64,000 nucleotides of DNA, from positions 678,201 through 742,200 of the forward strand of contig NZ_JADZLQ010000003.1 in the NCBI RefSeq assembly GCF_015905305.1, given 5' to 3'. This document shows positions 1-64,000 of this stretch, one piece after another. The notes under the pieces were generated by a model. It was not told the DNA's origin. It saw only the letters and a program-made list of their open reading frames with translations, and did not search any database. The DNA is from Pinirhizobacter soli (GTDB lineage: Bacteria; Pseudomonadota; Gammaproteobacteria; Xanthomonadales; Rhodanobacteraceae). Both the position numbers and the translations under genes were made by a program. The first letter of the stretch is position 1. Every line of letters starts with the position of its first letter.

Positions 1-329
1 ATGTCCGTGGCGGACAACGAATCGACGAAGGTGGGGGCATCGCGCTTGATGTCCTGCGCCTTCTCGACGGATGCACGGATGCCGGTCACCGTCACGGCCT
101 CGAGATTCTTCGCTTGCGCGGCGCCGGCCTGGCCGGATTTCTTCCCGCGCTGGTCGCTGGGGGGCGCTTTCGGCTGGCCCTGGTCCTGGCTCTGGACCGA
201 TTCCTGCGCGTGGGCGGCCGGCGGCGCGTGGAGCAAGGCCAGGCCCATCGCCATGGCGGCCGACAAGCGCGCCAGCGGAAACGGCCGGCCTGTGTTGTGT
301 CCCAATGACTCGTGCACTGTCTCGATCAT
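1..329 (-). CDS. TonB-dependent outer-membrane receptor, N-terminal part. The gene runs off the window start and is likely xylan/xylose-associated.
   Basis: The reverse-complement translation from the ATG (revcomp of 327-329) gives MIETVHESLGHNTGRPFPLARLSAAMAMGLALLHAPPAAHA followed by QESVQ...AKNLEAVTVTGIRASVEKAQDIKRDAPTFVDSLSATD. This is a signal peptide followed by the typical Xanthomonad TBDR N-terminal extension and plug start. It is not in the ORF track because no stop codon falls inside the window. Confidence 0.7.
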   Translation of the reverse strand, partial: MIETVHESLGHNTGRPFPLARLSAAMAMGLALLHAPPAAHAQESVQSQDQGQPKAPPSDQRGKKSGQAGAAQAKNLEAVTVTGIRASVEKAQDIKRDAPTFVDSLSATD

Positions 330-430
330 GGTCAAAGCCCTCCCCCCGGAGATGTTTGTGGTCGGCCGGGTGGATCGCCGGCTTCGATGTGGCCTTTCTT
401 AACTTCTGCCGCACTGACTGCATCGGGTGG

Positions 431-444
431 CGCCAGCGCCATGG
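431..444. promoter_or_regulatory. Candidate XylR operator-like motif (CGCCAGCGCCATGG), about 100 bp upstream of the TBDR start.
   Basis: It shares a CnCCAGCGCCrTGG core with a second copy at 6881-6894 in the xylB/xylR divergent region. Both lie in intergenic DNA upstream of xyl-locus genes. Confidence 0.3.
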
Positions 445-582
445 CGCCGCCTGTCCGGAGCAAACGTCGGACGTCCTCTTCGCTGGTGCGGATGCTGATG
501 TGACCGGCTGAGGTCAGACAATTACGAAATTGAAGGGGCCGGGTAACGTTTCTTCATTTGCGGTCGCCACATCGGCCGCCGC

Positions 583-2205
583 TTATCCCGCGTCGATCGC
601 GCGATAGCTGAAGTCGCGCGCGACGATGCTGCCTTCGCCGGCGCTGTAGATGCCGATCCTCAGGCTGAGAAAACCACCGAACACGTTGTGGTGGATGCCC
701 GAAACCTCCATGCGCAGGTCGTGCTTCACCCAGGTCTTTCCGCCATCGTGCGAGTAGTGGAAGGTCACCACGTGATGGTCGTTGGTCAGCCGCATGCGCA
801 CGCGGGTGGTGGCCATCGGCGCGCGCATCCAGGGCTGTTCCTGCGCATATTCGAATGTCTTCATCGTGTGCGGCGAGAAGCCGATGCCGACGAACGCCTT
901 CGGGTTGTAGAACAGTAGCAGGCCGCCTTCGGCCCCGCCGACAAGATCGAGGGTGACCTCCGCCATGTAGGCACGGTCGCCGGGCAGGCACGTCAGCGGC
1001 GGGCTGTCTGAAGGTGAGCTGCCGCGCGCGGCGATCCGCAGGCCGCCCGCTTCATGGCGGATCCGCCGGGTGTCTTCCGGCCGCGGATCGTGGAAGGACC
1101 ACTGCGCGCCGAGCGCGCCGGTGGCGAAGGCGTCCGACAAGGCCTGGCCCGATCGACCGCGGCGGCCGCCCTTCGGCTTGGGCAAGGGCCTTGAAAGATC
1201 ACCGCCGCGCGCCCTGAACCAGCCGTCGGCGGTCCATTCGATCGGTTCCAGCAGGGTCTGTCGCCCGAGCGTGCGGAAACCGTTCTCGTAGCCGTGGTAC
1301 ACCATCCACCAGTCACCCGCCGGCCCTTCCACCAGCGAGGCGTGGCCGCGCGACCACCACGGTTCGGCGGCGCTCGTCGTGCGCACCAACGGGTTGTGCG
1401 GGCAGTGTTCCCACGGGCCGTGGACGGACTTCGAGCGCGCCGTGATCACCATGTGCCCGGTCGGTGGACCGGCGGTGCCGCCGACCGCGGTGATCAGGTA
1501 GAACCATGCGCCATGCCGCAGCAGCTTGGGGCCTTCCGGCGCAAAGTCCTCCACTACCCAGTCGTCGGGATAGCGCCAGGGACTGTAGGCCTGCTGCAGC
1601 GCGCCATCGGCGGCGAGGCCGTTGTCGCTGAGGCGGATGTAGCGGATCCCGTTGACGAACAGGTAGCGCCGGCCGTCCTCGCCCACCACGTGGCCGGGAT
1701 CGATGCAGCCGCCGATCTTCATGTCGATGGGGTCGCTCCACGGACCTTCGATATGGTCGGCCCAGATCACGTGGATCGACCAACCGGTGTCGCCCACCAT
1801 GGCCGGGATGTAGATGAAGTAGCGTCCGGCGTGCCTGCACAGGTCCACCGCGAATACGTTGCCCAGCGGCCGGGTCAGCGCCGGCTTCAGTGGCACCCAG
1901 TTCACCAGGTCGGTGGAATGCCAGATCTCCAGGCCGGGAGAGGATTGGAACGACGTGAACGTCATGTAGTAGTCGTCGCCATCCTTGAGGATGGTCGGGT
2001 CCGGGTGGTCGCCGGCGACGATCGGGTTGCGGTAGGTGCCGTCGCCCAGGTCGGCCTGGCGTTGCCCTTCGATGCCCGTTCGCCAGCGGACGGGCGTTTC
2101 GTCGCGGCGCGCGCACGGGATCGCCGCGGCCGCCCGCAGGGAAAACGGGGCGGCGGCACCGGCCAGCACCAGCTTGAAAGCGTCGCGGCGGGAATGGTTC
2201 ACCAT
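583..2205 (-). CDS. Glycoside hydrolase family 43 (beta-xylosidase / alpha-L-arabinofuranosidase type) with a twin-arginine signal.
   Basis: The translation from the internal ATG at 2205 begins MVNHSRRDAFKLVLAGAAAPFSLRAAAA (SRRDAFK is a TAT motif). GH43 hallmarks such as GDHPDPTI, YYMTFTSF and WAPDI-like regions are present, with a C-terminal beta-sandwich. The ORF-track N-terminal extension to 2385 overlaps the next gene and is unlikely to be translated. Confidence 0.8.
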   Translation of the reverse strand: MVNHSRRDAFKLVLAGAAAPFSLRAAAAIPCARRDETPVRWRTGIEGQRQADLGDGTYRNPIVAGDHPDPTILKDGDDYYMTFTSFQSSPGLEIWHSTDLVNWVPLKPALTRPLGNVFAVDLCRHAGRYFIYIPAMVGDTGWSIHVIWADHIEGPWSDPIDMKIGGCIDPGHVVGEDGRRYLFVNGIRYIRLSDNGLAADGALQQAYSPWRYPDDWVVEDFAPEGPKLLRHGAWFYLITAVGGTAGPPTGHMVITARSKSVHGPWEHCPHNPLVRTTSAAEPWWSRGHASLVEGPAGDWWMVYHGYENGFRTLGRQTLLEPIEWTADGWFRARGGDLSRPLPKPKGGRRGRSGQALSDAFATGALGAQWSFHDPRPEDTRRIRHEAGGLRIAARGSSPSDSPPLTCLPGDRAYMAEVTLDLVGGAEGGLLLFYNPKAFVGIGFSPHTMKTFEYAQEQPWMRAPMATTRVRMRLTNDHHVVTFHYSHDGGKTWVKHDLRMEVSGIHHNVFGGFLSLRIGIYSAGEGSIVARDFSYRAIDAG

Positions 2206-2269
2206 GCGTGCGGGTCCTCGTGCTGGCGTTGCGGAAACGTCGTCCGCCCGGGGGATACGGCGCGGCGCC

Positions 2270-3703
2270 TCACCCTTCCATCTCCTCCAGCTCCTTGCCG
2301 CGCGTCTCGCGGACGCAGCGCAGCACGAACACCACCGACAGGGCGGCCGCGGCGGCGTACAGGCCATAGGTGCCGGCGAGCCCAATGCCAGTCAGCAGGA
2401 TCGGGAAGCTCACGGTGATGGCGAAGTTCGAGATCCACTGCGCCGCGCCCGCTACGGCCAGGCTGGAGCCGCGGATCTGGTTGGGGAACATCTCGCCCAG
2501 CATCACCCACATCACCGGTCCCCACGACATGTTGAAGAAGACCACGTAGATGTTGGCGGCGACCAGCGCCAGCGTGCCCATCGCCGGCGGCAGGCTGAGC
2601 TTGCCGCCGGCATCGATGCCGGCGCGCGCGAAGGCCCAGGCGACCAGGAGCAGGGCGACCGTCATGCCGGCCGAGCCGATCCACAGCAGCGGCTTGCGCC
2701 CGAGCCTGTCGATCTGGGCAACCGCAACCAGGCAGGCGCTGATGCTCAACGCGCCGCTCAGCACGTTGATCAGCAGCGCGTCGCTCTCGGAAAAGCCGAC
2801 CGCCTGCCACAGCACTGCGCCGTAGTAGAACACCACGTTGATGCCCACCAGCTGCTGGAAGGTGGCCAGGCCAATGCCCGTCCACACGATGGGGCGGATG
2901 CGGCCGCTCGCCTTGTCCCGCAGGTCCGAGAAACGGGGGCGATGGCGGTCCTGCGCCAGCGACGCGCCGATCTCGGCGAGTTTCGCGCGGGCTTCCGGTT
3001 CGCCGTACAGCCGCGTCAGCACGGCCGCGGCCTCGCGCTCGCGCTTTCGCACCACCAGGAAGCGCGGGCTCTCGGGAATGAACAGCAACGAGACCAGGAA
3101 CAGCGACGAGGGCAGCACCTGCATCCAGAACATCCAGCGCCACGCATCCTGGTGCAGCCACAGCACGCCGGTGGAAGCACCGGCGGCCCTGGCCAGCAGG
3201 TAGTTGCTGAGGAAGGCGCTGAACAGGCCGCTGATGATGGCGATCTGCTGCACCGTGGCGAGGCGGCCGCGGTAGCGTGCCGGCGCGACCTCGGCGATAT
3301 AGGCCGGCGCGATCACGCTGGCCGCGCCGACGGCGAAGCCGCCGGTGATGCGTGCGATCACGAAGAACGTCGCGCTCCATGCCGAGCCTGCGCCGAGCGC
3401 CGACAGCAAGAACAGCAGCGCCGAGACGATCAGCACCGCGCGTCGCCCCCCGTAGTCGGCGACGCGCCCGGCGAAGAACGCGCCAAGGGCGCAGCCGAGC
3501 AGCATCGAGGCGACCTCGAAGCCGATCTGCGCCGCGCTGGAGTGGAAGGTCTGTTTCAGCCCGTCGACGGTGCCGTTGATGACGCCGCTGTCGAAGCCGA
3601 ACAGGAAGCCGCCGAGGGTGGCGATGCAACTGATCTGGACGATGAGCCGGGTGTTTTCCGCTTGCTTCGCGACAACCGCGTCGTCGAGCAGGACGCTCTT
3701 CAT
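2270..3703 (-). CDS. MFS sugar:H+ symporter, XylE-like (xylose/pentose transporter).
   Basis: From M99 of the track ORF (ATG = revcomp of 3701-3703) the translation reads MKSVLLDDAVVAKQAENTRLIVQISCIATLGGFLFGFDSGVINGT. It carries the sugar-porter signature GRVADYGGRR, 12 predicted TM segments, and sits in a xyl operon. Confidence 0.8.
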   Translation of the reverse strand: MKSVLLDDAVVAKQAENTRLIVQISCIATLGGFLFGFDSGVINGTVDGLKQTFHSSAAQIGFEVASMLLGCALGAFFAGRVADYGGRRAVLIVSALLFLLSALGAGSAWSATFFVIARITGGFAVGAASVIAPAYIAEVAPARYRGRLATVQQIAIISGLFSAFLSNYLLARAAGASTGVLWLHQDAWRWMFWMQVLPSSLFLVSLLFIPESPRFLVVRKREREAAAVLTRLYGEPEARAKLAEIGASLAQDRHRPRFSDLRDKASGRIRPIVWTGIGLATFQQLVGINVVFYYGAVLWQAVGFSESDALLINVLSGALSISACLVAVAQIDRLGRKPLLWIGSAGMTVALLLVAWAFARAGIDAGGKLSLPPAMGTLALVAANIYVVFFNMSWGPVMWVMLGEMFPNQIRGSSLAVAGAAQWISNFAITVSFPILLTGIGLAGTYGLYAAAAALSVVFVLRCVRETRGKELEEMEG

Positions 3704-3761
3704 TGGTCGGTATCCCATGGTCGTTCCGGTTCCTGCCCGGTCGGCAGGCTGTGGCCGTCCA

Positions 3762-5099
3762 TCAGCGCAGCAGGTACTGGTTGAGCAGGTTTTCGTAGCA
3801 CTCCTGCCGGCCGCTGCGCTTGGCCGGCTCGCCATGCCCGGCGGCGAAGTCACGCAACTGCGCCAGGCTGAACCTGCCCTGTTCGAAATCGCGGCCGGCG
3901 CCTTCGTCGAAGCTGGCGTAGCGCTCGGCCCGCCACTTTTCCAGCGGCGATCGCGTGAGCAGTGCATGCGCCACTTCCAGCCCACGCGCGAAGGCATCCA
4001 TGCCGCCGATATGGGCGAGGAAGAGGTCCTCGCCGTCAGTCGATTCGCGACGCACCTTGGCGTCGAAGTTCAGCCCGCCCGGCGCCATGCCGCCCTGCCG
4101 CAGCACCACCAGCATGGCACCGACCGCATCGTACAGGTCGGTGGGGAACTGGTCGGTGTCCCAGCCGTTCTGCGCGTTGCCGCGGTTGGCATCGATGCTG
4201 CCGAGCAGGCCGTGGTCGGAGGCCACCTGCAGGTCGTGCTCGAAGGTATGGCCCGACAGCGTGGCGTGGTTGGCCTCGATGTTGAGCTTGAAGTCCTGCG
4301 CCAGCCCATGCCGGTGAAGGAATCCGGCGACCGTGGCCGCGTCGAAATCGTACTGGTGCTTCATCGGCTCCATCGGCTTGGGCTCGATCAGGAACACGCC
4401 CTCGAAGCCGATGCTGCGGCCGTAATCGCGCGCCATGGCGAGGAAGCGCGCGAAGTGGTCCAGCTCGCGCTTCATGTGCGTGTTGTGCAGCGAGGCGTAG
4501 CCTTCGCGGCCGCCCCAGAACACGTAGTTGCTGCCGCCCAGTTCGACCGTGGCGTCCAGCGCCGCCTTGACCTGCACCGCCGCGCGCGCCACCACCGCGA
4601 AATCCGGGTTGGTCGCCGCGCCGTTCATGTAGCGCGGGTGGCTGAACAGGTTGGCCGTGCCCCACAGCAGCCGGACGCCGGTGGCCTGCTGGCGTTCCCT
4701 GGCCAGCGCGACCATGTGCCGGAGGTTGGCCTCGTACTCGCCCACGTCGTCGTCGTCCGGCGCCATGTCGATGTCGTGGAAGCAGTAGTACGGCACGCCG
4801 AGCTTGGTGAAGAACTCGAACGCGGCATCCATCCTGGCCTCGGCGCGCACCAGCGGCGCGGCGTCGGCGTCCCACGGGTACACGCGCGTGCCCGGCCCGA
4901 ACGGATCGTGGCCCGCGTTGCCGAAGCTGTGCCAGTAGCACACGGCGAAGCGGAGATGCTCGGCCATCGTCCTGTCGCCGATCTTCCGTTTCGCATCGTA
5001 GTGCTTGAAGGCGAGCGGGTTGTCCGACGCGGGCCCTTCGAAGGGAATGCGGCCGATGCCAGGGAAGTATTCACGCTTGCCTATGAAAGGGGTGCCCAT
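3762..5099 (-). CDS. xylA: Xylose isomerase.
   Basis: The 445-aa ORF shows [25 protein letters not shown] and [12 protein letters not shown], a full-length class II XylA signature. Confidence 0.95.
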
Positions 5100-5150
5100 G
5101 GGGATGTCGCGTCCTGTTCGGGAAGTGGGTGGATGCAGCCTCGGAGAGGG

Positions 5151-6668
5151 TCAGGTCGCCGCGACCGCCTGCGGGTTCGCGTAGAGCGACCGGGCCGCGT
5201 CGAGGTAGCGCAGGAAGCGGTGGTAGGGCTCTCGGTAGCGCGCGATGTTTTCAGGGTCGGGGCGCACCGACAGCCGCGGGTCGACCTGGACGTGCTCGCG
5301 GACGACGCTGGCGAGTTCCGTCCGGTCGCCGCCGGCGAGATCGTGCGCCCGCAGCGCCTGCAGCGCGGCGCCGAACGCGGCGCCTTCGGCCTGCAGCGGT
5401 ACGTCTACCGGCAGCGCGAACACGTCCGCCACCATCTGCCGCCAGTTCGCGCTACGGCTGCCGCCGCCGGTGAGGCGGATCGCATCGAAGCGCAGCCCGG
5501 CCGTGCCTAGCGCTTCGTAGCCGTGGCGCAGCGCGTACGTCGCGCCCTCCATCGCTGCGCGATAGAGGTTGGCGCGCGTCAGGTTGTCAAGGTCCATGCC
5601 GTGCAGGCTGCCGCGCGCGTGCGGCAGGTCTGGCGTGCGCTCGCCGTTGAGGAACGGGAGCATCACCAGGCCTCCGGCGCCCGGCGCGGTGCCGGCCATC
5701 GATGCGTCGCCGTCGCGGGCGTCGAAGCCGAAGGTCCGCGCCACGCTCTCGGTGGCGACGGTGCAGTTCATGGTGCAGACGAGCGGCAGCCAGCCGCCGT
5801 CGGACGTGCAGAAGGCCGCCCACCGCGCCGCATCGTCCACCACCGGGCGATCGGCATGCGTGAACAGCGTGCCCGAGGTGCCCAGGCTCATGCCGAGCAT
5901 CCTGGGTGCGATGTTGCCGGTGCCGATCGCCGCCATCATGTTGTCGCCGCCCCCGGCCGACACGCGCACCGATCTCGGCAGGTCGAGCCGGCCGGCGATC
6001 GCGGGCGCGATGGGAAAGCTGGCCTCCGGGACGACCAGCGGCGGCAGGCAGGCGGAAAGGTCGCGCTCCGGATCCGTCGCCGCCAGCATCTCCATCGACC
6101 AGCGGCGCGTGCGCACGTCCAGCCAGCCGGTGCCCGAGGCGTCGCCGCATTCCATCCAGTATTCGCCGGTGAGCCAGAAGTTCACGTAGTCGTGCGGCAG
6201 CAGAATGGTGGCGAGCTGCCGGTAGACCTCGGGGCGATGCCTGCGCGTCCATGGCAGTTTCGATGCCGTGTAGCCGGCGAGGATCGGGTTGCCCGCGATT
6301 TCCACACAACGCCGCGCGCCGCCGGCGGCGGCCATGATCTCGTCGCATTCGCGCTGGCTGCTGGTGTCGCACCACAGCTTGACCGGCGCAAGCACGCGGC
6401 CTGCGGCGTCGAGCGGCACGAAGCCGTGCTGCTGGCCGGACACGCCGATGGCGACGACGCGCGCGCGCGTGGCCGCGTCCAGCTGGGCGAAGCAGGCCAC
6501 GATCGCGTCGATCCATGCCTCGGCCCGCTGCTCGCGCCGGCCGTCGTCGCCGGCCTGGAGCTCGAGGGGATGGCCGTGCGTGGCGAGCGTGCGCCGCGCT
6601 GCGCCGTCGTAGGCGATCAGCTTGACGCCCTGGGTTCCCACATCGAGTCCCACCACCAGGCGGCTCAT
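5151..6668 (-). CDS. xylB: Xylulokinase (FGGY family).
   Basis: The 505-aa ORF begins MSRLVVGLDVGTQGVKLIAY and has the FGGY C-terminal motifs (GGGSRSANWRQMVADVF). It sits immediately upstream of xylA. Confidence 0.9.
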   Translation of the reverse strand: MSRLVVGLDVGTQGVKLIAYDGAARRTLATHGHPLELQAGDDGRREQRAEAWIDAIVACFAQLDAATRARVVAIGVSGQQHGFVPLDAAGRVLAPVKLWCDTSSQRECDEIMAAAGGARRCVEIAGNPILAGYTASKLPWTRRHRPEVYRQLATILLPHDYVNFWLTGEYWMECGDASGTGWLDVRTRRWSMEMLAATDPERDLSACLPPLVVPEASFPIAPAIAGRLDLPRSVRVSAGGGDNMMAAIGTGNIAPRMLGMSLGTSGTLFTHADRPVVDDAARWAAFCTSDGGWLPLVCTMNCTVATESVARTFGFDARDGDASMAGTAPGAGGLVMLPFLNGERTPDLPHARGSLHGMDLDNLTRANLYRAAMEGATYALRHGYEALGTAGLRFDAIRLTGGGSRSANWRQMVADVFALPVDVPLQAEGAAFGAALQALRAHDLAGGDRTELASVVREHVQVDPRLSVRPDPENIARYREPYHRFLRYLDAARSLYANPQAVAAT

Positions 6669-6880
6669 GCGTCGTCACCGCTCCCGCACGGCGCGGCCGG
6701 CACGGGCCGGATCGCTGCACACGTGGCGCGGACGTGGCCGGCAGCGCCCTGCGCCGGTCGTACGACGGTGTCGTTGGCGCCGGTCGTCGCGCGCCTTGTC
6801 CGATGGAAGTGACGCATGGCAGGCCTCCCGTTACCGCCGGGATGCTGCAGCCGGCATGCCAGCGCCGCAATTGTGAAATC

Positions 6881-6894
6881 CACCAGCGCCGTGG
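6881..6894. promoter_or_regulatory. Candidate XylR operator in the divergent xylB / xylR promoter region. The core is CACCAGCGCCGTGG inside the palindrome ATCCAC-N7-GTGGAT at 6878-6896.
   Basis: This is a perfect 6-bp inverted repeat around a CAGCGCC core, and the core is repeated upstream of the TBDR gene (431-444). It lies about 100 bp upstream of the xylR ATG. Confidence 0.3.
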
Positions 6895-6992
6895 ATCTTT
6901 TTCTCTGTCGCATTGCGTCATGTCGGGCAGCGGCGGAACGAGTAGTGTCGCAAGTCTCTGCGCTGCCGCAGCAAGCCGGCTTCCGATACGCC

Positions 6993-8162
6993 ATGTCGTC
7001 ATCCCACCGCATCGCCCTGCTTTTCAACGCGAACAAGGTCTACGACCGGCAGGTCATCGCGGGCATCGGCCAGTACCTGAAGTCCACTCGCGTGGAGTGG
7101 GACCTCTTCATGGAGGAAGACTTCCTCTGCCGCACGCTGGGCATCCATCACTGGCGCGGCGACGGCATCATCGCCGACTTCGATGATCCTGCCGTGGCCG
7201 AAACGCTGGCGGACATGCCGATTCCCGTGGTAGCGGTCGGCGGCTCCTACGCCGATGCCGGCCAGTACCCCGTGCGCACGCCCTATGTGGCGACCGACAA
7301 CATCCGGCTGGTGCGCCTGGCGTACGACCACCTCATCGAGCAGGGCCTGGAGCGCTTCGCCTTCTACGGCCTGCCCCCCATGCCCGGCAACCGCTGGGCT
7401 CAGGAGCGCGAGAACGCGTTTCGCCGGATGATCGACGCCGACAAGCTGGAAGGGCTGGTTTACCGCGGCTCGCCCACCAGCGCGGGCGGCTGGGGCCGCG
7501 CGCAGGAGGACATGGTGGCATGGGTGCTCTCGTTACCCAAGCCGATCGGCATCATCGCCGTCACCGATGCGCGCGCGCGCCAGCTGCTGCAGGCCTGCGT
7601 AGTGGCGGACGTGCCGGTCCCAGACCAGATCGCCGTGGTCGGCATCGACAACGATCCGATGGCGCAATTGTTCAGCCGCATCACGCTCACCTCGGTGATC
7701 CAGGGCGCGGAGGAGATGGGCCGCGCGGCGGCACAGCTGCTGCACCAGATGATGCATGGTGGCGTGGCGGCCGGCACGCGCATCGTGGTGCCTCCGGTGG
7801 GCATCAACGTGCAGTCCAGCAGTCTGCACCAGCCGAGCAGGAGCCCGCACGTGATGCGTGCCAGGCACTACATCCGCCAGTACGCCTGCCTGGGCATCAA
7901 GACCGAGCAGGTGGCCGACTACGTGGGCATCTCGCGCACGCTGCTGGAAGAACATTTCAAGCGCGAACTGAAGAAGACCGTGCACCAGACCATCCTCGAG
8001 CACAAGCTGGAGATCGCGCGCGGCCTGCTCGCCGATCCGTCCATCCCGCTGGCCGACGTGGCGGTGCGTAGCGGCTTCACCTCGCTGCAATACATGTACG
8101 CAGTGTTCCGGCGCGAGTTCAACTGCACGCCGCGGCAGTTCGTCGAGAAGGCTGGGGTCTAG
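6993..8162 (+). CDS. xylR: Xylose operon regulator XylR: AraC-family activator with a periplasmic-binding-protein-like sensor domain, E. coli type.
   Basis: From the ATG at 6993: MSSSHRIALLFNANKVYDRQVIAGIGQYL...WDLFMEEDFL...GDGIIADFDD...GIIAVTDARARQLLQ...IDND, with a C-terminal AraC HTH. This is near-colinear with E. coli XylR (ITLLFNANKAYDRQVVEGVGEYL...IIAVTDARARHILQ). Confidence 0.9.
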   Translation: MSSSHRIALLFNANKVYDRQVIAGIGQYLKSTRVEWDLFMEEDFLCRTLGIHHWRGDGIIADFDDPAVAETLADMPIPVVAVGGSYADAGQYPVRTPYVATDNIRLVRLAYDHLIEQGLERFAFYGLPPMPGNRWAQERENAFRRMIDADKLEGLVYRGSPTSAGGWGRAQEDMVAWVLSLPKPIGIIAVTDARARQLLQACVVADVPVPDQIAVVGIDNDPMAQLFSRITLTSVIQGAEEMGRAAAQLLHQMMHGGVAAGTRIVVPPVGINVQSSSLHQPSRSPHVMRARHYIRQYACLGIKTEQVADYVGISRTLLEEHFKRELKKTVHQTILEHKLEIARGLLADPSIPLADVAVRSGFTSLQYMYAVFRREFNCTPRQFVEKAGV

Positions 8163-8770
8163 GGCCTGTTTATGGCCTCCCACCGCTCACTCTGTGGGAA
8201 TATCCGAACTGAGAGCGCTCGAGCCATAAGTGGCTGTCTAGCGAAGCCCCGGTCCGACTATAGCTTTCTGGGAATCATAAGTTGGCCATTCCGGCCAGAC
8301 CATGGCTTCCAGAACACTGGTGGGCGATCCAGCAATGATTGACCGCAGGGGTCCGCCATAATTTGTCCGTTGAAGCGGACATTTGTAGCAAAATCAAAGA
8401 ACTAGGCCCTTAATTGGTTTAGCAGAGCGCCCGATCTTACGCACATCGATGAAGTTGATCAGTAGGGCCGATCGATCATGATCAGCGCACCGGCATCCTG
8501 ATCAGCGTGAGGCCACCGGCCGGAATCGGCCACAACCAGGCGCACGCGAGGTGACTTTACACCGGACGTGGTGGTGAGAAGTAGCCATGGCACTAGACCC
8601 CCTGACGCGCGCGAAGGCCGAGATTGCACCGAGCGCCAAACAAACTGGACACCGCCGCCAGCCACCTGTGCGTTTGTTAAGCGCCGACCTCTTCACTTCG
8701 CTCCGTTCGAACAAGCCTTCCGTGGGAACGTACCCATGTCGACAGCACACTTATCGATGACAAACTGTGG

Positions 8771-9793
8771 ATGAGTCTTGGCCTACATCGCTTTTTAGCC
8801 CGGCCTACCATGTACGCAATGGTCGACGAAGCCACGCAGTTTATTCTTGCATACTGGATTTGCTTCGGACGCCGCGGCGGTGATGCATTGGCATGCTTGC
8901 TACGAGACTGCATTCGACGCCATGGCCGGTTGCCTTGGAGTACGGCCGTTGACCAGGGTGGTGAGAACATAGGTTTGTACTACACGGGCGTCACGGCCAT
9001 CCACGTGGTCGACTACGAACTGCGGGGCGCTAGTGCGTCACGGTGGGGCGGTGTCGTAGAAGCGTTTAATCACCGATCACAACAGCGCATCTTTCATCAA
9101 CTTCCCGGAAACACGAAAAATGACAGGCTGGGCCGGTCCGGCAACAAACAGACCCGTTCCGATGCTCACGCCAAGCTTGAGATACTTAGGTTCTTATGCC
9201 TTGCCGAAGACGGGATTAACCTCCTGAATGATCGACCAACCGGCACCGAGCTGCCTTCGCCTGGCGAGCTGCTTGAAGCAGGTAACAAGACGTTTGCCAC
9301 CCTCGCTCGCAGGATTGAGCTCACCGGTGAAGTATTGGCGGCGACGGCGATTCCCGTGGAAGAGCCACGCGTCATCCACTACAACAAGGGCATTCGCTTT
9401 GAACGTCGCGACTATACCGGCACCGCCCTTCACGACTCGCGCTTGGACGGACAAAAGGTCCCGATTCGCTACGAGCCATATGACCCCACAACGATCTACG
9501 CATGCATTCACGGCTCGTGGTACGCACTTCACAGTGCCGCGCATACGCGAGTTCAGCACCTTGACCAGTTAGCCAAAAACGCGGAACTGTATTATCAATT
9601 TGATACCGGCGGCGCGCAAAAGGCCAAGAAAAATGCTGTTGATTTCGATCTTGCGCGAGGTCAGGCAGACCACATTCGCGCGCAGGAACGGAGTGATTGT
9701 GAGCGACAAGAGGCGGCGCTCGCCAGTAGTGCAGAGGAAGACATTTTTGCGCAGATTAGGAGGGCTAACCATGCCAGAACTTCACAAGCATAA
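8771..9793 (+). pseudogene. 5'-truncated Mu/Tn7-type DDE transposase (TnsB/TniA-like). Only the C-terminal catalytic portion is present.
   Basis: The 340-aa ORF contains AVDQGGENIG (DxGxE-type second Asp region) and RWGGVVEAFNHRSQQRIFHQLPG (G.vERff.tl-type third-Glu region of rve-fold transposases). It lacks the first catalytic Asp and the N-terminal DNA-binding domains. An out-of-frame 68-aa ORF (8568-8774) lies directly upstream. Confidence 0.5.
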
Positions 9794-10889
9794 GGCTTCT
9801 CCGAACATTCCGCTTGCAATCCCTTGCGAAGCGTGTCCGCAAATTAACCATCGCAACTATGCAAATGCATTGCACGAAGCCCATGATGCAGCGTCGAGAG
9901 CAAGACGCGGCGACATCATACTCATTACTGGGGCTACCGGTGTCGGCAAGTCTCGACTGGCCGAAGATCTCAAGGATCTGTTGGTCGGACCTCCCTCGTC
10001 ATGGCCAGCTGGGGTTGTTCCGCTAGTTCATGTTGCCATCGATGTGGATAGTCGGGGTGTGGCCATGACAAAAAGTATGGTGATCGAGATCAACCGTCAA
10101 CTCGGCAATCCGATTTGTATGTCACCTGCAGAGTTAGCTGGCACGGCGGCATCGAGTTTCTCCATTCGAACTCGAACAACCGAAGGCGGCATGCGCGATA
10201 GCTTCCGCTACCTTGTGCAAGCTAGGCGAACACGATACGTCATAATCGATGAAATCCAGCACGTGAATCCGAAGCAGCGTGCAGCTGCGAATGCAAGACT
10301 GGAGAGCATCAAGATGCTAGCTGGATGCTCGCCTGATAAGCCAATGCCCGGTTCGGTCGTGCTCATTCTTATCGGGCACTATAGCCTCCTCGAGCTGCTG
10401 ACGGCCAACCGACAGTTGGCTCGACGCGTCACTCCTGTTCGCATGCGCGTTTACGACAAGGGCTCGCTTGCTGATATGAAGCAATGGGACTTTATCCTTA
10501 AGGCACTAAACGCCCGCTATCCGATGGGAAAGAATGACCTGAGCGACTGGAACGATGTGCTCTACAAGATGTCATTGGGAAATATCGGCATCCTGGTAAA
10601 GATTCTCGATGATTCTAATTCAGGGCGAAGGCGCCTAGGGCAACCAGCGTTCGACGCGTCGCATCTCCGCTTTGGAGCGCCCTCCAAGAACGTTTATGAG
10701 GCATACGTTAAGGAGATGGAAGAGGCATGTGAAGCGCTCGCTGAAGGTGACTGGTCGAGTGACATTCGCTTGCTAGCGCGTCGCGGCGGTGGTGCGCCAG
10801 AAGAAGTTTTGAAGACCAAAGTGAAACGTACTGGGAGGATAGGCAAGCGGAAAAATGGGCCGCGTGATCGTGTAGGAAGGAGCTCATGA
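9771..10889 (+). CDS. TniB/TnsC-like AAA+ ATPase (transposition regulator).
   Basis: The ATG at 9771 is preceded by AGGAGGG. Walker A is ILITGATGVGKSRLA and Walker B is YVIIDEIQHV. The start overlaps the stop of the transposase fragment, and the stop overlaps the tniQ start (ATGA). Confidence 0.6.
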   Translation: MPELHKHKASPNIPLAIPCEACPQINHRNYANALHEAHDAASRARRGDIILITGATGVGKSRLAEDLKDLLVGPPSSWPAGVVPLVHVAIDVDSRGVAMTKSMVIEINRQLGNPICMSPAELAGTAASSFSIRTRTTEGGMRDSFRYLVQARRTRYVIIDEIQHVNPKQRAAANARLESIKMLAGCSPDKPMPGSVVLILIGHYSLLELLTANRQLARRVTPVRMRVYDKGSLADMKQWDFILKALNARYPMGKNDLSDWNDVLYKMSLGNIGILVKILDDSNSGRRRLGQPAFDASHLRFGAPSKNVYEAYVKEMEEACEALAEGDWSSDIRLLARRGGGAPEEVLKTKVKRTGRIGKRKNGPRDRVGRSS

Positions 10890-12181
10890 CTCCTTTGATG
10901 TACGTGCCGCCGCTATATCACGAAGAGTACGGCATCGAGTCGCTATGCTCGTACGTGATGCGCATGTCCCGCCTTTTTGGGATCTCGGCGGGGCAAATGC
11001 TTCGATTCATTTCCGAGTCCGGGTCTACACCCGGACGGTACGATCCCGACTTTGCGATACCCGAACGTTATCCGGTCCGTTTGGCGGGCTATTCGCCTGC
11101 TGCTAAGCGATTCGCTATGCGAATCGATTACGGCATGAAGTCGGGGGACGCCAAAAAGATGACCATGCTGAAGGTCGGTCCTGCTCTCGCCGCAAATTGC
11201 ATGGGCATGATCAACAAGACATCCATGTATTGTCCTCTTTGTATACCGTATATGCTCGAACAGTCAGGAGGCATTTACTGGACCCCGCTGATATGGAGCC
11301 TTATAACGGCGGTCCGTTGCACAATCCACAAGTGCGAGTTGGTGGCCAACCCCAAACCGTGGTTGGAGCCCGATATCGTCCGCCCGCGTCTATCGGGCCT
11401 TAAGGAGGATGCAATCGCGGATTGGAACGTGGCCGAGAGCGTTAAACTGGTGCGATATACGTCTGGCGATGAGCCAGACGCAGTACGAGCCGAGGCTGTT
11501 TCCGCATTTCTCGCTGCCCTACGGCCAAAATACGAAACACTGACGGGCAAAGGCTTTGAGGCCCTATTGGGAGTGAGCAAACCGAATTACGAGCGACTGG
11601 TCGATCGCGTTAATCGACCAAGTCTGTCGATTGTATTTCGGTTTGGTGCGGCCTGCGCTATAAGCCCGCTCGATATCCTGACGCTGGGCGCGGAAGCTCT
11701 TTGCGCTGAAGACATGTTCGATTTGTCTGCAGCGCCGCGGCCACCACCGCGGTTCATAAAGAAGCCCCGCGCGCCAGAGCGAACAAAAGCGGAAATCAGG
11801 AAGGTTCTTCAAAGGGCTCTGTCCGGCAACGTTGCACCGGCTTCTCTCAAAGAAATTGGTCGGACCTTCAATGTCACGCCTGGCTATATACGGTATGCAC
11901 TCCCGCTGGAATCTTCAGAATACGCGGCCAAGAGGGCGCAGCGTCTCAACGAACTAGCAGCGGACCGGGCAAGGTCCGCACTGAAGGCATGCGAACAGTA
12001 TATCGCGCGTTACGGAAGCCCAAGCAACGAGCGCGAGGCTGTGCGTGGGTTGATGGGTGAAACGGGACTTCCGAAACACATTCTGGCTGATGCGTTGGAC
12101 GGTCTGCTACGGCCGCAGCGAAGCGGCCGACGGCCCTCGGTGGGCGTACAGCGGAGTCGCTTGAAGCAACGCGTCGACTGA
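10886..12181 (+). CDS. TniQ/TnsD-family transposition target-selection protein.
   Basis: The TniQ-type N-terminus has a zinc finger CPLCIPYM...C..H.C. It is 431 aa and sits in an operon after the ATPase. Confidence 0.55.
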   Translation: MTPLMYVPPLYHEEYGIESLCSYVMRMSRLFGISAGQMLRFISESGSTPGRYDPDFAIPERYPVRLAGYSPAAKRFAMRIDYGMKSGDAKKMTMLKVGPALAANCMGMINKTSMYCPLCIPYMLEQSGGIYWTPLIWSLITAVRCTIHKCELVANPKPWLEPDIVRPRLSGLKEDAIADWNVAESVKLVRYTSGDEPDAVRAEAVSAFLAALRPKYETLTGKGFEALLGVSKPNYERLVDRVNRPSLSIVFRFGAACAISPLDILTLGAEALCAEDMFDLSAAPRPPPRFIKKPRAPERTKAEIRKVLQRALSGNVAPASLKEIGRTFNVTPGYIRYALPLESSEYAAKRAQRLNELAADRARSALKACEQYIARYGSPSNEREAVRGLMGETGLPKHILADALDGLLRPQRSGRRPSVGVQRSRLKQRVD

Positions 12182-12210
12182 ATTACGTGATGTTCTAGAG
12201 GTCCAAGGCC

Positions 12211-12501
12211 ATGAAACTGATCCTTTGTCCGTCGTGCGAAGATGTTTTCAAACTTGCGCTTGATATTCGACGATGTACCTGCGGAAAGTCATGGGGACGC
12301 TACCTGGCGGGCGGCATCGATGCCGAGATCAGCGCGACGGCAGTTCCAATTGGCTTCGCCAATTCAACGCTACTCCGCGCGATTCGCTCGCGGCCAGATC
12401 ACGGGCTTGGCGTTCAGTTCACTGCCTTCGTGATCGCTCGCGAATGTGAGTCGATCTCCGTGCGTGGAGTCAACGAAGAACCGGATACCAGCGGTGGATA
12501 A
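12211..12501 (+). CDS. Hypothetical small zinc-ribbon protein.
   Basis: The 96-aa ORF has CPSC...CTCGK Cys pairs. It lies in island cargo and has no recognisable family. Confidence 0.3.
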   Translation: MKLILCPSCEDVFKLALDIRRCTCGKSWGRYLAGGIDAEISATAVPIGFANSTLLRAIRSRPDHGLGVQFTAFVIARECESISVRGVNEEPDTSGG

Positions 12502-12812
12502 AGCTGCCGCTCTTTGCGAACACGACAATCTTTATGCTGAAGTCATCGCGCGCCGTATTGTTCGCTTTCCTAGGCATTGGACAGGTGCTCCAAGCTCGGG
12601 TGTGCGTACTGATCTGTCTTGCGGCTTCGGCTTGCTTTCTGATGTATTTTCCTGCGGCGCGCTACGTTAAATATCAAGCCACAGTAACCGCGGGGCCAGC
12701 GAGCCGCCGAGTACACCACCTAAAGCCTGGCAGCCCAAATACCTCTCGAAATTGGGCGCCGACGTATGGGTGTCTTCGCCTTCCCGTTGTCCGGAATCGG
12801 AGCTTCGGTAGA

Positions 12813-13091
12813 ATGGCTACTATGGCCATCCGTCTCGAACTCCTGCTGATTGAGAGCGTCAACCTGGTCCGAGCGGTCGGCGAGGGTGACCTTTCCGAGG
12901 CCCAATTTCGAGCCAGCCAGGTCGGCGACCTTGCATGGGCAGACGGTAACTCTGCTGTCGGCAACGCCGCAACGAACCTGGAAGCGGCACTTCGCGATGC
13001 GGATACCCTGCCAAGTGAGGCCTATGAAGATCTTCTGGCGTATCTGCTTGCCGAGCTGGACGTGGTTTTGAAGCCGCTGCGCCACCAGTAG
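12813..13091 (+). CDS. Hypothetical protein.
   Basis: The ATG at 12813 is the distal part of the track ORF 12534-13091 and gives 92 aa. The assignment is weak. Confidence 0.2.
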   Translation: MATMAIRLELLLIESVNLVRAVGEGDLSEAQFRASQVGDLAWADGNSAVGNAATNLEAALRDADTLPSEAYEDLLAYLLAELDVVLKPLRHQ

Positions 13092-13267
13092 GGCGTCGAA
13101 CGCGCATCAGCTCTTACGGGACAGCCCGGGAAGACAGACCAATCCGCACTTTGGTCTTCAACTAGGCACCTGCAGGAATCGCCTGATGGCGACAGCCTGT
13201 GGTCTCTTGTGGTGTCAGTCTTTGGAATGTGTAGCATTGACCGTGACCTCGTTCTCTCCCAGGCCTT

Positions 13268-14269
13268 ATGACTACAGAGCAGATTTTGCACGTCGACGTT
13301 AGTCCGCCGACCTCCTCATTACCCGATTTCCCGACTGTTAGCGACGAGCTCATGCGTGCTGTCGCCGAACTAGTAACGGCCAAATACGCCGCTGAGGCAG
13401 CTCGTCGAACGGAGGTCGGTCTTCTGCTCGATCGAGCTATTCCAGGTGCGAACTACAGCACGATCGATAGCTTTGCATTTGCCCGTGCTTGCCTCCCTTT
13501 CCTGGACCTTCCCTCTAATTCCGACATACCTCTGCGCGTTCCAGTGCGCTGCGTGATGGGTGAGAGTTGGAGGTGGCGACCAGAGCATGTGGATTCGGAG
13601 AATGCTGAGGCTCTAACCATGTTTTTTCTCGATGACGTACGAAGTCAGCGCGGTGCGAAAGAGTGTGCTTCCCAGTTCGCTTGGCCTGCGCTGGGACTAG
13701 TGATTGCTCACGAGGGGAAGAACCGCATTGCCTTCCTGCGCCAGATAGGGGCGGCCAGCATGCCTGCGTCAGTTACCTTGATCGACTACCCAGGTGCCGA
13801 GCGAATTTCCGCGTACAACGTCCATGTTCACGGCCGGGAGGAGGTCTGGGGCGTGCTCGACGATCGGTGGGTCGAGCCTATTCCCTTGTACTGGCTAGGT
13901 AGGGCTGTTTTGGCATCCTATGGCGTTGCGCCGTTGACCCCTTGGCCGCGGAACTTCCCTTCCCCAGAGATGATCGTGGACGCTTCCAACCCAAGCGCTG
14001 GTCGGCCCGACTTAGAACAAATCCTCGAGGATTTGCGACGAGGCGAAGAGAAGGTGGCGGTTGCGCTCTGCGACGTACCGCAAATGAAACCAAACCTTAT
14101 GCGCTGGGCGATTCTTTGGCTTGGGCTGTTTAGTTCGGCGGCAGTCCTCTACGGACTTGGGGACACTGCAAGTAAGGTGGCTTGTGTACTGATCGGGGCA
14201 GGAACCGGAGGGAGCATTTTCTGGCAGCTGCGGTGGTTCACTGCCCGACGAGCCTGGCTCAATACGTGA
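13268..14269 (+). CDS. Hypothetical protein with a C-terminal double TM anchor.
   Basis: The 333-aa ORF has an internal VIAHEGKNRIAFL stretch, faintly ParB/DGQHR-like. Its C-terminal end (WAILWLGLFSSAAVLYGL...VACVLIGAGTGGSIFW) is hydrophobic. Confidence 0.4.
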   Translation: MTTEQILHVDVSPPTSSLPDFPTVSDELMRAVAELVTAKYAAEAARRTEVGLLLDRAIPGANYSTIDSFAFARACLPFLDLPSNSDIPLRVPVRCVMGESWRWRPEHVDSENAEALTMFFLDDVRSQRGAKECASQFAWPALGLVIAHEGKNRIAFLRQIGAASMPASVTLIDYPGAERISAYNVHVHGREEVWGVLDDRWVEPIPLYWLGRAVLASYGVAPLTPWPRNFPSPEMIVDASNPSAGRPDLEQILEDLRRGEEKVAVALCDVPQMKPNLMRWAILWLGLFSSAAVLYGLGDTASKVACVLIGAGTGGSIFWQLRWFTARRAWLNT

Positions 14270-14344
14270 TCTGAGGTAAAGCTCATCCCGTCATCACCGC
14301 TTAGACAGTTTGGTATAGTCGAAACCCTGCAGACTTAGCAGTCG

Positions 14345-14372
14345 CCTTCCGGCGGCATCGGCAAGCGGAAGG
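14345..14372. terminator. Hairpin between convergent genes (CCTTCCG-N14-CGGAAGG), with no T-run.
   Basis: A 7-bp perfect inverted repeat lies between the 13268-14269 (+) gene and the 14402-15313 (-) gene. Confidence 0.2.
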
Positions 14373-14401
14373 ACGGACCGATGAATCCACAACCATGTGA
14401 C

Positions 14402-15313
14402 CTAGTCAACCGAAATGTCTTCTATTTCGCCGATCTTCTGAAATTCCTTCAGGTACTCGGGGCGATGACGTGCGAGCCAACCAACCACTAGTGCATTTGC
14501 GAGCCACTTGCTGAAGTGTCCCTTTACAATTGTTAGGTGAAGCACGTCCGGACCGTACGAATCTTCGACTGTGCTCGTTTGCATTTGCAACGCGGCCAGC
14601 TCCCGTTCCATACGGGCGATCGAACCGGCCGTAACGGCGTTCCCCGCAGTCGCCTTGCTTTCGAACGCCAGCATCGCGGGTGGTGTCGCGGCCAGCATTG
14701 CGTTCGCGAACTGCACGGAGAAATTTCTGTTGCCTACCATCAGTTCGGCCGCTTCGATCTGGCGAAGGGGCTTCATCTGGCGAAGGACGTCAAACACCTT
14801 GCCAGGACAGGGAGCATCGGCGAGCAGTCCGACGGCATCCTCACAGATCCCATTCAGTAGCCGGAATCGATGAAGAATGGTCTCGGCGGAAATCGCAAGC
14901 GACTTTGCGAGGCGCTCAGCGGATACGCCGCGCTCCATAGCACGGACGATCATTTTATGATCCTGAATGGCCGACAGGCGACTTACGCGCTTATTGTAAG
15001 TGTAGGTATCGTCATCGTCGCTAACGAGGCAATCGGCCTCATTCCAACCAAGATCGCGTAGAGCAACAAGTCGGAGATGGCCGTCTACAAGAAAGTACTG
15101 GCCCGGTTGCTTTGGTGCCTTTGTCACAACTGGCGCCTCGACGAGCCCGACTTCTTCAATTGACGCTAGGATCTGCTGATACTTAATGGTGCTCTTAATA
15201 CTGGGCCGCATTACTTTCAGCGGAAGAATGTTCGAAAGTGGAATTCGTACATGCGCCCCCGAGAAGTTGGTTTTGATACGCGGCCCATCGATAGCGGAAT
15301 TTTCTGTGCTCAT
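14402..15313 (-). CDS. ParB-like nuclease-domain protein (ParB/Srx superfamily).
   Basis: The 303-aa ORF carries the ParB N-domain motif YFLVDGHLRLVALRDLG and an HTH-like middle region (SAERLAKSLAISAETI). Confidence 0.6.
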   Translation of the reverse strand: MSTENSAIDGPRIKTNFSGAHVRIPLSNILPLKVMRPSIKSTIKYQQILASIEEVGLVEAPVVTKAPKQPGQYFLVDGHLRLVALRDLGWNEADCLVSDDDDTYTYNKRVSRLSAIQDHKMIVRAMERGVSAERLAKSLAISAETILHRFRLLNGICEDAVGLLADAPCPGKVFDVLRQMKPLRQIEAAELMVGNRNFSVQFANAMLAATPPAMLAFESKATAGNAVTAGSIARMERELAALQMQTSTVEDSYGPDVLHLTIVKGHFSKWLANALVVGWLARHRPEYLKEFQKIGEIEDISVD

Positions 15314-16206
15314 ACTTGCGCACCCTTGATTCGCTCTTCGATGAGCTTAGGAAGCGAATCGAGCTTCTCGTGCCGTAGTAAGTCAAGGAATTCGCTGTTA
15401 TCCAGCAGTTCTTTTATTGCCTGGATTGAAAAAACCAATCGGTCATGGACGAATGCCGCCTTCTTGATAACAAGTCGCTGCCGCTCAGCCTCTCGCTCGA
15501 ATATCCTTCGGATGTCGGCAGCCGTCAGTTGCTTGCGCTCTCGGGGGCCAGTTTTATCGGATGAGCCGATTTTAGGCCGCTTCTTAGCTCGGGCTTCTAG
15601 TAGTCGCCGTAGCCGGGTTAGCTTCTTGCCCCGAAAACCTTGTTCGTAGGCATCGGCGAGCATTCCTTGAATCTCGTTGCTGCTGCTCTTGGCGATCTCC
15701 GTCGCCATGCTGAGCGGAATCATATCGCCCTCGACGGCAGCGAGAAGTTTCTCCTCACCCCGCTCGATGAGATTTCCGACCAAGCTGACCCATGCGGAAC
15801 TCACTCCAATGATATTGGCTACTTCTTGGTCCGTATGACCTCGTTCCCGGAGTCGCCCAATCTCTCTCATGAAGTCAATGCCGGGATGAGATCGTCTCGC
15901 CACGTTCTCCACGAGGCTCATCACCAGGCAATCTTCTTCCGTCGCATCGATCACAACGGCAGGGACCGTTGTCTGCCCGAGAAGGGCTAACGCCTCGATC
16001 CTGCCTTGCCCACAAACCAGTTGGTAGGCGTGACCGGATGTCGACGGCGTGCGACTTACAGTGACGGGTCTCTTTAAGCCCGTCAGCCGTATGTTCTCCA
16101 CCAATTCGGTATGGACCCTCTTACTGCGAGAGCGGGGATTAAGGATATGGATATCTGATATCCGTATGTCTTGAACCTGGCCCTTGGGTGACGCAACTGC
16201 GTTCAT
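15310..16206 (-). CDS. ParB-like nuclease-domain protein, the second of a pair.
   Basis: The 298-aa ORF has YQLVCGQGRIEALALLG (ParB GxxR box) and an HTH (TDQEVANIIGVSSAWV). It shares a 4-bp overlap with the downstream ParB-like gene and is translationally coupled to the recombinase gene upstream. Confidence 0.6.
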   Translation of the reverse strand: MNAVASPKGQVQDIRISDIHILNPRSRSKRVHTELVENIRLTGLKRPVTVSRTPSTSGHAYQLVCGQGRIEALALLGQTTVPAVVIDATEEDCLVMSLVENVARRSHPGIDFMREIGRLRERGHTDQEVANIIGVSSAWVSLVGNLIERGEEKLLAAVEGDMIPLSMATEIAKSSSNEIQGMLADAYEQGFRGKKLTRLRRLLEARAKKRPKIGSSDKTGPRERKQLTAADIRRIFEREAERQRLVIKKAAFVHDRLVFSIQAIKELLDNSEFLDLLRHEKLDSLPKLIEERIKGAQV

Positions 16207-17768
16207 GCGGCCTCCCGCAGGTGAACCCGCGCAGCGAGTTCCCCCAGAATGTCGAGGTCATCGAATCTGTATCCATCAATGAACGGTGAATTTTCAAGTC
16301 CGACGTGTCGGGGCCACATAGCCATATCGAGGCGGGGTATGAGGTAATAGTCCCGGACTGCATCATTTGCCTCGTTCATTCGCACGGCCACAGTGATATC
16401 GGGGCGAAGCTCGACATCGAAGCGCACGTTCCAGCGCAATGACGCTGGGGGCTGCTGGAAACACCGAGCAAGAACGACCGACGCAGTCCATTCCTGATTG
16501 ACCGTGAGCAGGTCCGTGTCCGGATGCTGCCGCACACTTCCGTTGACCCTCAAGGCGCGCACGACTTCGTCGACCAGCTTAGGCCGACTCGCCCGAAGCT
16601 TCCGATTGACCTCAAGAAACCGAAAATCCCGCCCGCTGTCGTATCCGATTAGTGCATAGGCACGAACCAAGCCACCGAACCGCTGTCGGTATGACACACT
16701 GGACGGCATGTCTTCCTGTTCGTCGATGACAAGCCCAGAGAGAGCCTGCACCCGGTCGGCGAGGCGTCGAAGCAGTTCCAGCATCTGGTGATCTTGAAGG
16801 CGTATCGAACGATCGGCGATGATCTCTCGAACACGCAAAAATGCAGACGGCGAAACGATTCCCTCGAATGCACCGTCGCATCGCACCCAAGCTTCTGGCG
16901 GGTTATGTATGGTCGGCTTCTTTAGTTTTGCTGACGTCCGATTGTAGACGTTGTTTCCAATGTACTTTTCATTTGTCAGAACCTGATGGACAGTGCCACG
17001 TGACCAAGGCCGCTCGAAATCCGTAAGTATGCCCTCGTCGTTTAACTCGGCTGCTATCGAGTTCTCGCCAAGATGGCGGCTGAGGAACGCCTCGTAGATT
17101 CTGTGTACGATGGCAACTTCGTCGGAAGGGCCCGCGACCAACACAATCCGATCGGTCTGGATGCTTTTCTGTTGCCCCCTGACGAGAATACTTTTGAACG
17201 AGCGATTTTCGTCAATGAGCGCCCTGCGCAGACCAAATCCTGGCGCCCCGCCTTGATGGAAGCCGAGGCTTACCAGTCGACATTGCCCGGCAAAGACCTT
17301 TGCCGAGAGTTCCCGACTGTACTCCGCTGCCATGCTCCGCTTTACGCCTTTGACGATCGTCGCCAGAGGCGTGCCGTCGTTCTCAAAAGGCTCGGCACAG
17401 TAAATTACCCTCACGCCGGCTTTTGTACACAGGTACTCGTAGTGCGCCGACTCATCGGAGTTCTGAAAGCGCCCCCAACGGCTGATGTCAAATACTAGGA
17501 TGGCACTGAAGTTGAGCCTTCCGCCCTGGACGTCTCGCAGAAGTTGCTGCAATCCGAATCGACGGCCAATTTCAAGCCCACTCTTTCCGTCATCCTCGTA
17601 CGTACGGACCACGTCCATGCCGTGCTCGACTGCGTACTGCCGAATGGCCGCGGCCTGGTTCGCGGTAGAGTATTTTTGGTGGTCCGTGGACATGCGCACA
17701 TATTCGGCCACTTGAATCCGGCCAGTTGGCGCTGAACTTTCTGAAATAAGATGCGGTGCCATAGGCAC
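16203..17768 (-). CDS. Large serine recombinase.
   Basis: The resolvase catalytic N-domain reads VAEYVRMSTDHQKYSTANQ and is followed by recombinase and zinc-ribbon-type C-terminal extensions, 521 aa in total. Confidence 0.8.
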   Translation of the reverse strand: MPMAPHLISESSAPTGRIQVAEYVRMSTDHQKYSTANQAAAIRQYAVEHGMDVVRTYEDDGKSGLEIGRRFGLQQLLRDVQGGRLNFSAILVFDISRWGRFQNSDESAHYEYLCTKAGVRVIYCAEPFENDGTPLATIVKGVKRSMAAEYSRELSAKVFAGQCRLVSLGFHQGGAPGFGLRRALIDENRSFKSILVRGQQKSIQTDRIVLVAGPSDEVAIVHRIYEAFLSRHLGENSIAAELNDEGILTDFERPWSRGTVHQVLTNEKYIGNNVYNRTSAKLKKPTIHNPPEAWVRCDGAFEGIVSPSAFLRVREIIADRSIRLQDHQMLELLRRLADRVQALSGLVIDEQEDMPSSVSYRQRFGGLVRAYALIGYDSGRDFRFLEVNRKLRASRPKLVDEVVRALRVNGSVRQHPDTDLLTVNQEWTASVVLARCFQQPPASLRWNVRFDVELRPDITVAVRMNEANDAVRDYYLIPRLDMAMWPRHVGLENSPFIDGYRFDDLDILGELAARVHLREAA

Positions 17769-18006
17769 CTCGACGTACTAAATGGTCCCCCAGATCGGCG
17801 ACGCTACTCTGACTCGCACCCGGTGCTGTGACGCAGTACGCAAATCGAACTGTCTTGTGAACGGCAGTTCCAGCAGGCGCGGTGAACGACGTCGCCCGGG
17901 CAATGGTCATCGCGCCATCGATAGCGCACCTATGTAGCCACATATACGGGACTCTTCGGTCCCCTGCAATGCGCACTTCAAGTCTTAGTCGAGTAGTTGG
18001 CGGAGG

Positions 18007-18528
18007 TCAGCCCGCTGCCGACAACGCTCCTGCTAGCTTACTGCGGGGCCGGCGCGTTTTAGGCTTAATATGTTGTGCGTGCAGTTGCTGACGCACCTCC
18101 ATTAATAGCAGGCCCAACATATTCCGGCCCACTCCATTTACCTCTCCCCATAGGCGGTTCACTTCGTTGTCAACCGTTGCTGATTCCACCAATCGGGCCT
18201 CGCCAGTGCTTAGCAGGAGTTGCTTGAGATCCTCGTGCTGAGTGAACTTCGCAACCAGCACTCGGCGCATACGGTCGAACTTATTCGTCGACCAGCCGGG
18301 GGTGATATCCCAGTAATAGAGTCCATGCGCCGCCATGGCGAGTAGCGCCGGGGACGGTGCAGACAACAGCCAATCTCGAACAGCTGGCTTACGCGCTTTG
18401 CCCGCCTGGTAGGCGTGCTCGGAAGTTGGGTAAATCACGCCATCGAGTTCGATGGAGCGTTTATACAGGTTGCTAAACGCCCCATAGGGTTGCTCGTTTG
18501 CCCTGTAGAACCGGATTTCAGCGGCCAT
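18007..18528 (-). CDS. NADAR-domain protein (YbiA/DUF1768 family N-glycosidase-like).
   Basis: FYRANEQPYGAFSNLY...YPTSEHAYQAGK...WDITPGWSTNKF are NADAR hallmarks, in a 173-aa ORF. Confidence 0.65.
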   Translation of the reverse strand: MAAEIRFYRANEQPYGAFSNLYKRSIELDGVIYPTSEHAYQAGKARKPAVRDWLLSAPSPALLAMAAHGLYYWDITPGWSTNKFDRMRRVLVAKFTQHEDLKQLLLSTGEARLVESATVDNEVNRLWGEVNGVGRNMLGLLLMEVRQQLHAQHIKPKTRRPRSKLAGALSAAG

Positions 18529-18589
18529 ATTGCCCTCCTGTCGCTGTCAGCTTAAACTAATTTAAAATAACAATCAATGAATTCTAAAG

Positions 18590-18961
18590 TTGAAACGTCC
18601 TGGACGTCCACGCGCTGCTCGAGATGCCGAAGCCGCAGAAATGCAGGCGCGTTCGATCGAGGCTCTGCGCGCGAGAAAATTAAAAAAGAAGGACTTGGCG
18701 AAACGAATCGAACGCTCCGTGAGTGCGGTAGGGCACGCGCTTAGAGCTTCGCCTCCTCAAAAGTCGGACACGCTTCAAGATATTTTTAATTATTTCTTTC
18801 CGCCTCAAGATGAGGTGACCCTGGCCCTGCACGCGCGTCAGCTGGCTCTGCAGGCACCCGAAACGGCGGCCCTGCTGTCGGCGGTTTTTCGGGATTTGGC
18901 GGATCTGCTGGTTAGCGCCCCAGAGGTGGGACAGTTCAATCCGGACAAGCAGCGCAGCTGA
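18590..18961 (+). CDS. Possible small HTH regulator, XRE-like.
   Basis: The track ORF starts at TTG, and an internal ATG gives MQARSIEALRARKLKKKDLAKRIERSVSAVGHAL (helix-turn-helix-like). It is divergent from the NADAR gene across an AT-rich spacer, and its 3' end overlaps the PfkB gene 3' end by about 25 bp. Confidence 0.3.
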   Translation: MKRPGRPRAARDAEAAEMQARSIEALRARKLKKKDLAKRIERSVSAVGHALRASPPQKSDTLQDIFNYFFPPQDEVTLALHARQLALQAPETAALLSAVFRDLADLLVSAPEVGQFNPDKQRS

Positions 18962-28328: not shown

Positions 28329-29353
28329 TAGAACAGTTGTAACAGATGTGACGCTCTGGAATGTAAAGCCTTAATCAGGCTTTTGCCATTTACCGCCTCA
28401 TCATTGTCTCGACTAACTTTGAGTTCGATCTCATCTTTGATGAGCGAGTGGCTTAGCCAATAGACTTTTGGGTCGCCCTTCAATACAAATCCGTAATCCT
28501 CATACCGAGTCCTTGAAGAATCTTTCCAAGCCTTAATCATAGTTAGTAGTTCGGAGCGCGAAACTGTCTTGGAGACTTGATATTGGATCGGGACGCCCTT
28601 CGTACCGCCAGGTTGCACCGCACTCATGTGCGCCCGCCTAAGGAATCGCTGCCATAACTCGAGATCGTCGCTACTCCTTAAGTTGAGCAGCGTTTTTCGG
28701 ATTACCTTGGTGATGCGAGCGTAATTATCGACTAGATCTTTGTGATGAGCTTGATTGACAGCTGCTTTCGTACGGAAACGAGGGTATAAATCAAGCGCTG
28801 GTGTATTTGGATTTCCAGGGCTGGTGGAATAGCCGATAATTTTCGTCCGGTCACTTGGGTCGCGCACTACAAACGAAGAGCTCCATTTTAAATATGACTC
28901 CATGTATTTTTGAAACGCAGACTGACCATTCTGCGAATGCTGAAAGGTGACCGTAGCCAGCACGTTTTTTGACGGGATAACCCAAAAATACGTGGCGTGA
29001 CCGGGGATCGTATTTTTTGATACCTTGTTCATAACCACTGTGCCGGAGCCAACCGTCGCTTGGCGCGGCACTGACGCCACTCTTCCGTTCGTCGAGGCGG
29101 CCTCGTTCCACGTAGTTACGAGAAAGTCTCCGCCAGAGTTTTGGCAGATGTCAAAAAGATAAGTGCCAGCGTCATCTCCAGACCCCGGACTCAATGTGTC
29201 CTCAAAGTTTTTTCCCGCTGACCAGGCAAGCGTGTCGCCCAGAACCGTTGAAGCACCTCCAAACTGTTCTTTCGTCGGCTGTGCGAACGCGTAATAGCCA
29301 CAGGCTTCAATGTTGTAAAAGGCAATTTTTGCCAACTCGGCTCTAACCGACAT
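28328..29353 (-). CDS. Hypothetical protein, first gene of the island's minus-strand cargo cluster.
   Basis: The 341-aa ORF has no recognisable motif. An AT-rich promoter region and a direct-repeat region lie upstream (29354-29703). Confidence 0.45.
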   Translation of the reverse strand: MSVRAELAKIAFYNIEACGYYAFAQPTKEQFGGASTVLGDTLAWSAGKNFEDTLSPGSGDDAGTYLFDICQNSGGDFLVTTWNEAASTNGRVASVPRQATVGSGTVVMNKVSKNTIPGHATYFWVIPSKNVLATVTFQHSQNGQSAFQKYMESYLKWSSSFVVRDPSDRTKIIGYSTSPGNPNTPALDLYPRFRTKAAVNQAHHKDLVDNYARITKVIRKTLLNLRSSDDLELWQRFLRRAHMSAVQPGGTKGVPIQYQVSKTVSRSELLTMIKAWKDSSRTRYEDYGFVLKGDPKVYWLSHSLIKDEIELKVSRDNDEAVNGKSLIKALHSRASHLLQLF

Positions 29354-29605
29354 CCCCTAACTCCATCCGTGTTTCGGGGCAATTTACTCCCGGGAGGGAC
29401 TACGCGCTATCAGCGAAAGCCTACAAGCTGGACGAGGGGTCGGAATGCGGGTACGAATCCCGACCTGATGGCGTGCTGCTTTCAACAGGCAACGCTTAGC
29501 TCGACGTCTACGGTGGCAAACGGGCAGCCGAAATGGAGCGCTCTTCCCAAGTTTGGGTGACGTGCGAGGGTGCGTAAAACGCTTGTATTAAAGGTTCGCG
29601 ACTGG

Positions 29606-29650
29606 AAACCAGTCGAAAGCGTCAATCCGAAAACCAGTCGAAAGTGTCAA
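29606..29650. repeat. Two 20-bp direct repeats (AAACCAGTCGAAAGCGTCAA / AAACCAGTCGAAAGTGTCAA) 25 bp apart, about 55 bp from the tRNA 3' end. Candidate transposase/recombinase binding sites (element end).
   Basis: 19 of 20 positions are identical. They lie at the island / tRNA junction, and a TGT/ACA dinucleotide-type terminus candidate sits at 29677-29679. Confidence 0.4.
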
Positions 29651-29703
29651 AAGTGACGTTTGACGCTGGGATAACTACAGGCGTCACTGGCCTGCACTTT
29701 GAT

Positions 29704-29781
29704 TGGTGGGCCCACCAGGACTCGAACCTGGAACCAAAGGATTATGAGTCCTCTGCTCTAACCATTGAGCTATAGGCCCGC
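29704..29781 (-). tRNA. tRNA with anticodon CAT (Met, or lysidine-type Ile2), with an encoded CCA.
   Basis: The reverse complement reads GCGGGCCTATAGCTCAATGGTTAGAGCAGAGGACTCATAATCCTTTGGTTCCAGGTTCGAGTCCTGGTGGGCCCACCA. It forms a cloverleaf with a GGTTCGAGTCC T-arm and a CTCATAA anticodon loop. Confidence 0.85.
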
Positions 29782-29907
29782 GTGCGGCCGCCAAGTGTAG
29801 CCAAACCTTTGGAATTGAACGATACCCTTCCGCATGTTCTTGCGAAGCCTCGCCGTTCACGGTGGGCACGGCACTCTATCTTCCAGTTCCCCCACTGGAG
29901 GTTTGCG

Positions 29908-30111
29908 ATGAAACGACTGATTGCCAGCGCCTGCCTCACCCTGGCCGCGGCCTTTGCCGCGCCGGCTGTGTTCGCCCAGCCTTACCCGCCGCATCATGTG
30001 ATTCATCACCCCGTGCATCATGTACCGCCGCATCGGGTGGTCCATCACCGCGTCGTTCATCACCGCGTGGTGCACCATCCGGTCCATCGGACGGTCGTCA
30101 TCCATCACTGA
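29908..30111 (+). CDS. Small secreted histidine-rich protein, a possible periplasmic metal-binding peptide.
   Basis: The ATG at 29908 follows a GGAGG motif. The translation is MKRLIASACLTLAAAFAAPAVFAQPYPPHHVIHHPVHHVPPHRVVHHRVVHHRVVHHPVHRTVVIHH, a signal peptide followed by HHxVV repeats, and the repeats are tandem at the DNA level. Confidence 0.5.
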   Translation: MKRLIASACLTLAAAFAAPAVFAQPYPPHHVIHHPVHHVPPHRVVHHRVVHHRVVHHPVHRTVVIHH

Positions 30112-30258
30112 GCCTTGCGCCAGGCGTTATCGACAAAGCCCGCACAGTGCGGGCTTTGTCTTATCCGGCCTTCGGAAACTTGCCTCGTAATTGTGTAACG
30201 CCGACCGACAGGCGTAAGTTACGCCTAACGTTACGCGTAACACCTGAACCCTACGTCC

Positions 30259-30861
30259 ATGTCAGCCCAGAAACCAGTCACCACCGGAGCGCAGCGCCAG
30301 CGGGCGTTCCGTGATCGGATGACCCGGATGGGCATGACGATCCCCAGGATCTACATGACCGAGGCCGAGCAGGAACTGGTGCGCCGGTTCCTGCGGCATG
30401 TTCGTGGCGCGCACACCGATGCCCTGGTGGCGCACATGGACTTCAACGCGATGAACGACAAATGGACCACCCAGACGCTGCACGACGCCCTGGCCAGTCA
30501 TGCCGGCGAGCACCGTCAGCTGGCCGACTTGCGCCTGCACAAGGCGCCGCCGTCCGTCGCGTTCCGCCTGCGCGACTACGGCGACCAGCCGGTGAGCATT
30601 GCCGTCAGCGAGGACGAGGTGCACGTGTCCACGCCGTTGTGCGAACAGCGGTCGGTGCAACGCCCTGATGCCTTCAACGAGGCCTGCCTGCGCCTGGGGC
30701 CCGTGATGCCGTTGTCGAACGTGGGGCTGGTGGGCAATCACTACGTGCTGTTCGGCCAGATCTCTTCGCATGCCCCGCTGGCCAACATCGTCGAGGAGCT
30801 CGACGTGCTGGGCCAGAACGCAACGCTCGCCATGGGCGAGCTCTCCCACCTGATCGGGTAA
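30259..30861 (+). CDS. Hypothetical protein.
   Basis: The 200-aa ORF has high GC3 on the plus frame, and the equal-length antisense ORF (30262-30885) looks like an artifact. No motif was recognised. Confidence 0.45.
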   Translation: MSAQKPVTTGAQRQRAFRDRMTRMGMTIPRIYMTEAEQELVRRFLRHVRGAHTDALVAHMDFNAMNDKWTTQTLHDALASHAGEHRQLADLRLHKAPPSVAFRLRDYGDQPVSIAVSEDEVHVSTPLCEQRSVQRPDAFNEACLRLGPVMPLSNVGLVGNHYVLFGQISSHAPLANIVEELDVLGQNATLAMGELSHLIG

Positions 30862-31013
30862 GCCGAGCAAGCAAGGGCCACTCACAACGCAAAGCCGTGT
30901 TCCCGCCCGCGTTCGTCAGGCGGGCGCCGTCGGCCGCTCGCCTGCGCACCCACGACCACTTTCCAACTCCCCGGCATCGCGCCGGATCTTCTACCTGTCA
31001 AAGGAACTTCGAA

Positions 31014-32987
31014 ATGACCTGGCTTGTTGCAACTTCGGTAGGTGTCGCTGTGCTGGCGCTGCTGGTGTATGCGTCGCGCGCCATTGTCTACATCCCCAAC
31101 GATCGCGTCGGTATCGTGGAGCGCCTGTGGGGCGCCGCCTCGATCGCGCGTGGCCTTATCGCACTAAAAGGTGAAGTCGGTTACCAGCCGGCCGTGCTGC
31201 GCGGCGGCCTGCATTATTTCTTCCCGTTCCAGTACCGCGTGCACAAGGCGGAGCTGGTCACCATCCCGCAGGGTGAGATCGGCTACATCTTTGCCCGCGA
31301 TGGCCACGACCTGCTCGACGGCCAGGCGCTCGGCCGCACGGTGGACACCGGTGTGGAAGACGTGGCCGAGTTCCTGAAGGCCGGCGGCCAGAAGGGCCCG
31401 CAACGGATGATCCTGCGCGAAGGTACGTACGCACTGAACGTGGCGCAGTTCGCCATCATCACCGCGTCGCATGTGCATGGCCTGCTGTTGTCGCAGGATG
31501 AACGCGGCACCATCGAGCAGATGGGCACGGTGCTCTCGCAGCGCGGTGGTTTTTCGCCGGTGGTGATCGTCGGCCGGCAGTCCACGGCCAATGAGGAAAA
31601 CGGCCACGACATGCTGGGCGTGGTGACCATCCACGACGGCCCGGTGCTGCCGCCGGACGAGATCGTCGCCCCGCGCGCTGGCCACGACCCGGCCAACAAG
31701 GCCACCTTCCACAACAACTTCCAGAACATCGACGCCTTCCTGCGCGCCGGCGGCTACCGCGGCCGCCAGCACCAGGTGCTGGTGGAGGGCACGTATTACA
31801 TCAATCGCCTGTTCGCCACGGTGGACTTCATTCCCAAGACCGTCGTACCGGTGGGTTTCGTGGGCGTGGTGGTTTCCTACATCGGGAAGACCGGCGCGGA
31901 CCGCTCGGGCGAGGGGTATTCCCACGGCGAATTGGTAGACAGCGATTGCCGCGGCGTGTGGAAGGAGCCGCTGCTGCCGGGCAAGTACGCCTTCAATACC
32001 TACGCCGGCAAGATCCAGCTGGTGCCGACCACCAACTTCATCTTGAAGTGGACGCCGGAGGTGACCAACGTGCACAAGTTCGATGAGAACCTGACCGAAG
32101 TGTCGCTGATCACCAAGGATGCTTTCGAGCCGCTGCTCCCGCTGTCGGTGGTGGTGCACATCGACTATAGGAAAGCCCCGCTGGTGGTGCAGCGCTTCGG
32201 TGACATCAAGCGCCTGGTCGACCAGACGCTCGACCCGATGGTCAGTGCCTATTTCAAGAACATCGGCCAGACAAAGACCTTGATCCAGCTGATCCAGAAT
32301 CGCGCGGACATCCAGGAGATCGCAGGCGTCGACATGAAGTCGCGCTTCGCCCTCTACAACCTGGAACTGCAGGAGGTACTGATCGGCACGCCGCACGGTA
32401 GTGCCGGCAACGCCTCAGGCAGCCGCATCGACGCGCTGCTGAACCAGTTGCGTGACCGCCAGGTGGCACTGGAGCAGGTGGCCACCTTCGAACTGCAGGA
32501 GCAATCCACCGCCAAGGAGCGTTCGTTGCGCGAAGCCCGCGCCAAGACGGACATCCAGGCCGAGCTCACCAACTCGATGATCCACATCCAGATCAAGCGC
32601 AATGTGGGTGAGGCTGCGGTGGTCGAGGCCGACCGCCGCGCCGAGGTGATCCGCATCGACGCCGATGCCGAGCGCGGCCGCCTGACGGCTGAAGGTAGCG
32701 GCCGCGCGTCCGCCATCGCCGCGGTGGGTAAGGCCGAGGCCGAGGCCATCCAGGCCAAGTCCACGGCGCTGACGGGCGAGGGCGCCCGCCTGCAGCTGAT
32801 CAACACGCTCGGCTCACAGTTCGCCGATGCCATTCGCGACGGCCAGGTCGCCATCGTGCCGAAGATCGTCCTGGGTGGCGAAGGCGGCAACGGCCTGGGC
32901 TCGCTGATCCAGCTGGCAAGCTCTCTGCTGGCGGAGAAGGTGGACAACGCCGAGCCCGACCGCAAGCTGGCCGTGTCGCAGCTGTAG
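31014..32987 (+). CDS. SPFH/band-7 flotillin-like membrane protein (YqiK-like).
   Basis: The ATG at 31014 follows AAGGAA. The protein has an N-terminal TM segment (LVATSVGVAVLALLVYA), an SPFH-like core and a long Ala/Glu/Arg-rich coiled coil (AKERSLREARAKTDIQAELT...AEAEAIQAKS) typical of flotillins. Confidence 0.65.
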   Translation: MTWLVATSVGVAVLALLVYASRAIVYIPNDRVGIVERLWGAASIARGLIALKGEVGYQPAVLRGGLHYFFPFQYRVHKAELVTIPQGEIGYIFARDGHDLLDGQALGRTVDTGVEDVAEFLKAGGQKGPQRMILREGTYALNVAQFAIITASHVHGLLLSQDERGTIEQMGTVLSQRGGFSPVVIVGRQSTANEENGHDMLGVVTIHDGPVLPPDEIVAPRAGHDPANKATFHNNFQNIDAFLRAGGYRGRQHQVLVEGTYYINRLFATVDFIPKTVVPVGFVGVVVSYIGKTGADRSGEGYSHGELVDSDCRGVWKEPLLPGKYAFNTYAGKIQLVPTTNFILKWTPEVTNVHKFDENLTEVSLITKDAFEPLLPLSVVVHIDYRKAPLVVQRFGDIKRLVDQTLDPMVSAYFKNIGQTKTLIQLIQNRADIQEIAGVDMKSRFALYNLELQEVLIGTPHGSAGNASGSRIDALLNQLRDRQVALEQVATFELQEQSTAKERSLREARAKTDIQAELTNSMIHIQIKRNVGEAAVVEADRRAEVIRIDADAERGRLTAEGSGRASAIAAVGKAEAEAIQAKSTALTGEGARLQLINTLGSQFADAIRDGQVAIVPKIVLGGEGGNGLGSLIQLASSLLAEKVDNAEPDRKLAVSQL

Positions 32988-33099
32988 GCCCTACGGTTGA
33001 CATGGATGGCGATGGACCAGGGAAGGTCCACGAATTGGTCCTTCTTTCGTCACGACTCCGGGCGTACCCTCGGGGTCCCTATCCCCTGGAGCGACAGCG

Positions 33100-33471
33100 A
33101 TGAGCACTGAATCGGTAGCCAAGCGTTTGGTGGAGCTGTGTCGGAGCGGTGAGTTCGAGGCGGCGCAAAAGGAGCTTTACGCGCAGGATGCCGAAAGCTT
33201 CGAGGCGCCGGGTTCACACCAGGCCGATATGGGCGACGTCAAGGGATTGGACGCGATTTTCAAGAAGGGCGAGGCCTTCCAGGCGAGCGTGAAGGAAATG
33301 CACGGCGTCAAGATCAGCGACGCCACCGTGGCCGGCAACTGGTTCAGCCTCGCGATGACCTTGGACGTGACGATGAAGGAACACGGCCGCATAGAGATGA
33401 CCGAAATTTGCGTCTATCACGTGAAGAACGACAAGATCGATCGCGAGCAGTTCTTCTACGATATGGGGTGA
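33100..33471 (+). CDS. SnoaL/NTF2-like small protein.
   Basis: The 123-aa ORF has an alpha+beta cone pattern (VAKRLVELCRSGEFEAA...WFSLAMTLDVTMKEHGRIEMTEICVYHV). Confidence 0.45.
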   Translation: MSTESVAKRLVELCRSGEFEAAQKELYAQDAESFEAPGSHQADMGDVKGLDAIFKKGEAFQASVKEMHGVKISDATVAGNWFSLAMTLDVTMKEHGRIEMTEICVYHVKNDKIDREQFFYDMG

Positions 33472-33517
33472 GCTTTAGGGTAGTGGAGAAAGTGCCCGCG
33501 AACGCGGGCTCTTTCTT

Positions 33518-34651
33518 CTAGACGTTCTGATCGTTCCATGATCCCGCACTACCGATTACCACCCGAAACGGCCCATCACGAAACGGTAGGTAATGCATCA
33601 GGGCTGCGTTGGCAGTCGCCAGGTACGATTCGGCGCGGTATCGAGGTCGATCCGGGGAGTAGTGCAGTACTTCCATCGCGCGCAGGAGGTTAGCCTCGAC
33701 AGACGCTATGTCGGGTCGAAGCGCTGAAATCATGTCAGTGAATAGCTGGGGCCCTGTCAGGTGAAACACGGCACGGATGTAGGCATTCATCCGGTGATCT
33801 TCCGGCTCCCCGGGCCTGCCCCATGGGCGATCGGCGAAGAACGCAGGCGATGCTTCAAGGCGCAGGCACGCTTCATCGAGCATGCACATCAGTACGGGGT
33901 TACCCGCGTGACTGGCGAAATGACTCTGGTTGTATCCGGCGAAGCCGTGTAGCGGATCGCTATAGCGGCTACCAAGAAGAAGATCGCCCCGGGCTGCCAG
34001 CAGGTGAGCATTGATATCGACCTCGTCGGCGAATACGTCGTCGACATCCAGGTACACGCCGCCGTACGCATAAACTAGCCAGAGCCGCAGGAGATCCGAG
34101 GCGGCGCCATAGTTTCGCGTTGTCTCTTCAATGAAAGCGCGGTAGTAACGATGGACCGGCAATTCTCGGAACGCGGAAAAGCACGGCTCGTCATCAAGAC
34201 TGAGCACATTGACCCATGGCACTCGATCAGTCAGTCGGTTACGCATGGCGGCCAGCAGCGAAGGGTCATCCATGCCCACATGAACGATGGTCCGAAAGCC
34301 TGGTGTGCGCAACGCGTTCAGCAGCACGCGGTTTACGAGCGCTTCGGGCATAAGGCGATGACCTACCCACACGAAGTGAAGAAACTGCGGTATTGGCCTG
34401 GCGTTGAGCGGTACGGCTGGCATGCCGGGGAGTTCGACTCGCCGCAGGCGCGAGTCATCATTGAGGCATGCAAGTGCTAGCGATGGGGTGCCGTCCTGAT
34501 GCGCGGTCGTCCAGACGCGTTGGTCGAGGTCGAACTGCACAGGCAGCCTTTGCCCATCGACCAGCGCGGTATCGACACCCGTATGGGAATCAACCTCGAT
34601 CCCGCCGACGGGAATGTCGACGACCATCGACGGTGGGCTTGTGTCCTGCAT
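33518..34651 (-). CDS. DXD-motif glycosyltransferase of the Gly_transf_sug / OCH1 / TcdA-catalytic-domain type.
   Basis: IPQFLHFVWVG matches the HFIWIG sugar-binding motif of GT32/GT44 enzymes, and GGVYLDVDD matches the DXD motif. The ORF is 377 aa. Confidence 0.55.
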   Translation of the reverse strand: MQDTSPPSMVVDIPVGGIEVDSHTGVDTALVDGQRLPVQFDLDQRVWTTAHQDGTPSLALACLNDDSRLRRVELPGMPAVPLNARPIPQFLHFVWVGHRLMPEALVNRVLLNALRTPGFRTIVHVGMDDPSLLAAMRNRLTDRVPWVNVLSLDDEPCFSAFRELPVHRYYRAFIEETTRNYGAASDLLRLWLVYAYGGVYLDVDDVFADEVDINAHLLAARGDLLLGSRYSDPLHGFAGYNQSHFASHAGNPVLMCMLDEACLRLEASPAFFADRPWGRPGEPEDHRMNAYIRAVFHLTGPQLFTDMISALRPDIASVEANLLRAMEVLHYSPDRPRYRAESYLATANAALMHYLPFRDGPFRVVIGSAGSWNDQNV

Positions 34652-34790
34652 GGCGTCCTGCCATTCGATTCAACGACAACCATGGTATCGCCGGGCCATC
34701 CTTACGCTTGCAGGAAAAGACCGCCTTGCGCAGCCAAAGAAAAGGCCCGCCGAAGCGGGCCTTATTCCTGACTGCCAGACGCCCTGGATA

Positions 34791-36653
<1,863 letters not shown>

Positions 36654-36830
36654 TCCGACCGCCGCTATCTGCATGACTAACCATTATACCAATATGGTGA
36701 TTTTATGACCAGTATCAAGAACATGGGCGGTCGGACAGGCACGCAAGAATCGCGCCATGTCGTCGGTATCCATGTCCTTGGCCCGGGCAACTTCACCGGC
36801 GAGGCCTGGTGCCACGGTTATCGGCCGGGA

Positions 36831-37271
36831 TCAGCGAACCTCCAGATGGAAGGTCGCAGGGCCGTCGTTGCACAGGTGAACCATCATATGGGCACCGAAC
36901 CGGCCGGTTTCCACCCCCGGGTAGGCAGCACGCGCCAAGTCCACCAGCCGGTCGAACCACAGCCGGCCCTCTTCCGGGGCGGCGGCTGAGGTAAAGCTAG
37001 GCCGCATGCCCTTCCGGGTGTCGGCGGCGAGGGTGAACTGGCTTACCAGCAGCAGGCCGCCGCCGGTGTCGGTAAGGGAACGGTTCATTTTCCCGGCCTC
37101 GTCGGCGAACACCCGGTAGCCGAGCAGGCGTTCGACCATGCGCCTGGCCTGGGTTTCGCCGTCGCCGGGCTCCACCGCGACCAGGGCAAGCAGTCCCGCG
37201 CCGATGGCCCCGATGCTTTCGCCGTCCACTTCGACATGGGCGGAACTGACACGCTGGATAAGGGCAATCAT
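36831..37271 (-). CDS. dtd: D-aminoacyl-tRNA deacylase.
   Basis: The translation [18 protein letters not shown]...[17 protein letters not shown]...[11 protein letters not shown] is colinear with E. coli Dtd. Confidence 0.85.
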
Positions 37272-37315
37272 GCCTGCGAATTTAGCGGCAAGCGGCGCCG
37301 GGTTACCATGGGCGG

Positions 37316-38221
37316 ATGCGTCCCGACATCTACCTCGTCTACCTGTTGTTGCGGCTTTTCAGCCTGTTGCCGCTCAAGGCCATGCACCGGCTGGGCGATG
37401 CCATCGGCCGGTTGTCGCTGGCCCTGCACAGCAAGGCGGCACGTCATACGGCGGTGAACCTGAAGCTGGTGCGCCCGGCGCTGGATGATACGGCGCAAGC
37501 CGCCCTGCTTAAGCAAACCATGGAAGAAAGCGGCCGCTCGCTCACCGAAATGGCCAATATCTGGGGCGGCGGCGCGCAAAAGGCGCTGGGCCTGGTGCGC
37601 GAAGTGCGTGGCCTTGAGCTGTTCGAGGCGGCGATCGCCAGCGGCAAGGGCACCATCATCGCCGCGCCGCACTTAGGTTGCTGGGAGCTTCTGAACTACT
37701 GGCTATGCAGTCGCACGCCGATGGCCATCCTCTACCGTCCGCCGCGGGTGGCGGCGGTGGAAACGCTGCTGCGCAAGGTGCGCGGCGCACTGGCGCCCGA
37801 ACAGGTGCGCGCGGAAGGTGCCGGTGTCCGCACGCTCTACAAGCGCCTGGCTGCCGGCGGCACCGTGGGCATCCTGCCCGACCAGAAGCCCCGCGCCGGC
37901 GAGGGTGAATTCGCCCCGTTTTTCGGGGTGGAGGCTCTAACCATGGTCTTGCTACCGCGGCTGGCAGCGCGCACCGGCGCTACGGTGCTCTTCAGCTTTG
38001 CCGAACGCCTGCCCGACGGCGAGGGGTTCCGCATCCATATCCTGCCGGCGCCCGACGGCCTTGTCGCAGCCGACCTCAAGATCGCCTGTGCAGCGCTGAA
38101 CCGGGGCGTGGAGCAGTGCGTGGAGCTGGCATTCGCGCAATACCAGTGGCACTACAAGCGCTATAGCGCCGACGACCGCCCTTCGCCGTATTCGCGCCGG
38201 CAACAGCCCGCTAGCGCGTAA
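37316..38221 (+). CDS. Lipid A biosynthesis (Kdo2-lipid IVA) acyltransferase, LpxL/HtrB family.
   Basis: The 301-aa ORF has the N-terminal hydrophobic anchor ([15 protein letters not shown]) and the lysophospholipid-acyltransferase region [11 protein letters not shown] (HX4D-like). Confidence 0.65.
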
Positions 38222-38522
38222 GTCGCCGGAGGAAGACCGTCATTTCTTTTTCCGCTTGCTTGTCGCCGCGGCGCTGCGCGGCGGCAATGCCGTGCTCGTA
38301 GCTTTCAATGGCGGCCGCGGTGTCGCCGCTGCCTGCCTGTGCCCGGGCAAGCAGCTTCCAGGCAGCGGAGTAGTCCGCATCGAAAGCGACCGCGCGATGC
38401 AGCTGCACGATCCCCTCGGCGGTATCACCGTCCTCTAACAGGGCCGAGCCCAGCGAAAACCGCAGCAGGGCACCATCGCGCGGACCGTCCAGTTGCTTGC
38501 GCAGGGCCTCGACGCGGCTCAT
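38211..38522 (-). CDS. Small TPR-like protein.
   Basis: This is the C-terminal 103 codons of the track ORF 38211-39416 (MSRVEALRKQLD...). Its ATG overlaps the stop of the upstream GT39 gene (ATGA). Confidence 0.4.
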   Translation of the reverse strand: MSRVEALRKQLDGPRDGALLRFSLGSALLEDGDTAEGIVQLHRAVAFDADYSAAWKLLARAQAGSGDTAAAIESYEHGIAAAQRRGDKQAEKEMTVFLRRLTR

Positions 38523-40225
38523 TTGAGGGCTTTGTAGCGCCAGTAGCCCGGGGGGTAGATCAAGGTGGACGTGGCCGGTTCCGCCGGCTGGTGGCCCTGG
38601 CGGAGGGCGGCCAATGCGGCCGCCTTCCAGATCACCAGGAAGTCGGAGCGGAACGGCTGCACCAGCTGGGCATAACGAAGTTCGTCCGAGTCGAGCTTGG
38701 TGCCATAGGTCACCACCAGGCCATCGGGATGCGCCTTGGCAAAATCGAACAGTTCCTGGCCTTCGCGAAGTCGCGTGACGGGTTGATCCATGCGGCCAGC
38801 GAAGTGGAACTGGCCTTCGTAGTAGGCAAGGTTGCCCACGGCCTTGCCTTCGGCCTGCGCGCGGCCCAGGTACACGGCCGCGGGCGTTAGGTCGAAGCGT
38901 TGCCAGGAGCTGAGCGTGAACAGCGTATTGAGCGCCAGCGTGCCCACCAGTCCGGCGATCGCCAGACGACGGGTTTCGCCACGACCGCGCAGCAACAGCA
39001 GGGCGCCCAGGATGAAATAGACGATGGCGAAGTAGCGGCTGTAATGGGAGAAGTCGACGAACCAGGAATCGTGCGCCTGGCCGCTTTCCACCAGGTTCGG
39101 CAGGATGAACATGCCCGCCGCCACCGCGAACCCGCCCAGCGCCAGCGGCCAGGTGCCCAGGGCGTAGTTGAAGGCAAGGTCCGGACGCTTCTCGCGGAAA
39201 CTCGATACCGCGCCCGCCACCAGCAACGCAAAGCCGGCATATTCCGGCAGAGGGTAATACGGCTGCTTGCCGCTGATCAGCGAGAAGCACACAAATACCG
39301 GCACGATCCAGCACAGCGCGAAGCGCACGCCAGGATCCAGCGGACGGCGCAGGCTTGCCACCGCCGCCCAGGCACGCGGCCAGGCGATGATCGGGAACAG
39401 CAGCGCCGGCAGCCACATGGCGTAGAACCAGAACGGTTCGGCATGGTCGAACGCGTCCACCACGCGGCCGGCCGTCTGGGTGAAGAACAACCGCTGGCGG
39501 TAAGCCTCACCGCCGCTGAAGCCCGCCGGCAGCGCCCAGCACAGCAGGATGGCGAAACCACCCAGCAGGGCGGCCACGCCACGGCCATACCAGCGGCCAC
39601 GGTTCGCTCGCGCCCAATCGTTCCACAACGGACCCAGGAGCCACGGGAACACCACGTGCAGCAGCATCACCGGACCCTTGGTCAAAAGACCCAGGCCAAT
39701 GAACAGCGCGAAGAAAAGCCAGCGCGGCTCGCTGCGATCGGCACGCGGGGTAAGGCATAGCAATGCCGCCAGTACCCACACCGCCAGCAGCACGTCGTAC
39801 ATGATCTGCAGGCCGAAGAAGAAGGCGTAGGCCAGCGACATGAGCAGCCACGGTGCCGCCTTGGCCACCCAGGCGCGGTTCGGGAACAGGCGGTGACCCA
39901 GGACCGACACCAGGATCAACTGGGCGCCGCCGTAGATCACTTCCAGGATGCGCGGCCAGATGTCGTTCACGCCCCACACGAGCCAGCCGGCGTGGATCAT
40001 CCAGAACACCAGCGGCACCTTCTCGCTGTATGGCTCGCCGTTGTTGTGCGGCACCAGCCAGTGGTGCTGGTTCCACATTTCCCAGGCCACGGCCAGCGTG
40101 CGCGTGGAATACATCGGCATCGGGCCATGGGAGAAAATTCCCACCAGCGCCACGAGGGTCCAGACAGGGAGCCACGGCCACAGGGCGCGGAGATGTTCGC
40201 GACGGGAAAAGCTGCTTGGCTGCAA
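38519..40225 (-). CDS. ArnT/PMT-like glycosyltransferase (GT39/GT83), a probable lipid A / LPS-modifying undecaprenyl-sugar transferase.
   Basis: The 568-aa ORF has multiple TM helices, the N-terminal motif region SEKVPLVFWMIHAGW and ArnT-like periplasmic loops. Confidence 0.65.
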   Translation of the reverse strand: MQPSSFSRREHLRALWPWLPVWTLVALVGIFSHGPMPMYSTRTLAVAWEMWNQHHWLVPHNNGEPYSEKVPLVFWMIHAGWLVWGVNDIWPRILEVIYGGAQLILVSVLGHRLFPNRAWVAKAAPWLLMSLAYAFFFGLQIMYDVLLAVWVLAALLCLTPRADRSEPRWLFFALFIGLGLLTKGPVMLLHVVFPWLLGPLWNDWARANRGRWYGRGVAALLGGFAILLCWALPAGFSGGEAYRQRLFFTQTAGRVVDAFDHAEPFWFYAMWLPALLFPIIAWPRAWAAVASLRRPLDPGVRFALCWIVPVFVCFSLISGKQPYYPLPEYAGFALLVAGAVSSFREKRPDLAFNYALGTWPLALGGFAVAAGMFILPNLVESGQAHDSWFVDFSHYSRYFAIVYFILGALLLLRGRGETRRLAIAGLVGTLALNTLFTLSSWQRFDLTPAAVYLGRAQAEGKAVGNLAYYEGQFHFAGRMDQPVTRLREGQELFDFAKAHPDGLVVTYGTKLDSDELRYAQLVQPFRSDFLVIWKAAALAALRQGHQPAEPATSTLIYPPGYWRYKALK

Positions 40226-40260
40226 GGGCGGGAGTCCGCTCGTGGTGGATGGCCGGGATT

Positions 40261-41325
40261 CTACCCCGCGGGAGTGGAATCCACGTGGCCGACCAGTTCC
40301 TGGATGTCCCGCCAGGCCTTGTAGCGGCGCACCAGGTTCAAGGGCTTGCGCTTCAGGGCCCCAAGTTCGCCCCGATGGAAGGCGTCCACCGCGTCCAGCA
40401 TGCGCTCGGACGAGCGTCCATCACGCCAGGGATGGATGGCATCGGCGTGGTCGCGCACGGCCTGCATCAGGGCTTCCGGACGCGACAAGGCGGTAGTGAT
40501 GGCGCCGTCGATCTCGCCTGGATCCTGCACGTCGAGCATGAACGGCTTGGGCAGGCGGTTGCGCACCGTCACCACCGGTTTGAGCTGCACGGCGAATTCG
40601 TGCAGCACCGACGAGGTATCGCATAGCAATACGTCGGCGGCCCGCTGCATGTCCATCAACCGCCCGGATTCCTCGAATCGGGCATGCGGTCCGGCCAGGC
40701 TGCGATAGGCCTCGAAGAGCTCGGGCGGGCACTTCGGGTGCAGGGTAAGCAGCCAATAGCGGTCACCGCGGGCCACCAGCTGGCGGAGCGTATCCAGCAC
40801 GAGCGGCGCGCAGCTCAAGCGATGGCTGAAGGTCGAGGCAAACATCACCACCGGGCGGCCATCGTGCGGATTCAGGTCCGCCGACGGTGCGGCCGGTTTG
40901 AACAGCGGATCAAGCTTGGGCCAGCCGGTTTCACGCACGGCGAAATAGCCATGCTCGCGAGCGAGCTGTTCGAACGGCGCGGTGGTGGCGGGGCCTTGCG
41001 TCAGGTACAGGTCGAAAAATCCCCGCAGGGCGAAATGACCGCGGCCGGGGTCACGTTTCTCGGCGTTGAACCCATGGAACACCTGCACCTTGGTGCCCGG
41101 CAGGCGCGGCGATACCCAGTTGGCCGCGCAAAACACCGCCTGGGCGCCGCTGGCTTCGACGGCGCGCCAGGTGGCAAGCCTGCGTTCGTCCGGCGCCAGC
41201 TGGGCGGCCACGCGGTCGGTGACGATCCAGCCCACCTCGTGCCCGCGCGCCAGCGCTGCCGCAGCCAGCGGCCGCAGGATCGGCAGGGCATAGAGCTCGG
41301 TGGCGAGCATCAGGCTGGTGGGCAC
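40261..41325 (-). CDS. Putative LPS/polysaccharide biosynthesis protein, glycosyltransferase-like.
   Basis: The 354-aa ORF shows a Rossmann-like pattern (VFCAANWVSPRLPG ... VVMFASTFSH ... LLCDTSSVLHE). It sits between GT genes, and the family is not resolved. Confidence 0.4.
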   Translation of the reverse strand: MPTSLMLATELYALPILRPLAAAALARGHEVGWIVTDRVAAQLAPDERRLATWRAVEASGAQAVFCAANWVSPRLPGTKVQVFHGFNAEKRDPGRGHFALRGFFDLYLTQGPATTAPFEQLAREHGYFAVRETGWPKLDPLFKPAAPSADLNPHDGRPVVMFASTFSHRLSCAPLVLDTLRQLVARGDRYWLLTLHPKCPPELFEAYRSLAGPHARFEESGRLMDMQRAADVLLCDTSSVLHEFAVQLKPVVTVRNRLPKPFMLDVQDPGEIDGAITTALSRPEALMQAVRDHADAIHPWRDGRSSERMLDAVDAFHRGELGALKRKPLNLVRRYKAWRDIQELVGHVDSTPAG

Positions 41326-41393
41326 GTTCGATCAGGTCCGGTCGCGGCGAAGCTGGCATTATGCGCGATGCCCATGGCCCGACCATCGCATCG

Positions 41394-42161
41394 ATGACCA
41401 ACATCCCGCTGTCCGCCTGCATCATCACTTTCAACGAAGCCGACCGCATCGGGGCGTGCCTGGATTCGCTCGCCTTCTGCGACGACATCGTAGTGGTGGA
41501 TTCCGGTTCCACCGACGGCACCGCCGACCTTGCCCGCGCCCGCGGCGCGCGCGTGATCGACCGCGCCTTCACAGGATTTCGTTCGCAGAAGGATTTCGCC
41601 GTATCGCAGGCCCGGCACGACTGGGTGCTGTGCCTGGACGCCGATGAACGCGTCGATGCAACCTTGCGCCAGGCGATCCAAACCGCCCACGCGAAGGGTT
41701 TCCCCGGCATGGCGGGCTATCGCTTTGCCCGCCTGTCGGAATATTTCGGCAAGTTCCTCCGCCACGGCAATGCCTACCCCGATCGCGTGCTGCGTCTGTT
41801 CGATCGCAGGCAGGGCGGATGGCGCGGAAAACGGGAGATCCATGAGGCTGTAAGCGTTGATGGCGCCATCGGCCGGCTGCCCGGAAACCTCGAGCACCAC
41901 CCCTATCGCTCGCTCGCTGAACAGCTGGGAAAACAGGAGCGCTACGCCCAGATGATGGCCGAACACTTGTTTGCGGCAGGAAAACGCGCCAATGTAGGGC
42001 AAATCCTGTTCAGTCCCGCGTGGCGTTTCCTGAGGGGTTACGTTTTTCGCGCAGGATTCCTCGATGGCTGGCGCGGGCTTTTGTACGCGCTGGTGAGAAT
42101 CGAATACGTACGACGCAAGTTCGTAAAGTTGTGGCTGCTGCAACACGGATACCGGCCTTAA
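41394..42161 (+). CDS. Family-2 glycosyltransferase (LPS core type).
   Basis: From M12 the translation is MTNIPLSACIITFNEADRI...VVVDSGSTDGT...LCLDADE, a GT2 DxD architecture. Confidence 0.7.
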   Translation: MTNIPLSACIITFNEADRIGACLDSLAFCDDIVVVDSGSTDGTADLARARGARVIDRAFTGFRSQKDFAVSQARHDWVLCLDADERVDATLRQAIQTAHAKGFPGMAGYRFARLSEYFGKFLRHGNAYPDRVLRLFDRRQGGWRGKREIHEAVSVDGAIGRLPGNLEHHPYRSLAEQLGKQERYAQMMAEHLFAAGKRANVGQILFSPAWRFLRGYVFRAGFLDGWRGLLYALVRIEYVRRKFVKLWLLQHGYRP

Positions 42162-42268
42162 GAGTTGGGGAAAGCCGGATGAATGCAGCCAGGGGCACCA
42201 TGGACGAGAAAACCTAAGATCAATTTCCCGGCCGCGTGCCGGTTTTCGTTTCCCGGGCGGGTCAAGGC

Positions 42269-43174
42269 ATGAGCGAAGCAACCATAAGCATCGTAGTGCT
42301 GACATATAACTGGGCTTCGGCCCTTTCGCTGGTGCTTGAGTCTTTGCGCCGGCAAACCCTCATGCCCGATGAGATCATCGTGGCCGACGACGGCTCCAAT
42401 GACGACACCGCCGGGCTGATCGCGTCGCAGGCGCCGGAGTTCAGCATTCCGCTGCGCCATGTGTGGCAGGAAGACCTGGGCTTCCGTGCCGCGCGGGCGC
42501 GGAACCGCGGCATCGTGGCGGCCAAAGGCGATTACATTATTCTCATCGACGGGGATATGGTGCTGCACCCCCATTTCATCGCCGATCACATGCGTTTCGC
42601 CCAGCCGGGCTTCTACCTGCAGGGCGGCCGCCTGTGCGTGACGGCGCGCGAGACCACGCGATTGCTTGCCGGTGGTAGCGCCCATTACCACCCGCTGGTG
42701 GATGGCGACTTCCGCCGCAGCAGCGGCTCACGGCGCCTGTATGCCCTGCGCCATCCCTGGCTTGCCGCCTTCAAGGCGCGGGCACGGCGCGGCGGGCGGG
42801 TCATGAGCTGCAACATGAGTTTCTGGAAGGATGACCTCATGGCCGTCAACGGCTTCGATGAGCGCATGGAGGGCTATGGCAGCGAAGACTTGGAACTGGC
42901 CGCTCGCCTGGACAACCTCGGCCGCCAACGCAGGCAGCTGAAATTCGCGGCCCTCGCTGTACACCTGGACCATCCATCGCGGGCACCGGCCGACCCGAAC
43001 GATATGTCCATGCCCAATAACCAGATCCTCGCGCAGACGCGGGCCCAAGGCACGATACGGGCGTTGCGCGGCCTGGATACCCATATCGAGGAAGCCGCCG
43101 ACGCCGTCATCCAGCTCGATGGCATGCGCGCGGAGCGATACGAACCGCTGCGCGCGTCGGTCGCGGTCGGCTAG
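42269..43174 (+). CDS. Family-2 glycosyltransferase.
   Basis: From M12 the translation is MSEATISIVVLTYNWASAL...IIVADDGSNDDT...ILIDGDM. Confidence 0.7.
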   Translation: MSEATISIVVLTYNWASALSLVLESLRRQTLMPDEIIVADDGSNDDTAGLIASQAPEFSIPLRHVWQEDLGFRAARARNRGIVAAKGDYIILIDGDMVLHPHFIADHMRFAQPGFYLQGGRLCVTARETTRLLAGGSAHYHPLVDGDFRRSSGSRRLYALRHPWLAAFKARARRGGRVMSCNMSFWKDDLMAVNGFDERMEGYGSEDLELAARLDNLGRQRRQLKFAALAVHLDHPSRAPADPNDMSMPNNQILAQTRAQGTIRALRGLDTHIEEAADAVIQLDGMRAERYEPLRASVAVG

Positions 43175-44163
43175 AGGGTCACGCCAGCCAGCGCTTGGCT
43201 CAGGCGTTCGCCGAACCCGGCCTTGTTCTGCGCGAACCACGCGCGTGCCGCTCCACCAAGCCGTGCGATCTCGTCGTCGCCCATCGTCATGGCACGCGCC
43301 ATGCAGCTGGCCAATGCGGGTTTGTCGAAGTCGTACAGCGTGGCCAGGGCATGCATGTCGCCGGCGGTGGCGGCGGTTAGAAGGCCGCGTTCGGATGTCA
43401 CCAGTTCGTTCATCGGCGGCGCGTCCACGGTAATCACCACGGCGCCCACGCTCATCGCCTCGGTGATGTAGTGGCCATAGCCTTCGGTACGCGAAGTGCA
43501 CAGGTGGAACAGGTGCGCGTTCTGCAGGCGCTGCAACTCCGACTCTTCGCAGTAGCCGGCAAGTACGCGGATATTGGGCGCCTGCGGATCTTTCGGTCCC
43601 GGCTTGTTGCGCACCACGGTTAGCGTGGGCCAGTGCGGGTTGGCGGCCCATTCGTGCATCAGTCGCAGCGTTCCCTTGAGCGGGCTGGCCCCGGCCAGGT
43701 GGAAGAACGCTCGTTCTCGCGGTACGGAAGGATCCATGCGATCGCGGCTATCGAAACCGATAAAACGCGTCGGACGGCCGAACGGTGCGAACAGGTCGCC
43801 GGCATGACGGGTCTTGGTCCATACCTGGTCCACCCATGGAAGGTGGCGTACGTCCTTGTTGTCGAACCATTCCGGATGGGGCAGCACGATGTTCTTCCGG
43901 GCCATGCCCATTTGCGCTGGCCATACGTGCTCGAACATCAGGTTCATGTCGACCTGGCCGCCTCGCGGGCGCCGGTGCCACCGGGCCATCAGACGCGATC
44001 GCAGGCGCTTGTCGCCCAGGCGCCAGCGTTCGTGTTCGGCGGCCTCGCCCAATGAAATCACGGTGACATGGCAGCCGAGCTCGGTCAGTGCGCCACGCAA
44101 GGTGGCGATCTCGCCGGAAAGGCCGAAACCGTTGTCGCGGGCGACGATGCGCACGGTGGTCAT
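43171..44163 (-). CDS. GT4-like glycosyltransferase, paralog 1 of 3 in tandem.
   Basis: From M26 the translation is MTTVRIVARDNGFGLSGE...TSRTEGYGHYITEAMSVGAVVITVDAPPMNELV, with an EX7E-like GT4 motif. Confidence 0.55.
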   Translation of the reverse strand: MTTVRIVARDNGFGLSGEIATLRGALTELGCHVTVISLGEAAEHERWRLGDKRLRSRLMARWHRRPRGGQVDMNLMFEHVWPAQMGMARKNIVLPHPEWFDNKDVRHLPWVDQVWTKTRHAGDLFAPFGRPTRFIGFDSRDRMDPSVPRERAFFHLAGASPLKGTLRLMHEWAANPHWPTLTVVRNKPGPKDPQAPNIRVLAGYCEESELQRLQNAHLFHLCTSRTEGYGHYITEAMSVGAVVITVDAPPMNELVTSERGLLTAATAGDMHALATLYDFDKPALASCMARAMTMGDDEIARLGGAARAWFAQNKAGFGERLSQALAGVTL

Positions 44164-45179
44164 GGCGGCTTGGCCATCAGGTTGTCCAGGGCGTGTCGGA
44201 AGCGTTCGAGGAAACCGCGGCGGTTGTCGTCGTACCATGCGCGCCCCGCCGTGCCAAGGCGCGTGGCTTGCGCATCGTCCATGGCGATGCAGCGTTCGAT
44301 CGCTGCTTCCATCGCGGCATCGTCGAAATCGAACAGCGTGGCGAGGTCCTGCGTGCCCACCGCATGGGCCGCTACCAACACGCCGCGCCCGGCGGTGACC
44401 AGCTCGTTCATCGGTTCGGCATCCGTAGTGATCACCACGTTGCCGGTGCTCACCGATTCAGCCAGGTAATGGCCGTAGCCCTCGGTTTGCGAGGGGCAAA
44501 GATGGAACAGGATGTCGTTCTGCAGAGCCAGCAGTTCATCCTGCGGCACGTAGTGGGTGAGCCAGGTGACGTTTGCCGGCACTGTCGGTGGGTGTTCGAG
44601 CTTGCGGCGCCATACCAGGGTGAGCCTGGGCCATTCCGGATGCCGGTTCCACAGCATGAGCAGGCGCTCGCTGCCCTTGTTGCCGCTGACACCTGGCGCA
44701 TGCAGGAATTCCCGGCGACGGTACTGTTCACCCACGCGGCGATGGTCGGCGCCGAGAAAACCCACCCATTGGGTGTCGCAGCCCAGTTCGCCGAACAGGC
44801 GTTCGGCGTGGCGTGTTTTGGCCAGCACCCGGTCGATGCCAGGCAAGGCGCGCCGGGAGGCCTGATTGAACCATTCCGGGTGGGGCAGCAACACATTGCG
44901 ACGCGCCTGCCCGAGATACTCAGGCCGTACCTGCTCGATCATCAGGTTCAGGTCGAAGCGGGCGTTGCCCTCACCACGCAGCCATCCGCCGGCCAGTCGC
45001 GACAGGCGCACGCCCAACCGGTGCAGGCGATGCGACAGACGACCATGGTTACCGAGTTTTAGCACCACCACGCGGTAGCCGAAATCTTTCAGGATGCCTT
45101 CGAGCAGGCGCAGGTCGCGCGAAAGACCGGCACCGTTGTCGCGCGCGATCAACTGCACCCGGCGTTTAGTCGAGCCCAT
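44160..45179 (-). CDS. GT4-like glycosyltransferase, paralog 2.
   Basis: From M10 the translation is MGSTKRRVQLIARDNGAGLSRD...PSQTEGYGHYLAESVSTGNVVITTDAEPMNELV. Confidence 0.55.
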   Translation of the reverse strand: MGSTKRRVQLIARDNGAGLSRDLRLLEGILKDFGYRVVVLKLGNHGRLSHRLHRLGVRLSRLAGGWLRGEGNARFDLNLMIEQVRPEYLGQARRNVLLPHPEWFNQASRRALPGIDRVLAKTRHAERLFGELGCDTQWVGFLGADHRRVGEQYRRREFLHAPGVSGNKGSERLLMLWNRHPEWPRLTLVWRRKLEHPPTVPANVTWLTHYVPQDELLALQNDILFHLCPSQTEGYGHYLAESVSTGNVVITTDAEPMNELVTAGRGVLVAAHAVGTQDLATLFDFDDAAMEAAIERCIAMDDAQATRLGTAGRAWYDDNRRGFLERFRHALDNLMAKPP

Positions 45180-46164
45180 GCAGGGCCTCGAGAAGGCGGG
45201 TGGCAAAATCGCGGCGATTGTCTTCGAACCATGTCCGGGCGGCCCGGCCCAACTGCGTCACTTCCGCTGGTTCCATCGACAAGCAGTGTTCGATGGCCTG
45301 GCGCATGGCCTCCGGCTCGTAGTCGTAGAGCGTGGCCAGGGCTTGCTTTCCTGCGGGATGGGCCTTCACCAACACGCCGCGTTCGGGGGTCACCAGTTCG
45401 TTCATCGGCTCGGCGTCCGTGGTGATGGTGACGGCGCCGGCACCCAGCGCTTCGGCAAGGTAATGGCCATAGCCCTCGGTGCGCGACGGGCACAGATGGA
45501 AGCGCAAGGTGTTCTGCAACCGTAGCAGTTCGTCGTCAGGCACATATTCCCGGTGCCAGATGACATTGGCCGGGAGCGGATCGATGTCCACGCGCTTGCG
45601 CCGCCAGATGAGGGTAAGCATCGGCCAGTGCGGGTTCGCCGCCCAAAGCCCAAGCAGCGCGTGGCTGCCCTTGTTGCCGCTGCGGCCGGGCGCATGGAGG
45701 AATCCGGCGCGGGGCGCCACCAGGCCGGGGCGGTAACGGTCTGGTGCCACGAAGCCCACGTAACGCGTGCGGCAGCCCAGTTCGCCAAAGATCCGTTCGG
45801 CGTGGCGGGTCTTGGCCAGCACCAGGGAAAACGCCGGCAGAAACGGTTTCCAGTCGTCGTTGAACCACTCGGGGTTGGGTACCAGCACCTCGTGGCGCGC
45901 GCTGCCGAAGAATTCCGGGCGTACCCGCTCGAGCATCAGGTTGATGTCGAAGCGGGGGCGCAGCTTCAGTCGCCGCCTGAGCTTCGCCTTCATCATGCGC
46001 AGTGCCGTGCCGATGCGGCCGCGGTGGCCGAGCGCCCGCACCGTCACCTGGCAGCCAGAGGCTTCGAGCACCTCGGCAAGCACGGCGAGGTCGCGCGTCA
46101 GCCCCGCGCCGTTGTCGCGGGCGATCAGTTGGATCTTCAAGCGGTCTGGAGCGGACTGGACCAT
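45166..46164 (-). CDS. GT4-like glycosyltransferase, paralog 3.
   Basis: The translation is MVQSAPDRLKIQLIARDNGAGLTRD...PSRTEGYGHYLAEALGAGAVTITTDAEPMNELV. Confidence 0.55.
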   Translation of the reverse strand: MVQSAPDRLKIQLIARDNGAGLTRDLAVLAEVLEASGCQVTVRALGHRGRIGTALRMMKAKLRRRLKLRPRFDINLMLERVRPEFFGSARHEVLVPNPEWFNDDWKPFLPAFSLVLAKTRHAERIFGELGCRTRYVGFVAPDRYRPGLVAPRAGFLHAPGRSGNKGSHALLGLWAANPHWPMLTLIWRRKRVDIDPLPANVIWHREYVPDDELLRLQNTLRFHLCPSRTEGYGHYLAEALGAGAVTITTDAEPMNELVTPERGVLVKAHPAGKQALATLYDYEPEAMRQAIEHCLSMEPAEVTQLGRAARTWFEDNRRDFATRLLEALHGLD

Positions 46165-46179
46165 CGGGCGCCTGGCCCG

Positions 46180-47502
46180 TCAGTCGGGCACCTTGGTAAG
46201 CGCTGCATAGTACATGCCGTCGAGGTCGCCATCGCCGGGAAGAATTTGCCACCCCGCCCCGGCCGGCCGGCCATCGGCAAGCGACAGGGGCACGATGCGT
46301 GCGTCGGGCGTGTCGCGCAGGAAATCGCCGATCACCGCTTCGTTCTCGGCGCGCAGGAGCGAACAGGTGGCGTAGACCAGGCGGCCGCCGGGGGACAGCA
46401 GCGGCCAGCACGCCGCCAAGATGCGCCGCTGCTGCAAACCCAGTGTGGCGATGTCCGAAGGGCGGCGGTGCAGCCGTACGTCGGGCCGGCGCCGGATGAC
46501 GCCGCTGGCCGAGCACGGTGCATCGATCAGGATGCGGTCGAACGGTTTGCCGTCCCACCATGTCGCCGGCTCGCCGGCATCGCCGGCAAGTACCTGCGCG
46601 GCCAGCCCCAGCCGTGTCAGATTTTGTTCGATCCGCGGCACGCGGTGGATGTCGTGCTCGACGGCGACCAAGGTGACGTCGGCGCGTTCGAGTACGTGGC
46701 AGGCCTTGCCACCGGGGGCCGCGCAGGCATCGAGTACGCGCTGGCCGTCGGCAAGGTCCAGCACATCGGCGGCGATCTGCGCTGCACCATCCTGAACTGC
46801 GAACAGGCCTTCGTCGAAACCGGGCAGGCGGGTCACGTCGGTGCTGTGCGGCAACACGATGGCGTCGGCAAGCCAGGAGTGGGCGTGGGCCTCATGGGCG
46901 TCGCCCACCAGCGCCTGGATCACTGCCTCGCGCTGGGCGCGGCGGCGGTTTACCCGGAGCATCAGCGGGGGTTCGAGATTGGCAATGTCGAGCACCGCCA
47001 CGGCTTGGTCGGGCCAATCGGCCTGGATGGCCTGGACCAGCCAGGCCGGATGCGAACTGCGCGTGGCCGGGTCTTCATCCAGGCGCGCCAGCAAGGCTAC
47101 GCGTTCGCGCTGCCAACGCCGTAGCACGGCATTGACGAGATTGGCGTGGCGCGGGCGATGCAGCGCGCGAGCGGCCTCCACCGTGGCCGCCACCGCGGCA
47201 TACGGCGCCATCTCCAGCACTTCGAGCTGGACCAGGCCGATCACCATCAGGGCGTGGACCGCCGGTTCGTTTTGTCGCAACGGGCGTTCGAGCAGGATGT
47301 CGAGCGCGGCATCGAAGCGGATCCACCAACGCGCGCCTTCGTTGAGCAGGGCGGTCAGCAGGGCGCGGTCGCGACTGTCGGGCAGGGCCCGGGTGTGGCG
47401 ATCGAGTGCATCACGCAACGACTTGCCATGCAGGGCGACCTCGGCGAGGGCCAGCGCCGCCAGGGCACGGGTGTCGGTAGGCGTGGGCGGCTTGCGCGCC
47501 AT
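46180..47502 (-). CDS. rsmB: 16S rRNA m5C967 methyltransferase RsmB (Sun).
   Basis: The ORF carries an NusB-like N-terminus, the SAM motifs VLDACAAPGGKA and DRILIDAPCSASGVIRRRPD, and the catalytic TCS. Confidence 0.85.
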   Translation of the reverse strand: MARKPPTPTDTRALAALALAEVALHGKSLRDALDRHTRALPDSRDRALLTALLNEGARWWIRFDAALDILLERPLRQNEPAVHALMVIGLVQLEVLEMAPYAAVAATVEAARALHRPRHANLVNAVLRRWQRERVALLARLDEDPATRSSHPAWLVQAIQADWPDQAVAVLDIANLEPPLMLRVNRRRAQREAVIQALVGDAHEAHAHSWLADAIVLPHSTDVTRLPGFDEGLFAVQDGAAQIAADVLDLADGQRVLDACAAPGGKACHVLERADVTLVAVEHDIHRVPRIEQNLTRLGLAAQVLAGDAGEPATWWDGKPFDRILIDAPCSASGVIRRRPDVRLHRRPSDIATLGLQQRRILAACWPLLSPGGRLVYATCSLLRAENEAVIGDFLRDTPDARIVPLSLADGRPAGAGWQILPGDGDLDGMYYAALTKVPD

Positions 47503-47506
47503 GGCT

Positions 47507-48445
47507 CTAAGGTGTCCGCAGTTCGGTGCGTGCGTTTAGATAATCCGCCGCCGCGATGCGGCGGCCGCCGGCGCGTTGCACGGAGGTGATGCGCAACATG
47601 CCCTCGCCGCTGGCAAGGTCGATGCCCTGGCGCGAGGCATTGACGACGCTTCCCGGCGCGGTGTCACCGGCCCATGGCATGGCCCGCGCATCCCACACGC
47701 GCACGCGCTCGCCTGCAATGTCCGCTTCGGCCACGGGCCATGGATCGAAGGCACGTACCTTGCGTTCCAGGTCGAGCGCCGGGAGGTTGAAATCGAGCAG
47801 CGCTTCAGCCTTGTCCAGCTTATGAGCGTAGGTGGCGCCTTCAGCAGGTTGTGGCGTGGGCGTGAGTACTTCACCGGCCATCACACGCGCCAATCCTTCG
47901 GCAAGCGCTTCGGCCCCTAGCTCCGCCAGGCGGTCGTGCACACTGCCGCCGGTGTCGTCGCGGGTGATCGGGGTGCTACGGCGAATCAGCGTGGGGCCGG
48001 TATCCAGGCCCGCTTCCATCTGCATCAGGTCGACGCCGGTTTCCCGGTCGCCCGCCAGTACGGCGCGCTGGATCGGAGCCGCGCCGCGCCACCGTGGCAG
48101 CAGCGAGCCGTGCACGTTCCAGCAACCCAGGCGCGGGATCGCCAGCACCTTGCGCGGCAGGATCAGCCCATAGGCCACCACCACCATGAGGTCCGGCTGG
48201 TAAGCGGCCAGATGCGCGCGCACCTGGTCGTCTTTCAACGACTCTGGCTGCTCCACCGTGATGCCGGCATCGAGCGCTGCCATCTTCACCGGGCTGGGAC
48301 TGAGCTTGCGTCCGCGTCCGGCCGGGCGGTCTGGCTGCGTGTAGACGGCCAGCAACTGCGCGCCGCTGGCAAGGCACGCGGCAAGGCAGGGTACGGCGAA
48401 GTCCGGGGTGCCGGCGAAAACGATCCGAAGCGGCTGGGCAGGCAC
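47507..48445 (-). CDS. fmt: Methionyl-tRNA formyltransferase.
   Basis: The GTG start at 48445 gives [18 protein letters not shown]...[17 protein letters not shown]. The upstream 220 codons of the track ORF (47507-49105) are an antisense/def-overlap artifact. Confidence 0.9.
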
Positions 48446-48447
48446 CG

Positions 48448-48960
48448 TCAGCTCGCCTGGCGGCGCTGTTTCTCCATGCGCTTGAGCAGCAAGCTGCGCT
48501 TGAGCGGCGAGAGATGATCGACGAAGACCTTGCCGGCCAGGTGGTCCATCTCGTGCTGGATGCAAACCGCCAGCGGACCTTCGGCCTCGACGATGAACTC
48601 GGCGCCGGTGACATCCTGGGCGCGCACCTTCACCTTCAGCGCGCGGGTGACGTCGGCATAGATGCCCGGGAACGACAGGCAGCCTTCCTGGTACACCTGG
48701 GAGCCTTCTTTCTCGAGGATCTCCGGGTTGATCAGGCAAAGGCGCTCGTTGCGATCGGCGCTCATGTCGGCCACCAGTACGCGCTTGTGCACGTTCACCT
48801 GGGTCGCGGCCAGGCCTACCCCGTCCGATTCGTACATCGTCTGGTACATGTCCTGGACGAAGGTGGCCAGTTCCCCGTCGAACACGGTGACAGGTTCCGC
48901 AACGGTGCGCAGGCGCGGATCGGGGTATTCGATGATGGTCAGGACGGACACGAAGGGCAC
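48448..48960 (-). CDS. def: Peptide deformylase.
   Basis: Motifs [17 protein letters not shown] and QHEMDHLAG are present. Confidence 0.9.
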
Positions 48961-49150
48961 CTGGGCACGTAGCAGCTACAGAAAAAGGGTGATGAAGCCG
49001 AAAAAATGCGGGCAGGTCGGCGAAATCCAAGGCGTGCCTGCGGGTAAAGTCGGGTCCATTGTAACGTTGTGGCCGCAAGATCTTCATCTTGCAGCGTTTA
49101 ACCAATAAGCTACACTCGCGCTGGAACCGGGGCAGGGGGAAAAACCCGTC

Positions 49151-50284
49151 ATGATCAAGAAGCTCACCGTGCTGCTGGGCAGCATGTTTTTTACCGTGGC
49201 CGCATATGCGGCGGCTGCGCAGCTACGCGACGGGCATCCTGACACCTACACGGTGCGCCGGGGTGATACGTTGTGGGCGATCTCGGCGAAGTTCCTGCAG
49301 AAGCCCTGGCTATGGCCGGAAATCTGGCAGGCCAACCCGCAGGTCCGTAACCCGCACCTGATCTACCCGGGCGACGTCCTGAACCTGTCGATGCTGGGGG
49401 GCAATCCCCATCTGGGCCTGCAGCCCCGTGTCCGCGAGGACGACGAGGCGATCACGGCCATCCCGCTGAAAGACTTGAAGATTTTCCTCAAGGACATGCG
49501 GGTGATGGACTCGGACCAGGTCAAGGATGCTCCCTACGTGATGGCCTCGGAAGAGGGTCGGCTGCGTGCCACGCCGGGGCAGAAGATCTACGTCCGCGGC
49601 GACCTGGTCGGCAGTCCGGGCCAGCGCTTCGCGGTGGTCCGTCCCACCCATATCTTCCGCGGCTTCGCCGACGAGGGCGACGGCTCCATCGGCCCGATCG
49701 TGGGCGACGAGCTCGACGCCAGCGTGCAGATGCAAAGCACCCCCTGGTCCGAGGACACCCGCCACGACGGCCACACCGGCCGCGGCGATGAGCTGGGTAC
49801 CGAGGTCACCGTCATCGGCACCGCCGAGCTCCTGAAGGAAGGCGATCCGGCTTCGTTGCTGCTGGTCGATTCCACTCGGGAAGTCCGCCCGGGCGACCGC
49901 CTGCTGCCGGTCGACGACCATCCCTACGATCCTTACTACTACCCGCACGCGCCCAAGACGATGCCGGCCAACGGCAAGGTCATCGCCTTCACCAGCGATG
50001 CCATGGCCGCTGTCGGCAGCAAGCAGGTGGTGGCGTTGTCGGTCGGCGCCCGCGATGGCATCGATAACGGCACGACCTTCACCATCATGAGCAAGGGCGA
50101 TAAGGTCCCCGACGACGTCGGGCATGACAGCTTCATCCGTGGCAGTGGCCGCGACGTGCAGCTTCCCGATGAATATGGCGGCCATGTGATGGTGTTCCGC
50201 ACCTTCGACAAGGTCAGCTATGCGCTGGTGATGGATGGCCTGCGGCCGATCCACAAGGGCGACAACCTGGTGGCCCCGCAGTAA
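49151..50284 (+). CDS. LysM-domain peptidoglycan-binding protein with a signal peptide.
   Basis: The translation is [23 protein letters not shown] followed by the LysM region [16 protein letters not shown]. The gene lies upstream of dprA as in many gamma-proteobacteria. Confidence 0.7.
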
Positions 50285-50308
50285 CGCAACCGCCACGGCT
50301 GACACGAC

Positions 50309-50338
50309 GGCGCGGCCCTGGCCGCGCCGTTTTTTTTC
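50309..50338 (+). terminator. Rho-independent terminator after the LysM gene.
   Basis: GGCGCGGCC-CT-GGCCGCGCC is followed by T8. Confidence 0.6.
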
Positions 50339-50351
50339 TAGACTCGAGCCG

Positions 50352-51497
50352 ATGGCCGACCTCGACAACGATCGCGCCTGGGTGCTGCTGTTGCGCACTC
50401 CAGGCCTCTCCGCCTCCCGACTTCGCCAGCTGCTGGTCGATGCCGGCCGCAGCGCCACGTCGGCGCTGGATCGCGTGGCACGGCGCCCGGGGGCGTACCG
50501 CGTCGCCGGGGCAGGTGCTGCATGGCTTGCCGCACCGGATGAAGCAAGGATCGAAGCCGACCTTGCCTGGATGGCCGAACCCGGACACCGCCTGCTCCGT
50601 TGCACCGACGAAGACTTTCCGCCCCAGCTGGAGGCCATCACGCCGGCCCCGGTGGCCTTGTGGGTGGCCGGCGATGCCTCATTGCTGCTCCGGCCCCAGG
50701 TGGCGGTGATCGGCTCGCGCAGCGCGGGGCCCGTGGGCCTGGCCAACGCCCGTGCCTTCGCCCGCGACCTCACCGCCGCGGGCCTGGTGGTCACCAGTGG
50801 CCTGGCCGATGGGGTGGACGGCGCGGCCCACACGGCGGCCCTGGAAGCCGGTGGGCCAACCATCGCGGTGGTGGGCACCGGCCCCGACCGCGTCTACCCA
50901 CGCAAGCACCTGGCGTTGGCACGGGCGATCGTGGACCAGGGCGCCATGGCCACCGAGTTTCCGCCCGGCACCTCGGCGCGGCCGGACCACTTCCCCCGGC
51001 GCAATCGGATCATCGCCGGGCTGTCCCTGGGCACCCTGGTGATCGAGGCGGGGGAAAAATCCGGCTCCCTGATTACCGCCCGATTCGCCGCCGAGCAGGG
51101 GCGCGAGGTGTTCGCCGTGCCTGGGTCCATCCATAACCCCTTGGCTGAAGGCTGCCATCAGCTCATCGCCGATGGTGCCCGGCTGGTGCAGCGGGCCGAC
51201 GACGTGGTCCAGGTGCTTGCTCCGGCCGCGCTGGAGCTGGGTCGGGAACTGGCCGCCCGCCTTGGCAGCGCCGAGGCCGCCAAGCCCCGTGGCATGGCCG
51301 CCCCGGCCTGGCGTGACGATCCCGACTACCTGCGCCTGCTGGCCGCGATGGGCGACGATCCAGTGCCCCTGGACGACCTGGTCACGAGAACGTCACTGCC
51401 AGTGACATCTCTTGCCTCGATGCTGCTGATGCTTGAGCTGGAGGACATCGTCGCCACCTTGCCCGGGAACCGTTACCAGCGCCTGCCGCCGCGATAG
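50352..51497 (+). CDS. dprA: DNA-processing protein DprA (Smf).
   Basis: The ATG at 50352 gives MADLDNDRAWVLLLRTPG...VVTSGLADGVDGAAHTAALEAGGPTIAVVGTGPDRVYP...RNRIIAG, the DprA Rossmann signature. Confidence 0.85.
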   Translation: MADLDNDRAWVLLLRTPGLSASRLRQLLVDAGRSATSALDRVARRPGAYRVAGAGAAWLAAPDEARIEADLAWMAEPGHRLLRCTDEDFPPQLEAITPAPVALWVAGDASLLLRPQVAVIGSRSAGPVGLANARAFARDLTAAGLVVTSGLADGVDGAAHTAALEAGGPTIAVVGTGPDRVYPRKHLALARAIVDQGAMATEFPPGTSARPDHFPRRNRIIAGLSLGTLVIEAGEKSGSLITARFAAEQGREVFAVPGSIHNPLAEGCHQLIADGARLVQRADDVVQVLAPAALELGRELAARLGSAEAAKPRGMAAPAWRDDPDYLRLLAAMGDDPVPLDDLVTRTSLPVTSLASMLLMLELEDIVATLPGNRYQRLPPR

Positions 51498-51502
51498 GGC
51501 TT

Positions 51503-51560
51503 GACACGTTCGGCAACAGTGTGCTTCCAACTAGATATATGTGCATGGGCATGCGCCCAC
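51503..51560 (+). promoter_or_regulatory. Probable topA promoter region with a TTGACA -35-like hexamer at about 51503.
   Basis: CTTGACACG is followed by AT-rich TAGATATAT about 25 bp downstream. The spacing is not canonical, so this is weak. Confidence 0.2.
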
Positions 51561-51592
51561 ACGCGAATACGCTTCATCAGGATCGCAAGTCA

Positions 51593-54121
51593 ATGGCCAA
51601 GAACCTCCTCATCGTCGAATCGCCCGCCAAGGCCAAGACGATCAACAAGTACCTCGGCAAGGACTTCCACGTCCTGGCCTCGTACGGCCATGTGCGCGAC
51701 CTGCGGCCGAAAGAGGGCGCGGTCGATCCGACCCGCGGCTTCGCCATGGCCTACGAGGTGATCGAGCGCAACGAGAAACACGTCGAAGCCATCGCCAAGG
51801 CGGCGAAAGTCGCCGATTCCATCTATCTCGCGACCGACTTGGATCGCGAAGGCGAGGCGATCTCCTGGCATATCAGCGAGATCCTGCGCGAGCGCGGGCT
51901 TTCCCAGGGCAAGGAAATGCATCGCGTGGTCTTCAGCGAGATCACCCCCCGTGCCATCAAGGAGGCCGTGGCCTCCCCGCGGCGCCTGTCGCACGACCTG
52001 GTCGATGCGCAGCAGGCGCGCCGCGCCCTGGACTACCTCGTCGGCTTCAACCTGTCGCCGGTGCTCTGGCGAAAGGTGCAGCGCGGCCTTTCCGCCGGAC
52101 GCGTGCAATCGCCGGCGTTGCGCATGATCGTCGAGCGCGAGGAAGAGATCGAAGCGTTCAAGGCGCGCGAGTACTGGTCGGTCACCGCCGACCTCGCCCA
52201 CGCCGAGGGCGCCTTCACCGCCCGCCTTACCCAGCTTCGTGGCAAGAAATTCGAGCAGTTCGACCTCACCAACGAGGCCGACGCCAACGCTGCGCGCGAG
52301 CACCTGATCGAGGCCGCCAAGGGCCGGCTCACCGTCAGCGAGGTCACCTCCCGCGAGCGCAAGCGGCGGCCCGCACCGCCATTCACCACTTCTACGCTGC
52401 AGCAGGAAGCCGCGCGCAAGCTCGGGTTCTCCACCAGCCGCACCATGCGCGTGGCCCAGGGCCTGTACGAAGGCGTGCCCCTGGGTACCGAGGGCACTGT
52501 AGGCCTGATCACCTACATGCGTACCGACGCCACGGCACTCTCCGTCGATGCGGTCACCGAACTTCGCGAGTTGATCCAGCGCGACTACGGCGCCAAGGCG
52601 TTGCCGGACGAGCCGCAGGTGTATCGCAGCAAGTCGAAGAACGCGCAGGAAGCGCACGAAGCGGTGCGCCCCACCTCCGCCATGCACACGCCGCGCAGCG
52701 TCGCCAGTTACTTGAGTGATGATCAGCGCAAGCTCTACGAGCTGATCTGGAAGCGCACCGTGGCCTGCCAGATGATCCACGCCACCATGAACACCGTGTC
52801 GGTGGAGTTCGCGCTGCGCGATTCCAGCTTCCGTGCCACCGGCACCACCATCGTCGACCCAGGCTTCCTGGCCGTGTACGAGGAAGGCCGCGACCAGAAA
52901 AACGAAGACGACGAAGACCAGCGCCGCCTCCCACGCCTGGAGAAGGGCGACGTGGTGTCCCTCACCGACATCCTGGCCGACCAGCATTTCACCGAACCGC
53001 CGCCGCGCTTTTCCGAAGCCAGCCTGGTCAAGACGCTGGAGGAATACGGCATCGGCCGTCCGTCCACCTACGCCAGCATCATCCAGACCCTGCTGAGCCG
53101 CGAGTACGTGCTGCTAGATAGCCGCCGCTTCAAGCCGACCGACGTCGGTCGTGCGGTCAGTAATTTCCTCTCCGGCCACTTTGCGCAATACGTCGACTAC
53201 GACTTCACCGCCAAGCTGGAAGACGAGCTCGATGCCGTCAGCCGCGGTGAGGAAGCCTGGGTGCCGCTGCTGGAGCGCTTCTGGCAGCCGTTCAAGGCGC
53301 TGGTGGACGACAAGACCGAAACTGTCGACCGCAACGAGGCTACAGGCGCTCGCGAACTGGGTGCGGATCCGAAATCGGGCAAGCCCGTGTCGGTGCGCCT
53401 GGGCCGGTATGGCGCCTACGCGCAGATCGGCAGCAAGGACGACGAGGACAAGCCCACCTACGCCAGCCTGCGCCCGGGCCAGAGCATGCATACGATCTCC
53501 CTCCCCGAGGCGATCGAGTTGTTCAAGTTGCCGCGCAAGCTCGGCCAGTCGGCCGCGGGCGAAGAGATCACAGTCGGCATCGGCCGGTTCGGGGCATTCG
53601 TAAAGCAGGGCAGCACCTACGCCTCGCTCAAACCCGAAGACGATCCGTACACCATCGAACTGCCCCGCGCCGAACAGCTGGTGCAGGAAAAGCTCGAGGC
53701 CATCGCCAACCGCATTGCCAAGGATTTCGGCAACGGCATCCAGATCCTCAATGGCCGCTACGGCCAGTACATCAGCGACGGCGAGAAAAACGCCCGCATT
53801 CCCAAGGACAAGGAGCCGATGGAGCTCACCCTGGAAGAGTGCGTCGCGTTGCTGGCAGCAGCGCCCGTGAAGAAACCGCGCGGTGGCAAGGCAGCGAAGA
53901 AGACGGCGACGAAAAAAGCGGCTACCAAGAAGGCCGCTGCCAAAAAGGCTGCGCCCGATGGCGACGCACCGGCAAAGAAGGCCACGGTGAAGAAAGCGGC
54001 CAGCAAGAAGACGGCGAAGAAAGCCACCAAAAAAGCCGTGAAGAAGACCACCGGTACCGCCACCAAGAAGGCGGCGACCAAGAAGGCCGCGGTGAAGAAG
54101 GCCGCCCCCGCCGAGGCTTGA
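51593..54121 (+). CDS. topA: DNA topoisomerase I with a lysine/alanine-rich repetitive C-terminal tail.
   Basis: The translation begins MAKNLLIVESPAKAKTINKYLGKDFHVLASYGHVRDL and carries Toprim and the catalytic Tyr region. The C-terminal about 80 aa are KKAATKKAA-type repeats. Confidence 0.95.
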   Translation: MAKNLLIVESPAKAKTINKYLGKDFHVLASYGHVRDLRPKEGAVDPTRGFAMAYEVIERNEKHVEAIAKAAKVADSIYLATDLDREGEAISWHISEILRERGLSQGKEMHRVVFSEITPRAIKEAVASPRRLSHDLVDAQQARRALDYLVGFNLSPVLWRKVQRGLSAGRVQSPALRMIVEREEEIEAFKAREYWSVTADLAHAEGAFTARLTQLRGKKFEQFDLTNEADANAAREHLIEAAKGRLTVSEVTSRERKRRPAPPFTTSTLQQEAARKLGFSTSRTMRVAQGLYEGVPLGTEGTVGLITYMRTDATALSVDAVTELRELIQRDYGAKALPDEPQVYRSKSKNAQEAHEAVRPTSAMHTPRSVASYLSDDQRKLYELIWKRTVACQMIHATMNTVSVEFALRDSSFRATGTTIVDPGFLAVYEEGRDQKNEDDEDQRRLPRLEKGDVVSLTDILADQHFTEPPPRFSEASLVKTLEEYGIGRPSTYASIIQTLLSREYVLLDSRRFKPTDVGRAVSNFLSGHFAQYVDYDFTAKLEDELDAVSRGEEAWVPLLERFWQPFKALVDDKTETVDRNEATGARELGADPKSGKPVSVRLGRYGAYAQIGSKDDEDKPTYASLRPGQSMHTISLPEAIELFKLPRKLGQSAAGEEITVGIGRFGAFVKQGSTYASLKPEDDPYTIELPRAEQLVQEKLEAIANRIAKDFGNGIQILNGRYGQYISDGEKNARIPKDKEPMELTLEECVALLAAAPVKKPRGGKAAKKTATKKAATKKAAAKKAAPDGDAPAKKATVKKAASKKTAKKATKKAVKKTTGTATKKAATKKAAVKKAAPAEA

Positions 54122-54123
54122 GA

Positions 54124-54693
54124 GTGCGGCGCTTCGACCTCGCCACCATCGACCGGGCCGGCCAGCAGCTCCGCGAAGGCGGGGTGCTGGCCTATCCCAC
54201 CGAGGCTGTGTTCGGCCTCGGTTGCGACCCGCGCAATGAGGCCGCCCTCGCTCGCATTTTCGAGCTCAAGCACCGTCCTGCCGGCATGGGCGTGTTGTTG
54301 ATTGCTTCGGATTTTGCCCAGGTCGAACCCTATATCGACCTTGAAGCCGTGCCACTGCCCATGCTCGATGAGGCCTGGTCCACGTGGCCAGGGCCTTGCA
54401 CCTGGGTTTTCCCCCGGGCGGCAGCGGCGCCCGACTGGATCGCGGGCGCCCATGCGGGCATCGCGGTGCGCGTCACCGCGCATGAACCGGTGGTGGTGCT
54501 GTGTCGCGCCTTCGGCGGCGCGCTGGTGTCCACCAGCGCCAATGTCCATGGCCAGCCACCGGCGCGCAGCGTGAACGACCTGGAGCAAGCCTTCGGTGCG
54601 GGCCTGGACGGCATCCTGGACGCCCCCCTGGGCAGCCTTGACCGTCCCACGTCGATCCGCGACGTGCTGACGGGCGCTATCATCCGTCCATGA
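54124..54693 (+). CDS. tsaC: L-threonylcarbamoyladenylate synthase TsaC (YrdC/RimN).
   Basis: The GTG at 54124 is in frame and gives RRFDLATIDRAGQQLREGGVLAYPTEAVFGLGCDPRNEAALARIFELKHRP, a YrdC-type fold. Confidence 0.8.
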   Translation: MRRFDLATIDRAGQQLREGGVLAYPTEAVFGLGCDPRNEAALARIFELKHRPAGMGVLLIASDFAQVEPYIDLEAVPLPMLDEAWSTWPGPCTWVFPRAAAAPDWIAGAHAGIAVRVTAHEPVVVLCRAFGGALVSTSANVHGQPPARSVNDLEQAFGAGLDGILDAPLGSLDRPTSIRDVLTGAIIRP

Positions 54694-54729
54694 TCAACGC
54701 CGCCATGGTGGCGTACCGGAGATAATCGC

Positions 54730-56097
54730 TTGTCGAGCGTGATTGACCTTGCCAGCGGCACCGCGTCGCGCCGCCTGCCCCTCGTTGTCGCCGACGATCC
54801 GAACCGCGTGCTCGCCTGGCTAGGCGGCAAGGCGATTTCGGCGGCGACCTTCGTTGCGCATGTGGCGGTGGTCGCAGCGCTCCTGCCCGACGCCGACAGC
54901 GCGGTGAACCTGTGCGAGGACCGCTACGCCTTCCTGGTGGCCTTCTGCGCGCTGGCTGCTCGCGGCCAGGTCAATCTGCTGCCGCCCTCGCGCGCACCGC
55001 GCGCCATCGATGAAGTGATGGCCACGCACGCGGGCTGTTACGCGATCGGCGATACTGCACTCGACCCGTCGCCGCGCGGCTATGTGCAGATGCCTGTCCT
55101 GGATATGGACATCCCGCTGATCGAGGAGTGGCCGGAAGTTCCCGCCGACCAACTGGTGGCTATCGGGTACACCTCCGGATCCACCGGCACGCCCAAGGCC
55201 AATCCCAAGACCTGGGGTTCCTTTGTATGCAGCAATGCGGGCAATCATGCGCTGCTCGAGGCTGGCGTAGGCACGCCCTTCACCATTGTCGCCACCGTCC
55301 CGCCGCAGCACATGTACGGCATGGAGATGTCGGTGGTGATGCCGCTCCTGGGTAACGTGGCCGTGCATGCAGGCCGTCCCTTCTTCGCCGCGGATGTGGC
55401 TGCCGCGCTAGAAAGCGTGCCAGGCCCGCGCGTGCTGGTGACCACGCCCGTGCATCTTCGCGCGCTGGTCGAGGCCGACGTCGGCCTGCCCGGCGTATCG
55501 GCCATGGTTTCCGCCACGGCGCCGATGCCGCTGGAACTCGCCCGCGCCGCCGAGGCACGCTTCGGTGCGCCGCTCCACGAGGTTTTCGGGTCCACCGAAA
55601 CCTGCGTGTTCGCCAGCCGGCGCACGTCGAAAGATGAAGACTGGAAGCTCTACGCCGATGTGGTCCTGCACCCGCAGCCTGATGGCACGCTGGTGGATGC
55701 GCCGCAGCTGGACGCGCCGATCGCTCTGGCCGATCTGGTCACGCTTCACGACGGCGGGCGCCGCTTCCGCCTGTGCGGCCGTAACGCCGACATGCTGGAA
55801 ATCGCCGGCAAGCGAGCCTCGCTGGCTGACCTCACCCGGCGCCTGCTGGCAGTAGACGGCGTGAGCGACGGCGTGGTGTTCCAGCTTGACGATGCCGACC
55901 ACATGGGCGTCCGGCGCATCGCCGCACTGGCCGTGGCGCCGGGCATGGACGAGCACGCCATCCTCGATGAACTGCGCACGTCCATGGACCCGGTGTTCCT
56001 GCCCCGGCCGTTGCGGCTGGTCGATGCGTTGCCGCGCAACGAAACCGGAAAGCTGCCTCGCGCGGTCCTGCTGGAAATGGTTCACCGGCACGGGTAA
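54730..56097 (+). CDS. ANL-superfamily AMP-forming ligase, acyl-ACP/CoA synthetase-like.
   Basis: AMP-binding motif I is IGYTSGSTGTPK, and a C-terminal GR...K is present. The ORF is 455 aa. Confidence 0.65.
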   Translation: MSSVIDLASGTASRRLPLVVADDPNRVLAWLGGKAISAATFVAHVAVVAALLPDADSAVNLCEDRYAFLVAFCALAARGQVNLLPPSRAPRAIDEVMATHAGCYAIGDTALDPSPRGYVQMPVLDMDIPLIEEWPEVPADQLVAIGYTSGSTGTPKANPKTWGSFVCSNAGNHALLEAGVGTPFTIVATVPPQHMYGMEMSVVMPLLGNVAVHAGRPFFAADVAAALESVPGPRVLVTTPVHLRALVEADVGLPGVSAMVSATAPMPLELARAAEARFGAPLHEVFGSTETCVFASRRTSKDEDWKLYADVVLHPQPDGTLVDAPQLDAPIALADLVTLHDGGRRFRLCGRNADMLEIAGKRASLADLTRRLLAVDGVSDGVVFQLDDADHMGVRRIAALAVAPGMDEHAILDELRTSMDPVFLPRPLRLVDALPRNETGKLPRAVLLEMVHRHG

Positions 56098-56176
56098 TTG
56101 CCCGGTATCGGCGGCCTTGACGCGCCTGTCGGCTACAATGCGCCTCTTTACGTAGGTACGTCCTCAGGAGCGGTGC

Positions 56177-57454
56177 ATGAAAGTCCTCGTCATCGGCAGC
56201 GGCGGTCGCGAGCATGCGCTGGCCTGGAAGCTTGCGCAGTCGCCGCGGGTCGAGGAAGTGATTGTCGCGCCGGGCAATGCCGGCACCGCGCGGGAAAAGC
56301 ACCTGCGCAATGCGGCCATCGCGGTGAACGATATCGATGGCCTGTTGGCCCTGGCCCGCGCCGAGAACGTGGGGCTTACCATCGTCGGCCCCGAAGTGCC
56401 CCTGGTGGCCGGTTTGGTCGACGCGTTTGGCGCAGCCGGGCTCCGCTGCTTCGGCCCCTCGGCGAAGGCGGCGCAACTTGAAGGTTCCAAGGCTTTTGCC
56501 AAGGCCTTCCTTGAACGGAACGGCATCCCTACGGCGCACTACGCCGTGCACACCGATCTGGCGCCGGCCCTTGCCTACGTGCGAGAGAAGGGTGCACCCA
56601 TCGTAATCAAGGCCGACGGCCTGGCGGCGGGCAAGGGCGTGGTGGTGGCCATGACGCTTGCCGAGGCCGAATCGGCCCTGCATGACATGCTGGGCGAGAA
56701 AGTCTTCGGCGATGCATCGTCGAGCGTGGTTGTCGAGGAGTTCCTCGAAGGCGAAGAAGCCAGCTTCATCGTCATGAGCGATGGCAAACACGCCTTGCCG
56801 ATGGCCAGCAGCCAGGACCACAAGCGCCGCGACGACGGCGACAAGGGCCCCAACACCGGCGGCATGGGCGCGTACTCGCCCGCACCGGTCGTCACAGTCG
56901 CTGTACAGGAGCGCGTGATGCGGGAGGTTATCGAGCCTACCCTGCGTGGCATGGCGGCCGATGGCGCCACTTTTGTCGGGTTCCTCTACGCAGGCCTCAT
57001 GATCGACGCGCAGGGCGCGCCGAAGGTGATCGAATTCAACGTGCGCTTCGGCGACCCGGAAACGCAGCCGATCATGTTGCGGCTGAAGTCCGACCTGGTG
57101 GACCTCGTCGATGCCGCGCTTGACGGCAGGCTCGATACCGCTGTTGCCGAATGGGATGATCGCCCCGCCATTGGCGTGGTACTGGCAGCGGGTGGCTACC
57201 CCGGCAAGGTTCGTTCGGGTGACATCATCAGCGGGCACGATGCGGACTTCGGTACGGACGTCAAGGTATTCCACGCCGGTACCGGCGTGGATCCGCATGG
57301 CCGCGTCATGACCGCCGGTGGCCGGGTGCTCACGGTATGCGCGCTGGGCAGCACGCTGGGGCAGGCACGTGATCTGGCTTATGCGGCCATTGACGGCATT
57401 TCGTATGAGGGACGGCAGTATCGGCGTGACATCGCGCACCGCGCACTAGCCTAG
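56177..57454 (+). CDS. purD: Phosphoribosylamine--glycine ligase.
   Basis: The translation begins MKVLVIGSGGREHALAWKLAQSPRV and is colinear with PurD over 425 aa. Confidence 0.95.
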   Translation: MKVLVIGSGGREHALAWKLAQSPRVEEVIVAPGNAGTAREKHLRNAAIAVNDIDGLLALARAENVGLTIVGPEVPLVAGLVDAFGAAGLRCFGPSAKAAQLEGSKAFAKAFLERNGIPTAHYAVHTDLAPALAYVREKGAPIVIKADGLAAGKGVVVAMTLAEAESALHDMLGEKVFGDASSSVVVEEFLEGEEASFIVMSDGKHALPMASSQDHKRRDDGDKGPNTGGMGAYSPAPVVTVAVQERVMREVIEPTLRGMAADGATFVGFLYAGLMIDAQGAPKVIEFNVRFGDPETQPIMLRLKSDLVDLVDAALDGRLDTAVAEWDDRPAIGVVLAAGGYPGKVRSGDIISGHDADFGTDVKVFHAGTGVDPHGRVMTAGGRVLTVCALGSTLGQARDLAYAAIDGISYEGRQYRRDIAHRALA

Positions 57455-57588
57455 CTACGCGCCTGGTGTGTTTGTAGGTGAAGGCGAAGTGTATGGCCGC
57501 CAATCACCTACAGCTGTAAGCGAAAGCGCCTATGTGGGCGCCCACGGATATGGTTGAAACTTGCAAGCACTGTCAACAAGGAAGTGCT

Positions 57589-59562
57589 ATGCAATTCAAG
57601 ACGCTCCAGATTGCCGCGGCCGTTGCGCTAGCGGGTGTCGGCATCACCTCGGCGGGTGCGGCGCCGCTAGGTGCAGTGGATCCATCGCCTGTCCGGAATG
57701 GCGTGGACGCCGGCCTGGCTTTACCTCTGCCGTTTCATGATCAGGTTGGCCTGGTGTCGCTCGATGCGCTGCCGGGCATGTTCGACCGTGGTGGCGTGCA
57801 GGCGGCAACCCGAATGGCGAAGTTGCCCGGTGCGTCCGGCTCGGTGCTGTCGAAGTTGGAGAACCGTGCCTTGCAAGGCGACATGGTCGGCTGGGTATGG
57901 GCCGGTGCACTTGCCGATCCCGCTGTGCGCGAGGAAGCAGGCCGGATGTACGAGTCGGGATTGCCATTGCTCGTGCTCAATGGCACCGGGATAACCGATG
58001 CCAGCCAGGCCGCGACGGCTATCGTCGGCTTGACGACCAATGCCCCGGTGGCCATGTACATCCATGACAAGGCCGGCAATGTCCGGTCGTTCTCGATCGA
58101 CGCGGATCTTTCGTCGACACAGAGCCTTGAGAAGGCCATTTCGGTCGTTGCCGGACAAACCCGTGAGGCCATCCGCACGCAGCGGGTCGTCCTGGCAGAT
58201 GACGTTGAGCCGATCGCGCTGCCAAGGGTCACCATGATCGATACTGCAACCGACCCGCGTGGATCGGGCTCCTCGGTGACGCAGGAAGTGAATGTCATCA
58301 GGGACTCCACGATCAGTCGTGACCAATACGTCGTGATAGCCAAGTCCAGGTGGAACGTCATACCGAACAATAATGGCCTTTCCGGGGGAGCGCTTACCAT
58401 CCCGGGCAGCTATCGTCTTGATCAGACACTGATCGTGGATAGCGAGGGAACCCCCGTGTTGCTGCCCAGCCTGGCATCGCAGTATCCCGCGAGTAACGGC
58501 AGCACGGATATTTCATTCACCGACACCCAGCGTACGACGACGAGCTACGGCTTCAACATCTCGCGGGATATGTCGGGAGGCTTGCAAGGGATGGTTCCCG
58601 AAGCATCGGCCAAGACGTCGTTTGGATTTACGTTCGGACGGGAATACGTGGATGAGCAGTCGATCAATTTTTCCGTACGCGACTATTCCGTTGCGGCCGC
58701 TGCATCCAGCCCAACGCTCGGTAGCCGTGCGACGTGGAACCTTAACCTGGCTGCTGCCATCTCTTCCAATGCCGGGTACTTCGGCGGGTCACCATCACTG
58801 GCTCGAGTGACGCCCATGATGAGACAGGCCAGTGCCGAGACCTTTGCGCGATGGGTACTGTCAGCAAGGCACCCCGGTGGCATGCGCATCATCGCGCAAG
58901 CCAATGTCAGCAATCTTCGCTTCACTGGATCGTCCATCGGCAGTGTCGGTGACACCTGGGCACAACCGAACTCGGTCATCAACGTGCCGTCCAGGCTTCC
59001 CTATCTCAGTCGCGAGACTACCGTGTTGATCCAGTCCCAGGCCGGAGGCGGATCATGCCTGTCTGATTCGTTTGGAAGCCTGCAGCTTGTCTCATGCCCG
59101 GGTCCGACCAGTTGGCTCAATACGCGGGTGGCCCATTGGCGCCTGGATGCCGAAGGTCGCTACGTCAACGGCCAGACTGGAAACTGCCTGCAATTTGACA
59201 CGTCCAGTGGCGACGCCACGGTAGGATCGTGCAGCCTGGCGCTCAACCAGCGATGGGAATGGCGGGCGGACCGCATCTACACCCTGTTCAATAGCGCAGC
59301 CGACGACTGGCGACTGCATGTGGTCAATGGCCGTGCCCGTGTGGTGACCGATCCCGCCGTCTACCAGGACCTTCCCACCAACCATAACCAGATCCTGCTC
59401 AATCCCTGGTCGAACTATCCCGCGGCGCCCGTCCGTGGCGTCACCGTCCCCAACATCGGAGCAGGATCCACGCAATCGCCCATTCCGGAAGATTGGCTCA
59501 GGTTCCGCGCTATCCGGCCTGAGGAGACCTGGCGTGTGATTCCCATCCGCGCCAACATCTGA
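57589..59562 (+). CDS. Secreted hypothetical protein with a C-terminal ricin-B (QxW) lectin-like domain.
   Basis: The ATG at 57589 follows CAAGGAAG. The signal peptide is MQFKTLQIAAAVALAGVGITSAGAAP. The middle region is Ser/Thr/Gly-rich and beta-rich. The C-terminus has QxW-like repeats (NGQTGNCLQFD ... NQRWEW ... WRLHVVNG). Confidence 0.5.
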   Translation: MQFKTLQIAAAVALAGVGITSAGAAPLGAVDPSPVRNGVDAGLALPLPFHDQVGLVSLDALPGMFDRGGVQAATRMAKLPGASGSVLSKLENRALQGDMVGWVWAGALADPAVREEAGRMYESGLPLLVLNGTGITDASQAATAIVGLTTNAPVAMYIHDKAGNVRSFSIDADLSSTQSLEKAISVVAGQTREAIRTQRVVLADDVEPIALPRVTMIDTATDPRGSGSSVTQEVNVIRDSTISRDQYVVIAKSRWNVIPNNNGLSGGALTIPGSYRLDQTLIVDSEGTPVLLPSLASQYPASNGSTDISFTDTQRTTTSYGFNISRDMSGGLQGMVPEASAKTSFGFTFGREYVDEQSINFSVRDYSVAAAASSPTLGSRATWNLNLAAAISSNAGYFGGSPSLARVTPMMRQASAETFARWVLSARHPGGMRIIAQANVSNLRFTGSSIGSVGDTWAQPNSVINVPSRLPYLSRETTVLIQSQAGGGSCLSDSFGSLQLVSCPGPTSWLNTRVAHWRLDAEGRYVNGQTGNCLQFDTSSGDATVGSCSLALNQRWEWRADRIYTLFNSAADDWRLHVVNGRARVVTDPAVYQDLPTNHNQILLNPWSNYPAAPVRGVTVPNIGAGSTQSPIPEDWLRFRAIRPEETWRVIPIRANI

Positions 59563-59671
59563 CCGCTGTTCCGTTCGATGGCAACCCGTGGCGGCCAGGC
59601 CGCCACGGGTCGATTCACGACACATGGGCGTTCCCGCTAAGCTTCAGGCAGGGCCATTCCATGGATCGAGC

Positions 59672-61540
59672 ATGAGCCAGTTCAAGCTACTGGGTACCCG
59701 CCGCTTCGCGCCGTTTTTCTGGACGCAGGCACTGGGTGCCTTCAACGACAACGCCTTCCGTAATGCGCTGGTCATGCTGGTGGTGTTCCAGATGTCGCTG
59801 GGCAACGACACGGCGGCGCTGTACACCAACCTGGCGCCGGCGCTGTTCATCCTGCCATTCTTCCTGTTCTCCGCCACCGCGGGGCAGATCGCCGAGAAAT
59901 ACGAGAAGTCGCGGATCATCCGCTACGTGAAGCTGTTCGAGATCGCCGCCATGGTGATCGCGGCGATCGGCTTTCATACCCACCACGTGATCCTGCTGCT
60001 GGTGGTGCTGTTTCTGATGGGCATGCACTCGACCATGTTCGGGCCGATCAAGTATTCGATCCTGCCCCAGGCGCTGAAGCCGACGGAGTTGGTGGGTGGC
60101 AATGGCCTGGTGGAAATGGGTACGCAGATGGCCATGCTGATCGGCATGATCGTCGGCAACGCCCTGATGCTGATCGCAGGCTACGGGCCGACGGCGGCCT
60201 CGGCGGCCACGATCGGCGTGGCCGTGGCCGGCTACCTGGTCAGCCGCTGGATTCCGCTGGCGCCGGCGGCCGCGCCGGACCTGAAGGTGAATTTCAACAC
60301 CTTCACCGAGACAGGCCGCGTGCTGCGCATCGCACGGGCCGACAAGGCGGTATTCAACGCGATCCTGGGCATTTCCTGGTTCTGGTTCTTCGGCACCGTG
60401 ATGATCGCCCAGCTGCCGGTGTATACGCGGGTGAACCTGGGTGGCGACGGCTCGGTGAACACGCTGGTGCTTACCTTGTTCTCGCTGGGCACGGGTATCG
60501 GTTCGCTGTTGTGCGAGAAGCTCTCGGGCAAGCGGGTGGAAGTGGGGCTGGTGCCGATGGGCGCTTTTGGGCTCACCGCGTTCGGCATCGACCTGTATTT
60601 CTCACGGCCGGGAAAGTCGCCCGTGGCAGGGCTGGACTGGCATGGGTTCCTGCAAACGGCGGGCGCCTGGCACGTGGCGCTGGACCTGACGATGATCGGC
60701 GTGTTCGCCGGCTTCTTCGTGGTACCGCTGTTTGCCTTCGTGCAGTCACGCACGCCGCGCGACCGGCTTTCGCGCGTGATCGCCGGCACCAACATCGTCA
60801 ATGCCATCTTCATCTGCGTGGCGTCGGGGCTTGGCCTTGGCCTTGGCGTGCTCGGGCTCTCGGTGCCGCAGATATTCCTGGTCACGGCGGTGTTGAACGC
60901 GTTCGTGGCGATTTATATCTTCACCCTGGTCCCCGAGTTCGTCATGCGCTTCATGACCTGGGTGCTGGTGCATGCGATGTACCGGGTGAAAGTGCGGGGA
61001 TTGGAGAACATTCCCGAGGAAGGCCCGGTGCTGCTGGTATGCAACCACGTGAGCTTCCTCGATCCGCTGGTGATCATGGCCGGCGTGCGCCGCCCAGTGC
61101 GTTTCGTCATGTACTACAAGATCTTCAACATCCCCATCTTGAGTTTCATCTTTCGCACGGCCGGGGCCATTCCCATTGCCGGCCGCAATGAAGATCTCAA
61201 CCTGATGAACAAGGCGTTCGACGCCGTGGACCAGGCCCTGGCCGATGGCGAAGTGGTGTGCATTTTCCCGGAGGGCGCGATCACGCGGGATGGCGCCATT
61301 GCACCGTTCCGGCCTGGCGTGGAAACCATCCTGGCGCGCCGGCCCGTGCCCGTGGTGCCGTTGGCGTTGCGGGGCATGTGGGGCAGCTTCTTCAGCCGGC
61401 GCGATTCGGCGATGAAGCGCATGCGCCTGCCGCGGCGCTTCATGTCGCGCATCGAGCTTGTCGGAGCGCCGGCGATGGCGCATGCGGACGCGTCATCGTT
61501 GCGGGAAAGCGTCAGCTCGCTTCGCGGCGAGCTTGCCTAG
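59672..61540 (+). CDS. Fused MFS lysophospholipid transporter (LplT-like) and C-terminal PlsC-type acyltransferase.
   Basis: The ATG at 59672 gives MSQFKLLGTRRFAPFFWTQALGAFNDNAFRNAL (LplT-like N-terminus), followed by 12 TM segments and a C-terminal acyltransferase with CNHVSFLDP (HX4D) and IFPEG motifs. Confidence 0.75.
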   Translation: MSQFKLLGTRRFAPFFWTQALGAFNDNAFRNALVMLVVFQMSLGNDTAALYTNLAPALFILPFFLFSATAGQIAEKYEKSRIIRYVKLFEIAAMVIAAIGFHTHHVILLLVVLFLMGMHSTMFGPIKYSILPQALKPTELVGGNGLVEMGTQMAMLIGMIVGNALMLIAGYGPTAASAATIGVAVAGYLVSRWIPLAPAAAPDLKVNFNTFTETGRVLRIARADKAVFNAILGISWFWFFGTVMIAQLPVYTRVNLGGDGSVNTLVLTLFSLGTGIGSLLCEKLSGKRVEVGLVPMGAFGLTAFGIDLYFSRPGKSPVAGLDWHGFLQTAGAWHVALDLTMIGVFAGFFVVPLFAFVQSRTPRDRLSRVIAGTNIVNAIFICVASGLGLGLGVLGLSVPQIFLVTAVLNAFVAIYIFTLVPEFVMRFMTWVLVHAMYRVKVRGLENIPEEGPVLLVCNHVSFLDPLVIMAGVRRPVRFVMYYKIFNIPILSFIFRTAGAIPIAGRNEDLNLMNKAFDAVDQALADGEVVCIFPEGAITRDGAIAPFRPGVETILARRPVPVVPLALRGMWGSFFSRRDSAMKRMRLPRRFMSRIELVGAPAMAHADASSLRESVSSLRGELA

Positions 61541-61550
61541 GGATTGATCG

Positions 61551-62417
61551 TCAGGCCGCCCAGCCGGCCAGCACCAGGACGGCGATCAAGGCCAGCCATA
61601 CGGCCAGCACGCGATGCGTCACACGCTTGGCGTCGCGCAATTCTTCGAGCGGATCGCTGACATCCTGGGCAACACCATCGCCTGCCTGGATGTCGGCGTC
61701 GACACCAGCATGTGCCACGGCACCCAGGAACGAGGGATCGAGCTGGCCACGCGCGTGTTCGGCCGACGCATGCCAACGGCGCCAGGCGCCGATCACGGCG
61801 TCGAAATCCGACACCAGGGCCATGGCGAATACCATCAGGTGGGCTGGCAGCCAGTCGAGGGCTTCGGCAAAGCGGCGTGCGGGGGCACGTGTGCGCGCGT
61901 CGATGTCGATATGCACGTCGAAGCTGAGCGCCTGCGCCAGCCGGTAAAGCACCGCGCCCGCCGGTCCCAGCAGCACGAACCAGAAAAGCACGCCGAAACG
62001 GCGGCGCAGGGCGGCAAAGAAGGTCGCTTCCACCACGGGCCCGGCGGCCCATGCGATGGGCTCACCATCGGTGGAAAGGCGTGCCATGGCGGCGTCGCGG
62101 TCGCGCGGGTCGACGGCCTGCAAGGCCGCGTCGATGTCCCGGTCAAGATCCCCCGGCCCCAGGGCATAGCAGAGCGAGGCTACGGCCAGCAGCAGCCACA
62201 GCACGTCCAGGAACCGCGTGGTGGCCAGCAACCCCGCCAGGATGGCCACGGCCATCGTCGGGGCGAGCAGCACGATGGCCACGCGGCTGGCGCCGGAGCT
62301 GTCGGAAAGCTTTTCGGCCCAGGCGCGGAACCAGCGTTCGTCGCGCCACCGCGCCAGCTGCGGCAGCAGGTGGCAGAGCAACAGGGCGATCAGGATGGCA
62401 AAGAGGCGTAGGGCCAT
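61551..62417 (-). CDS. AmpE-family inner-membrane protein.
   Basis: MALRLFAILIALLLCHLLP...VLWLLLAVASLCYALG matches the architecture of E. coli AmpE (LVLIFERLFKL ... LLVWLLIGLLCIGAG). The ORF is 288 aa. Confidence 0.55.
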   Translation of the reverse strand: MALRLFAILIALLLCHLLPQLARWRDERWFRAWAEKLSDSSGASRVAIVLLAPTMAVAILAGLLATTRFLDVLWLLLAVASLCYALGPGDLDRDIDAALQAVDPRDRDAAMARLSTDGEPIAWAAGPVVEATFFAALRRRFGVLFWFVLLGPAGAVLYRLAQALSFDVHIDIDARTRAPARRFAEALDWLPAHLMVFAMALVSDFDAVIGAWRRWHASAEHARGQLDPSFLGAVAHAGVDADIQAGDGVAQDVSDPLEELRDAKRVTHRVLAVWLALIAVLVLAGWAA

Positions 62418-62455
62418 GGCGTGTCGTCGAGCTTAGCGTTGGCCCATTGTGCCAG

Positions 62456-63424
62456 TCAGCGCGTGCCGGCTGCGACCATCGCGCCCAGGTCGTAGCCGCG
62501 ATCGGCCAGCCAATGCTCGAGCAGGCGATAGGACACCGAGACCGAAGGCGACACCAGCAGGCTGCCGTCGGCAATGCCCTGGCGGATGTCCTCCGGGGTG
62601 AACCAGCGGGCTTCTTCCAGTTCCTGGTCGCGATAGCGGATGTCGCGCGAGCGCGCGAAGGCGGTGAAGCCGACCATCAGCGATGCCGGCATCGGCCAGG
62701 GCTGCGACGAGTGGTAGTGCACATCCAACACTTCCACGCCAGCCTCTTCGGCCACTTCGCGGCGCACCGCGTCTTCAAGTGATTCACCAGGCTCGATGAA
62801 GCCGGCCAGGGTGGAGAACCGTCCCGGCGGCCAGCTGCGCTGGCGTCCCAGCAGGCAGGCGCCCTCGTGCTCCACGATCACGATGATCGCGGCATCGGTG
62901 CGGGGAAAATGCAGGCGGCCGCAGCTGACGTTGGTGCAGTGAACGCGGTGGCCCGAAGCCACCAGCACCCCCGGCGCGCCGCAATAGGCGCAATGGCGGG
63001 TCTCGTTTTGCCAATGGGCCAAACCCTTGGCGTAGGCGAAGATGCCAGCGTCGAAGGGATCGAAGCTGAGGCCGGCGCGGCGAAGATCCACGGACGTGGC
63101 TGCAGCACTATCGGCGAGCGCCTTCGTCAATTCAGCGTCGGCCACCAGCATGAAATAGGCGCGGCCATCGGCCAGACCCAGCAAGGTCGGCGTCAATGGC
63201 GCCAGGTACTGCTGCCGCGTGGCGTCGTCCAGCCACAAGGGTGCGTCGCCGTTGGCCACTTTCAGCGTTTCGCCCGACGGGCCGATCACGATGAAGCGGG
63301 TGCCGGGTTCGGCAAGCCTTGCCGCGACCCATGCTTGATCGTCGCGGTGTTCGGACACGCGATCCAGGATCGTCCCGGCGAATGTGTTGGTCCGCCCCTT
63401 GCGCGCCCCCGCCGCTGCCTGCAT
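62456..63424 (-). CDS. nudC: NADH pyrophosphatase (Nudix).
   Basis: The zinc ribbon CAYCGAPGVLVASGHRVHCTNVSCGRLHFPR is followed by the Nudix box GFIEPGESLEDAVRREVAEEAGV. Confidence 0.85.
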   Translation of the reverse strand: MQAAAGARKGRTNTFAGTILDRVSEHRDDQAWVAARLAEPGTRFIVIGPSGETLKVANGDAPLWLDDATRQQYLAPLTPTLLGLADGRAYFMLVADAELTKALADSAAATSVDLRRAGLSFDPFDAGIFAYAKGLAHWQNETRHCAYCGAPGVLVASGHRVHCTNVSCGRLHFPRTDAAIIVIVEHEGACLLGRQRSWPPGRFSTLAGFIEPGESLEDAVRREVAEEAGVEVLDVHYHSSQPWPMPASLMVGFTAFARSRDIRYRDQELEEARWFTPEDIRQGIADGSLLVSPSVSVSYRLLEHWLADRGYDLGAMVAAGTR

Positions 63425-63435
63425 CGGTGCCAGGC

Positions 63436-63804
63436 TCAGGTCGAGAACGAGGAACCGCAGCCGCAGGTGGTGCGGGCGTTCGGATTGCGGATGACGAACT
63501 GCGAACCGCTGAACGATTCGGCATAGTCGATTTCGGCGCCGGTAAGGTATTGCAGGGACAGCGGGTCGACCACCAGGGTGACGCCGTCACGATCGATCGA
63601 GAGGTCGTCCTCGGCCTTTTCCTCGTCGAAGGTAAAACCATACTGGAACCCCGAGCAGCCGCCGCCGCTGATGTACACGCGCAGCTTCAGGCCGGGATTG
63701 CCTTCTTCGACAATCAGCTCGTGGACTTTCTTCGCGGCCGCCTCGGTAAATACCAGGGGAGCCTGGGCGGCGCGGTAGTCGGGGGCGTTTTCCATATCCA
63801 TCAT
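63436..63804 (-). CDS. erpA: Iron-sulfur cluster insertion protein ErpA (A-type carrier).
   Basis: Motifs [20 protein letters not shown] and the C-terminal CGCGSSF are present. Confidence 0.85.
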
Positions 63805-63826
63805 GATGGCGGCGAAACCGTGCAGG

Positions 63827-64000
63827 TCAAGCCTCCTGGGGTTCTTCCTCGGGAGCGGCCAGCTGGCGCTGCGGGCCGGCGACGCCGGCGTGGGACATCT
63901 TGCCGTTCACCTGGGCACCGGCGGCCATCTCGAGCACCGTGTAGTGGACGTTGCCCTCCACGCGCGCCTGGGCGGCCAGTTCCAGCCTTTCCGAGGCATG
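63827..64000 (-). CDS. Bactofilin-family protein, C-terminal part. The gene continues beyond the window end.
   Basis: The reverse-complement translation gives ...[54 protein letters not shown], a bactofilin-like beta-helical repeat pattern. The stop codon is at 63827-63829. Confidence 0.35.

What the first reader, a model, noticed from the sequence alone, without database searches (positions are those of the whole stretch)
8163..29703. AT-richer accessory island of about 21.5 kb inserted between xylR and a tRNA(CAT) gene.
Composition changes abruptly at the xylR stop and again exactly at the 3' end (CCA) of the tRNA. Everything in between is mobile-element or cargo type: transposition genes, recombinase, ParB-like proteins and defence-like genes. 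No tyrosine integrase is present, and I found no convincing direct repeat of the tRNA 3' end at the other boundary (only an 8-bp match at 8318-8326). The island is therefore probably old or composite and no longer excisable.
Basis: seen in the sequence. Interest (0 to 1): 0.6.

Follow-up and report, generated by a model that had tools for sequence, protein, structure and literature searches.

The report
Decayed tRNA-targeting Tn7-like transposon island
The low-GC island is real, but it is a disabled Tn7-like transposon carrying defence-type genes that inserted 24 bp behind a tRNA gene, which is an ordinary kind of island from a rarely sampled transposon branch.

Summary
The GC drop (about 0.56 against 0.65-0.68 in the flanks) and the mobile/cargo gene content are confirmed. 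Two genomes 99.8% identical in the flanks lack the island and fix the strain-specific DNA at 8693-29679, not 8163-29703.

The segment is best read as one Tn7-like transposon of the TnsAB-fusion clade. That clade homes to tRNA genes through a TnsD-like TniQ.
- It keeps tnsC/tniB, tniQ and the 3' 1.1 kb of tnsAB.
- One repeat-bearing end stops at ...ACTACA, 24 bp behind the tRNA(CAT) 3' end.
- The only relatives found form a cargo-less element of about 5.6 kb. It has the same end repeats, spacing and orientation, beside tRNA-Arg(CCG).
- The other end, about 427 codons of tnsAB, and an adjacent ECF sigma/anti-sigma pair seen in the relatives are missing. This is inferred to be one deletion, so the element is immobile.

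This explains the absent integrase and the absent tRNA repeat.

Cargo:
- a serine-recombinase/ParB trio;
- a conserved six-gene CARF6/PRTase cluster;
- a PDC-M18 pair.

"Old" is not supported. No genome shows xylR directly beside the tRNA. The site is an insertion hot spot. Verdict: new member of a known kind, with modest interest.

The parts
6816..8162 (+). xylR (left chromosomal flank; annotated start in relatives corresponds to about 6993)
   Evidence: Pfam PBP1_XylR, Peripla_BP_3 and HTH_18; 99.8% identical in L081/L082
8163..8692 (.). Low-GC (0.57) non-coding stretch shared with island-free strains; not part of the strain-specific element
   Evidence: Window 1-8692 aligns to L081/L082 at 99.84-99.88%; the first mismatch is at 8693
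8693..29679 (.). Strain-specific segment (20,987 bp): truncated Tn7-like transposon with cargo
   Evidence: Replaces L081 5766-9422 and L082 7181-9419; GC 0.556
8693..9793 (+). 3' part of tnsAB (DDE core plus Mu-transposase_C); about 427 N-terminal codons missing
   Evidence: Aligns to residues 428-757 of the 800-aa homolog, 41% identity. Aligns to PmcCAST TnsAB 9bw1_M residues 511-848, E 6e-20. The likely DDE residues, identified by eye, are conserved in the two-sequence alignment. The frame is open only from 8681
9771..10889 (+). tnsC/tniB AAA+ regulator, full length
   Evidence: Pfam AAA_22 and TniB; PDB best hit PmcCAST TnsC 8fcu_Q, E 5e-7; 36% identical to P0003
10886..12181 (+). tniQ/tnsD-like target selector, full length
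   Evidence: Pfam TniQ 29.3 bits against a cut-off of 27; 28% identical over the full length to the TniQ of the tRNA-Arg element; no other relative among 5.8 billion proteins
12211..14269 (+). Three ORFs (96, 185 and 333 aa) without family assignment
   Evidence: No Pfam hit for any. No PADLOC hit. NCBIfam was run only on the 333-aa ORF and gave nothing significant
14402..17768 (-). Trio: RepB-C/ParB-like (14402-15313), ParB_N plus RepB (15310-16206), large serine recombinase (16203-17768)
   Evidence: Pfam. The same trio is conserved on an Agrobacterium plasmid, flanked there by TniA/B/Q modules, and on a Ralstonia megaplasmid
18007..26034 (-). Six-gene cluster: NADAR (18007-18528), PfkB (18936-19931), CARF6 (19910-21049), ORC/CDC6-like ATPase (21046-22983), PRTase-CE (22989-24176), SIS/HAD (24136-26034; the longest ORF runs to 26340)
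   Evidence: Pfam, PADLOC and NCBIfam. The same order occurs in L094 and L095; L096 has the five-gene core without NADAR. All three lie beside known defence systems
26270..27532 (-). Predicted multi-pass membrane protein, no family
   Evidence: Hydrophobic segments in the translation; no family hits
27819..29353 (-). PDC-M18 candidate defence pair (B 27819-28328, A 28328-29353)
   Evidence: PADLOC PDC-M18B E 1.8e-66 and PDC-M18A E 4e-106; the 27700-29679 segment that holds the pair has GC 0.50
29608..29679 (+). tRNA-proximal transposon end: two 18-bp direct repeats ACCAGTCGAAAG[C/T]GTCAA (29608-29625 and 29633-29650, 25 bp apart), an inverted partial copy TTGACGCT, and the terminus ...ACTACA at 29679
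   Evidence: The relative's repeat unit matches the window only here (0 expected). The architecture aligns with L085
29680..29703 (.). 24-bp chromosomal spacer between the transposon end and the tRNA; GGCGT next to the end is the expected position of a 5-bp target duplication
   Evidence: Conserved in L081/L082, identical in L082 and one G shorter in L081
29704..29779 (-). tRNA(CAT), the inferred attachment-site gene
   Evidence: ARAGORN; Rfam tRNA 74.6 bits

Best explanation
Positions 8693-29679 are a single Tn7-like transposon of the TnsAB-fusion, tRNA-homing clade. Inferred mechanism: the TnsD-like TniQ recognised the tRNA(CAT) gene, TnsC bridged it to the TnsAB transposase, and the element was inserted 24 bp downstream of the tRNA 3' end. 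The tniQ/cargo-side end faces the tRNA. The element brought about 17.5 kb of cargo: a serine-recombinase/ParB trio, a six-gene CARF6/PRTase cluster, a membrane protein and a PDC-M18 pair. A later deletion (inferred) removed the tnsAB-side end, the first 427 or so codons of tnsAB, and neighbouring DNA that includes an ECF sigma/anti-sigma pair. This left an immobile island fused to the xylR downstream region. The tRNA flank is a recurrent insertion hot spot in this species.
For: Shown: (a) Two genomes 99.8% identical in the flanks lack the segment. The junctions are at 8692/8693 and 29679/29680. (b) The TniA fragment matches PmcCAST TnsAB (9bw1_M, E 6e-20). Its 800-aa homolog matches TnsAB over both the N-terminal and C-terminal parts (E 9e-57). 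On plasmids that homolog hits cyanobacterial proteins annotated with TnsA domains. 9BW1 is identified as PmcCAST TnsABC in bioRxiv 10.64898/2026.05.29.728539. (c) TniB matches PmcCAST TnsC, and TniQ carries the Pfam TniQ domain. (d) The only relatives found (L083-L091) carry tnsAB-tnsC-tniQ. Within 160 bp of the tniQ stop they have two 18-bp repeats 25 bp apart, and about 50 bp further on lies the 3' end of tRNA-Arg(CCG). The window shows the same repeat unit, the same 25-bp spacing, 53 nt to the tRNA and the same orientation (chance expectation 0). This ties the tRNA-proximal end to the tnsAB-C-Q module. (e) Published behaviour of this clade (PMC9881144): most members sit at tRNA attachment sites chosen by a TnsD-like TniQ; insertions fall 29 +/- 1 bp after the tRNA in one orientation; TnsAB sites occur in both orientations in the target-proximal end. 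(f) L081 and L082 carry orphan repeat-rich ends of a different element at the same position, 23 and 24 bp from the tRNA. (g) No CRISPR array, cas gene or integrase is present. Inferred: binding of the tRNA gene by TniQ, the repeats acting as TnsAB-binding sites, and a single deletion event.
Against: Only one end survives, so the inverted-repeat pair and the 5-bp target duplication cannot be shown. In the cargo-less relative I could not find convincing inverted copies of the 18-bp repeat at the tnsAB side. Its left boundary (L083:160) is defined only by two diverging flanks. The TnsA part is absent from the window and is inferred from a homolog that is 41% identical. No intact copy of this exact element exists in the databases searched. 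PDC-M18 has a lower GC (0.50), so some cargo may have been acquired separately. The ECF pair is itself low-GC and is absent from other species, so the ancestral state of the interval is uncertain.
Confidence: 0.8

Rival explanations
1. Composite island: at least two independent elements accreted at the tRNA hot spot. The tRNA-proximal end, with some cargo such as PDC-M18, would belong to one Tn7-like element. The truncated tnsAB-tnsC-tniQ module would belong to another.
For: The site is used repeatedly, with different orphan ends in L081 and L082. The PDC-M18 segment has GC 0.50 against about 0.56 for the rest. The serine-recombinase trio is a self-contained module found elsewhere.
Against: The end repeats, their spacing and their orientation match the end that directly follows tniQ in the cargo-less relative of this very module. 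No second copy of the end motif and no other end-like repeat cluster was found inside the island. The rival also needs two end losses instead of one.
Confidence: 0.1
2. The large serine recombinase (16203-17768) integrated the island at this site. The Tn7-like genes would be passengers.
For: It is the only complete recombinase in the island. Large serine recombinases leave no long repeats.
Against: The cargo-less relative inserts at the equivalent position beside a tRNA and has no serine recombinase. The recombinase trio recurs on plasmids as a module, once flanked by TniA/B/Q modules. The junction carries a transposon-type end with repeated sites ending in CA.
Confidence: 0.06
3. A classical tRNA-integrating island whose tyrosine integrase and distal att repeat were lost. 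This is the reading implied by the first reader.
For: It is adjacent to a tRNA 3' end, has low GC and carries cargo genes.
Against: The junction is 24 bp outside the tRNA rather than inside its 3' end. The tRNA is not rebuilt from island DNA. No integrase fragment was detected. The end is homologous to a Tn7-like end.
Confidence: 0.03

Closest known systems
tRNA-targeting Tn7-like transposons with fused TnsAB (the clade containing PmcCAST type I-B2 and McCAST/CyCAST type I-D; Hsieh & Peters 2022, PMC9881144; Faure et al. 2023, PMC10293859)
   Same: It shares TnsAB/TnsC homology and a TniQ-family selector. Insertion falls a fixed short distance downstream of a tRNA gene in one orientation, 24 bp here against 29 +/- 1 bp or 30-33 nt in the published cases. 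The target-proximal end has sites in both orientations. It carries defence-rich cargo, as in Benler et al. 2021 (PMC8649781).
   Different: It has no CRISPR-Cas module and only one TniQ. The host is a gammaproteobacterium (Rhodanobacteraceae), whereas the described members are cyanobacterial. It is very divergent: 26-30% identity between the 800-aa homolog and cyanobacterial TnsAB on plasmids, and the TniQ has no relatives other than itself in the word-indexed search. The copy is truncated and immobile.
Tn7 at attTn7 (TnsABC plus TnsD, downstream of glmS)
   Same: A dedicated selector directs insertion just downstream of a conserved gene, without disrupting it.
   Different: TnsA and TnsB are fused, as seen in the homolog. 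The target is a tRNA gene. The end facing the target is the one distal to the tns genes. There is no TnsE.
Tn5053/Tn402 family (TniA-TniB-TniQ-TniR, res hunters)
   Same: The Pfam labels agree (Mu-transposase_C, TniB, TniQ), and a serine recombinase is present in the element.
   Different: The best structural homologs are TnsAB and TnsC of a Tn7-like CAST, not TniA. The target is a tRNA flank, not a res site. The recombinase is a 521-aa large serine recombinase paired with ParB-like genes, not a small TniR next to tniQ.
Integrase-type tRNA genomic islands
   Same: Position at a tRNA 3' end, low GC and accessory cargo.
   Different: No integrase and no att repeat are present, and the junction lies outside the tRNA.

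Membership tests
Tn7-like transposon, TnsAB-fusion tRNA-homing clade | DDE transposase homologous to TnsB | tested here: met
   The window fragment matches PmcCAST TnsAB residues 511-848, E 6e-20. Pfam Mu-transpos_C hit. The likely DDE residues, identified by eye, are conserved in the two-sequence alignment. The gene is truncated.
Tn7-like transposon, TnsAB-fusion tRNA-homing clade | TnsA endonuclease domain fused to TnsB | tested here: inconclusive
   This part is deleted in the window. The 800-aa homolog (41% identical in the shared part) aligns with PmcCAST TnsAB residues 8-253 and with plasmid proteins annotated as having TnsA N- or C-terminal domains.
Tn7-like transposon, TnsAB-fusion tRNA-homing clade | AAA+ regulator TnsC | tested here: met
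   Pfam AAA_22 and TniB; PDB TnsC of PmcCAST, E 5e-7, over residues 48-369.
Tn7-like transposon, TnsAB-fusion tRNA-homing clade | TniQ/TnsD-family target selector | tested here: met
   Pfam TniQ 29.3 bits, cut-off 27. Full-length 28% match to the TniQ of the tRNA-Arg element. DNA binding was not tested.
Tn7-like transposon, TnsAB-fusion tRNA-homing clade | Two ends carrying arrays of transposase-binding repeats | tested here: inconclusive
   One end is present (29608-29679). The other end is absent from the window.
Tn7-like transposon, TnsAB-fusion tRNA-homing clade | 5-bp target-site duplication | not testable with these tools
   The second junction has been deleted. GGCGT at 29680-29684 is the expected copy.
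Tn7-like transposon, TnsAB-fusion tRNA-homing clade | Orientation-specific insertion at a fixed short distance downstream of a tRNA gene | tested here: met
   The distance is 24 bp here. The relative lies about 23 bp from tRNA-Arg(CCG) in the same orientation, by alignment; its exact terminus is not fixed. Other elements sit 23 and 24 bp from the same tRNA in L081 and L082.
CRISPR-associated transposon (CAST) | cas genes and a CRISPR array inside the element | tested here: not met
   No tandem array, no Rfam CRISPR hit and no Cas family hits. CARF6 and the 'PRTase_III-A' family are accessory-type families only.
Integrase-type tRNA genomic island | Tyrosine integrase next to the tRNA, and a direct repeat of the tRNA 3' end at the far boundary | tested here: not met
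   No Phage_integrase hit. No such repeat. The junction is 24 bp outside the tRNA.
Tn5053/Tn402 family | Small TniR resolvase with a res site next to tniQ; insertion into res sites | tested here: not met
   The only serine recombinase is 521 aa, lies 4 kb from tniQ on the other strand and is paired with ParB-like genes. The target is a tRNA flank.

The most novel reading that the evidence does not exclude
The conserved six-gene cargo cluster (SIS/HAD, PRTase-CE, ORC/CDC6-like ATPase, CARF6, PfkB and NADAR; 18007-26034) may be an uncharacterised, CRISPR-independent defence system. In this reading it would make or sense a ribose-phosphate or nucleotide-derived signal. In the contexts examined it lies beside known defence systems. 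A second novel point is that the transposition module would mark an unsampled proteobacterial branch of tRNA-homing TnsAB transposons, of which an intact compact relative of about 5.6 kb exists.
Probability: 0.4. Interest if true: 0.65.

Novelty: new member of a known kind. Interest (0 to 1): 0.38.

Why it matters
The result turns an unexplained "island without an integrase" into a defined mechanism, and it corrects the boundaries to single-base resolution. It extends tRNA-homing TnsAB-fusion Tn7-like transposons from cyanobacteria to soil Gammaproteobacteria. These elements are of interest as compact site-specific DNA-insertion machines. It identifies an intact, cargo-less relative of about 5.6 kb with a different tRNA specificity that could be tested directly. 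It documents a tRNA flank that is hit repeatedly by such elements and that accumulates defence-type genes. It also flags a conserved six-gene CARF6/PRTase cluster for which I found no description.

Tried and rejected
- **Empty site in other species.** I searched 80 xylR loci from the genome collection and scanned 67 of them for tRNAs. No tRNA(CAT) lies downstream of xylR within the fetched flanks of up to 10 kb. There is no synteny with the window's right flank. Only exact-protein look-up of the DUF2170 neighbour found close strains.
- **The missing end.** I searched the window for an inverted copy of the end repeat and found none.
- **Intact copies of the element.** TniQ has no relatives and no plasmid hit. 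TniB gave only a 36% relative. The metagenome scan with a TnsAB alignment found one locus, which is the same element as L083. The viral scan found nothing.
- **Left end of the cargo-less relative.** There is no clear inverted repeat. The boundary is inferred only from diverging flanks.
- **CAST hypothesis.** Rejected, because there are no arrays or cas genes.
- **Tyrosine-integrase island.** Rejected.
- **Literature on the CARF6/PRTase-CE cluster.** Nothing was found.
- **Pfam and NCBIfam on the 800-aa homolog.** Pfam returned nothing and NCBIfam only one non-significant hit. Only the search of solved structures identified it.
- **The tRNA-like 3' fragment in L081.** Rfam did not confirm it.


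Full report
**Observation**

The window is GC-rich: 0.684 for 1-8162 and 0.650 for 29780-64000. In 200-bp windows the fall starts at the xylR stop, and the rise starts just beyond the tRNA. ARAGORN and Rfam agree on a single tRNA(CAT) at 29704-29779 on the minus strand.

- a Mu-transposase_C fragment, TniB and TniQ on the plus strand;
- two ParB/RepB-like proteins and a 521-aa large serine recombinase on the minus strand;
- a run of defence-type genes on the minus strand.

No tyrosine integrase was found among the island ORFs scanned, and the tRNA 3' end is not repeated.

**Finding the comparison genomes**

An xylR-based scan of one genome per species returned Dyella, Rhodanobacter, Luteibacter and Pinirhizobacter loci at only about 65-87% protein identity. 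In the 67 loci scanned, no tRNA(CAT) lies downstream of xylR within the fetched flanks of up to 10 kb. None share the window's right flank. The proposed empty site, with xylR directly beside the tRNA, therefore does not exist in the species sampled.

Exact look-up of the DUF2170 protein next to the tRNA found two genomes, GCA_015905225.1 (L081) and GCA_015905245.1 (L082). They match the window at 99.5-99.9% on both sides. The source species is Pinirhizobacter soli, according to the name attached to the window's own TniQ.

**True boundaries**

The window matches both relatives up to 8692, and the first mismatch is at 8693. It matches them again from 29680. The strain-specific DNA is therefore 8693-29679, which is 20,987 bp.

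Positions 8163-8692 are a low-GC (0.57) non-coding stretch that the island-free strains also carry.

In place of the island, the relatives have an ECF sigma factor, a 192-aa partner protein, and 0.7-2.1 kb of strain-specific DNA next to the tRNA. That ECF pair is itself low-GC (0.546). It is absent from the window and from all 80 xylR loci of other species. The whole xylR-tRNA interval is thus accessory DNA in every strain.

**What the element is**

The frame of the "TniA" ORF is open only from 8681, and island DNA begins at 8693, 15 codons before a WERTHVDST motif. This fragment aligns with residues 428-757 of an 800-aa protein from the only relatives found (41% identity). About 427 N-terminal codons are therefore missing. 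The likely catalytic DDE residues, which I identified by eye, are conserved in the two-sequence alignment.

Several comparisons place the module in the TnsAB-fusion clade:
- The 800-aa protein matches the PmcCAST TnsAB chain (PDB 9bw1_M) over both its N-terminal part (8-251) and its C-terminal part (346-715), E 9e-57.
- The window fragment matches the same chain at E 6e-20.
- A preprint that uses the structure identifies 9BW1 as PmcCAST TnsABC.
- On plasmids, the 800-aa protein hits mostly cyanobacterial proteins annotated as carrying TnsA domains.
- The window's TniB matches PmcCAST TnsC.
- The TniQ passes the Pfam threshold.

The module is therefore a Tn7-like TnsAB-TnsC-TniQ set belonging to the TnsAB-fusion clade. 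There is no CRISPR array and there are no cas genes, so it is not a CAST.

**Linking the tRNA-side end to this module**

Just inside the right junction the sequence reads ACCAGTCGAAAGCGTCAA, then 7 bp, then ACCAGTCGAAAGTGTCAA. A 29-bp terminal segment follows. It contains an inverted TTGACGCT and ends in ...ACTACA at 29679. After that come 24 bp of chromosome and then the tRNA 3' end.

The relatives (L083-L091, at most 5.8 kb) share this layout. They are identical copies seen in many sequencing runs. They encode a 119-aa protein, TnsAB (800 aa), TnsC (356 aa) and TniQ (428 aa) with no cargo. Within 160 bp of the tniQ stop they carry two copies of ACCACTAGAAAGTGTCAA, also 25 bp apart. About 50 nt further on lies the 3' end of tRNA-Arg(CCG).

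Used unchanged as a probe, the relative's repeat unit matches the 64-kb window only at the two positions above, where none is expected by chance. The two ends align in register up to the tRNA. The repeat-bearing end therefore belongs to this transposon family. The orientation, with the tniQ/cargo side facing the tRNA, is a family trait. The simplest reading is one element spanning 8693-29679.

**Agreement with published behaviour**

Hsieh and Peters (PMC9881144) report the following for the TnsAB-fusion clade:
- most members sit at tRNA attachment sites chosen by a TnsD-like TniQ;
- insertions fall 29 +/- 1 bp after the tRNA with more than 99% orientation bias;
- TnsAB sites occur in both orientations in the target-proximal end;
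- a TGT/ACA terminus is not obligatory.

Faure et al. (PMC10293859) report homing 30-33 nt downstream of a tRNA for CyCAST. Benler et al. (PMC8649781) describe tRNA flanks as safe sites. Their title and abstract report that Tn7-like elements carry a wide range of cargo genes, including many defence systems.

**Mechanism and history**

Shown:
- homology of the three transposition proteins;
- one transposon end;
- its fixed distance from a tRNA, here and in the relative;
- absence of the element from near-identical strains.

Inferred:
- TniQ recognised the tRNA(CAT) gene;
- the 18-bp repeats bind TnsAB;
- one deletion later removed the tnsAB-side end, the 5' 1.3 kb of tnsAB, and neighbouring DNA including the ECF pair. 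It ended 75 bp upstream of where the ECF gene starts in the relatives.

With one end and the N-terminal half of the transposase gone, the element cannot move. "Old" is not supported. The flanks are 99.8% identical to strains without the island. TnsC and TniQ are full length relative to their homologs, and the cargo ORFs are uninterrupted.

**Hot spot**

L081 and L082 each carry a cluster of GGCCRAACTWTG sites in both orientations, found only within 100-230 bp of the same junction. These clusters end in ...GCGCA, 23 and 24 bp from the tRNA. The two versions are similar but not identical, although the flanks are more than 99% identical. I read them as orphan ends of related elements of another type.

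L081 also holds two genes there, one with a TIR-like effector hit. Three different elements have therefore used the same position, to within 1 bp.

**Cargo**

- The serine-recombinase/ParB/ParB trio is a conserved module on alpha- and betaproteobacterial plasmids. In one Agrobacterium plasmid it is flanked on both sides by TniA/B/Q modules. Its role here is unknown.
- The six genes from 18007 to 26034 recur in the same order in a Rhodanobacter MAG and in Xanthomonas arboricola. A third genome has the five-gene core without NADAR. In those genomes the cluster lies next to a type ISP restriction enzyme, Hachiman and AbiE, respectively. The genes encode SIS/HAD, PRTase-CE, an ORC/CDC6-like ATPase, CARF6, PfkB and NADAR. 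PADLOC has models for the CARF6 and PRTase components. I found no paper describing the cluster.
- A PDC-M18 candidate pair lies directly inside the transposon end.

**Rivals**

- A composite of two Tn7-like elements cannot be excluded, because PDC-M18 has lower GC and the site is reused. It would need two end losses, and it conflicts with the match between the end and the module.
- Integration by the serine recombinase is unlikely, because the cargo-less relative occupies the equivalent site without one.
- A decayed integrase island is contradicted by the junction lying outside the tRNA and by the transposon-type end.

**Verdict**

This is a real island, correctly spotted. It is a truncated tRNA-homing Tn7-like transposon with defence-type cargo, and so a new and unusually divergent member of a known kind. 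Interest is modest. The most novel leads are the uncharacterised six-gene cluster and the intact compact relative.

Noticed in passing
window 18007-26034 (-); L094 5034-13022; L095 5036-13043; L096 4998-12219: A conserved cluster: SIS/HAD (about 635 aa), PRTase-CE, ORC/CDC6-like ATPase, CARF6, PfkB and NADAR (NADAR missing in L096). It is always in the same order, and in the other three genomes examined it lies beside known defence systems (type ISP restriction enzyme, Hachiman, AbiE). No description was found in the literature searched.
   Followed up: partly
window 27819-29353 (-): A PDC-M18 B/A candidate defence pair (PADLOC E 1.8e-66 and 4e-106). Its GC is 0.50, lower than the rest of the island, and it lies directly inside the transposon end.
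   Followed up: no
L081 7270-9422 and L082 8685-9419: Orphan repeat-rich ends (GGCCRAACTWTG in both orientations) of a different element lie 23-24 bp from the same tRNA. L081 adds two genes, one with a TIR-like effector hit, and a tRNA 3'-end-like fragment at 9219-9245 that Rfam did not confirm.
   Followed up: partly
L081 5841-6966 / L082 7256-8381: An ECF sigma factor plus a 192-aa partner (GC 0.546) lies between xylR and the tRNA in the island-free strains. The pair is absent from the window and from all 80 xylR loci of other species, so it is itself accessory DNA.
   Followed up: yes
L083-L091 (for example L083 160-5790; L085 4992-5068): An intact, cargo-less Tn7-like element of about 5.6 kb: a 119-aa protein, TnsAB of 800 aa, TnsC of 356 aa and TniQ of 428 aa. 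It sits next to tRNA-Arg(CCG) and is seen identically in many sequencing runs. Its tnsAB-side end could not be defined.
   Followed up: partly
L092 (Agrobacterium pAtCFBP6623a) 1-11563: The serine-recombinase/RepB/RepB trio sits between two inverted TniA-TniB-TniQ modules. This suggests a recurrent association of the trio with TniABQ-type transposons.
   Followed up: no
window 29704-29779 (-): From memory, the tRNA(CAT) resembles E. coli ileX (tRNA-Ile2, lysidine-modified) more than elongator tRNA-Met. This was not tested.
   Followed up: no
window 29909-30111 (+): A 67-aa secreted-looking ORF with a histidine-rich repeat (HHxVHH...) lies immediately beyond the tRNA. It is conserved in L081 and L082.
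   Followed up: no
window about 33469-33527; L082 13227-13874: L082 carries an extra NYN-domain gene that is absent from the window and from L081. This is a second small strain-variable spot. The window also shows GC dips at 33-36 kb and 58-60 kb.
   Followed up: no
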